The notes under the pieces were generated by a model. That model did no database searches, was not told the origin of the DNA, and saw nothing but the letters and a program-made list of their open reading frames with translations. 64,000 nt of DNA from Ramazzottius varieornatus (taxonomy: Eukaryota > Animalia > Tardigrada): the NCBI GenBank assembly GCA_001949185.1, contig BDGG01000003.1, forward strand, positions 2,897,158-2,961,157, given 5' to 3'. Below are positions 1 through 64,000 of the stretch, piece after piece (position 1 is the first letter of the stretch; the number at the start of each line of letters is the position of its first letter). The position numbers and the translations under genes were made by a program.

Positions 1-574
1 TCTCGTCACTGTCATCCGAATACTGCTGTGATGTACCGGACTGTGGTTCTGAGGACCAAACAGGCTATGAACCAAAGTTTTGCGGGGAACCCAGTTCTTT
101 CCAGTCATCGGCGCCAAAGACCGAGGACAATTTTGCGATTAGCGTGCCCACCTGGGTTCCTGTCTTCTTGGGCTATCTGCTGTAATCAAACACACCCACA
201 ATTGAAAAATTTACCAGAAGCATATGATCACCTAACGGTCTTGCTCCTCCGTACAGGTGTGCGGTCCTCGCCTGCACCGCTGTTTTCGGATTTTTCCGCG
301 AGATGAAGCTGTTTGGCAATGGAGTACCTTCCACAACGTACATTCCTCCTCTGTGTTCCAGGCTGCCGTTGAAGGCCCCACTGTCCAACGAAACGGTGCA
401 AATAATGCGGTCTCTGGAAGCTTTAGAGAACCTAGTGCAAAGGATATGCCACCAGGTAAGGGAGCTCGTCAGAATAACAGATTTTACTACTGGTATTAGC
501 GCAGTCTGCGCTAGATTCATCCTTTGCTATTTGTGTAGGTTCACGATCTGAAGAACTCGCGGGCGGCATGTTGA
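1..574 (+). CDS. 3' end of an uncharacterised single-pass membrane protein (partial)
   Basis: Exons <1-181, 257-455 and 539-574 join in frame across GT-AG introns. The product reads ...VPTWVPVFLGYLLCAVLACTAVFGFFREMK...RICHQVHDLKNSRAAC*, with one hydrophobic segment. Confidence 0.55.
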
Positions 575-738
575 TAAGATCATGACTTCTTGACATCGGT
601 GCACAATGTTTGACACGGAAAGCGCAAAGCATCTGACTACTGACTAGAAAAAGATTGACAAAATTTGACAAAAATTGAATTACGGTAATCTTCGAGTGAA
701 AAGTTCAAACGAATACATTCTGGTCAGACAGCACCACT

Positions 739-1588
739 TCACGATGCTGTCGTTAGGAGGCCAATCACAAACGATTCTATTTTACTCCTGGCTTCCTCTT
801 TGTGCACCGTCACGCCATGGTTGTCGTTCTCGAACAGAACTAGTTGTTTGGGTTGCCCAGCAAGACTGTACAGCTGCTCACTACACCGAGGTGGAAGACA
901 CGCATCCGCTTTCCCGTGAATGAATAAGCAAGCCTTCCCTAAACAAGAAGACCGGAACAGTACAAGAACAAGAAGACAGTACAGTATAAGAACTGCTGAA
1001 GAACTTACTGTGGTCCCTCAAGTCTTATATAATTGTAAATCTCACCTTGACCAGCAAGCTTCCCAACGTCATTGGTCCCTGCCGTCTGTGAAGCTATCGT
1101 CGCGATCCCTTTGACAACGGGGTGTGCGGCTGCTGCACTGATCACCACAGCTCCGCCAAACGACCATCCCACGAGGACGGCTCGCTCAACGTTATACTCT
1201 TTCCTCAGCATGTTCAAGGTGTTAATGGTATCTTCCACACAGGGTTTGAGTTCTCCAGGGTATCTATAACCCGTCTGGACTGCAATTAAGTTTGGATAGG
1301 CGGATATGGCTTCGCTGAGCTCTGGATACATCCCAGCTATAAAAAAGAGACACCGTAGTATGATATATAAATATTGTGGCGAGTTACTTCCGGTGAGAAA
1401 ATGCCGACTCTCAAGCAGAGGTATCAACATTGTGGAGTTGATATACCTGGGCCGGTGAATCCTCCTCCTGCTCCTGCAACCATAAGGATAGCTCCTCTTG
1501 GGTACGTCGGAGCTGGTGCGTCTGGATTCTTCAGGTTCACAGGTAGCCGTATCCGCATCTGAGGCATTTCACTGCCATGGTTTGCCAT
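739..1588 (-). CDS. Alpha/beta hydrolase (microbial-type serine hydrolase), 3 exons
   Basis: Exons 1588-1447, 1336-1046 and 938-739 splice in frame. Motifs: GAGGGFTGPAG loop, nucleophile elbow VLVGWSFGG, HGKADACL (Asp) and DNHGV (His). Confidence 0.85.
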
Positions 1589-2166
1589 TTTGCTCTGTCC
1601 AAACAGTTGACCAGGGATGCTCCAAAGACACCGATACGAGCGATAGCTGAGATGCGCCGTCCCTCCGATCGTTCTACCTCACTTCTGAAAGAAAACAACC
1701 GTTCAAGTCGACTGCCAAGCTAACCGAAACCGATGATGATCGTTTGTATCAGGCCGGTAACGCGACAACTACGGGGAAAAATAGCGAGAGTAATTAAAAC
1801 GACAACAAAGCGATAACGTATGCGAAATTGCGACGTTTATTCGCCCGAATAAATCTACCCGTGCCCTGGAGCAAAGGGGAGCTTTTCGAGGGAGACGACT
1901 GCCGACTGTTTCGCCAGAGTAATACTCTGGTTTCGCTTTCTGGCAGTTGATCGAGAACTGCGTTAATTTTGACTAGTCCGATTCTGAAGCTTTCTCAACA
2001 AGTTTGTTTAGTTCATGCTGCCTTTTCATCTTTGCTGCTCCTCGTTTCCACCAGGACTAAGTCGAAACACTTCAGCTATCGACAGTAACGAGGGCTATCT
2101 TCTCGGTAAGTCTTCGAAGGGAGCCCTGCTTCTTCGGAGTACACCGCCCGGAGTTCCGGTTTCGTC

Positions 2167-5100
2167 ATGGCTGCCAGAAGAGGAATAGTCATCATCGTAA
2201 GTACTGTAGTACTCCTCCGTCGCTTTTTGCCAGTTTGTGAGTTCAACGAAGCGAGTGGATACTGTAGCCTGTTACGTTATATATTGTAGGAAGAGGAGGA
2301 GATCCCCTATGAGGAGGAATGCGCCAAGAGTCCGTACTCGATACGAGCATGGCAGCGGAATATCGAATACAGACGGAAGACGGGCAATTTCAACAAATTA
2401 GTCGGTGTCTATGAACGCGCTGTGGAAACATTACCTGGAAGGTATGCTAGCTATCCATCATGATCCTCCAGACTAGCTGACCATAATGAGCTGTTTGCTA
2501 CAGTTATAAATTATGGTACAACTACCTGAGGTTCCGGAAGAAGCAAGTGCGAGGCAAATGTCCGACGGATCCATCGTTCGTCCAGATCAACAATATCTTC
2601 GAGAGAGCTCTTGTCTTCATGCACAAAGTATGTACATAGACATATCTTCTAACCTCAGCATATTTGCGACGGAGGAATGTTTTCAGATGCCGAGGATATG
2701 GGTGGAATACTGCGAGTTTCTAGTTGGACAGGGGAAGCTGACACGAACAAGACGAGTGTTCGATCGAGCTTTGAGATCACTTCCAGTCACCCAGCATAAC
2801 CGTATCTGGCCTATCTACCTCAAGTTCCTGAAGAAATACAACATACCGGAAACGGCCGTTCGCGTTTTCGACAGATATTTGAAGGTAGATAGTTATCGAA
2901 GCTGTAAAAAAAACAAAATTTAACTTGGATGGATTAGTTGCCAAAACCTGCGTACCTCTGTTTCCAGCCAGATTGAAGTGTTTTGTATGTAGGTTTGTGA
3001 CCTCCTAATCAGCAGCGTTGTGTTTTGCAGTTCGCTCCGGAAAATGTCGAAGACTACATTCGCTACCTTCGCAGTATCGACAAGCTGGATGAATGTGCGA
3101 ACCAGATCGTGACAAGAGTCATCAACAACGACAAGTTCCAGTCCAAGGAAGGAAAAAGCAAAGCCCAGTACTGGAATGACCTGTGTGATCTGATTTCCAC
3201 CAACCCGAAATCCATCAAGAGCCTCAACGTCGACGCCATCATCCGCGATGGTATAGGACGGTTTCCTGAACAGCGTGGTCGATTGTGGAATGCTCTCGCT
3301 GACTACTACATCCGAAGTGGGCAGTTCGAACGAGCGAGGGACATCTACGAGGAAGCTATCGATACCGTGACGGCTGTTCGGGACTTCACACAAATTTTTG
3401 ATGCATACGCGCAGTTTGAAGAGACGACGCTCTCAGCCAAGTTGGAAAGCATACAACAGAACGAAATGGCTTCCGAAGAGGATGAGATGGACATCGAAGT
3501 GAGGATGGCGAGGTTGGAGCAGCTGATCGAAAGGAGACCTTTACTCGTCAACAGGTAATCAGTTTTCGTTGGATAGTTGGGAAGGTCCTATTTCTCACTC
3601 TTTGCTTTCCGCAGTGTATTGCTTCGGCAAAATCCTCACAATGTGGGTGAGTGGCATAAGCGAGTGGAGCTGAATGTGGACAAGCCAACGGAAGTCATCA
3701 ACACCTACCTGCAAGCAGTCCAGACGATCGACCCGAAGAAGACATCGGGTGGGCGCTTCTCTTCCATCTGGATTGCTTTCGCCCATTTCTACGACCGACA
3801 CGGCCAGCTGAGTGATGTAGGACTGTGAAACTGGGACCTTCTTCACGTATGGTAGCTGTTGGGTCTGGCTTTCTCTTAATGCTTGTTTGAACTGCTGCAG
3901 GCAAGGATCGTTATGGAAAAAGCTCTGAAAGTGCCTTTTGACAAAGTAGAGGAACTGTCTGACGTGTGGTGTGCCTATGCCGAACTGGAGCTGAAGCATG
4001 AGTAAGCTTTCAGATCCCGTCAGTATAACTAGGTTTTTTCGTTAGCTAAAATGAACTAAGCATTGCTCTCGTCTTTAGTCAGCCTCAGAAAGCCATTGAG
4101 CTCCTGAAGAGAGCGACTGCTCCTCCTTCCAAGCAAGTGGCTTACTTCGATGAGAAAGAAAGCACACAGAATCGTATGTATCGCTCGTTGAAGATATGGT
4201 CGCTGTACGCCGACCTCGAAGAAAGCTTCGGCACGTACGAGACCACGAAGGCTGTGTACGACCGTATCATCGACCTCCGAATAGCGACTCCGCAGATCAT
4301 TATGAACTACGGTGTTTTCCTGGAAGAAAAAACCCACTTCGAGGAAGCTTTCAAGGTAGGAAAATTTTCCATTCGTGTTTGGGAGCTCGGCAAACGGACC
4401 TCAACGATTGACCTTTTCAGGTGGCGCACGATTCCAGCTGTATTGGCTGAAAGAGTGCGCCACTTGAGAAAACGATCATGCCAAGTTTGTTTGCCCAGGT
4501 GCCGTTTGGTAATAACTCAAACACGAACAAATCGGAAATGTGTGTTACGTTACAGGCATACGAGAAAGGTGTGTCGCTGTTCAGATGGCCGAACGTCTAC
4601 GACATCTGGAACACGTACCTGACCAAATTCATCAAACGGTACGGTGGAAAGAAACTTGAACGTTCCCGAGATCTATTCGAGCAGTGTCTCCAAGACTGTC
4701 CGGCCAAGTTTGCCAAGCATTTCTACCTGATGTACGCATCGCTGGAAGAAGAGCATGGTCTGGCTAGGCATGTCATGAAGGTGTACGAACGAGGATGTAG
4801 TGCTGTTTTGAAAGAAGAACAGCACGAGATGTTCAATGTCTACATCAAGAAGGCGGCGGAACTGTACGGCATCACTTCTACAAGAGACATTTACGAGAAG
4901 GCCATCGAGATTCTGTCTGATGACCAAGCGCGCGAAATGTGCATTCGGTTTGCTGACTTGGAGAGGAAGTTGGGGGAGATCGATCGTGCTAGGGCGATCT
5001 ATGCGCATTGCGCCCAGATGTGTGATCCTCGAGTATGTGATTCCGAGCACTAAGCTTTTGTAGTCAAGTTCTGCTTGTTGTGTCATGCGGGTAGACCTCT

Positions 5101-5954
5101 CCGATCTCAATCAACGCAACAGAGCCATCTGATTTTTCCTGTTTCTGCTTGCTCTAATACGGTGATTTCATCCAGATCGTTATCTCAACTGGCGCACGTT
5201 TTCATTGTTGTTAGTAGAGAGCGTGCGCCACTTGGGAGAACGAGTTGTGTGAACACGTATTCAGACGGCCCAAGGATGGAGTTTGTCGTCAACTAACTTG
5301 TTGTTTGTTCTGTAGATCGCGCCACATTTCTGGGAGATATGGAAGGACTTCGAAGTGCGACACGGTAATGAGGATACCGTCAGGGAAATGCTTCGCATCA
5401 AACGATCCGTGCAAGCTACCTTCAACACGCAAGTCAACTTCATGGCAGCTCAGATGATGGCTGCTGTTGCGAAAAGCACTCAAGGTAAGAAACGTCAGGA
5501 AACTTCACCCGCGACGTCTTGAATGTAATTTTATGTTCGTCGTAGAAAATCAACCTGGAGACAGTATGAAACAGCTGGAGGCGCAGGCCGTGCCGGCTGG
5601 TACTGTTGCAGCGGCGTCCGCCGTCATATCGAAGCCACCACAGAAGGCCGTGTCGTTCGTCCGAAGTGACGAGGTTGTCCAGCCTAACAATCTGGTCACG
5701 GCATCCAACCCAGAAGAGATTCAGTTGGACGACGACGACGATGAAGATGGGGAAGAAGGGGATGAACAAGATCAAGCAGCGAAAAGTACGTTTATATCCC
5801 TATATGCTAAAGTCTTTTGTCCCTGAAATGATTGATGATTGGCCATGCAAATCTTTCCTGTGTTTCAGGAGTCTTCATCGAGAAGCAGAATGTACCCAGC
5901 AAAGTTTTTGGAACGCTGGCACCGAAAGACGCAAAGGATGACGAGGACGATTAG
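2167..5954 (+). CDS. XAB2: Pre-mRNA splicing factor SYF1/XAB2 (HAT repeats), multi-exon
   Basis: Conserved segments: [19 protein letters not shown]...[73 protein letters not shown]. Confidence 0.97.
4383..4503. repeat. Palindromic repeat family copy (XAB2 intron)
   Basis: GCTCGGCAAAC..GTGGCGCACG..TATTGGCTG..GTGCGCCACTTG..GTTTGTTTGCC. Confidence 0.85.
5165..5255. repeat. Palindromic repeat family copy (XAB2 intron)
   Basis: TGGCGCACG..CGTGCGCCACTTGGG. Confidence 0.8.
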
Positions 5955-6102
5955 CAGCGTTGCGGGTGCGCAGCCTGGGTATCCCATAAATCATCTTGTT
6001 CAGCTAACGACCTGTTTGAAACGTTTATTCTGACGGTACGTAAGCGAAATCACAGACCGTCACTCAGTTTTGGTCCGAGACATCTTACGAGAAAATGGCT
6101 TC

Positions 6103-9100
6103 TCAATAACCTAACGACAATGATACTTTACGTATAGAATTCATTTTGGCTTGTGACGAACATTTGTAGATTTCGCTAAAGTCGGGCAAGTTTATGAGTG
6201 GAATGTTCACTCGCAGCCGCAATGGATATCTTGTCGAAGCTGCATTGTATTTTGAATCGTCCGTGTCCGAATTGGATGCTTTGTTTTCACACCAGCCCTA
6301 CAAAGACAAAATAATAGCTTTGCTGATAGGAATTTCCGGCAGAAAGAAATAGAGTGCCGACCTGTGCGAACGAAAGCAGCAGTTGCATGTTCGGTGTAAA
6401 TTCTTCCAGCCTTGGTAGAGCCGGCTCCCTTGTGCCTCCATGCTTCGTCCGATAGGCCTGTTGGAATATTGAAAAGGGTACCGGCCTAGGCGAAAAAAGG
6501 CTGAGGGAAGACTCTTACAGATAAAACACACTGAAGCGCCAGGCTGTCCGCGATGACGTCACCGGCCCCTACTTGTCCGTTGAAAACACCGTCGGGGCCA
6601 GGAAACCCGCGATACTGGCTTCGGAGCGCGTTCACCAATGTGAAGTATGACGCATTGACATTGGGAGACCACCAACTTTGAGGTCCATTCCCCGAAGCGT
6701 TGTAGAGTGCACCTGCAAAAAAAGAAACCGGCATCGTTCAGATCACGATCAGGCATTTTTCCATAGTTAACTTTACCTGTCTCGTCGAAGGTTTTCGTCA
6801 ACTGATGAGCGTAAATGTATCCAATACCGGCATAGTTGAGGTAATCGAGTGCGGTGGGGTCGTACAATGGTGGTTGTAGTAATCCCAGGGACAATCCTGG
6901 TTTACAGCCGTTTTACTCATGTTGAAACTGGCGTAAAGTACGGACGAATACATACCGATCAAATTTTGATCGTAATAGTAATACGCATTGGCATCAACGG
7001 GGATCGGGTCATCGTCAATGGTCCGACCGTTCGGCTGGCCCAGTTTCCGAAGTTGACGGAAGAGAGCAAAGCGAATCAGGTTCCGCACGTTATCGTAGTG
7101 ACTTTCCGTTGGGACGATCTGCAACGCAAACAATGAATGGTAGTTCGACGTCTGCCAGTCATTTCTTTTCGGTTAATTACTTCACTGTAACGCGTGTCAA
7201 GCTGGCCAGCGTCTGTCAGAATGAAGTCTGGATACCCGAAGAAATCGCCGACGTTGCTGATTTTTTCGGCGGCTATCGATTTAGCTCGTTGGTCCATCCA
7301 CGAAGCTCTTTCACTGACGTAACGTATTGCTGAGCTCCGAACAGCAGAAGCTATTTCGACAAGCTAAAAGCAGAAGTAAAACCAATGATCGGAACAAATT
7401 AACAACCAAATTTTTTTGTCGACTGGCAAGGAGCTCATTACAACCTTTGATTTTGAAGACAACGGAAAATAGCGGCTTGCATACAAGTAGGCAACGGCAT
7501 TCGGCATGGCCGAGTTGACCAAGTCAAGGCAGTCCTCCCAGTTTCTCCCTCCTATGCTGTCGAACGCCGCCCCTGATGCAGTGGAGAACTGCCCAAGAGC
7601 ATCCCGATAAACCTGTGGCAGAAGGGGAAGTTGCGAAAAGACTATGTTCCACCCGATGTAGTTCCCTAGGATGCGCTTCCCATCGTCTCCTTGTCGCTCG
7701 ACTGAAGCTAGCTGCTCGCCTAAGGACCTATAAAGCACCGGGTTGTCCACCGAGATGACGGAGTTGGTATCTATGGATGATTGGAGCTGCACCGCACTCA
7801 GAACGTTGCGGAAAAGATTCAGCAGTTCTCGACCAAGCCGGTACGTGGATAAGTACTGTCCAACAAAGGCGGAAATGGACAAGACGCTCCTCGAGTTTGG
7901 AGTCTGGCGTGATGAGAGTATGGTCTCGGCAATGTTGGTTTCGAAGTCGACGAAGTCTCGAATATCGAGTAATCGACCTGACGAAGGACTTCCGGCAAGA
8001 AGGTTCGCGACATTTCCGATCAGGCTACGGTATGCTTGGCGGACTGTGGCTGCTTCGTCCGTGGTGTATAGTCCGGGGGATGGAAGACCCAACACTGCAG
8101 TGCCCAGGTTGACTATGTTTTGGCTTCTGTTGGACGGATTTTCCGCGACAGACCAGCGGAATACCGAGTCGAAACCTAAGCGTTTGGCGGCAGCGAGTGA
8201 ACGGTACAGGTCGAACGTTGACGGGTTCCAGTTGGGAGTGATCAAAGGCCAGCCGCCGACAACTTCGCTAAGGATGGATTTTAGGGATGCCACGTTCTCG
8301 TTCGAACTCGACGTGTCTGAAATAGAAGGATTAGGGGCAGGCGTCGGCCGTTATTTGCAACATGCAATAAGGAACTTTCGTGTGATCGCCCACAGTTTTA
8401 TTATGCTGAAGCAACTGGTCGAGCGCTTACTTGGTTTCAGGCAGGCCAAGTATACTGCCCTCACTTTGGACGCAGCCGTGGACGCGGAAGTAGAGTTACC
8501 TTCCAAAAGTTCTGCGGGAGAGATCAAGCTGAAATTAATAATTAAAGAGTGACATCATACAGTCAGTTCTTCTAATGTTTTGGCCCATGATCGATCGCAA
8601 GTCGCATCTCAGACTAAAGTTCGGAGTTACCTCGGGTCCGTAGCATCGTTTGATTGGACAAAAACTCAGTAATACTCTGGAAACCATCCACGGCGACTGA
8701 GCTCGTCGACGCCCCGAAGTTCCCACAGGCAAATTCATAAAAGTCATCACATGGATCGATATCCGTTTTTATTTTGGCAATTGACAAATTCGCTGTGAAA
8801 AGATGCCAATATATTGAACGACGTGTTCCAGCAGGATTTTGAGTCGCGTTGACTTGACTTGCATACCAAAATTGACGCAAGCTTCCGTGCGGCAAACGTT
8901 ATTTCCAGAAGCGAAGTCCGGAAAGCGGGATTCATTCAAGAACCCAGGCGGACGTGTTGTAGTGCCAAATCTCTCAAAGACGTCACCAACATCACCGAAC
9001 GCTTCATCGACTGAGTTGATATTCCGAGTGATTTTGTCAGGTCCTAAAAAGAACACTGCCAACAAACTATTGGGGTTTCTGTCCCCTCTTGAAATAGCCT

Positions 9101-9197
9101 ATGGTTCCGCCTCTCAATGGCTGCACTTACCAAGCGCCTCGAACAATGCCAGCAGTATGGCCAGGAACTTATCAAACACGGAACCAAAACTCGCCAT
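6103..9197 (-). CDS. Neprilysin/M13-family peptidase-like protein, probably catalytically inactive
   Basis: N-terminal hydrophobic anchor, CRTEAC, IDPCDDFYEFACG, GGWPLI, ANAYY, LQPPLY, LNYAGIG. The HExxH position reads HQLTK. Confidence 0.88.
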
Positions 9198-10298
9198 TAT
9201 TTGAAACTATGTCGCCCAATGATGCGGACAGGCTTGCGAGCTCTTTTAGGCAAATCCAAGGCAGCCCAGTGGAGTTGAGGTTTTGCTGCGAGGAGAATAT
9301 CAAAGCCAAAATCTACGGTCAGAGCCGGGCGTTCCATCAGTATATCTTGTCCATTTCATGTCTGTGTCGTTTCATATCCTTCACGATCGGATGGCATCCC
9401 GGTTGCGGTAAACAGTGTCAGAACCTACGGTAGCCGATAGCTGTGGTAATATATTGACTTTCATGCATCCCCAAACAACATTTAGAAGAGTTGGCAATTT
9501 CGGAAGAAAGGTCTTTGTAGTAATGGTGCAAAACGAGAGTGGCCCTCGCGGGCTCACGATGAATCAGAAAAGCCACCTGAAAAGGAGCCGGAAAAGTAAA
9601 TAAGGTCGACATAAAGACTCGTGTTTACCATAACACTTATGGTCAGAGGACGAACAATAGTGACAGCAACATAACAGCGGTTAGAGCTTAGAACCTTCTT
9701 TGACGTACCACACGTTCAGTCCTTTGTTATGAGAAGACCCGTAAGTGAAACGTCAACGATCCACAGACAAATAAAGCAACAAGCAAACTCGGGGGTTTAG
9801 AGTGCGATTAAACCGAAAAGTGGCCTCGACACAGATTAAACGTGAAAAGAACAGCGCCTGAAAGAACCTACACCAACAACAATACTGTGAGGGAAAATGT
9901 CAAAGTCTCCAGTCGTAGGTTCGTTCAGAGACAGGTTCGCCACTACACAGTGACCTATGTCAAGGTTTAACCAGAAACTTCACTCCGTGCTCTCTGGCTC
10001 AACTTTCCATCCAGGCAGAAATACGTCCATTTGAACTACCAACTGCCTGACCGCCGCCACCACGAACTCTGTGGTTAATGCAAAGTACAGGGAAGTACCA
10101 GCCCAAAAGCTTGTCCAACGAGTGCGGAACCCATCACACCGGCCATCAGATTTCGTGATGTTACATTGACGATAATTGTGAAGACATTTCAGCCCCGAGT
10201 ATCATACTTAGAGGATAAAACAAGAAACAAAAAATAAAACGACAAAATACGCTATAACCTTCAACAGGAAGAAGCAGTAACTTCGCCAAATGCAAATC

Positions 10299-13144
10299 TC
10301 ATGCGATGAAAGTCAGACGGTCCTTCTCTTGAATGTAATAATCGTGAAAGTACATTAAGACGGCTAATGGCTGGCCAATAATCAGCGATACCCACACTGC
10401 CGTATTTCCCAGTCGGCCTTTGAGGAACTTCCGCACGAAAAGAGCCACAGGTAGTTGCGAGACCATGCCGAGGAAAGCCCACACACGGAAAAGCTTCAGC
10501 GGAATGCTAACGATGTACTACAGCAAAACTGAGATCAATATTCAAGTTCGTCGAATCGAACAAAGAGATCAGTCAAGTATAGGTAAGCTGGAAGCTCGTA
10601 AAACATTCGAAAAGCAAAATTTTCCAAAGTGGCGCATGTTTTCAGCGTTACTAGCTGAAAGCGTGCGCCACTTGGAAAAAAATCTTGTCGAATTTGGTGT
10701 CCAACCTCCCACCTAAAGAATTAGGTTATACCTCGTGGAAGAAAGCTGACATGCAGAAGACCAAGCAGGCAGCTTGCCACCGCTTCCACCCGTTGTCAAC
10801 AAGAGGGGCGAACATGTGCCTGACGGGAAAGAAGCGATCGTTAAACAGCAAATCACTGTGTTGAAAACACACGGGAAAGGAAACGGAGAAGCTCATAGCT
10901 CGGTCATAAGGGTAAAGGTTCATAACTTTCTTACCTGACAGCCCACCGATGGACAGGCATGTTCCATTTACGCCAGAACTCGTCCACAGTCTCGGCGTTC
11001 CACCAATCCCGGTAGAACTCTCGATCGGCAAAGCGCATCAGTTCAGCCATCAAGTTGGGCATGGAATGGAAGTAAAGGTAAAAACCGATAAGCCATACAC
11101 AATGGTTCGGAATCTGTGAAAGCAGAAAGCTGGGAATCCGATCGAAAATCTCATTAAGAAACTATTTTTGTCAAAAAGCGGTATGAAATGGGACGTCGGC
11201 AAATAATTTGACCATGATCGTTTTCTCAACACATTTCCCGCCAATAGCAATAAGAACATGCGCCACTTGGGAATAATGGTCATGCTTGATTCGTACGGTA
11301 TTTGCCGGTTTCCCAATTTTCCGAATAACATCGTATCAATCGGAAACATTTGTACAAAATTATTGGCTATCGCAGTACACATACTAACCGCTAGCTTCAG
11401 CAACCTTTCTGTCAGCCTCGACCAGTCAGCCTCTCGGAGAGGCCCCACCGAGTTGTTGATGATGGGCAACATCCACTGCTGGACCAAGGCAATTTCCAGC
11501 TGAGTGAGGAGTAACTGCAAGTAGACAGGAAATATTACTGGAAACAAAACGTGAGGAAAATATCGGCATAATATATCTCACGAACAATTTCAGCGACGCG
11601 TTTTAGAACGAATATCTTCCGTATTCTTTCCGTTCTGGGGTAGTTGAGTTCGTAGCACAGAGTGGGTGCAAAGTAGAAGTAGTACATGTTGCCCAGTGTG
11701 AGGTTGTCGGGGTAAGCTACCATCCCAGGCTTGATATCTGCAAAGACCAACCACACAAGTCAGCATGTGCATTCAAAACGGGAACGTGAATCGTCCGTCA
11801 GCTTGACGCACTGTGCTTTTCGTCATCCTTGATTTCGGGATGCTTAAACTGCTTTCGGGAGATCTTTCCATTCTTTTCCAGCCGATACCATCGATTGACC
11901 ATCACGTAGGAAGTCAGCTTCAGGAAGACCATTGTGTACATAATCATCGTCGCAAAAGCAGCCACTAAGAAAGACGAAACCAGTCAACAAATTTAATACC
12001 ATAAATATTCGTATATCCAATCCGATTTGAATATCGCGCTGTTTCTAATCCCTAATCCAATCTAAAATCTAATAGCGTCGCGTTTTTGCGGACGACTTTC
12101 GGCTTACCCAAATACGAAGGAAGAAACCAGACGGCCAAGGCGGGGAAAACGAGGACGGCGCTCAAGTTGACTATCTGCAGAGTCATTCCAACCTTCTCCG
12201 AGACTTCTTTCTACGACACATAAATATGTTGAAAACTCAGTATCGCTTTCCAGACGAGTACATGCGAACAAATCAGACACTGAATGGTGAGCGTGGAATA
12301 TCTTACCTTGTGAAGCATCTGCTCGGTCTTGAGAGCGACGAGGACAAAAACGTTGGAAGCGACGCAAACGGTGAGGAGCGGCCATCGATGTGGATCCCGA
12401 AGGATAACAGTCACCCATTGCTTGTGGTCCACCAAGACACCGTACCTGAAAAAAGCTCCGAAGATACCCGAAACTGATAGTCTGTTATTAAGACTATGCC
12501 AAAGTCGCACGCCAAACTTCTTCAGCGAAATGCGCTCCGTGTTTCTCCATACTTGATGATATTTTCCAGCAGGAGCCTTGCATTTGAAAGTACCTGGAAA
12601 CCGAAAATACGATCCCACTCAATAGAAAATTGTACCGTTATAAAGTAGAAACTTGGAGGAAATCGGTAAGGTCGTCTAATTGGTCCTGCTGGTGCCACAC
12701 TATCAAATCTTACCAAAAGCAGAACAGCGAGGTTGAGGAAGCCCGAATAGTCGTGATATCCACTGGCAGAGCTCAACAGGGAACTCCTGGCTTTGTGAAT
12801 CCTGCAGACAGCACACAACGCACTTGAGCACCCATAAGCGAATTCAATCTGATATCGCACTTCCGGTCGCTTGACTTGCTTCCAAAAGCGCTGCTGTTCG
12901 TACAGCGTCGTCCATTAACAATCTACCATGAACCCAGATTGTCTACGAGCGGAATAGAAAGAAGTACTTACTGGACATCGAAGATACGGTCAGCACCGGA
13001 CTTGTGGAGTTCGGAAGCTGAGCTTCCCGAACGATGGAGTTGATTACCATCAGACGTCTCATCGCGATCAGCTGATTCGCCGTCAAGCTTTCCTTTCCGG
13101 TCCTGCTTCTCCCGCATTGGCTTAACTGGAGTCCTGGAAGTCAT
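10299..13144 (-). CDS. DGAT1: Diacylglycerol O-acyltransferase 1 (MBOAT), multi-exon; start approximate
   Basis: [38 protein letters not shown]...[48 protein letters not shown]...YFHDYY. Confidence 0.95.
10590..10700. repeat. Palindromic repeat family copy (DGAT1 intron)
   Basis: AAGTGGCGCATG..CGTGCGCCACTTGG..TCTTGTCGA. Confidence 0.85.
11190..11315. repeat. Palindromic repeat family copy, left core deleted (DGAT1 intron)
   Basis: GGGACGTCGGCAAATA..GCCAATA..TGCGCCACTTGGG..TATTTGCCG. Confidence 0.75.
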
Positions 13145-13620
13145 TCTGCAGACACGGCGCAAACGAGTCTCAGAATCGTTCTGGTACACAGAGGGAAGAC
13201 ATGGCACTTACCTCGGACTGAGCCTAATGGGGAAGACCGGATGAGAGCTAGCATTGAGAAGACAGTCCCCAGTCGGACGTTTAAGGAGTAGATTCTCCCT
13301 GTCGCAAGACCAACCCTAGGGTCTAAGAGCAAGATTCAGGCTTTAGAAGACTCCAGCCGTGCGAAACACCGTAGCTGATTCACGGCTAGCAGAATCATGA
13401 TTGTAGGCAGGAACGAAAGCGAAGAGAATCAGTCATTTTCTTATTCCGAAAACCAAGGTCATATTATATTTTTTTAAGCCTAGGGTCAAGCTCAGACCTC
13501 CAAGGGCCTGCACCCGAAGACTGCCGAAGTTATGGACTGCGCCGGGGGAGTAACCTAATTCCCGCTCGTGCGCCCTTCTGCAGTGCTTCCGCTGTTGAAA
13601 CTTTTGTCAGCTTTTTGTCA

Positions 13621-14195
13621 TCCATTTTTGTCATGACTGGACGGAGTCCCTTCTTAGTCTGCAACTATTGTTTGGTGCATTTGGTTCTTCGCTTGTCTGG
13701 GTCAAGAACACGACCAAAAGCTTGAAGGGTTGTGAGAATGAATACGAGCAGTAAATCACCAATAAAATAGCGGCAATTGCCGCCGGAAAATTGTTCTCTC
13801 AAGTGGCGCACGTTCTCAGTAGTAACAGCCAGGATCGTGCGCCAATTGGTATAGCAATCTGATCGAGTTTTCCCAAGTGATGTACGTTTGAGGTGTTGTT
13901 AAATGAAGTCGCGCGCCACTTGGAAATACGATCTTGAGTTTACTCGCCTGAGGACACCCAATTATTCTTGTCGTTCAAGGTAATGCTGCAAGGGTTAGAG
14001 CCGAAATGTCTCGTGGATCGCATCGGCTTGATGCTCTGTGGGAAGCTGCAGAACGATGCAACGACGCTGCAGCAGGCATGTGTCGGTAACCGATCGGAGC
14101 TGAAGCTGATCCACTTGCTTGGTCCGTTGTACGGAGGGGGGCAGAAGGTTCGGGACCCCGCGCTGGCCGTTTATGACATTACGGACGTGACATGA
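13621..14195 (+). pseudogene. Ubiquitin-like remnant or divergent UBL gene interrupted by palindromic repeats
   Basis: 13621-13725 reads IFVMTGRS...LVHLVLRLSG. 13980-14195 reads LMLCGKLQNDATTLQQ...LIHLLGPLYGGG plus a tail. Both resemble parts of ubiquitin, but no clean spliced model was found. Confidence 0.35.
13780..13952. repeat. Palindromic repeat family, tandem pair
   Basis: Two CAAGTG..GCGCCA(C/A)TTGG cores in succession. Confidence 0.8.
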
Positions 14196-14398
14196 TGAAG
14201 ATGGTTCCCGCTTGAAAGCCTTGAATTGACTTGTATGGGCGCGATTGGTGGTTTCTGGACAACAGTTGTGGTCTCGCTGCTCTGTTGTCATCTAACTTAG
14301 CCGTTTCACAAAGCTGTTGCTATTCGTAGTGAATTTTATTTTTAGACGTGTTGTGTGGAAAACATAAGATAGATTTTTTGGCATTGCATCGTGTTGTG

Positions 14399-14495
14399 AG
14401 CTCGGCAAACAAACTCGGCAAGATTTTTTCCCCAAGTGGCGCATCCCTCCAGCCACTAAAATCGAGGATGTACACCGCTTCGAAAAGCGGGTTTC
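14399..14495. repeat. Palindromic repeat family copy (upstream of SLC34 CDS)
   Basis: AGCTCGGCAAACAAACTCGGCAAGAT..CCCAAGTGGCGCA with a degenerate right arm. Confidence 0.8.
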
Positions 14496-14946
14496 CCGAT
14501 GCTCTTTTTCATGCACAGAAACGGGCTATGTGAGCGGAAGGCAGGTTCTTCCATTAGGTGCGACCGAGCATTTTACGAGAACTGAGCTTGATAAGATATG
14601 GTATGTACGAAAGACGAACCTGCAGCAGTACGTGATATGCAGTGGGTAAAGACTTTTATCGTCGTACTGACAATTGCCATTCCCCGCAATCAAATACTTC
14701 TGATACAACAACAACAGCTTTGTGGATCACAGGTATGTGCCAAGCCCGGGTGTGTTGTCGTTCTTGTTTATGTCCAAGGAAAACATTCTGACAGGTGTTC
14801 GTGTATTCTGGCTAGTTCTCTAGACAGCACCCACTGATGGCGACCCCATTGAAAACGTCGTGATATCATCCCACTCTTCAGGCGCAATTTCTGCCAGGTC
14901 CCAAGAGATCATAATTTTATGTAATTCGCAGTCTTTCCAGGCCACG

Positions 14947-17474
14947 ATGGGAACTCAGCGAGAACAATCGGAAAGCTCGTCCGGTTCGAACGGCAGTGGC
15001 GGCAGCACGAACCGCTTCCGTATGAAGAGAATAACAGGCAAGTCTCCAGAATGAAGAACAGTGGATCAGCGCAAACATTAATTATTATGCTTCCAGAAGC
15101 GGGAGGGATAGACAATGCCAATTTCACCATGGGCACCGACGAGGTGGACGGTTGGAACCACGTCAGGCTGGACGACAAGCAGGATGCTTCAAAGACCACA
15201 GCCCCGAGCCCCTTAGTCATTTCTGTCGCGACTACAGAAAACTCTGCCTATGATCTGACGGTACCTGACGTCCCGGATGATGGTCCTGCTTGGAGCGGTA
15301 AGCAAGGTCCTAAATTTTGTCCAACTGTTTCGCATGTATCATAGTTTGTGTGTTTAATATCTGGTTGTAGAGCTGACTGTCGCAAGAAAGGTTCAGCGCG
15401 TAGTGATGGCATTCGTCAAGATAGTTCTGTTGTTGGCTCTGCTGTACTTTTTCATCTGCGCACTGGACGTTCTCAGTTCGGCGTTCCGCTTGGTGGCCGG
15501 CAGAGGCGCTGCAGGGATCTTTAGCGAGGGGAGCCTGTTGGCGAATCCGGTAGCCGGACTGATGGTAGGCGTCATGGTCACTGTTCTCCTGCAAAGCTCG
15601 TCTACGACCACATCTATTATCGTGGCAATGGTCAGCAGCAACGGTATGTGCCAGTGGGCGGAGCCTTTGTACCGGTAAATTTCCATATGACAGCTCGGCA
15701 AACAAGCTCGACAGGATCGTCTTTCCCAAGTGGCGCACGCTGCCAGCCGATATTACCGAAAATGTGCGCCACTTGGCAAAATGATTTTGTCGAACTTGTT
15801 TATTTGCCCAAGTGCGCACGGTCCCGGCGTTATTGGCTGAAGCGTGCGCCACTTTGGAAAACGATCCTGGCGAGTTTGGCGAGCTCACAAATGAGAAACA
15901 AGCCTAGTTTGCCCATCGTAGTTCTAGAGGTACATGTCGCTACGTTCATTATTATGGGCGCCAACATCGGAACGTCAGTGACGAGCACTATCGTTGCGAT
16001 GACCCAAGCGGGTGACAAAGAGATCTTCCGTCGGGCATTCGCCGGTGGCACGGTCCACGACATGTTTAACTGGCTGACAGTCCTCATCCTTCTTCCGCTG
16101 GAGTGGACGACTGGCTTCTTGTACCTCCTCACCGATGCCATCACGAAACCTCTAGAAGTTCCCGACGCTGAAAGTGCACCCGGTAAAGTAAAGGGTCTCC
16201 AGGAGATCACCCGCCCCTTCACCAACCTCATTGTTCAGGTACGAAGTTGAACGCATTTTATTCTGCTTTCTTCCTCCACATGATCTTAGAGGCTTATCAT
16301 GAGTTTAGATCAACGACTCGGTTCTTTCTGCATGGGCTAAGGACCCCAACGACACGTCCAAAATGATGTTCCGAACATGTGGCTCGCGGAATGAAACCCT
16401 GTCCGATGGTACCATCGTATCCGAGGATCTCTATTGTACGTATGTGTATGATAGTTCTCGTCTTCCTCCATATCGCTTACGCAGCATTGTTTTCCAGGTA
16501 AACACATGTTTGCAAGAGCCTCGACGTTGAGTGATGAAAATGTTGGGGTGATATTGTTGATCTGCTCGCTCGTGGTTATCTGCACTTCCCTCATCATTCT
16601 GGTCAAAGTTCTCAGCGGTATGCTAAAAGGTTCCGTCGCCAAAGTCATCCATCGTACCCTCAACTACGACTTCCCCTACCCATTTACCTTCCTGACCGGA
16701 TACCTGGCTCTTGCCATCGGTGCCGGCATGACCATCATTGTACAAAGCAGCTCTGTCTTTACGTCCACGCTAACGCCTCTAGTCGGTCTGGGCGTTATCT
16801 CCATTGAACGGATGTACCCGCTCACTTTAGGTTCGAACATCGGTACAACAGCGACCTCGGTCCTGGCGGCTCTAGCTTCTTCCGCGAGCACTTTCCACAA
16901 CGCGCTACAAACTTCGCTAATTCATCTCTTCTTCAACCTTAGCGGAGTCTTCCTGTGGTACACTTTATGGTTCATGCGGAGATTCCCTATCGGCGCGGCA
17001 AAGTTCCTCGGAAATACCACAGCCAAGTATCGTTGGTTCGCTCTAGCATATCTCCTCACCGTCTTTATAGTCATTCCTGGTATAGTTTTCCTGCTCAGCT
17101 GGCTCGGGCCGATCTACCTGGCTGTCGTGGGATCGATCGCCTTGTTCATAATAGCGTGTATAACGGTCATCAATGTGATGCAGAAGCACTGGCCACACCA
17201 CTTGCCGGTAACACTGCAAACGTGGAAATGGTTGCCGGAACCGCTGAGATCGCTTAGGCCGCTGGACAGACTGATTCGGAAAACCTTCAGGGTGGTGCCG
17301 TGCTGTCGCAAGATTGTGGCAGACGGAGCGGCGGAAAACCAGGCGGTCGTGGTTGCTGTACCACCTGTGCTCGACATGTACTCAACTCAACCCATGTTTT
17401 CCGTGAAATCCGATTCACCACTGGAAAGCAAACCAACTTCAGTCATGCTAATTCGATCTGGACGGTTAGATTAA
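14947..17474 (+). CDS. SLC34A: Sodium-dependent phosphate cotransporter, SLC34/NaPi-II family
   Basis: [82 protein letters not shown]. The first coding intron is GC-AG (15038-15096). Confidence 0.96.
15692..15885. repeat. Palindromic repeat family, tandem pair (SLC34 intron)
   Basis: AGCTCGGCAAACAAGCTCGACAGGATCG..CAAGTGGCGCACG..GTGCGCCACTTGG, followed by a second core. Confidence 0.88.
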
Positions 17475-17527
17475 TTGTACCACGTGTATCGTATTTCAAA
17501 TAAAATTCTTATGGTACATTCAGCGGA

Positions 17528-17640
17528 TGTGGACAAATGAACGGAACCAGATTGTCATCTCAAGTGGTGCATATTTTCATTGTTATTGGCTGGAAATGTT
17601 CGCCGGTTGAGAAATCGGTCTGCCTCAGTTCATCTCCCCA
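17528..17640. repeat. Palindromic repeat family copy (between SLC34 and LRRK 3' ends)
   Basis: CAAGTGGTGCA..TTATTGGCTG..CGCCGGTTGAG. Confidence 0.65.
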
Positions 17641-17798
17641 CGTGCAGAATTTTGTCCACAGATAAAATTCAATAAAACAAGAAGCAAATCCGACGGAATA
17701 AAAGCAATCTAAGTCGGAAAATGGTCTCTATCAGTACAGATCAAAAGAGAAAAGCCCGGAAAGAACTAAAACCAAAGAAAATACTGTCAGGAAAAATG

Positions 17799-20700
17799 TC
17801 AAAGTGCCCAGTCGTTGGTTCGCCACAACACAGCACACAAAGTCATGGGAGAAACACTCTGCTTGAGGTTATCATGGTTAAAAAATCTGCTTATCACATC
17901 GCGATAGCCTTGGCCCACCGTTATGACACGGCTGGAGCCATCAGCGAACCGCAGAGGGAGTATGGCCATGATGCGGTCAGCGTGGGGCCGGATCACCGAT
18001 AAAGGATTTAGGGAATGAGATTCCACCACTATCAAACTACCCCACACTGTTCCCACGTAGAGCAGCCCGTCGAACAGCGCCATGCAACTCAAATAGCGCT
18101 TTGTATCGTCCCGAGAGGTCTCGTCGATACCGATAGAGTCTAGACTTTCCGACACCGGGATCAATCTCTCACAGTCCAGCTTATGGACAACGTGCGACTT
18201 TAGCAGAGCCCAACAGTGCAACGTCCCATCTGAAACAAAGATCGAAGTTAGTGTTATTTTATAGAACTGAACCATATCGTTATTCCGAGTGGCGCACGTT
18301 TCCTTTTTAGTGGCTGGAAGTGTGCGCCACTTGGGAAGACAAACTGACTGATATCATCTGCACACAAGGCCGTGCTCGTAAAAGGCCGTGCTGGACATTC
18401 TCGAGTGTGGTGAGTTACCTTCTTCTAAGCAAGTCCATGCAAAGCTTCCTTCCTTCGGACTTCCCACAATCTTCGCAGTTCTCTTCGACGTCTCGGGGTG
18501 TTGCAGAACAAAGTCTTGAGCAATACCGTCATCTCTAACATGAATGGCGACAACCTGTCCACCATCTGCAGCTGCCCATATCGTCTCTTTGCTGACGAAC
18601 GTCAGTTCGCTCACCGCAATATCTATACGGCAGAAGTTCTCGACTAACTTGTTCTTGCGTAAAGATGCGTGGCTGTTCAATACGAGCAGTCTGTTGGAAG
18701 ACAGCGCTACCACCACTCGTTGTTTGTCAGGGTTGTAGACCCAACAAAGTACGTCACCATCTTGGGCAGCGTTACCGAAGGTGATGGCGAAAGACTCGAG
18801 GAGCTCTAAGGTCTTTGAGCAGTAAACAGAGACCGTTCTACCACGAAGAAGCCAGATGGAATCCGGCATGGAAAGAGCGCGCGAGACGGAGGTTTCTTCC
18901 TGCGCCGCATTCATCGTCTGCAAAGAAAATAGTATTCAAAAAGCAGGCTTTCGAAATGTTAATATGTCCAAATCAGCGTTTGAGCAAAACCAATTTGTGA
19001 TAAGGAAATCCCTTATCAATTTTTTGGAGTATGATAGATTTGCTGAACGAAACGTGTTACCCGAGAGTCAGTCCAGCTGCTCGACGTGCATAACACCATA
19101 TTGATCGTTCCATCCTGCAGAACAATACCAACAGCGTCGCCCGCGACGAAGATGCCACCGGGTACCACATTCAGTCCAACGTCTTCCAACATGGCGACAT
19201 CTTGCAAGTGGCTCAGTTCCGGTGTATTGCAGATAGAAAGAACTTGGCTCGAACTTGGTCGATCCTTCGGCGACTGCGACCAGGCGATCACTAATAGATC
19301 GAGGATCAGGGAAGGATACGTCAAGGTCCAACTCGTGACAGGAGGTCGACCACCATCCAGAACGATGTCTTTGACCTGATCCTGTCCGTCGAATGGCTGC
19401 TTTAGTGTCAGAAGCTCGTACATCAACATTCCGAAGGAGAAGACGTCCACCTGAAAATGAAACCAGTGCTCAATGTGACACTGCCTCCAACAGACTTCGA
19501 AAAAGTAATTTCGGAATAAAACTCGCATGAACCTGCCTACAGTCTCCAGTAAGAATTAAGTTTCCGCGTGTATGCAGGTCCCTGACTTTACACCCGAATT
19601 TTGAAGGATAAAAACTTCGATCCTTCCTAATATTCGACAGTTCTTCTACACGTACCGCTTCGTTATACTCTTCCTCCCCTCCGTATTGAATGATTTCCGG
19701 AGCAATGTACGCTTCGGTCCCAGCGAAGCCTTTGGTGGTACTGGCCGCTGTAACCGCTCTGGATATCCCATAGTCCGTCAGCTTGACCATCACCTTTTTG
19801 TCCATACTCCACACCAAAACATTGTCCGACTTTAGATCCCGGTAGATGATCCGGAAGCCATGTAAGTACTCCAACGCTTTACTAATCTGACTGCAAATCT
19901 GCTGCACACACACCGCCGATAGCCTGTCGCTACTTTGCCGTAGGTTCTTCAGATGGTCCAACAGAGAACCCTTTGGCGCGAGCTGAAGGACTATGCCCAG
20001 TGGCTGCATACATAGTCCCACTAGGCCGACGATGTGGTGATGAGACAAGGATGTCAGTATGGACAGTTCTTGACGAGCCGTCCAGTAAGCTTTACAGTAC
20101 GACTGTAGAGGATCGTGCTCCCACTGCTGCATGGCACTCTTATATGCAGCGAGGACAGCGGGATCCGAACCGAAACCTGGATCGACCGGAAGTAGCATCT
20201 TGACCGCCACCTCTTGTGCCGTCCGATTGGCCTACAGAAGACGTTCATGCGATATTTCGACCTATTTTTGTCTTATTTGTTCGTTGTTTCTTCTTCTTAC
20301 GATGGCTTTGACGGAAGCTCTGTATACAAAGCCAAAGGCGCCCCGCCCTAGTATTCTTCCCCGTTTGAGGTCGCCGGGGAAGAGTAGCTTCTCGATGGGC
20401 AAGTCCAGGAACATAGTTTCAGGCGCGATATCTCGCAGCTTGACCGTGCCGTGAGTAGCACATGTCATGTCGTCGTAACCTGTTACTGCTCGGTAAATCA
20501 TCTGTTCCACCGAGAAGACTCGGACATCAGTTTCTGTTGTGTCCGAAGCACCTTCGCCCATTCCGTTTAACATCCAAGTCGTAAGACAGGAAGGACACGG
20601 CGTGAACTTTGTGATGAGCAGCTGTCCGGTGGATGTGTGGATGAACCGTGTCCCCAAACTTGGATACCTGGAAAAAAAAGAAACAATTACAAACGCCGGA

Positions 20701-23700
20701 CAAAATTATTGGAAAGGTCGGCAAACGAAATGCGGAAGATCATTACTTCAAGTGGCGCGCCTTCTCGTTGATTTGCTAAAAGGGTGCGCCGCTCAGGATA
20801 ACAATCCTGTTTGTTTCGTTTACCGACCTCGTCAATATTTTCTCGTTGGATGAAATTTCTCACCAGTCCTCTAACAGTGCATCGATATGGCTGACACATC
20901 GGTTCAGCAACATGGAGACGCCCGCCACGCTACTGACCACGATCTCGCCTTTGCTATACAGCGGGAGCTTGATCTCCATAATGGCTTTGTTATTCAAGCT
21001 GAGTGTTTTCCAGTTCCCATCGTGGTTTATCAGCACTTTCTCCGGTAAACGGTTATTATACTCCGGTAGTTCCTTCAGTTTCAGTACAGGGTTGTTTCCG
21101 AACCGGAGTTCCAGCGCATTCTGCCAGCACAGCCACTCTACGGCCAGACCCGACTTGCCTTCTTCGGAGTAGTAACCACGAAGGTCCTTCCAAAACTTCT
21201 CGTCGGAAATCAGACGAGAAATCAAGCGGGACCAAAACCCACTTGGAAAATACAGCATGGTGTAATACCTACAGAAAAACACTCCTTACATCTCCATTGG
21301 ACAGTAACCAGTCCATCAATCTTGAACCCATGCATACCTACCGACGAATTTGCGAACTGGCATCGGTTGCCAGTCCTTCCATCGATACACTGGGTTCTTC
21401 CGGGCTATCCAGATATGGCTTGAAATGTATCCAGTTCCTTCCGCTACTTCGAATCTCAATCTTCAACGGAAGGTTATCATGCGCCGTACCATCCATGTTT
21501 GTTCGCTTGATTGGTAACATCGACGGTATCAGCAAAGTCCTCGCGTCCAGTTTTAGCGCCACCTCGAACTTGTTCAACAAGCTGAGAATGTACGTGTGTA
21601 TATCAATCAGCGCATACTTCGACAGCTTGAACAGCACCTTCAGATCATCCACTTTCATGATCCCCCTCCTGACGAACGGATTGATCTCCCTCACGGTAAT
21701 CACGCTAGCCAGGGTATCGCACAGCCACTGCGGGTCAAGGAAGTACAAGTCCTTCAACCCACCACTATCCTCGTAGTGTAACAGTATGCCGTTATCATGC
21801 AAAAACATGACGGCTTGCCGGAGCTCTGCAGAGTCTCGGAATGTCATGTCGAAGCGCTCATGTAGTTCGTGAGCTATGATCGCGCGGAAGTACTCTGTGG
21901 TGACTACGGGGTGTTGTCCGCTGTCACGGTATTCTTGGGCCAGGGTATTGACAAGGTCTTCCAAAGCGATGTAGATTTTGGGGACCTGTTGTTCCATTAG
22001 GCGTTTCTGCGTGCCCGGAGACCGCATGTCCCAGGCTGCGTCCGCAATCATCTTGGTTAACTGAGGCACGTTCGTCTTGTTTTTGCAACTAACTTCCACA
22101 CAGCCTACAATGCGAGGAAGTCCGTGCTTGTCGGCGTCAATGACCCCCACAAAGCGGTGGCGCACCTGTAAACGATCTCTAACTTAGTAAGCTCGGCATA
22201 GTTTGAGAAGGCGACACAGACCTGCATACACAGGCACCGAACTAGCCGTATGCAAGTGCATGACGCGGCCACATTCGTACAAACTACTGTAATTATGGAC
22301 CCTTTTGAGCAAGCTCGTCTAGTGAAACAGTTTTCCTAGTGCTTCTTACGTACTTCTCGCTTCAGTTCTTCCGCGTAGTCCAAACTTCCTTTCATGCCTT
22401 TCACCTCATCGAGATGCGTCCCCACTATAACTACCGGCGACCCAGGTGCTCTGGCTTGGATGTTCACCAGCCACTGCGTGATCTCCCTGATACCGACAAG
22501 CCCATCAAGCATGTTCCACACCACCAGGTATATCGAGCGCTTAGACAGGAAGTACTGGTGCGTAGCGTAGTACTCGCGCTGACCAGCAAAGTCCCACGTA
22601 CGAAAAGTGAAGTCATGTGCCCCGTTGCTGTATGACCACTCACCTAGGTCGATGCCTACTGTAGACAGCTCGACGGAGTGCCGAGAGTTCTTCTGCGTCA
22701 TGCGTTGTGTCCAGTTGGACGATTCGGCTGATGATGGGCGCTTCCTTGTGGGTTCCTCGTTCTTTAGAGCTTTGAGTAGGCTGGTCTTTCCTTTATTCTC
22801 CAGCCCGACGAACATGAGCTTCAGCCGGCTATATGGCTGACAGTTTTCCAAGGACGACTTCAGATAGCCTTGAAATAGAAATACATATATTGTGTTTGAT
22901 TTTCCTGCTCGTAGATCCAGTCCCAGAAAATTGATCATACCAAGAGGAGAAGACTAGAAATACCTAGAATGTCGGCGGTCTTGTATTGTTTGTTGTTGAA
23001 CATGCTCTTCAGCGGCTCTGTCAGGTTACATCCATGAGCATTCAGAGTCCACAGCTTCGGCAACAGCCCGAGCTGTGGGGGAATGTCTGAAATACCCACG
23101 TTGCCAACGAGGTTCAGAATCGACAGGGCTGACATGTTAGAGTACGACACGGGCACTTCGGATAGACGGTTGTTGCTCACGTCGAGGACGGACAGGTTAG
23201 GGTAAAGAAGTGACTGTCCTCCATTCCCCGATGCATTCTGAAACCCATATCGCAACTATTATCAAATAATTGGTCATCTATAGTTTAGAAACAGAACAGC
23301 AGCATTAGAGCGCACTCACCAAACGCCCACCCGAGCCCGAGGAAGTGCGACTTCCTTTCTTCGTCGGCGGACTTCCGGTCACTTCGAACGATGCCAGAAG
23401 GTTCTGCGAAACGATTAGAGTTCTCAGGTTATCGAGCCGCCAGTGTCGTCGATGTATACATGGGTGATCCGTTTCAATCGCCACTACAAATAAGACAGTG
23501 CGTTAATTAGTGCGCCACTTCATCAGATCGAAAAACTCTTACTACTTCGCCTTCCTTTATACCAGGAGCCCTCATCTGAATAGCACACACAGTCCACTTC
23601 TTCCGCCATGGCGGGCCTCAACGCCTCCTCCAGCGAGTTCCCCGCGAACTCCAGATGCTTGATCCCAGCTGGTATGTCTTGAATGATGCCCATGGATCTG

Positions 23701-26700
23701 AGGCAGTTATGGGACAGTACGAGCCTCGACAGGTTCGGTACAAGACAGGACAAACCCAATGGAACGCTGGTTAGTCCATTATAGGCCAGGTTTAGGGTCC
23801 TCATGGCGCTCTCGGTGTTCTTGTCCGTCTTGATCTCCACGCGCTGAACGGTCTCGAGAACCAGCCGTGAACCCCACAAGTTCTTCCGGTGTACTGGCTG
23901 GCTGATCATCTCGGATCGCTTGCTGGCGTCAGCCTCACTTTCTTGGGTGGTCAAGCTGCTGTTCGATCCACTGAGCGTACTTGACTGCGAGACAGTTCGC
24001 TCGGGAGAAAACACTAAAATGGTAAACCTAATGTGTATTCGCAACCAGGCAAGAAAGTTTGCTGAAATTTTCGGTAAAGAAAGAACTTGAGAATTTTCAT
24101 ACTGTATTTCGGAATCTGTTATTCTTCATCTAATTTTTCCAGAAGGTAAATGCGCATCTTTCAGTCTTCACCTGCGATTTTGTCCGTTCTCAGTGGAAGA
24201 CTTTCGAGGACATTATGGCTCAAGTTGAGGTCCTTCAAGACCGGAGCCTGCCACATAGCCCACGGTAGACTATGTATGGCGTTATTCGACATATCTAAGG
24301 ACACGAGCGCCGGGAAGTAAAACAGGTCGTCTGGAGCTGCAGTCAAGTTATTATGTGACAATATCACTTCCTGAAGAACGGGACACTGACACGACGACGG
24401 GTTCCTGCAAAGGTCTAAGGATCCAAACCGCGAGATCTTGTTATGTGCGGCATTTAACATTCGCAGACTCTGTAACCGGAACACGGAAGTCGGCAGCTCT
24501 TCCAAGTCACAGTCGGAGACGTCCAGCTTGGTGATGGCGTATAACGCCATACCACCAGCCACTTTCGGATTGAGGACACTGGCCGAATGAGACAACCATG
24601 TCTCATCAAACTTCGTCAGGGAACGCGTGCTTTGCCAGTTGACCGCGACGGGTACAGTCGGGAAGATTGCACTGTATGTTAGGGAACCGGAAGGGGAACT
24701 GTGCTGACGGATACCCTTGGCGGAGGCTAACTCCATCAGCTTCTTGTTGATCTTGAACTCCGTATCTGTATAACTACACCAGTCAGAACTGAAAACATAT
24801 GTGGGAGTGGCGCACGAGGACAGCCTGTAGCACCGACATCGTACGCCGCTTGGCAAAACCTAACCCGATGAGATCGTTTTTTCCTGGCGCACACCTTCAG
24901 CTAAGAGCACTGGAAATGTGCGCCAATTGGGTAGACGCTCTGGAGTGTGGACGAGTTAGTTTGCCGAGCTCTCATTTCTTCTCTGCGGATAGACCTACCT
25001 CGATGGGAATGCAGAGCGAGCATTCGGGTGAGAATCTCGTTGTCGATCCCATCCGCCATGGCCGCACTCAGACCAAAGTGGCCGACATCGGTAGCGCCTC
25101 TGGACAGCAGGAACATTACCATCCTAAGATCGTTATTCGCGACAGCGGCAGCCAGTGCCGTGGACTTAACTCCTTGGTTCCCTAAGAAAACTTGTGTGTT
25201 TACGGAAGCTCCTTGGTCCAGCAAGAGGGTAGTTATCTGGTGGTTCTTGTTCTTGACTGCGGCATACAAGGCAGTCTCGCCGATGTAGCTGGGCAGATCG
25301 AGGTGAAGCGGGCTTATCAGCTTCTCGGCTTGGTCACCGTTGTAACCTGCGACTTTCTTGGCTGTCAGCTGTTCCACTAGCCGAATGTTGCCAGTGTCTA
25401 CAGCAAGGTACAGCGGAGTCTGGTGGTCGGTGGTGACTGCGTTGATGTCGAACGGCATTTTGTAGTTCCAGACCATCGTAGAGTCCACGAAGGGCTGGAG
25501 ACAGTCTTCGGGGTATTGGTGATTCAAGATGATGTCAACGATGTGTCGGTGTTGGAGACTGACTGCAACGTGAAGAGGCAACCATCCTAGGTTATTCGGC
25601 TTCGAAACCAAAGACGGTGAAGCCTGAAAACAATGTTGAGATCGTTTCAGCTGGTCGATACGTGGAAATATCAGCGTGACATACCACTAGGAGAAGTTTG
25701 ACAATTTCTTGGTTCCCGCGAAAGGCAGCCTCGTACAATGCGCTACCTTCTTTGATGGAAACATTGGGGTCCGCGCCTCTTTCCAGCAGAACGCGGACCA
25801 TCTCCACATCGTTGTTCGATATCGCCCTGGAAAAAACACCGAAGTTGGATACGGCGATGGTCGATCAACAGACAAGTAGGCCAAAACCCGCGCAAGTGAT
25901 CAAACCAGCCAACCTCAACATCACCGGAAGTCCTTCCATATCAATGGACTGAAGAAACGATGCGCTGTCATTCCTCACGTGATCCAGAATCTGACCAATA
26001 CGCTGCGTGTCATGTCGCATAAAGGCTTGGATAAATTCTACAAACAATAAAATTTTGGCAACTGTTCGGTCTTGCCCACGGACTCAGCCGAAATCCGTGT
26101 TGATTACCAGTTCGGTTGTTTCCCAGTCTTTCGGCTTTTGCTTCTGTAAAAACCAAAAGCTGCCATATGGTCAAAAACATTCGCTAATATTTATTATGCC
26201 TACTTATACCTTGGTAAACTCTGAGCATGTCGATGCAATCCCTTTGCTTCCTCTCCACCGCGACGTCTAACGCAGTTTGACCTTTTGCGTTATGTACATC
26301 TGTCATGGCTCCGGCGCTCAGCAGACCGGCAACCGCTTCTAACCTGCCGTGATAAGCGGCTATGTGCAACGGTGTCTGAAAGCAACCACTGTGAAGCGTT
26401 CATGGCACTTTTGAATTATTCATGGTTTGATAATCGGAAGCTTCACCCACCTCAGCTCCCGCACGCAGCGAACTTTGGACATTTGGATGTGCTGTGAATC
26501 ACATGAAATATCAACAACGGTGAACACAGCAGCCACTCATCCAACGACCAAAATAATCATAAATCGGTTAATGTTCCGGATGGCAGACAATCAAACTCCA
26601 AGTACCTCCTGCGCTGAGCAGAACAGCAACCAGCGAGGAATTGCCACTCCCAGCAGCCAGGTGCAAAGCTGTTCGCCCGTACTTATCTTCGGCGTTGATA

Positions 26701-27077
26701 TTGGCCACTTCTTCTCCATTTTTCAGCAGGTCCTCCAGTAGTTCTGCGTTCTCCCACACACAGGCTTGGTGGAGTAGACGACCTGTAATCAGATAACGAA
26801 CTTAGTACATCTCTGATAGTCATAACGAGCTTCCAGTGTCCCCTTTGTGTGCCACTTTGTGTACTAGAACCACCGAATTTGTCTCCAGTGGCTTATCAGA
26901 TGATAACAGTCGACCTCAAAAACTCTGTCGAACACCGAGACTTCGCAAGGATGATTCATTTGCGACACTAAAGCAGTTCGTTTAGTGAACGATTGCGTCA
27001 ACCGGAAGTAGATTCCAGTATTCCACCAAGCAACTATTGCTGTCGTTTCTCTTACCGGGGAAGTCCGGTTCGTTCAT
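17799..27077 (-). CDS. LRRK: Leucine-rich repeat kinase (Roco: ANK-LRR-Roc-COR-kinase-WD40), invertebrate LRRK/lrk-1 orthologue
   Basis: MNEPDFPGRLLHQACVWENAELLEDLL, ankyrin repeats and LRRs. Roc: KLMFVGLENKGKTSL, WDFAGQREYYATHQYFLS. COR: FPSGFWSRLISR. Kinase: GRGAFG, YRDLKSDN, DYG. Confidence 0.97.
18262..18350. repeat. Palindromic repeat family copy (LRRK intron)
   Basis: AGTGGCGCACG..GTGCGCCACTTGGG. Confidence 0.85.
20716..20828. repeat. Palindromic repeat family copy (LRRK intron)
   Basis: GGTCGGCAAACGAAA..AAGTGGCGC..GTGCGCC..TTTCGTTTACCGACC. Confidence 0.8.
24803..24970. repeat. Palindromic repeat family, tandem pair (LRRK intron)
   Basis: Two TGGCGCAC..CGCC cores, ending CGAGTTAGTTTGCCGAGCT. 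Confidence 0.8.
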
Positions 27078-27824
27078 GTTTTCAGTTGTTAGCTCTTCAT
27101 CCAATCTTCAAAACTCCGTATTGCAGTTATCGGTAGGTTTCCCCGTTGGGATGTTGCTTGGTCCGGAAATACAGTAATTTCGTCGACATCCAGTGTCCTG
27201 AAGCCACGCATCTTTTCCTCTGCAAACTAACAGGTGAGTGGTCCGCGAAATTTCCTCTGATGTGCGTGCCGTAACGCCAAACAGGTACACAGTCACAAGT
27301 CGCCACAGCCAACAGGACGTACCAGAATGCGAAAGAAATGGGAAGTGGGAACGTTTGCACTAACTCAACGTTTGTTTACGTTTGGTAATTAAGTCTTAAT
27401 ATGGGTACTGTTGACTTTGCGATTTGAAGCGTCAAATCAAAAAGGTCCAAAATCAAGTCGTCAGATTGGTCTGCATCATCGCGGTCGGATCAAGACGGCA
27501 ATCAATAAATCAAGTCAGCCTTCCGAGGCTAGATTAAAGGGAGAACAAAGCCGCTATTACTACGGGCTGACGTCACAACGAGTTTTTTGCCATTGTTGTC
27601 GTTTCTGTTTCTAACTTAGAAGTTTGGACATTTGATGGGGATTTCTGGTTTTTTGGGTTAAGCAGGAGCTGCTGCAGTGCTGTTCTTCCAAACTTTGTTC
27701 TTGTAGAGTCCCGCCTGTTTGGAACAAAAGCAGAAAGGAGACTTCAAAGGAGCGACTGGTGAGTAGGGGACAGTGGAAAATTCCTGCTTCCGGCTGATAC
27801 ACTGAGTCGAGTACGTAACTTCTA

Positions 27825-28184
27825 GCGTGGAAACTTCCTATGGTGGAATGTCTGTATTTACAGATGACCTCCCTGACTACAACGGAAGCCGCGTCAACTC
27901 ATCACGTAGCCAAACACTGAACAAGTCTTTGATTTTCGAGCATCCCGTGTGGCGACGGCGGACGCGCTATTCTTCTTGTGAGATCCCTGACGAGAACAAC
28001 CAAGCTTCGGAGAAGACTATAGGTAAGCTTGGAGACTCTTGGTTTTCGTGCGTTGATTTCACTTCGTCAGCACTAGTTCTATGTGCTTGACGCGGCGATC
28101 AAGTGCTGGTTCGTAAGATACAGGCACTTCGGTACGTAGAAAGGGCTGCAGTGTGGTGCTGCGTCACGATACGCTCGAGAGTTA
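27825..28184 (+). CDS. Possible exons of a small uncharacterised gene
   Basis: An open exon flanked by TCTAG and G|GTAAG splices in frame to GTSVRRKG...LES*. No recognisable homology; start not resolved. Confidence 0.25.
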
Positions 28185-28845
28185 AGATGATGTGTCACGA
28201 CAGCAGGTCCTTGAATGCTACGTTGTTGGGTCTACACGTAGAAGGAAATGTTCGCCCGGAAAGTGTAGTCCGCACAGCACAGGAATAGTTAGGTATCAGC
28301 GTCATCTGGGTTTTGTCCTCGAGTGGCTTTGTTGCTCCCACTTCCAGAGAAAATCAGATCATTTCTTCTCTTCTGGAACGAGAAGTCAACAGTTCCTCGA
28401 ACAGGACGACGATGCGATATTAGGCTGCACCTGCGGCCTGCGTTACTGTCGTTTCTTAAGGATCTTAATTTTCATAATATACGTGCGTAATTGAACGATT
28501 ATCTTCCGGGGAAACGTGCTATTGCGCTTGATGACCTTTTTCACACCTTGATACTCCGGAAGAAATATAGAGAGGTCGCTATCCCCGAACACCCGGAAGC
28601 TTCAGGCGTATGCGTGAAAGACTTCTACAGGAATTAATATAGGTAATTGATCTACAGCCTAGTTCTTCCGATCTAAGGACCGATCGGGAGCTTGAAGATG
28701 ATTACTCGACGCTCGCCATACATCTCTTGAGAAAATGGATAATCGAAGCCACTTTGAAGTAGCGCCTAATCTCATAACTATAAGATCCATCTAAATACGT
28801 ATACGTGCCTCTTCAGACATTTTTCTGTTCAGGAAAAGAAGTCAA

Positions 28846-30969
28846 TTACGAAGGCTGAATCTTTGGACGTCGTGTGCAGAAACGGAAAGTTTGAAGGAAC
28901 TTTTGGCGGTAGTCTCTATGAAGGGCGGTGTAGCAAACCGGATTGACCGCTGAGTTCAGGTATGCTGTCCAGTACGAGAGCGTCAGAAACCACCCAGGCA
29001 GCTCAAGACCTTGAAACAGTGTAACGAAGAAGAAAATGTAAAAAGGTATCCAACAAAGCGAGAACGCGATGACCACAGCACCAAGTGTGAGAAGAGCCGA
29101 GTTGTCTCTTTTGGCCATGATTCTAGCTTGCCGTCGGGACATCTTTCCAAACTCTTCGTCTGTGAATGACATACGGCGAGCATTCTCGGGTCCTTCATTA
29201 CTTCGGTTTCCGGAAGGTTCGCCGTTGATCGTCGTACTTTCGGTGGTTGGTTTTGATATGGTGTTATTCACTGTTTCGGCGAACGTTATGGCTTCTTTCC
29301 CACCAAAGACTTTCGGTAAGACGTTGCGTAATCTTCTTCGCATCTTCCACCCGACATAACAGTAGGCCACCACCATTATGACGTAGGGAATCAAGTAGCC
29401 AAGAAATCCGATGACAATCCCTGCGGCGTAATTTTGTGCGGGATCCCAGGCGCATAGCTCGACGGTGTTGTTGTGGTTTAGTCGGTCGTAAAAATATCCG
29501 GGCATCCAAATGACCGCTGTGAAGAGCCATGAGACTAGGATGGTCAAAGTGACGGTTTTCAGTTGGCTGTGGTTCCTGTAACTTATGGGCCATCTTACCG
29601 ACCATAACCTGAAAAAGGCTCAAATCATACTCGGCAAGGAAAACCCGATAAGATCATTTTCCCAAGTGCATTTGGCCGAAAGCGTGCACCACCTGACGAA
29701 ACGATCTTGTCAGGTTGTTTGCCTAGATTCATTTCCGGACTTTCACCGTGGTGCGAAGGTGAAACCTGGGGAACGTCCATCAATTACGTAAGGAGGCCGC
29801 GGGTGGAAGTGGTCCCCGATTTCTTACTATTTCTTACCGCGAGTAGGCGGTAACCGCCTCGGTCTTACGTAAGAAATTGAAAAACAGCTTTCTTCGATTT
29901 CGTAATGTATTTTGATATTCAAACCTATAAAACGTGCCGTGAACGCCACATTCATGCATTTTGAGCGAGAAAGTCTCTGAACCAACGCAGTTTCAGTTAT
30001 TTACCCGTGCTTGCGTGGGGGTGGAATACAGTTCGATCGGCGGACTGCAGGTCAAGCATAGAGCACCACTTCTCTGCCGACCTTCTCATCGGAAGTAGAA
30101 TTATGAAGGCGTAATTCGGGAATGACACTGAGGATGAAAATCCAGAAGACCAAGAATGGGTTCCATGGCCATGACCTCCATCGTGTCATATTGGGGGAGG
30201 GGGAATTCTCCTTCATAAATTTCTTACAGTCGATACAATTTTTAGACAAGTAAAACAATATACACATAGCGCTTTCAGGGTTTTTGACTTCAAGCAGAAC
30301 GCTCCCTAAAACGAGCCGACTATATAGACAGCAATCAAGATCCGTCAGCTTTGAACTTCAGATTTTTCTAGTACGTGATGTCAGTAGATGACTTTTCGCT
30401 AGGGGAGGGTGCTCAGAGTTGTCTGCGAAATTCTGTGTAATTATTCCACTTGGTCCTGGGATTCTTACAATTTTTTACAATTTCTTACATGAGGTGGGTA
30501 GTGGTACGAGCTCTTAATATCAAAACCTTACGCGCCAAATGGACGTTCCCTTGCTAAATAATCGTCTGAATATCAGAACATCAGAGAAAACGTACCTCTC
30601 AATGCCTATGATGCATAAAGTGATAACTGACTCGAAAGTGACGAACCAGTCCGCGAAGACCCAAATGGAGCACATGGGTTCGCCGAACGGCCAATAACCG
30701 TGATAATTGTAGATAGCGAAACATGGCATTACAATCAAGCCTACGATGAAGTCTGCAAGGGCCAAGTTTAGAATCAAGGTGTTGAAAGGAGTACGAAGTT
30801 CCTGAAAACGAATATACGCATAGATAGTGAATCCGTTTCCGGCAAGGGCAAAAAATATAGCGACGGATAAGACGATAAGGATGGGTATGATTTCTTGAAG
30901 ACTTGGTGGACTATAGAGGGCGTTAACTATAGCACTGGAATTATTACCGAACGCATTATTTTGTGCCAT
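28846..30969 (-). CDS. Class A GPCR, aminergic (muscarinic/histamine-like), 2 coding exons
   Basis: GN in TM1, LNLALADFIVG, WPFG..C, Asp at the 3.32-equivalent position (FADW), ERL in place of DRY, CWIPF, NSAVNPVCY. Intron 29609-30595. Confidence 0.92.
29630..29727. repeat. Palindromic repeat family copy, internally deleted (GPCR intron)
   Basis: CTCGGCAA..TTCCCAAGTG..GCGTGCACCAC..ACGATCTTGTC..GTTTGCC. Confidence 0.7.
29768..30551. mobile_element. ~780 bp MITE-like element in the GPCR intron
   Basis: Terminal inverted repeat GGGAACGTCCAT (29769-29780) / ATGGACGTTCCC (30539-30550), with a subterminal CGTAAGG/CCTTACG match and TTCTTAC motifs near both ends. No convincing ORF. Confidence 0.6.
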
Positions 30970-33238
30970 CTCTATTCCCTATTCGGAACGAATATTATAG
31001 CAAAAAGCAGTGCACGGGGATCCGGTAAAAGTAACAAATCGAGCGACTTATTGGCACTAAGGCGGGAGGGAGGATAAAAGGTGTCAACGCTTTCATCAGA
31101 TGGGTGTTACTTTCGAGGTTCGACGTGAAAAGGTAGAAGAAAGGTGAGCGTCGTTTTTCATACGCAACACGAAAGTCCCATCAGAGTTACTCCCAGAGTC
31201 CCAGCAGTGTGGGTTGAGCTCCGGTTGACTATAGTGTAAACTGTGCATAGAGCGGTCTGAACGCTGATTGGAGTAGGGGCAGAAGAAGCCCGATACGCCC
31301 ATGGGATCGGATGACGTCACGCTTCACTAAGAAATAAATTGTAAATCAGGTAACAAATTGTAGGAAACGAACCTAGTTCATGGGACGGGATCACAGGTGA
31401 ATTCTATCCTTAGGTTTCCTAACAAACTTTGTTTCTTTGGGTTTCGGGAGTTTTTCAACCTGAGTGCGACGCTTGGAGTAGAAATACAACCGACATTCGA
31501 GGAAAACCTAGGCAAGTCCGAAGATCACGTTTGAAACCGCAAGAACAGTCTACAGAGCCGAAATTCTCTTCTTTCCCAATCTTGAGGATATTTTCCGAAG
31601 CGATCGCGGTGAAAGTCATAAGAGGGTGTTCTAAAATAGCGTCATCGAACTTCGACCGGAAGATGTTCTCGAGATCGCGAATGAATGAAAGGAAGGACGG
31701 CGTTCCATAACGCAGCCCACCACGGTATAGATGCTCAGCTCACTTTGCGATTGTGCAGTAATGAGTTTCGGGTTTGGTCACGCGTGCGTTACTAGAAAAC
31801 TGAATTCATTGATGTTTCGAAAGGATCCAGCTCTGACTTGGACGGTTGAGGAACCGCCCAAACTCGATAGTCAATTGTAACGAGTATTATCACCTCGGGG
31901 CACCGTGTTTCTCGATTACCAACCCCCGAGATGATCTGGAAAAATTGATTAATGAAGTTGTAAAACAAATGAGACATCACGTACTTTCTTCGACAAGCAC
32001 ATGCGTACACTGCACATGCACAAACGAAAGCAGAAAGTACGTACGTGCTTGTCGCACTCTTGCCGGAATCGCCCAGCTGTCAGGCACCACGATACATGCG
32101 CCATTCGGCGACGCGATATGCATACAAGGTTAGCGGGATATGAGTCGGCTTAAATTTCCACTAACCTGCAACGGAAACACCCACAGAGCGGAGCAGAACA
32201 AAGAGATGACTCTAGGGAAGAGTCAGCAGCAGAACAGACGGCGACAGAAGAGGCCAGACAGACGACAAGAACGATGAAGGTGATGATGGGACAAGTCGAG
32301 GCTTCCACAACAGGCCTGCAAGAAACAGACGGTTAGCCAGCAGATGGTCCACTCTGCGCCGTCAAAGGCTCGAACCAAGCAGTTACTCGGTAAACAGGCA
32401 GAGGGATATAGGGGGGATACAGGGGACGAAGATAGCAAGGGATGCTTGAGAGCAGGAAGATCTCGTAACCTGCCGGCAATCTGATGCAATACACCACCAG
32501 CACTAATCAATAATCAAAAACTTAACCAAACCTATCGGCGACATAGCCTTGTTGCTGTGTTCGATGAAAGCTGGAGTTGATTTAGCTATTGATTGATAGA
32601 GCATTTTACACTATGGTCAACCTACACTGCTTCCAGTGAGTCTGGCCGGGAACAAAGCAGGGTAAATTTAGATAATAATATAGATGCCGCCTCAATACAC
32701 TGCCGCTATCGACGGCGAGGTGTGCCTTTTTGCCACAGTTTCCGCCTCATAGATTATAAGTGAGTTAGTGCGGAGACCGTCGCTGCAAAACCATTCATCT
32801 TTCCTCAAACGTCAAATGAAGCTATTTCCGCACAGAGTGCCTGATGAGTAGCCGGGCTTGACACATTCGTGCTTCAGTGACCAGGGTTCTCGGGCCTCGC
32901 CGCTTTTTCATACTACTCAGAAGACTAGGCCACCTCGGTAGATCTTCGTCTGGAGTACATATACGTACAAGTTGATCACCGTCAAGAGTCTTGTTCAAAG
33001 ATCCCATACAGTCATACGGTAATGCCGTACTCCGTGATCCTCCCTTATACTGGGATCATTCTGCTAAGGGTGCCCTTCATGACGCCGAGAAATCCAGCAT
33101 TATTTGCGGCTAAAGGCTGAATTGGCCTGGTCAACAAAGCACACTGTCCTCTGCGACTACCACGCGTACAGAGAAAATCATACCTGAGATGTGGTATCTG
33201 ATCGGCCTTGATGTTTTCTTAGGGCTGAACCTGCGAGA

Positions 33239-34900
33239 ATGGGACACCTCTCGACAGACCTACCCTACTTCCTGCTTGCGGGACTTCTGCCGTTCTGCTG
33301 GGCAATAAGCACACAAGAATGCTCGCTCGTCATCAACGAAATCCAATTAGAGTCTCTTAACGTCAAAGTCGAGTTCATAGAGCTGCGAAAGAACTGCTCC
33401 GGACCTTTAGACCTCTTGCCATACACCATGCTGCTGTGGCATGGGGCAGCGGGCCAGAAGGGCGTCACCAAGCTGGACCACAAAGCCGCTTTCAGTAAGG
33501 TTGACGCCTCGAACGCCACCTGTAGAACCATGAACGATACCTTGCTGGTTCTTGGTGGTCATGGCGTCATGCCTCTTCTCGACAACACCACGCAGTTTTG
33601 TCACTTTGACTCGTTCGGTAATGAATGGAAGGCGGAAGTAAATAAGCCGACGTTGGACAAGACGGCGAAGACTACGAACGCTTTGACGCTGTACAAGAAC
33701 TTAGACTCCGCAGTGGTTGAGAAGCTGACTTTGAATACGAGCCTGACTGACGAAACTGCGAACCGGAATAATATCGTAGATATCGTTTTCTTCTCGGGAA
33801 GCAAGGGTGGAGGTGGTGAAACCATCAAGAGTCTGCTGTTCCCCGAGTATCAAGTAAGACCACTACTCCATCATATTGGACGTCGGCAAATGACTTGAAC
33901 ATGATCGTTTTCCCCAGTGGCGCTGAAAACGTGCGCTACTTGAGATCATATTGATATTCAATTCACTTACCGATGTCCACATGGTACAGTACTATTATTT
34001 AGTATGCATATGTTGGAACTCGGCAAACGAACTCGACATCACTGCCTTCTTGAGTGGCGCACGTTTCTTGTATTATTGGCTGAGAGCGTGCGTCACCTGG
34101 AAAAAAATGATCTGATCGAGACTGTTCGCTGTGGTCCCTTGTTCTGGTTTTGGTTTCACTTGTGTTTTTAATATTAGGTGGGACCAACCGAGAAGAATAT
34201 CTACTACCGTATTGCCGATAATGACAAGGGGAACGTCACAGCAGAAAACCGGCGATCCTTCTCGTACTGCTGCAACCAGAGCTCGGTTGGTGGGAAATGG
34301 CCTATGGCCTTCAAGTATACAAAACCATCACCCGCTGCAGAGAATAACTGCTCGGACCCGGCCGAGTATGCTTTCGATGCACACGGTACTACCTTCGGCC
34401 TGAATACTGACAGGTGTGATGTTCAAGCTATAGAAAACTACTTCACGAAACCTCCTCCAATAAGCACGCCTCTCACAACTACCGTTCCCTCGACTACCGG
34501 CAAAGTAGTGCCAGCGGCTGACACTGAACGCCGGGTTCGAGATATAGGACTTGGCGTCGGCATTTCGTTGGCTCTGATCATCTTTGGCCTTGTTGCTTAT
34601 GTCATAATCTTGCGCCAGAGACTAAAGTAAGCCTCTTAACCTTAAAGTGGGGGATCCGCAAACAGATTCGACAAGATCGTTTCTTCAAATGGCGCATGCG
34701 TCGAGCTAATAACAGGCAAAGCGTGCGCCACTTGGGAGAGCAATCGAAATACAAATTTCCTGGAAGATGTTCCCAGTTTTAAAACCGGTGTTTTTCTCAG
34801 GTACAACGGTGTTCCAGAGTCGGGAATGGACCGCGCATGTATGAGGATGTCCTGTCTACAGTCGGGTGAAGAAGAGGGCAGGCTGGTGATAGATGCCTAG
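33239..34900 (+). CDS. Type I membrane protein with an extracellular lamin-tail-domain (LTD)-like module
   Basis: Signal peptide, LVINEI..EFIELR..LDLLPYTMLLWHG, PSPAAENNC, Thr/Pro stalk, TM GLGVGISLALIIFGLVAYVIIL and a short tail. Three exons in frame. Confidence 0.75.
33878..33975. repeat. Palindromic repeat family copy, short spacer (intron)
   Basis: GGACGTCGGCAAATGA..CAGTGGCGC..CGTGCGCTACTTG. Confidence 0.75.
34016..34130. repeat. Palindromic repeat family copy (intron)
   Basis: CTCGGCAAACGAACTCGAC..AGTGGCGCACG..TTATTGGCTG..CGTGCGTCAC. Confidence 0.85.
34652..34750. repeat. Palindromic repeat family copy (intron)
   Basis: TCGACAAGATCG..TGGCGCATG..CGTGCGCCACTTGGG. Confidence 0.8.
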
Positions 34901-35929
34901 AGCAAAGTCCATTAAGCCCCGCTTAATTATGAACTGTGCGTAGAGCTTTCCCGAGCAGATCGGTTATCGCATGGCTTAACGTTAGCGTCATAGATGGCGC
35001 TGCTCACTTCCGGGTTCCTTCCTTTGTACGGTAGCAAACTTTCCAGTTCCTTTCGACTTTTGAGAATTTACTTTTTCTACAAAGCTTTAGTAAATTTCAC
35101 TTCAAAACTTCCTGGATTATGCTTCGCACACTTTTGTTGCTTTCCCTTCTGAACAGACGAAAAATCAATGCACGCACTACAGTACAAACATGGGTGACGC
35201 ATTTTCCATTGATAAAAAAGACTCATTCTTAAACATTAGATTTTCCGACCCGTTGAACTCTTTGAACTGCGAACGAACGGCTACGCGTCTAGCGAGTCTG
35301 CGAGGTGAGCTGGGATTAAAAACAGTGAAGGTAAACATTGACAAGTTTTCGACCGTTAGTACAAAGAATGATACGTTACGGTATGACCTTGCGAAATCTG
35401 TGGCGTGAAATCGGACAAAGCGTTGAGGTCAGAACTGAGGTTTGATCCCACCCAGATTTTATTCCAGTTCGTTTTCATTAGTGGCACACGTACGTAGCCA
35501 ATATTACAAGTGGAAAGTTTGGGGCCTGAAATTACGTCTTTTGATTTCTTGCATCAGTATGTGACGCATATTGCTAACAAACTTCTGAATCAGGTAGGTT
35601 TGTTTTAGAGTGTGCATTAGGATCGGCGTTGTGCCGCGTTCGCAGAACTGTCACATCAGACCTTCAAGGAGCCATCACCGTCAGCGTACTTTGTCGCCCG
35701 TGCAGGTAAGGCAGCGAGTCCAGCAGAGCAGAAACTGATTATGCAAGGAAGATTCGAAAATATCCTCGCAGGTCCGCGATATAGCATATTTCGTCAACGC
35801 TGCATTTTAGGACATGTTAGCTAAACTGATTTGCGGAATTAACCTCAGTCTCAGTTCTCAAAACTCTTTGGTTCCTGGGAACGTTACTCGTCTCGAACCT
35901 TTAAGAACGTAAAGTCTGCCTTCACCACA

Positions 35930-37787
35930 ATGTGCTCAATAAGGTTATTTTATTTTTATTGTTTCTTTTGTCTTATATGTTCCATCGGAGGCCAAGAGGT
36001 CGTCACTCAGACTTCTTCCGACTACGAGGAACTCCGAGACGCCTTTCTTCAGGCTAACCTTCCACAGCTTACCGATGAACTTCCCTCGACTACCCTGATC
36101 TCCAGTAATTTTCCGATCTCAACGCAGCCATGGTACAACGAACCTCCCAAGTCCCAATCGAACACCGATGCTACTTCGGGAGATCACAATAGCCATTCGA
36201 CCACCGAGTACCCTCCGTACTGGCATAACATAAATCATAATGCACATCACGGTACTACTCACGACCCCAATGAGATCGAGCAACCGGAGGATACCCGGTC
36301 GACCACGGAATCTCCATATTGGCTCGTTACGGAAAAGGAACCGGAAATGCATACAAACACGGACACTCCCGAACGTTCCACGGACGGAGTACCACCGACG
36401 TGGTTCAACGATCAGTCACTGTGGAATACTGGGTATGTTACCACGGAACATACCACTACTCCGACACCAACTATTCCGGATGAAATAGAGAATGACGATG
36501 AGGATTCGGGAGATCCGGCGGACGATGAGAACAAAGACGGGGAACCTATTGGCCTAGCTGAACCCACAGCGCCAGCAAAATCGATGTTCGAGACGGTAGA
36601 GCATGTCATCGAAATTAGTACAAGTGCGCCACTGCGACCTCACACAACTGGACTATTGGCGACCGTTTACGCGGAAGTACAATTTGACTCGGCAAACCCT
36701 ACGACGGAAAGACCTGTCGGAACCACTCCTGAGATTAGTGGGGTCAACGAAAATGATCTTTGGGATGCCTTACGTACTACTACTCAGCGGGTTACCGATT
36801 TAGGTGAATCCATGTCGGATAACGATGAAGAGGACAAAGTCGGAAACGTAACAACAACGAAGGCTTCGGTGATGAACGTATCTTCGGATTTTTCAATAAC
36901 GGATGATGCGGGTGTATGGAGTGGGAACTACTCTACGCTGTTCAACGATACCTTTTTGCCGGGCAATACCTCTTCGAATTCGTCGGATGGGAATGAGACG
37001 CTGAATGACTTCACGTGGAACGGATATAACGGAAATTACTTTCCGGATCTTTTGAATGCTACAGAGCGGGTCATTGATCTGGGCGAATCAATGTCAGATG
37101 ATGACGAAGAGAAGCTCGAGGATACGTCCGGAAACTCGACGAACGTGTCGACCTCTACAACGCGCACGTATTCAAGGCGGATCCAGCCAACGGTGCTACC
37201 GATACACCCAACTACCCGTTTGACCGGAGATTTTGTACTAGAGTCCTCGATCGTCGTTTCAAGTAGGCAAGATATGGTTAATATGCAAAATATCAAAAGG
37301 GACGTGGGCAAATGAATTGAGCCAGATCATCTCTCCAAGTGGCGCACGCTTTTAGCCAATGTGACAAAAACGTGCGCCACTCAAGATGCGATGTGGTTCA
37401 ATTCATTGGCCAACGTCCCAAAAGATAAACACATCGGCTTGAGACCTGAGTATAAAATTTGCAGATTTTTCTGCTGTTTTTTCAGGAGAGCACCCGGATA
37501 AAGCCTCACACACCGTGCTACTATTTGAAAACGCCGTACACATCTACGGACTCATAGCGTTCGGACTTGCGGTATTGGCGACAGTCATTTGTTGTTGCGC
37601 CTATGGATGCTGTTGTAAAAAGTACGTGCTAAGCTTCTCTTCCCGATTAATAACCGAAATATTCTGACACTTCGATCGGCAGGGTGCCCTATCAGACACG
37701 AACTTATATTACAGAACCAACCGCAGGAGGCAGTATGTGGTGAACGGAGAACCGAAAAGCGTCAGCGATCCCCTGCTCGGTATCTGA
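35930..37787 (+). CDS. Acidic mucin-like type I membrane protein (stop at 37743 or 37787 depending on the last donor)
   Basis: Signal peptide, a ~440 aa Thr/Ser/Asp/Glu-rich ectodomain with many N-x-S/T sites, TM IYGLIAFGLAVLATVI, then CCCAYGCCC. Confidence 0.8.
37299..37419. repeat. Palindromic repeat family copy (intron)
   Basis: GGGACGT..AATGAATTGA..CAAGTGGCGCACG..AGCCAAT..CGTGCGCCACT..TCAATTCATT..ACGTCCC. Confidence 0.88.
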
Positions 37788-38725
37788 CGATCCGAGATTG
37801 CGGTTGAAGAAAATTCCACAAACGCGCTCGACGGATTTAGGAAAGCTGAGTGGCACTACGAGGGCTTCCAGCGAACAATGTGAATCATGCAGTGCAAGTC
37901 ATAGTGCGATCTTTCTTGAGGTTTATTTTAGAACGATATCATTTTCCCTTTGCTTTCGAGTACCTGCTATGTACGGTACGTATCAGTCAATACTGTACTG
38001 TAGTATTTCGAGTCCTTCCTATTTGCTCCGAGTGGTTCCGACCTACGTACATTAGGTGACGATAAAGGGATTTATGGTAATTGGTCTTTGTAGTTTGAAC
38101 TATGAAGGCGTAGAACTACGCGGGGCAAAAAACTGTGAAACTCGAGATAAGCATGGAATTTGCCACCAGTTTACACCGCAATGACTACCGTGCTGCTGAA
38201 TGCAAACACGCAGCAGCACACTGCGTCGCCTTCTTTCACGCCGCGAAATTGTGAGGGAGAACTTCTGGATGTATGGTATTTCAAATTTCACGAAACTGAT
38301 CTTCCGAATATAACTGATGAATCTCAGCGGAGCAGGAATGTCATCTCAATTGTGCGCAGTACAGCATGACATGTTGTATGTATGTAATGTCTGACCTTAC
38401 GAGACTGACTGGACAGGGAGGAAGTGAGAGGGCCGTGTCCATCACATAGGGCGACTGCATGTCCGCGTGTTTTCTCCACTTGGCAAGTTCAAAGGTTTCC
38501 TATCTTGATGCAGCACTGATGTACAGATTCTTATCGTTGCCGGACCACTTCTGACGAAAATTTTCTGGGCTAAAAGGAGAGGCAAAAGTCTACCAGCAAA
38601 CCTTTCTCCGACGTGTCAAAAGCCATTCGAAGGTGCCGGGGAGCAGGTCGGTACTTCTGGAATAATCTCTTGATTAATCACGTAATGGTCACCGGGAATT
38701 AATTGCAGAATAGCACCCATCCACC

Positions 38726-41310
38726 ATGTTGCCCAAGTTATTTTCTCTGATCGTTTCGATCCTCCTCCTATCGACACAAATACGATGCCAAGAAGAGGCC
38801 CCGCTCGATCCCGATGGGACAGGTCCCGTCGATGTCCCTAACACCAAAACGCCGGAAGTGGATGCGGTAGAACCGGAAGTCACTCCTGGACCAGCAGCTG
38901 ACGTCGTGGAAGCAGGTGCAGCAACTGCTCCCCTGGTCGAAGATCAGTCTACCGTAGATCCTTTACCGACCCTTCAACCTGTTGCGCCTGAATCTGCAGC
39001 TATTCCTACATACGCTGTTGTCGAAGAGGCAACGGTAACCACGCCAGCACCCGCGGAAGTCGTGGAGGAAGCCTCTACTGTCGCAGATGTCACTGAAGAA
39101 ACTGTGACGGGGGAAACTACTACCGTCGACACCACTGCTGCCACAGTTTTGGCCACCGCGACTCTAGTGCCGGATACGACGACTGGAATCGTCATCATAG
39201 CCGCACCTGTTGCTGCCGTCTCACCCGATGCTTTTCCTGAAGGTACCAGTCGATCGAAATATAAAGTAGTCTCATCTTTTGTCAAATCCAACAAGTTGTG
39301 AGATTGCAAAACTCGCGAGATCATTTTCTCCGAATACGATACATCATTCGGTAGCTCGGTAAACAAGCCCGACAAGCCTATTTTCTTCAAGTGGCGCACG
39401 CCTCTATTGTTGTTGGCTGAAAGCGTGCGTCAGTTGAGAACGTGTTCTTATCGAGATTGTTTGCGGAGCTCCCATTTTCCAAGCTTTAGTTCGCTTTTAT
39501 CTATCGAGAAGTTAGCTCTCTGAGAGTTTCGGTAATCATCCCAGAGATTCCTTACAGATGCCACGGACAGTTCGTCAAGTACAACGACAGGAACAAGTAC
39601 GACAGTCGCAGGTTTCGTTCCGATAATTGGAGTTGCTCCAGTTCTCGGCAAGACCGACTTGGCTGAAGAACCTGAAACACCTGTTGATGTCGAAGAGGCC
39701 GTGGTGGATGACACCACTACACCTGTACCGATACTTATATCGGCAGTTCCTGTAGCTGAGACGACCACAAAGAGCTCAAGCCCGATCCTATTTGGGTCAG
39801 CTGGAAGTGGGCCGGAGACAGGTGCTGCGGGTGAAGCGGAGCCCAAGTGGGCTCCCGGACCAACGTGGTCCTCCACGCCGTTGCCAGTCATCCCCATCAC
39901 CGATCGTAGACTTGGTTTCGGTAACTAAACTGAACCTGTTGTACTGTGTTCATCTTCCGCGCTGACAGTGGTTTTGTATTTTATAGCTTCACGATGGGAA
40001 GGCTTCAAGAGCTGGATCAATCAGTGGGGACTGTTGCTGTTCGGTCTATTGTTGCTGCTGTTGATCATCTTAGTTATGATTTATGCATGTTGTTGTATGA
40101 AGTAAGTGAAGAGAGATTTTTACCATTTTTCGAATGTTTCCGATGAATATTCGGGTGATAACTGGTATTGTTTGCTTGTTACAGAAAGGCGGCTGCGCCG
40201 GTCGAAAAAGAGCGAATCGACATTGAGCGTACTGAACGCCTCCGGCCAGTCGATCTACTGCGACAGAGCGATAAGTCATACCAAGAAGACTTATCTTCAG
40301 GAACTGTCGTCCAGTCTTATCGCGAGACCACCACCACCATAAGGGAAACTGGCCAGGGCGCTCCTTTGGGTGCCGGTACTCCCCATAACAGCTTCGCTCA
40401 AGTACCGAGTACCCATTCTGGTGGCATCGAGAACCAGAACTTCCGGGCTACACCAAACAGCGGAACCGGTAAGTAAAGTCCATCCATCCTGCGTCAGTGA
40501 AACAATTTTTCTGTAGATATTCAGGGGACTTAAAAACTAAACCTTTTGCTTCAACGAATCCACTTGATCCCGCAATGGGAGGTCGCAGGTACAATGGCGA
40601 TAACCTGTACATACCTGCATACAGTAAACCGAAGTGTTGTGTACGACCTACTGTATGCAGGCTGTTGAAAGGATGTCCGTTTTATCGCCCTCTTTCGCAC
40701 TTCGATATAACGTTTCAGTTGCTGATCGAGAAAGATGATCTTTTCCCCTTACACTTGACGAAAGCTGGTTGGTTTCGTTGGGGATTATGGAGAGTTTTCA
40801 ACAGGTTACAAGTTCATAAATCCTCGCCATTTGGACAGTGGCGTCATCGCCCACAGCCCCACTCCACCACCCAGCTACGGTGATCGTCGCTTGGACGTTC
40901 CTCCCAATCGTCTCTCCTCGCGTGACGTCATTTTCGCTTCTCGAGCTCCCACCGCCGTCAGTGCCGAAGCTCCCTCCGTCCCACTTCACTCGGGAACTCT
41001 CGAGCGAGACGCCAGTTTGGATCGTGACCGGCCAGTACTCCGAGGTGGAAACCCTGACCGATCCAGCTCTCCGCGACCTTACAGCGTCCACCGTACCACC
41101 TTGCTGATAACTCCCAGTGTCAACCGTGATCCCGATCAGCCATTCAACCCCGCTGAACAGAACTCCGGTCTAACGTACAGCGACTATGTAGGCATGATCC
41201 GTGGAGAGCCCAGTGACTTTGGCCAGTACTCGCCCGATCGACGACCACTGCCCGCCTACAGCAGCAGCGGACGTCTGTTGCGTGAAAACAACACCGAATC
41301 GCAAGTTTAG
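38726..41310 (+). CDS. Mucin-like type I membrane protein with a C-terminal PDZ-binding-like motif
   Basis: Signal peptide MLPKLFSLIVSILLLSTQIRC, Thr/Pro/Ala/Glu-rich ectodomain, TM GLLLFGLLLLLLIILVMIYACCC and a disordered tail ending ESQV*. Confidence 0.8.
39353..39460. repeat. Palindromic repeat family copy (intron)
   Basis: AGCTCGGTAAACAAGCCCGACAAG..CAAGTGGCGCACG..TTGGCTG..CGTGCG. Confidence 0.8.
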
Positions 41311-42258
41311 AAGAAGCTGAAAGATGGCGGTGTTTAGCTTATGTAAGTTTCTTTATCTTTCCAATAGGGCTTCCGTCCTGGTACATAAAGTTCCACGTAG
41401 ACTTTAATCCTTTTGTTGGAGCTGTCACGCCCTATGTTTCCTGCTCTTTTGTTGATATACTACTGTTGTTTACCGTTATTTTGTCGTATTCCAGTAAACA
41501 GAAAACTGTGTTATCAGCAGCCACATCTGTTCGTGAAAATGGCGGTCCGCAAAAGCTGGAGCAGCTTCCCCAATCCCCACAGACCACAGTTCAGAGCTGC
41601 CCCGGGCCCGGCCAGTCTAGGCGATAATGCCGCGATATAGGATCAATCAATACTACAAAACCACATGTGACGTCGTCAGCCTCCTCGTACGAAGTTGAGA
41701 AAACATGTTTGCGGATTTGAATTTTGAAATCTTTGGTTGAATTATTCTTCTTTCACGTTTTCTTTTCGGACCTGAGCCATCTTGAGACTTCGGTTGGCTG
41801 ACTTTGCCTCCGTGGTGCTCCTGCCTGCAGGCTGTACTTCCGAAGAACGGGCGTGGCCCAGTTTCAGCTTCCAGGTACTCGCCTTGTAAACGGATAATAC
41901 AAGTTGCTCCCGCGTGCTTCTGCGTTTCTGGATCATAGCCACAGGATCAGGTAAGCTTGGTCTCATTCAATGTCTGTATGGTCAGTCTGTCTTTGTCATT
42001 CCTTACGTGTTGTGGCATACATACAGTATGCTCCAATGGATCATTGTTTCAGGTGGAAAAAGGTCGTGTGAAGTTTGTAGCGAGTCACGGATCTCCTTTA
42101 TCTGACGTCAGTTGATAATGGACGAGACGGATTCTGATGCGTGACATGAAGTGGGTAACCCGCATGCTGCATGCGTGAAGGATCAACATACGTTCGCACG
42201 AAACTCGGCGATACACGCTAGGCAACTTCCCACACGATTGTTTTCCTGAAAACTAAGA

Positions 42259-43654
42259 ATGGGGTATGATCTGGAGCGTTTCGAAGATCCCGCGAGCGTC
42301 GACAAGGAGCTGTTATGCACCATCTGCGGAGGTGTCTTCATCAACCCTGTTGAGGTGAGTATTGTTTTGCTTGATTGCATCTAGCTTTTGCTGACGTTGC
42401 GCTCAATTAACTTCTGGTATTGGTGGTGACTTTGACAGTTTTGGTTTGTTGTTTGCAGCTTCCCAAATGCGAGCATGTCTTCTGCAAGTATGTATTTTTT
42501 ATCTTGTCGTTTTCCAAGTCCGAGATTTCAGGCAACAAGGCATTGGTTTCCCTTCTGCAAGGGCCTGCTTGGACCGCTGGATGCAGGAACAACCGCGATG
42601 TCCCATCGATCGAGAGATGATTAGTTCCAAGGCACCTCCCGCGCCTGCTCCACGCATCTACCGGACGATATTACAGCGATTAAGGATTCATTGCCAGTTT
42701 TACGAGCATGGATGTGCAGCCATTATCTCCCTGGACCAGGTGGAATCGCATGAAGCCACTTGTGAACACAACCCTGAAGGCCTCGTAAGCGTCTTCTTCC
42801 CTTTCCTAAATTTCCTGTTTTGTACTGATCACATTTCTTCCTTTTGCAACTTATTTAGATTGAAACAGCCGTAAGTGCTAGGAATTTTGCTGTATATATC
42901 GTTTCGTTCAGGTTATGTGCGATAAGGGTTGCGGGACCGACTATAAGAAATCCGCTAAATGGGAGCACAACTGCGTGGCCATACTTCGACAAAAACTCGA
43001 CGAGTCCTTCACGCTGATTCACAACATGACGACGGAAATCTCGGACCTGAAACGGAAAGTGAAAGAGTTGGAAGAAGGCAAAGGATATCGTCGAGCTCAA
43101 CCAACTGTTCGTCCCGAGCACATCGCGGAGTGGGCTGACCAACTCACTTTGGCCCAAGTCACTTACTGGGTAAACATCTCCATCTCTAGCAAAGAAACGT
43201 GTCTTCATGTTGGTTATTCTGTGTAGGGTGGATTGATCAGTACGCCTGACAGTTATCTTCAGACGCAAGTGAAGGAAGCTCTAGAGCAGAGTTGTCTGAA
43301 CACAAATTGTCCAGCAGAGCTGATTGACCTTCTCATGCAGAATTCTCACGAACGAGCTTGGCCTCCTGGCTTGCGAACGCTGGAACGAAGGCTCTTCAAC
43401 CGCACAATCTACGAAGGTTATGCCTGTCGCAGAGTTCCTGGAAGCCAAGCTGTCGTCATTCTCTCCCAAGACAATCGTCACGTAAGTCCACAGTCATTTC
43501 GGTATCTTCCATTAGACTGGTTATTAGGTTACGAGCTCGTACTGATGGGTGTGTGTGTTTGCAGATGAGCGACGACATGATCCTGCATCCGGGCTTGATA
43601 GTTATCTTCGCACACGGCGTGGAGGATTCGAATTTCTCCGATATCCGCGACTGA
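42259..43654 (+). CDS. RNF41: E3 ubiquitin ligase NRDP1/RNF41
   Basis: MGYDLERF..CTICGGVF..CEHVFCKACLDRW..CPIDR RING, a SIAH/TRAF-type zinc finger, WGGLISTPD, NSHERAWPPGLRTLE, PGLIVIFAHGVE. Confidence 0.95.
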
Positions 43655-44002
43655 AACTGTACGTGTCTTGTCTTTCCAGAAAACAATTATTTTTTTTAAT
43701 TTTTCGTCCTCTGTAATTTCGTGCGGAATATCGGTTACGCATGTGTGCTTTCGGTCTCTGCGCAAAACAATCAACAAGGTTAGGCGTTTTTCTAGTATCG
43801 TAGTCCACATGATACTCTTGCAGAGCGTCTTGAATGCATATTATTTATATTTTTCTGTTTTCAAAATTGTAGTACTGTAGTTTTGTGATGTGCAACGATA
43901 ATGCCGTCTATGATATTTTATTAGCTGCCTTTTTTGGTAGCATCGGAAACGAAGTCGACAACGGGATGTAAAAATGGAAACATGAAAGGTGTTCAAAAGT
44001 TT

Positions 44003-46975
44003 TCATAATTTGAGGCGCTTTATCTCGTCGGACCGAAAGTCTGTCCTTAAAGCTAAAATCAATCTGGCTTCGCTCGGGGTGATCCGCCACGAAAGACTAA
44101 TACCCGAAGCAGGATTCCACAAGTCCAGAAACTCGTTTAAACTATCAACATTGAGTATCGTCACAATCTGAATAATTCTAGCGAACTTGTCTCGGATAGA
44201 CCAACCGGTGATGGAGCTGAGATAATGCAGCAGTCTCGACCGGATTTCCTTGTCAACCTGAAGACCTCCCAACTACAATAAAACCCTTCGTTAACCATCG
44301 GAAAGTCTCACAGAAAGGTTTGACGAAATATAATATCTTCTTACTCGGCTGTACTTTTGCTTCACAACGCACTTCTCCAGTTGTTCGGCGACTTCTGTGG
44401 CCACATACTTGACCAAGTGTTCGAAGTTGTTCTTGGTTAAAGAGGTCTCGAACAGTCCCAGTAGAGTCTGGATATTGAATACAAAGTTCTCCACGAATGG
44501 ATCGGTAGTTTCGTAGACGGCGTACTCTTCCTCAGTGATATCGTGGTTGACGCTGTTGAACGCATCAACCAGTGGCTTGATCCGTGGCTTCAGGATGGCC
44601 GCGTGCAGTTGAGAAATGCCAGAGTCGACCACGACACGGAAAGCGTGCGCTGCTTGGGACAATTCCGCCAAGGTACTCTAAAACCATAGCGCAACCTTCA
44701 CATGAAGACTTCTTCACAGAAGAAAGAGAACTAACGAAGTTTTTACCCTACCCTGATTTTCTCCTTTTCCAAATCCAAGATTTCCGGCAACGTGGCATCG
44801 GTTTCCCTCTAAAAAGACAGAAATGTTTATCACCACTACGAATGTTCCCGTCAAATTGAGTTATTCGGATATCGAAACTACGGCCCAAGTACCTCTAAAT
44901 TTTCTGCCAGAGTGCGCAGATAGTCCACACTGACATCTGCATCGTTGAGGTTCGCTAGGAACGCTTTACGGTTCTTATCATACAAGTCCATGTCGACCGG
45001 CGCGCTGGTGCCGATCATCGAGTAGTACGCTTGGGACAGGTCGATCGTGTACACGACATACGAATTGCCTTTTAGCTTCTCATGGAGGACTGTTGCGAAG
45101 TCTTCCTGAAGAACACTGATGGCATGGTTCAGTATCGCACAGATACCATCTACGCTAGTACTGGAAAGCGCCCGACGAACGCTCTTCCGCACAACGAAAA
45201 AGACGTCGTCCACCATGCTGGACGTCATTGAGTTCTCCTCGATCTGCTCCATACTGATGGCTTTCTTTACGGACTGCCTCATGTAATACTCTTCGATGGT
45301 GATGTAATCGCCGATGAGTTCTTGCATGGTTCTGTTCAGCTGGGATGCTTCGAGGAACCGACTTATCTGTTTCCGCCTATCTGTGAAAAAAACCGTTCTG
45401 TACAACTTTGAAAATCCATAGGTGCAGTAGAAGCATGAGTACCTTCTTTTTCCTTGTGAGTTTTATCGATAGCGGAAAAGTCCGCCGTCAGTTTCTTCCG
45501 AAGGAACCGCAAATAAAGATCGACTCGCGTACTGATGACCGTCACTTCGATGAGCAATGCTTCCAGCTCCAATGGATCAATCCTGAAATATAAGGTAGCT
45601 TAAGTAACATCTTGCGCAGGTGAAAAGACGGAACTCGGATAATATACACGGAATGAAGACTTGTGCTGGTGGACTTGGTCGATCGTCGAGCGAAGTTGCG
45701 TATCTGCTTTGCGCGTTCGGAAAACTGTCGAAACCTGACGAACTCTTCCACCATCTTGACACCCTGACGGTCGCATTCGCTCTGGATGTACTCAACAAAG
45801 TGGAAAAGGTATCCGGAACCATAGTAGGTTTCAACAAGTGGCTCATATGTTTCAACGGCATGCGCCACTGTTTCGACGAACTTGGTTATCAGCTCGACGA
45901 AGAAGGAAGTGGAAAGGTCCTTGCGATTCGCTTCTTTTATAGAACTCCTCGCTGTTTCCAGAAGGCTCTGCGCCTTGTCGGAGATCTGTATATCAAGAAC
46001 AATAAAGAACCAAATCTTCAGAGGAAGACGGCTGGCATGCTGGAATCATATAACGACACCAGAACGAAACGGGCACAGCGGATGAATCGGCCACCCCTTA
46101 CTGTAACGATCTCGCACGCGTGACCGACTCGCCGTTCGTGCCTCGTAACTCCGATACTTACGTTAGAGCACAAATACGTGCAGAACTTCTTCAGTCCAAC
46201 GGCATGCAGATTTAGAAGTGGGAATATCTTGAATAGCCGTTCGACGTTAGCCACATCGGCGGTGTTGAGTGCTTCTTCGAAGCGGACATTGATAATGGTT
46301 TCGAGCTTATGTTGAGCTTCTTGGAGCAGCGATAGCGATTCCTTCAAGCTGCTTCGCTGCTGCATGTCGTCCGCGCTGTTCAGCAGCCCACTCTTGTCCA
46401 TCTTCAAGAAGCGATTGACGTGCATAGCTGCCACTTCGTATTCTTCGTTCTCCATGGCGAGACGAACACCTTCGGTGCAAAAGCTGAGGTCGAGGACGTC
46501 TTCTATGCGCTGGAGGCATTCTTCCACTATGTGCTTTGCAGAGTCCAGGTGCCGGATCTTGCCACTGACGCTGTCGGCGAGCTCCGCGGAGAAGCCTAAC
46601 GTACGCTTCAAGTGTGCAGCTTCATCTTCCAACAGTACGACGGCATCTCTAGGAAAATGCGGCGTATGACAAGGGTAGACAATGCAACTGGAAGCGAGTT
46701 TCAGTCGTGTTACGTTCGTACGTACCAACCTGATTTCCAGCAAGGTTTTCTCGTTCTTTTGCGTTTCCACGTTCCCCGCTAGCAGCTCTCCGATCTCCCG
46801 ATTAAGCTCGTCCTGGAATAGATGCCTTATTACCGAAAGAGGTGCCGTAAAAAATTACGGCGTAACCAGGAACGATCCACGCGCAAATTTCTCGTATTGT
46901 AGTATATTGGTATACCTCTTCAGCGCACAGCTTGTGGAAGGCTTGCTCCGCTTCTTGGCGATGCATGTACGCCAT
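44003..46975 (-). CDS. COG4: Conserved oligomeric Golgi complex subunit 4
   Basis: [87 protein letters not shown]. Includes a 57-nt exon at 44752-44808. Confidence 0.96.
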
Positions 46976-47120
46976 CCTTCAGTCACTCCTCGTCGACCCT
47001 CGATGCATCAACGCTCTGGTTCACAGATTCCTCTCGGGCCTTGGCAGATGGGACTCATAGGAGAAAACCCAGCTTCGAAGTTCGGACTTCGGAGGATTTT
47101 CACGGAAATAAAACGTAAAT

Positions 47121-47334
47121 GAGCAGTGGGCAGAGTAGATCAGTAAGGCGGGGTTAGCTTTTTGTAAGTATGGAGGGCGAACCAAATGAAAATTGTCTCT
47201 AATTAACCAATCAAGATTGTCAAATTTAGAGCTTCTGTGCCTTGATTGGTCGTCTACGGATATTCTTGATATCATGCCCTGCTCCATATAATGTCATCTC
47301 ACCACGCCTTACTGATCTACTCTGCCCACTGCTC
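47121..47334. mobile_element. 214-bp non-autonomous DNA transposon (Sola-like signature)
   Basis: Perfect 30-bp TIRs GAGCAGTGGGCAGAGTAGATCAGTAAGGCG (47121-47150 / 47305-47334), flanked by a 4-bp direct repeat AAAT (47117-47120, 47335-47338). Confidence 0.8.
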
Positions 47335-47594
47335 AAATAAAAGGTGTATACATGGTTTTACGTTACAGTCTGTCTGGCCTGTGTGGCTGCTGACTCAACT
47401 GGGCGGTGACGTTCGCTGGCAGAGTTGCAGTCTGGCAGACTGTGAGGCTCTCAACTTTCACAAGTCCCACCGGCAGACAGGCTTCCATAAGTTGCATTTC
47501 CGGCTCCCGTTTCTCCCGCGAGAACCTCCGTTTCCTCCTTGATTATCCTTGTTTTCTAGGTGTTCCTTATTCCCTAGAGGACTTCTAGGAGAAC

Positions 47595-48056
47595 ATGGCC
47601 AACATCAAGGAGCGCACCTTCATCGCGATCAAGCCTGACGGTGTTCAGCGTGGTCTGGTGGGAGACATCATCAAGCGTTTCGAGCAACGTGGTTACAAGC
47701 TGGTGGCCATGAAGATGGTCCATGCCGACACCAAAATGTTGGAGGAACACTACAAGGATCTGGCCGGTAAGCCTTTCTATGCTGGCCTGGTCAAGTACAT
47801 GAACTCTGGACCGATTGTGGCCATGGTCTGGGAAGGTCTGCAAGCTGTCTCCACAGGACGTAAGCTGTTGGGTGCCACTAACCCCCTCGACAGTGCTCCT
47901 GGCACCATCCGAGGCGACTTCTGCATTCAGACTGGCCGTAACATCTGCCACGGAAGTGATGCTGTTGACAGCGCTGAGCGGGAGATTGCCTTGTGGTTTA
48001 AGAAGGAAGAACTCGTCCAGTGGGACCACCACAGTGCCCCATGGATTTACGAATAA
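47595..48056 (+). CDS. NME1: Nucleoside diphosphate kinase (group I NME/awd), intronless CDS
   Basis: [45 protein letters not shown] with the catalytic His. Confidence 0.98.
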
Positions 48057-48600
48057 GTTAATACTATACTTCCACCGTGCAATAGAATTCCTGTCATCGG
48101 TATGCATGATTTCTCGGTCCTCTCCTGTCTTATGGATATTCGGTTTCTCATTGTTCGGTAAGGTTCTTTTATCCTTCGGGAACGGTCTTTATTTATCTAG
48201 CGTGTTGGTCGATAGTGATCATCGAGAAGAATGTGTGCTACCTGCTACTGTGTCATTCAAAATTAAAGCTGAATCATCGATATCCGATAAAACTGACTGA
48301 AGTTCATGCTATTCACTGTGCAAGCTTCGCGCACTCTGAAGACTAGTTTCAAGTCAAGAAGAGAAGCAGGCAGAACATCATTCTTTACTTTCATTCCGTG
48401 AAGCCATGAAAAACACTAGGCAGAATAAAATCCTTTAAATGCGTAAAAAAAACTGATAAGTACGAAAGAAACTCTTTGGAATGATTTCGGTGCGTACCCA
48501 GAAATTCCTCATCCTCCTGCCACGCTCTCAAGAACAAGCAAGCATTCAAAGGTAATCAAGAAATAACCAGCTACTGTAGTACAAGTTTGTGAGAGCAGAG

Positions 48601-51055
48601 TCAGACATTATCCGCCACTTTCGCGGTAACGCCATCGTCGTTCAGCTGGGGTTCTGCAATTTTCGCTCGCTTTGTGGCTTCGGAGTTTTCAGGCGGCAGA
48701 GCTCGCTTAGGCTGCTCGACGCGTCGTACCAGATGGTTTATATCGTTGATGGGAGCCTGTTCCCTTACGGGAAGACCGGCATCCGTGTGGCACTTATCGC
48801 TAACCCCCTTCTACAAAATGAAAGAGTTACAGTACTACTGTTCCACGACTTATCCAGCGTAGTTTCACAACCTGATCTTACCAGCCAGGCATCCAGTAAG
48901 CGTTTGGCTTCATCTGTGCCCAGTCGCATGTCTTCGTAAGTATCTTGAACGCGTGTCATAAGGTCTGGAATCAGTTCGTTCAGGTCTTTCAGTTCGGCTT
49001 CCAGCTTCGTAATCTGAGCTTGCTGGACTTCGTTCGGATCCGCAGTCCCTCGGAGAGAGGCTAAGTCCAAGTTCGCTTGCACTACAGAAGAACAGACAAG
49101 TTTCTTCTTGGAGTTGGCACAGAAAAGAACACGGCCCGCAACAGGATCCCACCTTTGCAGTTTTCCAGGATCTGCACTGCTTGCTTCATGTTCTCGGCAG
49201 CATCAGGCAACAGAGCGTACATACTGAAAACAGACCCAAGGTTGAAGTAAGCTTCAGCCAGGTCGCGGTCAGCCGGACCGGTCGAAGCTTCTTTGCAGGT
49301 GTTAAGAGATCGTTCTGCTTCGAGGATCGCCAAGTTCTGATCCCCATTCTCAGCAGCGCAAAGACTCAGCTTATAATGAATCTACACAGACAGAAGCCCA
49401 TGGAGATATTTCAAAGGTTCCTGCCACGGAAACAACAGCCAAGAGAACATTGACTATAGAAAGGTACTTACATCGGACAGACGCAGCTTCTCCTCACGAG
49501 TTGCTCCCTCTTTCATTCGCTTCTCGTATCCGACTCGAGCGATCTCAAGGATCTCCCAGGCATATCGAAGTTCCGCGATGGCGTCTCCTTCGGCCCTAGT
49601 GGTGCTTCGTCTACTCTTCGACGAAGACTCAGCTCCATCTGTGCCGCCGTCCTGCGGACCATTCGTCGCACTTCCATTCTGCAACACGGAGATACGGAAT
49701 TAATGTACACGTAAACTATCAGGTATTTAACTAAGGACAAGCAGTAACTGCAGTACTGTAATGAGTGTGATGCTTCTTGAACTTTGCAAACTGACGTCAC
49801 AGCAAGCATGGGCTGTAGGCGTCAGTCCTGCCCGTACACTCCACACGCACCGTGACGTAAGTTCGCGAAGTTCAAGAAGCATTACGTACAGTATTTCATC
49901 GTTCATCTCGTTCTCTTGGATGCGTCAAGTTCGAACTTTCATCTCTCAGAATCTCTCCACTTACCGCGGTGTCTATCTGTGATCCATCACCGAGCTCGCC
50001 GCCTGGCAAAGAGTCGCCGTCGGAGTCTTCTGACGACTCCGAATCGCTCTCATCTATGGAAAACATTGGCTAAATTCAAGCTGAAATTCAAGGCATAATA
50101 AAAAAACTCGGAACGACTACATGAATTACCTGAATCAGGGTTTTCTTCGGCGTCCGCGTTGTTAGCCTCATCTATCAGCAAAACCAACAACATTTATGCT
50201 AGCCCAGGAAAGCTTTTCACTGTCAGTTATCAACTACTCGGGAGAAGCTGCGTACCTGTCAATTCCGCACTCGACTTTTCACTTGTCGAAGCGGCATTTG
50301 TTGAATCTGCTTCCACAACACTGACGGGAGAAATGTTGGAGGCAACAGATCTGACGGCAGCAGGTGAATCCTCCACACCTGATTCTACGGTCTCCAGGTC
50401 TGGAAAAAATCCATCAGACATTTGATAAATGGTAACGTCTAACCTTCTACCGTGTGGACGCGTGAATCTCTGTAAGCCAGGTTTCCTACACGTTAAAATA
50501 AAATAAATGGTGCAGTATCTCGTACCCTTCTTCGCAGTGTCGCTGAGCGGTCCAGAGCCAAGCTGATAAGCGTCCAGAAGTGCAGTGCCATATCGGTAGA
50601 CAGCGTCAACCGTGTCCACGTGCAAGTCCCCAAGCTCTTCTTTCCTGAACGGAAGTGGAGGTGTTTTAGCACTACGCTCATTGGGAATACATTAAAGCAA
50701 ATTTAAGCAATCAACGCTACGCACAACGTGACACAGACATCATCCAAGAGATCGATGGCAGTGGCGTAGTCCGCTGGATTGTCCTTCAGTTTGCCCATCG
50801 CCATCTTCAGAAGCATCTTTGCCGTGTTGACCCGATCCCAGTTACTACAAGGAGAATGCCACACTTCGCGAGAACGATGCGCTTGTTGAGGGTTGAGACT
50901 TACATGCTATTCGACGATCCAGACGTTCCCGGCATGGATGAAAACGCTTTCTCGCCATCTTGCTCTGTGTGACTCACTTCCGTAGTCTTGCCCGTGAACT
51001 CCGTAGATTCTGTCGATGGCTGCGGCATCGTTTCAGGCTCCGGAATAGAATCCAT
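48601..51055 (-). CDS. NASP: NASP/Sim3-like SHNi-TPR histone chaperone
   Basis: TPR YRYGTALLD interrupted by an acidic insert, LRYAWEILEIAR, RDLAEAYFNLG, ELKDLNELIPDL, C-terminal DINHLVRR and a bipartite NLS-like KR...KRAK. Confidence 0.85.
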
Positions 51056-51388
51056 CCTTAGAGACGCGGCTAGGACAGTACCCACTAAATTCTTTAGAGA
51101 TAGCAAGATATACAGTAGGATAGAGCATCAATTCCGCGCTCCGCCAGTGTAAACAGGATTCCCTTTTACAACTCACAGATCCTGAAGCACAGAGTGCGGC
51201 TTGGTACCTGGAGTACAGACGACGATGTACAAGAATCACTTCGTCAGGAAACAAGAAGTGAGAAGGAACAAAGAAAATTCTTGCAGCGCGGCCAGAGGCT
51301 GAAATTTTGTTTATGGAAGGTGACATCTCCCCGTCCAGCCAAGGGGTCTCAGATTCCCAGAGACAGATCATTCATAGCCCCAGGGTGG

Positions 51389-51414
51389 GAGAGAGAGAGA
51401 GAGAGAGAGAGAGA
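51389..51414. repeat. (GA)n microsatellite
   Basis: Run of about 12-13 GA units. Confidence 0.9.
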
Positions 51415-51624
51415 TTTATTATCAGCCTCGATAATCCAGTCAACGGCCTCCTCGATGTTCGGAGGATGAAATGTGGAATAATATTCGATAACAGGTCAGC
51501 ATTGATCGTGAAAGGTTCAGCTTGAATTCTAGGCAGGACATTCAGTTTGCAAGAGCGGTTAATGATACATTTTGGACGGTGAACTTGTAATGCAGTGAGA
51601 TGCTAAGTGCGTTACTCAGAGGGA

Positions 51625-52838
51625 ATGATTATTGGTCAAGAAGACTTGGGAGAGTCTTTTCATACTCTCCCGAGGAATCGTACTCTTCATCCGTGTCCTG
51701 GTGAAACTGGCGTCGTTTCCTTCCATCGCAGTGAGGGCGTCGAGCTGGGTCAGGTTCCTGCTTGGGTCCTTCAGCGTCATCGTGCAGGAGGTTCACTTCG
51801 TTGTCGATGTCCTTATTTCCATCATGCTCGGAGCGGGGGTTCCCGGTCCGTCCATATTCGCGCTTGTGCCATCCGAGACAATGAGAGCGCTGCCAGTTAC
51901 CATCAGGCAGTAGAGTGAGAAACGGAGGAAACCGAAGGAGAAACGGAGGAAAACACTTGAAGGAAAATGTGTTCGCACTCCACGCTAGCAGATGCCTCTT
52001 CCAGCACTTTCACGGCGCGCATACGCTTTACGTCCGTATTGGAGAGCGTCTTTCCATGATGGGCAGTATCTCCATCAAGACGAACGCTGCCTTAAGGGGC
52101 CTTATGAAGCTATCAGCTAGTGTTCAGAAAGGTGTTCTGTATAGTCTCCTTGGACATTCACCGGCTCAGCGTATAGTGTTCTGCGACAGTGTTTTCCCAG
52201 AACAGGCTCTGGCAATCACTGAGAAGCATCCGCTTCCTTCTCCGTTGTGGGCTAATTCGTGTGTAGAGGAGATTGTTTTCCGAAACTGCCAGGTGCATTT
52301 TCAGCCTTTGGTACCGGAAGAAGATGCTAGAGGCACCATCGAGAATTTCACGCTTCGTCTGGCTAACCACCTCAAGTCTCTCGATCTTGTCAGCATTGTT
52401 CGAGATGTTCCCGGTTATCGGCCACACGTCCAAGCGTGCGAAAAACATATATCTCTGCCATTGCTGGTGTATGAGAACAAGTTCCGGGGGGTTGTAGGAA
52501 AGGCTGCGAGATTTGTGGTGGAGCGAATGCTTATTTCGTAAGTCGTTCCACAAAGCCTAAAGAAGTTTGCTGTCCCTTTTTGCTTCCTCGTTCTGCTTTC
52601 TTTCTTTCATGTTTGTAACGAGCTGTTTTCCGTTCGCAGTGCACTGCTTTTTGGAACAGCCGTCGGGAAGGACATCGGAGACTGCATTGCGGAAACCGAT
52701 TTTTCGACGTTGAAGCCCTCTTCCCTGTTTCTACTCAGCACTTTGCTCAAATTTTTGTCTCTTGTCCCTCAGGAAGAATTTTCATTCTTGTGTAGTAATC
52801 ATTTCAGCTTGTCTGAGCTTGTGAACCTAATTCGATAA
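51625..52838 (+). CDS. Uncharacterised protein, head-to-head with NASP; 5' end uncertain
   Basis: Putative exons 51625-51914, 51992-52537 and 52640-52838 join in frame across GT-AG introns. No recognisable domain. Confidence 0.45.
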
Positions 52839-52984
52839 AAAAGCTTGGAAAACTGTCCATCTGGAAAACAAGAATAAAAGACAACTAAAAAATGGTTTCC
52901 GGAATATTGAAAAACACGCTCGAATGAGCAAACCTTTGTGCAACTGCCAAGTTATCGATCAACAATTGCCTGTGAGATAGCGAG

Positions 52985-55385
52985 TTAGGCCAGGTGCACT
53001 TCTAACATGAATATATTTCGCAGTTTCTCGTCTTGGTTATCCAGAGACTCGCGCAGCATCTGCGCGTGCAGCCAAGCTTCCTGGCCGTCTCCTCCACTCA
53101 ACGTTACGCAACACACAAGACACTTTGCAGGTGTCAGCCACTTGATCGAGGTAGTTCCCACTTCCGGTACGATGTCCACAACTCGTGGGGCCTCGGTGTC
53201 GGTTGGTCTTGGCCCAGACTCGGGCATATCATAGTCCAGAACAAGCTTTGCGTCCACTCTGCCCGAGTGGAACGTGGTGCCAGGTACCTTCACAGAGAAA
53301 CCATCCATCCACACACCTTAAGTTCCAAAACCAGCGCGTTAGAAGATACCGCGGTACAAAAAGAAAGTCATCATTGCTCTTACCTGAACCCGAACAGTCG
53401 ATTTTCCATGAAATTCGGCCACTGTCGCTTCCTGGTGTCCGAGCCAAGTAAACCATCCTCCAGTCAGTTTCCACTTTTCTTTCAATGTTTTCGAGTTCAA
53501 ACGCAGCTGACGCAAATCCTACAGTGGAAGGTCTAGCACATGGCTACATGCTACGCAATCTGGATCACGCCGGAGCGTTTCAACGGAGTTAACGTCAAAC
53601 CGGAAGTCAAACTCTTCCGGGTACGAACTTACCGTTAGTCCTTTGGGTTCCCCGCAACTGAATATCCGTTACTGGATCATACTGTAAAATCAGCTTCTTG
53701 TCGCCAATCTCTTCTTCCGTAGGGACGATCACGTACGGTTTATGGACATTCCCGCCATTCCGCGCGCCATCCCAGCCCATTTCGCCTCTTGCAAGACGCC
53801 ACGTTAAAGATCCCGAAATCCGACCAGTCTATACAATCATAGCAGCGAGAAAATTCATAGTAGAGCATGCCAAAAGTCTACCTTACCAGCTCAGAACCTT
53901 TCGCGCTACGAGGTCTTAAGAACTCCACAAGTTCTTCAAACCTTCGTTGACGAATAGCGCTCCTCTCCTTCGACGACAGTCTGACTTGCAACCTGTTAGA
54001 TAACTGAGCCATTCTGGACCTGAGCCATGCTTCCGCGACGCGATTCCTTCGTTCTTGCAGCTCCTCAAAGTTAGCGCTGTAACGCCAAGTCACATCGACG
54101 ACTTCATCCTTGGAGAATGCGAAAACGTAAGCTAGCTTCTTTCCCCATCCGGATTCGTATCTGTCAAAACAAAAACAAGGGGATTATCACTCTGGTTTTA
54201 CAGTCATCACTGCATGCTTACATCAACGGCTGATCCAGTGCAGTCTCGCAGGAATCAGCGTGAAGCCACCGTTTATCCAAGTCTGAGTAGACTTCGGTCC
54301 ATACATGATCCGCGTTATCTTGGACGTACCTCGCTTCGAACCCTAACGCTCGACAACACGCTGTGAAGCAGTTCGCCCATTCACCGCAGCGACCTCTTCT
54401 CGTATCCAACAGCTTCCTCACATCGTTGTATCGCGGAAAACGCAGAACTGCTCCACAGCCACGACAGCGGAATATTTCAACTCGCGAAGCCTGATACGTA
54501 CTGTCTTCCGCTGTCGGGAAGAACAAGTGTAGAGTGGACTGTGTCATAGGCAGCGGGTCGCTCTCGCTTCCGCAAGTATCGCACTTTGAGTTGTTCACCC
54601 ACTGGAAGAACTCTTGCTTGAACCACTTCAACAGCAAGTACAACATACAGTTTTTGACAGCCGCTGAGCGTTGGTCCGAAGGGAGGTTCGCAAATTCATC
54701 GTTACTTTGCACAAGTCCTTCAGCTTCGGAAGTCAGACGTACGACCGGTAATCGTTTCCGTATTTCGGCTTGCAACGCTTGGTCCTCGTAGCGAAGAACT
54801 TGTCGAGTGAAGGACAACATTTGAGCTTGGAAGGCTTTTTGGTGTTGAGCGTGGACTGGATCGGGAAAGGGCGTTGTCGCACATGCCTTCGTAAGAGATG
54901 GCTGTGTAGCATTGGTTGCAGGCGGATTGGTCGGAGTAGACTGGTTAGGGTTTCCAGAAAAAGATGACGGGTGTTCTTTAAGCGCGGAATTTATTATAGC
55001 ATGCTGTATAGCGTTTCGCGCTTGGGCCACGGCAGTCATAGATGTTGTTACAGGGAAGCATAGATGCTCATTAGAGCTGGAATCTTCCTCGAATCCGACT
55101 TCGAATAGTAAGTCAAGCACGCCAGGAACGTCCACTACGTTACCGAGAAACGAGCTGGATGCGATGTTCAACCTGTTTGAAAATTGTCAGGTCGGAGCTA
55201 GAATGTCCACATGAAACCACATAAGCTATTCAGCAACCGGAAGTCGCTCCTTACCTGCGAAACTTGGAGTCTTTCCGATACTGCGTCCTCAGTAGATTGT
55301 TGAACACTTGTAGCAGGATCGAGGATGCTCGGCTGAAGTCTTCATGTTCCGCTTCCAGAAAGGCACGCAGACCTACTCCGTGCAT
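52985..55385 (-). CDS. NGLY1: Peptide:N-glycanase (PUB-transglutaminase-PAW)
   Basis: PUB-like N-terminus (LFEVGFEE), LLKWFKQEFFQWVN, RFPRYN, GRCGEWANCF, DHVWTEVYS, WLHADSCE, YESGWGKKL, PAW KVETDWRMVYLAR. Confidence 0.97.
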
Positions 55386-55785
55386 GCTTATTCTTGGGGA
55401 AGACAAAGTGGTGATCCAAACGATGCTGAGAATTCGAATTCGCGAAAAGTGCGTCAGGAGTCAGGACTTTCAGGAGCATTGCGATAAGACGCGAGCGATC
55501 GATAGAAAGTCTACAGTAAACATACATACTGTTGTAGCTGTCCGTTTACCATAATATGACATGTCACTGAATGACATACGGTAGCGTTCACCGACTTGAG
55601 TCCTTTGTTTCCTTTGATTTCCACAAACTAACACATAATCATCTCCCCCGGCTTTGCATAGCCAAAAAATAAGTAAAAAGTAGCTGCTTCTCTGTAGCAA
55701 AAACAAAGCTAGAAAACGAGCTGAAAACCGAAACGGACCGCATTATCAGTATGGCCGCCGTAGACAATTAGCGCGAAGCATACAT

Positions 55786-58253
55786 TCACGAACCATCAAG
55801 ACTCTCAGTCTGTGCATCAGGGGAGAGCATAACGAAATTCACTGGATGAGCCGGCCGGACGTGGAAAGGCTCAGCAGGTAGAAGGTTTCCGGAAGAAGAC
55901 AGGTACAGGATGGGAGGACCTAACTCGTGCGCAGCTGCCAGGTTTCCGTTGCCGTACGTACTTCCGGCAAACGAACTTGAAGCATGGGACTCACTCGGTC
56001 GAGCTTCCCTGCTGGTCATGGAGTGCAACTGGTGGAACAGACCAAGCTGACTAGTTGCAGTTGCTGTCTGAAAGAATACAAACTCTTGAACGACCATACT
56101 CTGTTGCTGGTTGCGCAGATACCGTTACCGTTGGGCCTCTGCCACTTCCGCTTCGGGCAGACGATCTTCGCGAAGTGGACGGGTAAGTGCCATCAAGAAC
56201 CACTTCTCCGGGCGCTCTGTCAATTCTTTGTGTATAATCAGCCACAAAATTTTCTTCACTCGAGTTCTTCTGTAAAGAAGAGACGCACTAGCAAATACAA
56301 TACACGAGACTAGCATGATGGGACGGAAGTGAAACGTACCGTATGGCCGTCTACATGCAGTTTGTGGTTGCGCCGAACTTTCGTGCTGTAGTTGCATAGA
56401 TCACAGGTGTAGGTGATATTCGCATGCTTGACATCCATGTGCCGCATCTTGGTCTTGTATACTTTGAATTTTTCATGGCATAGGTGGCATTCGAAACGTC
56501 TTTTCCCTTCGTGAACTACCGCGACATGCTCGCGGAGGCATTCCGGGACCTTGAATTCCTTAGCGCAGTGTTTGCACCTGGAAAATTATAATTCGAAGTG
56601 ACGATAACCGAGCAGTAGAAAGGGCTTAACGCCTACTTGTAACAGTCATCGGGAAGCTTCCGGAAGTCGGAAACGGGACGGTGATGTGCCATATGGCGAA
56701 CCATGTTCAGCCATATCTTGCATATTTTAGCGCAGTCTGGACAGCGAAAAATACGTTCTCCGGCACCTGAACAACAAGGTCCACGGTTATCAGAGCAAAC
56801 TGCGAACGAGTCAGAGTGCATTTACCATTTTCAGCATGGCACTGTAGGTGTAATTCCAGCTCTTCGTTACAGGTGACGTAAGTATTCGGACATCTCGGGC
56901 ACTTGACCGTTAGCAGATCAGCTTTCTTCCGCTTGCGATTATTCTTGCCCTTCCTCTTCGCTTTAACATTCTCACTGATCCTAGGAGTTACTCCGACTTC
57001 GCGATCCGTGGGTGAGGTGGCTCCTTGGACAAGGTTGTGTGTTTCAAGGTGAGCTTCCGGTTCGCTGATCATGTCCTGCGGCTGTACTTCTTCCGGCTGT
57101 GCATTGCTCGGTGACGAAGCTAGATGCAAATAACAAAATTACATCAAATTAGCTAACTGAAAAGTGGGATAGCCCGAGACCTACGAGTGCGATTCTCCGC
57201 GCTCGGAGATTCTTGTCTCAGTCGAGGACCTATTTTCTTCGTAGAGTCCTCGAAGTTGAATAGCGCCATGACTTCCTTCACGCCGATCAACGACCGAACC
57301 ATCAGCTCCCGACCAGTGATTGGATTAGGATTCCTTCCGAAAGCCAGATGGAATGCGGAGTACCCCTTACTACAAACCGCGAACGAAGTTCGAAGATAAT
57401 GCAAAAACCCATCAAGTCTGACGTCCCAGTTCTCGGGGTGTGCGGAGACAAACGTCAAAAGATCACTTCCTAAATTTGTGTAGTTCACGGTGCGCTGCTT
57501 CAGCAGTTTCGCTATGCGAGAGAACGCAATATGCTTCGGAAGAGGATTCACGGGATCGGACTGCGCGAACAAAGAGGCTTGTGCGGGAGAGAGACCTTCG
57601 AATCGACACAATAGAGTACCCAGATTAACATTTTGTACAATTGTCAGTTATGCGAAATCCAACCGACGAACCTTCGGCATCACAGATTACTTGGCCGTCA
57701 CTATCTAACGCCATTCCTCCAGTTGTCACGCCCGCGTTCATTCCACCAGGAGGATCTCGAAGACGATAAACATGCTCAGCACCGTGGCGTCCGTGAGTTA
57801 CGTGGTTATTACGGTCCATCTGACCCATCCCTTGCGGAAAGTCATTTTGCATGTCCAGAACGGATTCAAGACTTCTGGCTAGCTGAGCACAAAAGTCAGG
57901 CTTCTGTCCCACGACACTCATCTCTGTTCGGCCGAATCGAGCGAGAAGTGATAGAGCGAAGCGTGCAATTTGATCCGTGTTGCACTGTGATAATGCTCGT
58001 GCTTCCGTCCAGTATGTAGAAGGGTCCACCGCGAATACGAGGTAGCGACTGCCATCTGTTGTTGTTGAGAAAGGTCCCAGGATCTCCAGACGCACCTGCG
58101 AAGAATGCAGTTCAGAGTTCGTATTGTGGAATTTCCGAGGAATGTGGAAGAGATCAGCGGATGAACCAATTAGGTCCTAATTGTTTGATTAGCTAAGCAT
58201 ACCTTCTTCCAAATCGTAGGTATCGCCGCTGCATACACGAATAACCCCTCCAT
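55786..58253 (-). CDS. Domesticated Gypsy/Ginger-type integrase core fused to multiple C2H2 zinc fingers
   Basis: WKKVRLEILGPF...RYLVFAVDPSTYWTEARAL...LLARFG and HPENWD..LRTS..YSAFHLAFGRNP. At least five CxxC..HxxxH fingers follow. Spliceosomal introns are present; no LTR, gag or RT nearby. Confidence 0.8.
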
Positions 58254-58342
58254 CGTGCGATGCCCGCAGTCGATCTCCCACTTGTAATGTTCGAAACGTT
58301 TAAAAGTCGGCGATGTCGTATTGTCCGCAATCAACAGGTGTG

Positions 58343-58577
58343 CTGTGGGCAAGGTTTCTCAGAAGTCTGGGGTCATGGGGTAGAGGCACAGCTGATGGAA
58401 TTTAACGAGGTCTGGGGGGGTTTCAGGTTTTTCTTGAAATTGCTTGGCCTTCAGAGTCCAGGCCCTCCACATGGCAGGCCCCGGCCCCTACCCTTGAGCT
58501 ACCATGGCCCTTGTCCAAAGTTCATCGATTGTGTCCCTACGCCGTGACCCCAGACTTCTGAGGAGCTCTGCCCAGAG
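58343..58577. repeat. Imperfect inverted-repeat (MITE-like) element
   Basis: Perfect 18-bp IR CTCAGAAGTCTGGGGTCA (58358-58375 / 58545-58562) within ~55-bp imperfect arms. Confidence 0.65.
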
Positions 58578-58884
58578 CTTCTCGTGGCGTAATTACTAAA
58601 TCCTGGTCCTGGACCCCTGGTTAAAAAAACATGAACATATTTCAAGGTGTCAATTAGCTGTGTGGTAATTGCAATATCTCAAATAGACAGCAACGCAGAA
58701 TTATTTCAGACGCAACACTCGATCATTCAGTCAACGGGGTGCCACTGTGTATCGTCAGAAATGTTTTGATTTCCCACCTTTGAAAATTTTTAATTTCAAA
58801 CTTCTCTCACTTCGCAGACATCTCATCGTCCGAGACGGAAACTTCCGCGACAAGTTGCGTGCTTATTCCAAGGAGTCTTCGATC

Positions 58885-60817
58885 ATGGCCTCTTTCCGGG
58901 AGCCGAAGTACTCGTTAGTGGAGTTCTTTGAGCGTTCTACTGAAGGATCCAAATGTGGCTACTGTGGAGCAAAGGACAGAAGCTATTCCACTGGCATGTG
59001 GGGCTATCGTCTCACGGTTATGGACTACCAGCATCTGCTACACCGAGGATGGTAAGTATGATTCGGTCCATTACAGTTTTGGTACATGAAGGAATATGAC
59101 AGAGTGACAGTCTGTCGTATGACAATGTTCAGTATGTTGGCAGTATTCTTTCACATAGGCGGAGGAGTGGGAAGTATCTGTACAAACCCATCATGCACCA
59201 GACATGTTGTCCACAATACGCCATCCGATGTAACGCTCTCGACTTCCGACCTTCAAAGTCGCACAAGAAAGTCATAAAAAAGATGTACAAGTTTCTGGCC
59301 ACCGGTGCGGGAGACGAGAAAATTGGACCAATGAACTTTGGTAAATATGCGATAGTGGAACTGGAAGAGTCCACGTATCTCTTTTGCGACATGTGTAATG
59401 TTCAGATTTTTGTTTTTGCGTTCTCAGATCAGTCGCACAAGAAGACAGGTCCTTCGGACGACAGTGAGGACGAAGCGGACGAAGAGGGGGACGTGGAAAT
59501 GGACTGCATCCAGGTGGAACCTGGAATGCACATGGAAGACCCGAGAAACAAACCCGATCTAAACGAGGTGGCCAGTCCACACATATCAGATACTCCTGCG
59601 CCCGCTGTTGAACCCGATAGTACATCCCGGACATCAGTACGAGCAAGTAGAGATACACCCAGGGAGTTTCCAGCTTTTGAGACCAAATGCAGTAAACCCC
59701 AGCAGTTTCAAGGACCGCAAATGAAGAAGAAAGACTTCCGACGAGAACGAGCCCGACAGAAGCTACTTGACAGAGGTCTGGACCCCGACGTTGAACTGAC
59801 GAAACGACAGGCTACTTCATCATTTCCACCCAACATGGCCTCCCTTCTAGATAGACCTTTGCCCGAGAACTCAAAGCACGTCTTCCGGACACGCTTAGTC
59901 ATGCTCGATGCGGACAAAGATCCCTATTTCGAAAGTTCCTTCGAAGCCGTTTATAAAATCTACCAAATGTACGAGTTGACGATCCACAGCAGGGAGGCGG
60001 AAAGACCTACAGTGAAGCAGTTTTCTCGGTTCTTGGCTGATAGTCCCCTGCAGTATCAGTTGGGGATGGCGCAGAACACGAAAGAGCAGCCGGTGTATGG
60101 AAGTTTTCATCTACATTACATCCTGGATGACAATCTGATCGCGGTGGACGTCATCGACATACTTCCTGACTGCGTTACTTCGGTGTACTTCTTTTATGAT
60201 CCTGATTATAGATATCTGAGTCTGGGAACGTACTCGGTCCTGAAAGAGATGGCGATGGTTCAAGAACTGAACAAGAGGTTTCCCGAAATCAAATACACCA
60301 GTCTTGGCTTGTAAGTATGTGAGGCAAGTAGGATAGATCGGCCACTGGCCAGAGAGGCGAGTTGACCGGGTGACCGATAAAGCCTTCATGCCTAACTTGG
60401 CCAAAATTCTAAAATGTTACTTTGACTTTGTTTCTTCGTTTCAGTTATGTCCATTCGTGTTCGAAGATGCAGTACAAGGCTAACTTCGATCCGTCGTCTC
60501 TCCTGTGTCCGGAGAAGTATACCTGGCATTCGCTGACGGAAAGTCTTCCAAAGCTTGACATTGCCAGTTATCAACGTCTCGGTGATATGAACGCGGAAGA
60601 CGAAGATGGTAAGGTGTCAGTCAGCAGTACTTTGATCTTGTACAAAAGAGTTCTAATGACTTACGAAGTGTACATTGCGACACTGCGGAAAATTCTTCGC
60701 CCTGCTATAGCGATAGATGTCGAGCAAGCACGGGTGGCGGAATTTGCTTATTTGGTGGGCAAGAAGTGCCAGGGTCGTATGGCTTTGTACTGTGATAACG
60801 CGCCAATTAATCAGTAA
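58885..60817 (+). CDS. ATE1: Arginyl-tRNA--protein transferase 1
   Basis: CGYC, YQHLLHRGWRRSGKYLYKP..TCCPQYAIRC, FSRFLADSPL, YGSFH, SVYFFYDPDY..LSLGTYSVLKE, YVHSCSKMQYK. Confidence 0.97.
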
Positions 60818-61426
60818 GTTGACTGGAGCAGTTTCACCTCTTTTCGGTTGACGGATTCAAAGTTCAGTTGTAGTCTGTGAAATTCGTTGTTTTGTGATTC
60901 ATGTCGTGAAAGACAAAGTAGTCTTTTTGTGTGGCCCGTGAAACAACGGCGATATTGATTTAACTTTTGTAGTATATAGATTCATTTTTCTGGTACAGGT
61001 ACGACGAAAACAAAAACAGCTGTCATCCAGACAAAAACAGCGGTCAATTATGGTACAGGCCTTTTCGCTACGGCAGTACGGAAGCCCATACGTACGCGAC
61101 CGATCCAGAGCACTGATGTGCTGCTGAAGCGCGCGTCTGTCGGAGCATGGCCAGCCAAAACGCGCAAAATTAAAATGGTGGGCCATAAATTTACCGGAGC
61201 CAGGTCTCGCATATAAGAAACCTTGACATCGAATGCCGGTAGAAGTGATTTTTCAAATACTGAGCTAACAGGTGCAGTCAATCAACCGAAGTGTGGTTTT
61301 GTTTCTTTTTCGTACCCAAGCTGCGGTGAGGTTGACTGAATGATCTTACTTTTCGGTCAGGTTAACAGTCTGGTACGTCACAGAATGGTTACGTCATGCC
61401 TAAAATCTGCCCCGCAAATGAACCAC

Positions 61427-61945
61427 TCAGTAAAAGGAAGATTCGCGATGTCTTGCAATTTCAAAATCACGCACGTCCATTTTACGATGTTGAGAAGTGT
61501 CGTCGAACTGGCGACGTTCACTCGCGCTAGCCGTCTTGTTTATCTTCGGATGTTTCCGAAGAGACTCTACCGATTTTAGGTCATGCTCTGGCTCTCGTAG
61601 ATCCACTCTGCCGTCTTGAGGAAAGGAGTTCTCTGAGCGGGAGCGAACCATCTTCGGCGGAAGGTTTTCCGCCACGCTCTTGTTCCTGCCGTTGTGTCTG
61701 CAGGATCTGTCAATTCGGTCCATGAAGCTAAATCCCTTGTTGCGATATCGCTTGTTCTTGGAAGGATGCTTAGGTCGCCCCACGGAGCGAATGGAGTTGC
61801 TGAGAGATATTCTGGCCACCGCTTTCTTAGGAACGGAAGGTGTATGAAAATCATCTCGGGCGCTTGGAGGAGTCGTCGGAGCGGAGAGTTTCAAATCGAC
61901 TTTGGTGTAGTAATGTACCTTCAAATGCGGATATTTCTCTGTCGA
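61427..61945 (-). CDS. Probable terminal exon of an uncharacterised basic, disordered protein
   Basis: Long open frame (part of the 225-aa ORF) rich in R/K/S. No recognisable domain; upstream exons not resolved. Confidence 0.35.
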   Translation of the reverse strand, partial: STEKYPHLKVHYYTKVDLKLSAPTTPPSARDDFHTPSVPKKAVARISLSNSIRSVGRPKHPSKNKRYRNKGFSFMDRIDRSCRHNGRNKSVAENLPPKMVRSRSENSFPQDGRVDLREPEHDLKSVESLRKHPKINKTASASERRQFDDTSQHRKMDVRDFEIARHRESSFY

Positions 61946-62186
61946 ACAACACAGAAAATCTGTCACATTACCGAAAGATAAGCTTGGTGCTCGATATCGT
62001 TTGAATCTGCTGTATCTTGACATCCCGAGCAGTAATACGTTTTGATGTTCTCCACCATACCTACTGTGACATCCACACAAGCTCCATGAAACCATCCATC
62101 GCAACTCTCACATCCGCTGCGAAACATAAACACTTGCTGTTATAAGCGGAAACGTCGGTAAAAAGATGCACGATGTTCAAAAACTA

Positions 62187-62300
62187 GGAACTCGTCGAAC
62201 TGACTCGAAAAAATCGTTTCCAAGTGACGCACGTGACCAGCCAATAATGCCAAGAACGTGCGCCACTTGGGAAAACAATCTGGTCGAATGTTTTGTCGAT
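62187..62300. repeat. Palindromic repeat family copy
   Basis: CCAAGTGACGCACG..AGCCAATAAT..CGTGCGCCACTTGGGAAAAC. Confidence 0.85.
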
Positions 62301-63628
62301 GCCATTTTGTTTGGAAATCACGAAGATATCAACGTTAGCGCCAAGGGTGTGGATTACAGGTGTGATGCGCCATGAAAAGTCGCCGCATTTGAACTAGGAG
62401 GAGTTGTGCACGCGCTAGGTACAAGTGCAACCAATGACTTGTCCGTGCACACGTTGAGTCATTAAATCGAGCCGTGACTCATGCAGCCCGTACCCTTCAT
62501 GCGTCCCCGGTCGAGTCGCGCATTGATCCGGTTTACAGATCCTTTTATTGCGCCACTGTACCATCACTCACCACCCGCGTGAACTCGCGCAGCGAGAAAG
62601 CCTGAAAATTATCCACAACATTCACCCATTAACCTGCGTAGGTCCTCCCAATTTAATCTGACATTGCTGTGAGGGGACGGTCTTAATTGCGGAAAGGGTT
62701 ACGGGTGTTAGAAGTACTAAATTATCTCTCTCTTTCAAGCCTGATGAAGCCGACTATCCAGTTTCCGTCCGCAAGAGGCTGCCTTAACGTCAGGAAGAGA
62801 CGATAGCACAGACTTTCTGGAGGGGATGCTCAGCTGAAAACAGCCGTCCTGTGGTAAACCGTAACTGGCAATCGCACGAGAAGACACGTAAACCTGTTCC
62901 GTTCTCAGTAATAATAAGACATTTCAGAGAAGACATTTCTGACACAATCGAAGAGGCACTGTTCTATTGAAAAAAATCTCGTCGGAAAATTTGAAATTTC
63001 CGAAAAGCGGTAAATGTTTACCGGAAACCATCAAGGTCTCTATGTTAGGACTTCAATCAGCCAAACACAATGTGTCGACATGATTTACTCGACTCGAAGG
63101 ATGAGTGCAAGCGTGGCTCGGCTGTGACTTAAACGAGTGCGTGTCACGAGGTTTTACTGGCCAATACGGCAACCCACGTGACTTCGTCTTGCGCAAATCC
63201 CACCTGTAGTGTGGATGACAAATGCTGCCATTTTCACAGCTGATTTCGCCAGCTGTCAACTTTCTGAATTTCATCGGTTTTACAAGGCGACTGTCCAACC
63301 CTAATCTGACATCAGAAATTCGGGAACACTCAATTGCTTGGCATATCGAACATGACAACATTCGACACCTCCAAGAAGAATTTGACGAGTGGAGAAACGG
63401 TAAGCAGGACACCTGCTTTAACTGAAGCAAACTTGGCGATGCCGCCAACTAAGCTCTATTTCGTCTACCGATGGGTGGTACTTTTAGCCTCCTGGCCAAC
63501 CCATCCAACATTTTTTATGGATTCTTTTACGGCCCTAGTTCTTAGTTCGCGAGGCGGGTCAACTTGGCCGTTTTAGAAAGTTAAGATCAGCTCTTGATCA
63601 TCCCGCTACGGGGGAAGATCAACTGATC

Positions 63629-63711
63629 NNNNNNNNNNNNNNNNNNNNNNNNNNNNNNNNNNNNNNNNNNNNNNNNNNNNNNNNNNNNNNNNNNNNNNNN
63701 NNNNNNNNNNN
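63629..63711. other. Assembly gap
   Basis: Run of N. Confidence 1.
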
Positions 63712-64000
63712 CTTCAGTTTTCGTAAAATGTCCTCTCAAAGCTCGCGCGTGCGTCATCATATTCGCGAAACATCCCTTAGGGGGTTGGTAGGGGAAAATA
63801 TCGGGACCGGGGCTAAACTGTGTGTGTACATACACCCACGTGCGTTTTACCGCGCTGTAGGGCGCAAATTCCAATAATATGAATAGCAACATTCTTGATT
63901 TTGATTACCAATTATAATTTCTTCAGTTTTCGGAATTCTACTACAGTTCTAATTAATATTGGAGTTGCCCGGCCTCGAATTCCCAATTTCGATTGTCATA

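What the first reader, a model, noticed from the sequence alone, without database searches (positions are those of the whole stretch)
42479..42561. An RNF41 intron built from a copy of a neighbouring COG4 exon, flanked by a 10-bp direct repeat (candidate intron gain by templated insertion)
Seen: RNF41 intron 2 (42488-42561, 74 nt, GT..AG) splits the RING domain at FCK|AC. It is bounded by a perfect direct repeat CTTCTGCAAG (42479-42488 and 42552-42561); the right copy supplies the AG acceptor and the left copy ends on the G of the donor. On the minus strand the intron body reads RETNALLPEISDLENDKIK. This is an ungapped 45/57-nt match to the whole COG4 exon at 44752-44808 ([19 protein letters not shown]), about 2.2 kb away. 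The match starts at that exon's first base, and 7 of 12 mismatches fall at third codon positions, as expected if one copy stayed coding. The next 7 nt (AATACAT) fit the spliced next COG4 exon (AGTACCT, 5/7) better than the COG4 intron (GTAGGGT, 1/7), a weak hint of an mRNA/cDNA template. Established: intron gains via double-strand-break repair often leave short flanking direct repeats, but the donor sequence is rarely identifiable. Inference: a break in RNF41 was patched with sequence from the adjacent convergent gene and became spliceable.
Basis: partly seen in the sequence, partly recalled or inferred. Interest (0 to 1): 0.82.

Follow-up and report, generated by a model that had tools for sequence, protein, structure and literature searches.

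The report
New intron patched from neighbour's exon
A 74-base intron in a tardigrade RNF41 gene consists mostly of a backwards copy of one exon of the neighbouring COG4 gene, bracketed by a 10-base duplication of RNF41's own coding sequence, which makes it a rare case of a newly gained intron whose source DNA can be named.

Summary
RNF41 (NRDP1) intron 2 (42488-42561) is bounded by a perfect 10-bp direct repeat. Its body is a same-strand copy (45/57 ungapped, 44/53 by BLAST, E 2.7e-11 in the window) of the 57-nt minus-strand COG4 exon 2,255 bp away. Both halves of the copied core occur only at these two places in the 55.8-Mb genome. COG4 is single-copy, and the pair is not part of the window's repeat family. 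A junction repeat this long occurs in 1 of 76,778 GT..AG pairs in the window, namely this intron.

Removing the intron restores the conserved RING motif. Two related genomic ORFs (P0001, P0151), most likely from other tardigrades, and about 15 other animal lineages read straight through this site. The position is therefore not ancestral.

The best reading is a lineage-specific intron made when a double-strand break in RNF41 was repaired with filler copied from the nearby COG4 exon. One correction applies: the repeat period is 73 and the intron is 74 nt, so the event was imprecise by one base. The split codon is Lys here and Ser in the relatives.

The hint of an mRNA template is weak (5/7 bases, 1.3% background). 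This is a new member of a known kind.

The parts
42259..43654 (+). RNF41/NRDP1 gene. Six coding exons: 42259-42354, 42459-42487, 42562-42784, 42912-43169, 43227-43481, 43565-43654.
   Evidence: The exons align one by one to Hypsibius exemplaris NRDP1 (P0002) at 57-85% identity. Pfam USP8_interact E 4e-30.
42459..42487 (+). 29-nt micro-exon 2 (LPKCEHVFCK, last codon split). It exists as a separate exon only because of intron 2.
   Evidence: P0001 and P0151 have this stretch fused to exon 3.
42479..42488 (+). Left copy of the direct repeat CTTCTGCAAG. It covers the last 9 nt of exon 2 plus the G of the GT donor.
42488..42561 (+). RNF41 intron 2, 74 nt, GTATGT...CAAG.
   Evidence: Removing it restores the frame and the RING motif C-x-H-x2-C-x2-C.
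42497..42553 (+). Copy of the COG4 exon, antisense relative to RNF41. The strong core is 42501-42553.
   Evidence: 45/57 ungapped and 44/53 at E 2.7e-11. The two core halves occur only at this place and at the COG4 exon in the genome.
42552..42561 (+). Right copy of the direct repeat. It supplies the pyrimidine run and the AG acceptor, and overlaps the COG4-derived segment by 2 nt (CT).
44752..44808 (-). 57-nt COG4 exon ([19 protein letters not shown]), the proposed donor. It is flanked by AG (44810-44809) and GT (44751-44750).
   Evidence: The neighbouring exons hit Pfam COG4_m and COG4_C and human COG4 structure 3HR0.
44003..46770 (-). COG4 gene (approximate coding span), convergent with RNF41. 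The stop codons are about 350 nt apart.
   Evidence: Pfam COG4_N, COG4_m and COG4_C on successive minus-strand exons. Single copy in the genome.

Best explanation
RNF41 intron 2 is a lineage-specific, newly created spliceosomal intron. A double-strand break inside the RING-coding sequence (...CTTCTGCAAG/GCC...) was repaired by end joining. This duplicated 8-10 bp of the target and placed about 63-64 nt of filler between the copies. Most of the filler (at least 53, probably 57 nt) was copied in direct chromosomal orientation from an exon of COG4 2.2 kb downstream, so it is antisense to RNF41.

The left end of the insert gives a GTATGT donor. The right-hand copy of the RNF41 sequence gives the pyrimidine run and the AG acceptor. 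The whole insert is therefore spliced out and the RING finger is restored.

Shown: the repeat, the copy, its uniqueness, the restored reading frame, and the absence of an intron at this site in related ORFs. Inferred: the break, the repair pathway, the direction of copying, and actual splicing. Whether the template was chromosomal DNA or COG4 RNA/cDNA is open.
For: The match is far beyond chance: 10-bp junction repeat p about 1e-5; 53-nt match E 2.7e-11 in the window against a next best of 0.24, and E 3e-8 in a window self-comparison, where it is the only short local two-copy pair outside a palindromic repeat family.

The sequence is not a dispersed repeat. The core patterns and the intron's 5' part are unique or two-copy in the 55.8-Mb genome. 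There is no second COG4 locus.

The right repeat copy abuts exon 3 directly, so the two exon flanks were once contiguous.

P0001 (a Logan ORF that starts in the intron-1 tail) and P0151 read LP(E/D)CEHVFCSACIERW without a break. Fifteen further 50%-cluster representatives do the same.

The copy is 17-21% diverged, whereas RNF41 proteins of R. varieornatus, H. exemplaris and P0151 are only 69-72% identical. The insert is therefore much younger than those splits.

The AAG acceptor is weaker than the CAG/TAG acceptors of the other four introns, as expected for a young intron. The split codon is Lys here and Ser in all three relatives, which fits an imprecise event.

Exon-end direct repeats of 4-12 bp are the reported footprint of such gains in Daphnia (PMC4202315).
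Against: The state in Hypsibius exemplaris and in closer Ramazzottius-like relatives (P0152, P0153) is unknown, and the organisms behind P0001 and P0151 are unnamed.

There is no RNA evidence for the 42487/42562 junction.

The repeat period (73) differs from the intron length (74), so one extra base or a codon change must be assumed.

I could not show that the COG4 exon is ancestral from relatives; this rests on its place between conserved COG4 exons and on the duplication flanking only the RNF41 copy. The third-position excess (7/12) is weak on its own (binomial p about 0.07, my calculation).
Confidence: 0.74

Rival explanations
1. Same event, but the patch was copied from spliced COG4 mRNA or cDNA (an RNA-derived templated insertion) rather than from the chromosome.
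For: The homology stops exactly at the exon's first base. The 7 nt beyond the other exon end match the next COG4 exon 5/7 and the COG4 intron 1/7. Only 1.3% of window 7-mers match that well. RNA-derived patches at breaks, some carrying several spliced exons, are documented in human cells (PMC5110952).
Against: Seven bases chosen post hoc. Similarity falls to background further on (9/20, and 11 of those 20 are RNF41's own exon). An exon-exon junction has no reason to be a patch end either. Faster decay of the COG4 intron flanks, where both copies are neutral, would make a genomic copy look exon-limited on the left. On the right the duplication starts at once, so nothing can be read there.
Confidence: 0.2
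2. An old intron already sat at this site, and its body was later replaced or filled by the COG4-derived sequence.
For: Old introns can take up insertions. One representative (P0006) hints at an intron one or two codons downstream in another animal lineage.
Against: The duplicated exon end (42552-42561) is followed directly by exon 3, leaving no remnant of an older intron. Related genomic ORFs and about 15 other lineages have no intron here, while the intron-1 site is widely shared.
Confidence: 0.07
3. Reverse direction: the COG4 exon is a recent exonisation of sequence copied from the RNF41 intron.
For: The exon is 57 nt, a multiple of three, so it could be added or skipped without a frameshift. 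I obtained no relative's sequence for this exon.
Against: The target duplication flanks the RNF41 copy, not the COG4 copy. The exon sits between exons matching COG4_m and COG4_C, and the next exon aligns to the human COG4 chain from residue 67, so residues are expected there. The differences lean to third codon positions.
Confidence: 0.03
4. Transposon, MITE or introner insertion with a target-site duplication, or pure coincidence, or an assembly artefact.
For: The window holds a MITE-like palindromic repeat family. Earlier scan notes report MITE-made introns elsewhere in this genome.
Against: The insert has two copies in the genome, one of them a coding exon. It has no terminal inverted repeats (read directly; one search lists none). 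It is not in the repeat family. The statistics exclude chance. Copies 17-21% diverged cannot be a chimeric-read artefact.
Confidence: 0.03

Closest known systems
Neo-introns of Daphnia pulex attributed to staggered double-strand-break repair (Li et al. 2009; PMC4202315)
   Same: [quoted passage not shown] The insert is foreign to the host gene.
   Different: In Daphnia the source of most inserts is unknown; the few identified are mitochondrial or rRNA sequence. Here the source is a nuclear protein-coding exon 2.2 kb away on the same chromosome. There is no population or cDNA evidence here.
The five 'unambiguous' DSB-repair intron gains listed by Yenerall & Zhou 2012 (PMC3443670: Drosophila, Daphnia, Aspergillus, Bigelowiella, human)
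   Same: Filler DNA captured at a break becomes spliceable.
   Different: Those cases mostly use organelle DNA. Drosophila gained introns show no excess of flanking repeats. This case has both a long junction repeat and a cis donor.
Templated sequence insertions at breaks (TSI / TSIP class 2; PMC5110952)
   Same: A patch of tens to hundreds of bases copied from a transcribed region elsewhere, with end-joining marks such as microhomology (here 2 nt, CT) and an extra base.
   Different: Class 2 events lack target duplications, and many are shown to be RNA-derived. Here there is a 10-bp duplication and the RNA origin is unproven.
Intron creation by tandem duplication of an AGGT-containing exon segment (reviewed in PMC3443670)
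   Same: Duplicated host sequence supplies a splice site.
   Different: Only 10 bp of the intron is host-derived. The body comes from another gene.
Transposon-made introns (introners, MITEs), including notes on this same genome (s1-811470, s1-795072)
   Same: The target duplication donates a splice site and the insert is spliced out.
   Different: This insert is not a mobile element: it has two copies, no terminal repeats, and the donor is a coding exon.

Membership tests
[quoted passage not shown] | Intron absent at the homologous site in related lineages | tested here: met
   P0001 and P0151 (61-62% identical in exon 3) and 15 other representatives read through the site from an intron-1 tail. 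H. exemplaris and closer relatives could not be tested.
[quoted passage not shown] | Short direct repeat of the exon end at the opposite intron end, beyond background | tested here: met
   10 bp. 1 of 76,778 GT..AG pairs reaches 10. The other RNF41 introns reach 1 or less.
[quoted passage not shown] | Insert foreign to the host gene, with a traceable source | tested here: met
   53-57 nt copy of the COG4 exon, E 2.7e-11. Two copies genome-wide.
[quoted passage not shown] | Removing the insert restores the original coding sequence exactly | tested here: inconclusive
   The frame and the RING motif are restored. However, the repeat period is 73 and the intron 74 nt, and the split codon is Lys against Ser in relatives, so the gain was imprecise by one base. 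No RNA data.
Transposon / MITE / introner-derived intron | Multi-copy element with terminal repeats | tested here: not met
   Two copies only. No inverted repeat at the intron ends (and direct reading). Not in the window's repeat family.
Tandem-duplication intron (AGGT model) | Intron body is a duplicate of adjacent host exon sequence | tested here: not met
   Only 42552-42561 repeats RNF41 sequence. The rest matches COG4 or nothing.
RNA-derived templated insertion (cDNA patch) | Insert crosses an exon-exon junction of the donor transcript | tested here: inconclusive
   5/7 to the next exon against 1/7 to the intron, with a 1.3% background. The exons were compared separately, not joined.
RNA-derived templated insertion (cDNA patch) | No target-site duplication (class 2), or poly(A) plus a TTTT/A target (class 1) | tested here: not met
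   A 10-bp duplication is present. The target CTGCAAG/G is not T-rich. There is only an A-rich, non-homopolymer tail in the COG4 sense.
Polymerase-theta templated insertion | Short insert copied from within the immediate flanks of the break, with junction microhomology (from general knowledge) | tested here: not met
   57 nt copied from 2,255 bp away. Only 2 nt (CT) of overlap at the right junction.

The most novel reading that the evidence does not exclude
The patch was reverse-transcribed or directly templated from spliced COG4 mRNA. This would make it a germline, RNA-templated break repair that created a functional intron and a 29-nt micro-exon in an animal known for surviving massive DNA breakage. 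Together with other candidate gains noted in this genome, it would point to break repair as an active intron source in tardigrades.
Probability: 0.18. Interest if true: 0.8.

Novelty: new member of a known kind. Interest (0 to 1): 0.56.

Why it matters
Where new spliceosomal introns come from is a long-standing question. For most recently gained introns no source sequence can be found, and a 2012 review counted only five unambiguous break-repair gains.

This case shows all the parts at once: the duplicated target, a donor 2.2 kb away in cis, a 2-nt junction overlap, and splice sites assembled from the insert's end and the duplicated exon. It also shows how an insertion can carve a 29-nt micro-exon out of a RING finger.

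It gives a concrete locus at which to test DNA against RNA templating in related tardigrades. It also suggests a simple genome-wide screen: compare introns with nearby exons and look for junction repeats.

Tried and rejected
No DNA could be fetched for H. exemplaris OQV15658.1, P0001, P0151, P0152 or P0153.
- The word search with the 142-aa ORF spanning the intron found nothing. An exact look-up of the ATG-started ORF found nothing.
- The metagenome scan returned only unrelated RING-H2 proteins.
- PDB and Pfam searches with the 20-aa exon reference and with the tail of the upstream COG4 exon gave nothing useful. I therefore could not place the 19-residue exon on human COG4 by tool.
- A 16/18 inverted match between the intron and RNF41 exon 4 (43035-43052) looked intriguing, because EISDL appears in both. 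It is at chance level: E 0.24 with three equally good hits.
- I considered possible microhomologies with the flanking COG4 exons (CAAG, TTCTGC). They need extra indels, so I dropped them.
- The spliced RNF41 and COG4 proteins were never joined. All searches were exon by exon by reference, and the joined step was left out.
- Six representative hits of vertebrate type that may be human-like (P0007, P0012, P0013, P0014, P0017, P0018) were left out of the count. They were not fetched, compared or searched further.

Full report
**Setting.** The window is G000:C3:2897158-2961157 of a 55,842,812-base genome in 200 contigs. That size matches the published Ramazzottius varieornatus assembly (55.83 Mb; PMC5531438). 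The best named relative of the gene in question is Hypsibius exemplaris NRDP1. I therefore take the genome for R. varieornatus, although no tool names it.

**Gene models.** On the plus strand, six exons align one by one to H. exemplaris NRDP1 (P0002) at 57-85% identity: 42259-42354, 42459-42487, 42562-42784, 42912-43169, 43227-43481 and 43565-43654. The C-terminal exon hits Pfam USP8_interact at E 4e-30. On the minus strand, successive exons hit COG4_N, COG4_m and COG4_C. The exon 44677-44294 aligns to the human COG4 structure 3HR0 from chain residue 67. The two genes are convergent. All protein searches were done exon by exon by reference; the spliced proteins were never joined.

**The observation.**
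- CTTCTGCAAG occurs at 42479-42488 and at 42552-42561. The intron 42488-42561 is 74 nt, starts GTATGT and ends CAAG.
- Removing it joins AA|G and restores CEHVFCKAC, the C-x-H-x2-C-x2-C half of the RING finger seen in about 100 homologues.
- At an offset of 2,255 bases and on the same strand, 42497-42553 matches 44752-44808 at 45/57 without gaps. The repeat finder reports 53 nt at 83%, the only sizeable repeat in the 7-kb region.
- 44752-44808 is a complete minus-strand COG4 exon ([19 protein letters not shown]) with AG and GT at its borders. The match ends on its first base.
- The 12 mismatches fall 7/3/2 on COG4 codon positions 3/2/1, giving four synonymous and six non-synonymous codon changes.

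**Is it more than chance?**
- With the intron as query, the COG4 exon scores E 2.7e-11 in the window. The next hits (four of them) score 0.24.
- My scaling of that value to all introns against the whole genome still leaves an expectation of about 0.004. Restricting to neighbours within a few kb makes it far lower.
- In a window self-comparison the pair stands at E 3e-8. It is not part of the palindromic repeat family that makes up nearly all other hits.
- Of 76,778 GT..AG pairs 45-200 nt apart on both strands of the window, one has a junction repeat of 10 or more: this intron. The other four RNF41 introns have repeats of 1 or less.

**Is it a dispersed repeat?**
- Degenerate patterns for both halves of the shared core, allowing three mismatches, match only these two places in the genome.
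- The intron's 5' part is unique. BLAST-type DNA searches find only self, but that search is too insensitive to see even the known pair.
- COG4 has one locus and no retrocopy.

The protein collections, however, hold ORFs called directly on genomic contigs, and these carry intron information.
- P0001 (171 aa, Logan, 3.9-kb contig, 61% identical in exon 3) begins with non-homologous sequence ending ...SSVVLQ. It then reads LPECEHVFCSACIERW... straight through the site and runs out into non-homologous sequence after ...NPEGLIMCGK.
- P0151 (87% identical to P0001) starts ...FPSFQ|LPDCEHVFCSACIERW and runs on through the equivalents of exons 3-5.
- Both therefore share intron 1 with the window and lack intron 2.
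- Over exons 3-5 the three lineages are about equidistant: 72%, 69% and 69%.
- Fifteen further 50%-cluster representatives show the same pattern of an intron-1 tail followed by an unbroken C.H..C..C.
- Six vertebrate-type hits that may be human-like were left out and not pursued.
- Intron 1 is thus old and widely shared, and intron 2 is not.
- One JGI ORF (P0006) suggests an intron one or two codons further downstream in another lineage. I could not resolve it.

**Mechanism.**
- The right-hand repeat copy is followed directly by exon 3, so the two exon flanks were once contiguous. The whole 74 nt is therefore an insertion, and an older intron is not needed.
- The anatomy reads: target ...CTTCTGCAAG/GCC..., an 8-10 bp duplication, and about 63 nt of filler. 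At least 53 nt of the filler come from the COG4 exon.
- There is a 2-nt overlap (CT) between the filler end and the duplicated target.
- This is the footprint described for staggered-break repair in Daphnia, where exon-end repeats of 4-12 bp mark new introns and the source is usually unknown (PMC4202315). Such gains are counted as rare when unambiguous (five cases; PMC3443670).
- The donor GT lies at the left junction. The acceptor AG and its pyrimidine run come from the antisense of the purine-rich exon start plus the duplicated RNF41 sequence. The AAG acceptor is weaker than the CAG/TAG acceptors of the other introns.
An extra base, or a changed codon, has to be assumed. The split codon is Lys here and Ser in P0001, P0002 and P0151, which fits an imprecise gain.
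- The event also turned the stretch LPKCEHVFCK into a 29-nt micro-exon.

**Direction and age.**
- The duplication flanks the RNF41 copy only. The COG4 copy is an in-frame exon between conserved COG4 exons. Copying from COG4 to RNF41 is therefore the economical reading. I could not confirm the exon in relatives.
- P0153 shows only that the intron upstream of the next exon is conserved in an 84% relative.
- The 17-21% divergence is small compared with the deep protein divergence between the tardigrade lineages sampled. This points to a gain within the Ramazzottius lineage.

**DNA or RNA template?**
- The 7 nt beyond the exon match the next COG4 exon 5/7 and the COG4 intron 1/7. The background for a match that good is 1.3%. 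The homology also ends exactly at the exon's first base.
- RNA-derived patches are known (PMC5110952).
- The sample is tiny and post hoc, and an exon-exon junction is no natural patch end.
- Double neutral decay of the COG4 intron flanks would make a genomic copy look exon-limited.
- I put the RNA reading at about 0.2.

**Other readings rejected.**
- Mobile element: two copies and no terminal repeats.
- Tandem duplication: only 10 bp is host-derived.
- Assembly artefact: the copies are diverged.
- The 16/18 inverted match to RNF41 exon 4: chance level.

**Context.** Earlier notes of this scan list other candidate intron gains in the same genome: MITE-made introns, an intron bounded by duplicated coding sequence, and twin introns in PARP1. 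I did not test them. They suggest the locus may be one of several.

**Verdict.** It is a clean new instance of a known but rarely documented mechanism, with an unusual and informative donor. It still awaits DNA from relatives and RNA evidence.

Noticed in passing
window 4418-4513, 5172-5252, 10585-10718, 13787-13871, 14395-14499, 15687-15879, 17525-17645, 18264-18365, 20703-20841, 34015-34144, 34641-34745, 37291-37419, 39347-39479, 62181-62297: A family of about 100-180 nt palindromic (hairpin-like) repeats at 66-82% identity, with at least 14 copies in the window. It looks MITE-like and may be the element that earlier notes link to introns in this genome.
   Followed up: no
window 47120-47157 / 47298-47335: A 38-nt inverted repeat, 95% complementary, with arms 140 nt apart. 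It lies upstream of a nucleoside-diphosphate-kinase-like ORF (47595-48056).
   Followed up: no
window 42785-42911 (RNF41 intron 3) versus P0001: In the window, intron 3 lies at NPEGL|VMC (phase 0). P0001 reads NPEGLIMCGK before leaving homology, and P0151 has no break there at all. The intron position therefore differs by about 10 nt or is absent between tardigrade lineages. Introns 3 and 4 may also be lineage-specific.
   Followed up: partly
window 44294-44677 (COG4 exon) versus P0153: An 84%-identical ENA ORF shares the upstream intron position (..SSQ|STLAELSQ) but leaves homology after ..LLGLFE. This suggests an extra intron inside this exon in that relative.
   Followed up: no
window 42524-42531: An internal GATTTCAG inside intron 2 could act as an alternative acceptor. 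It would add 30 in-frame bases (10 residues) inside the RING finger, and the resulting 44-nt intron is probably too short to be used.
   Followed up: no
G000:C2:8855279-8855458 (L012): A second, distant RNF41-like zinc-finger locus (37% identity to exon 3) with an in-frame TGA. It may be a paralogue with an intron or a broken copy.
   Followed up: no
window 43654-44003: The RNF41 and COG4 stop codons are only about 350 nt apart and convergent, so their 3' UTRs may overlap.
   Followed up: no
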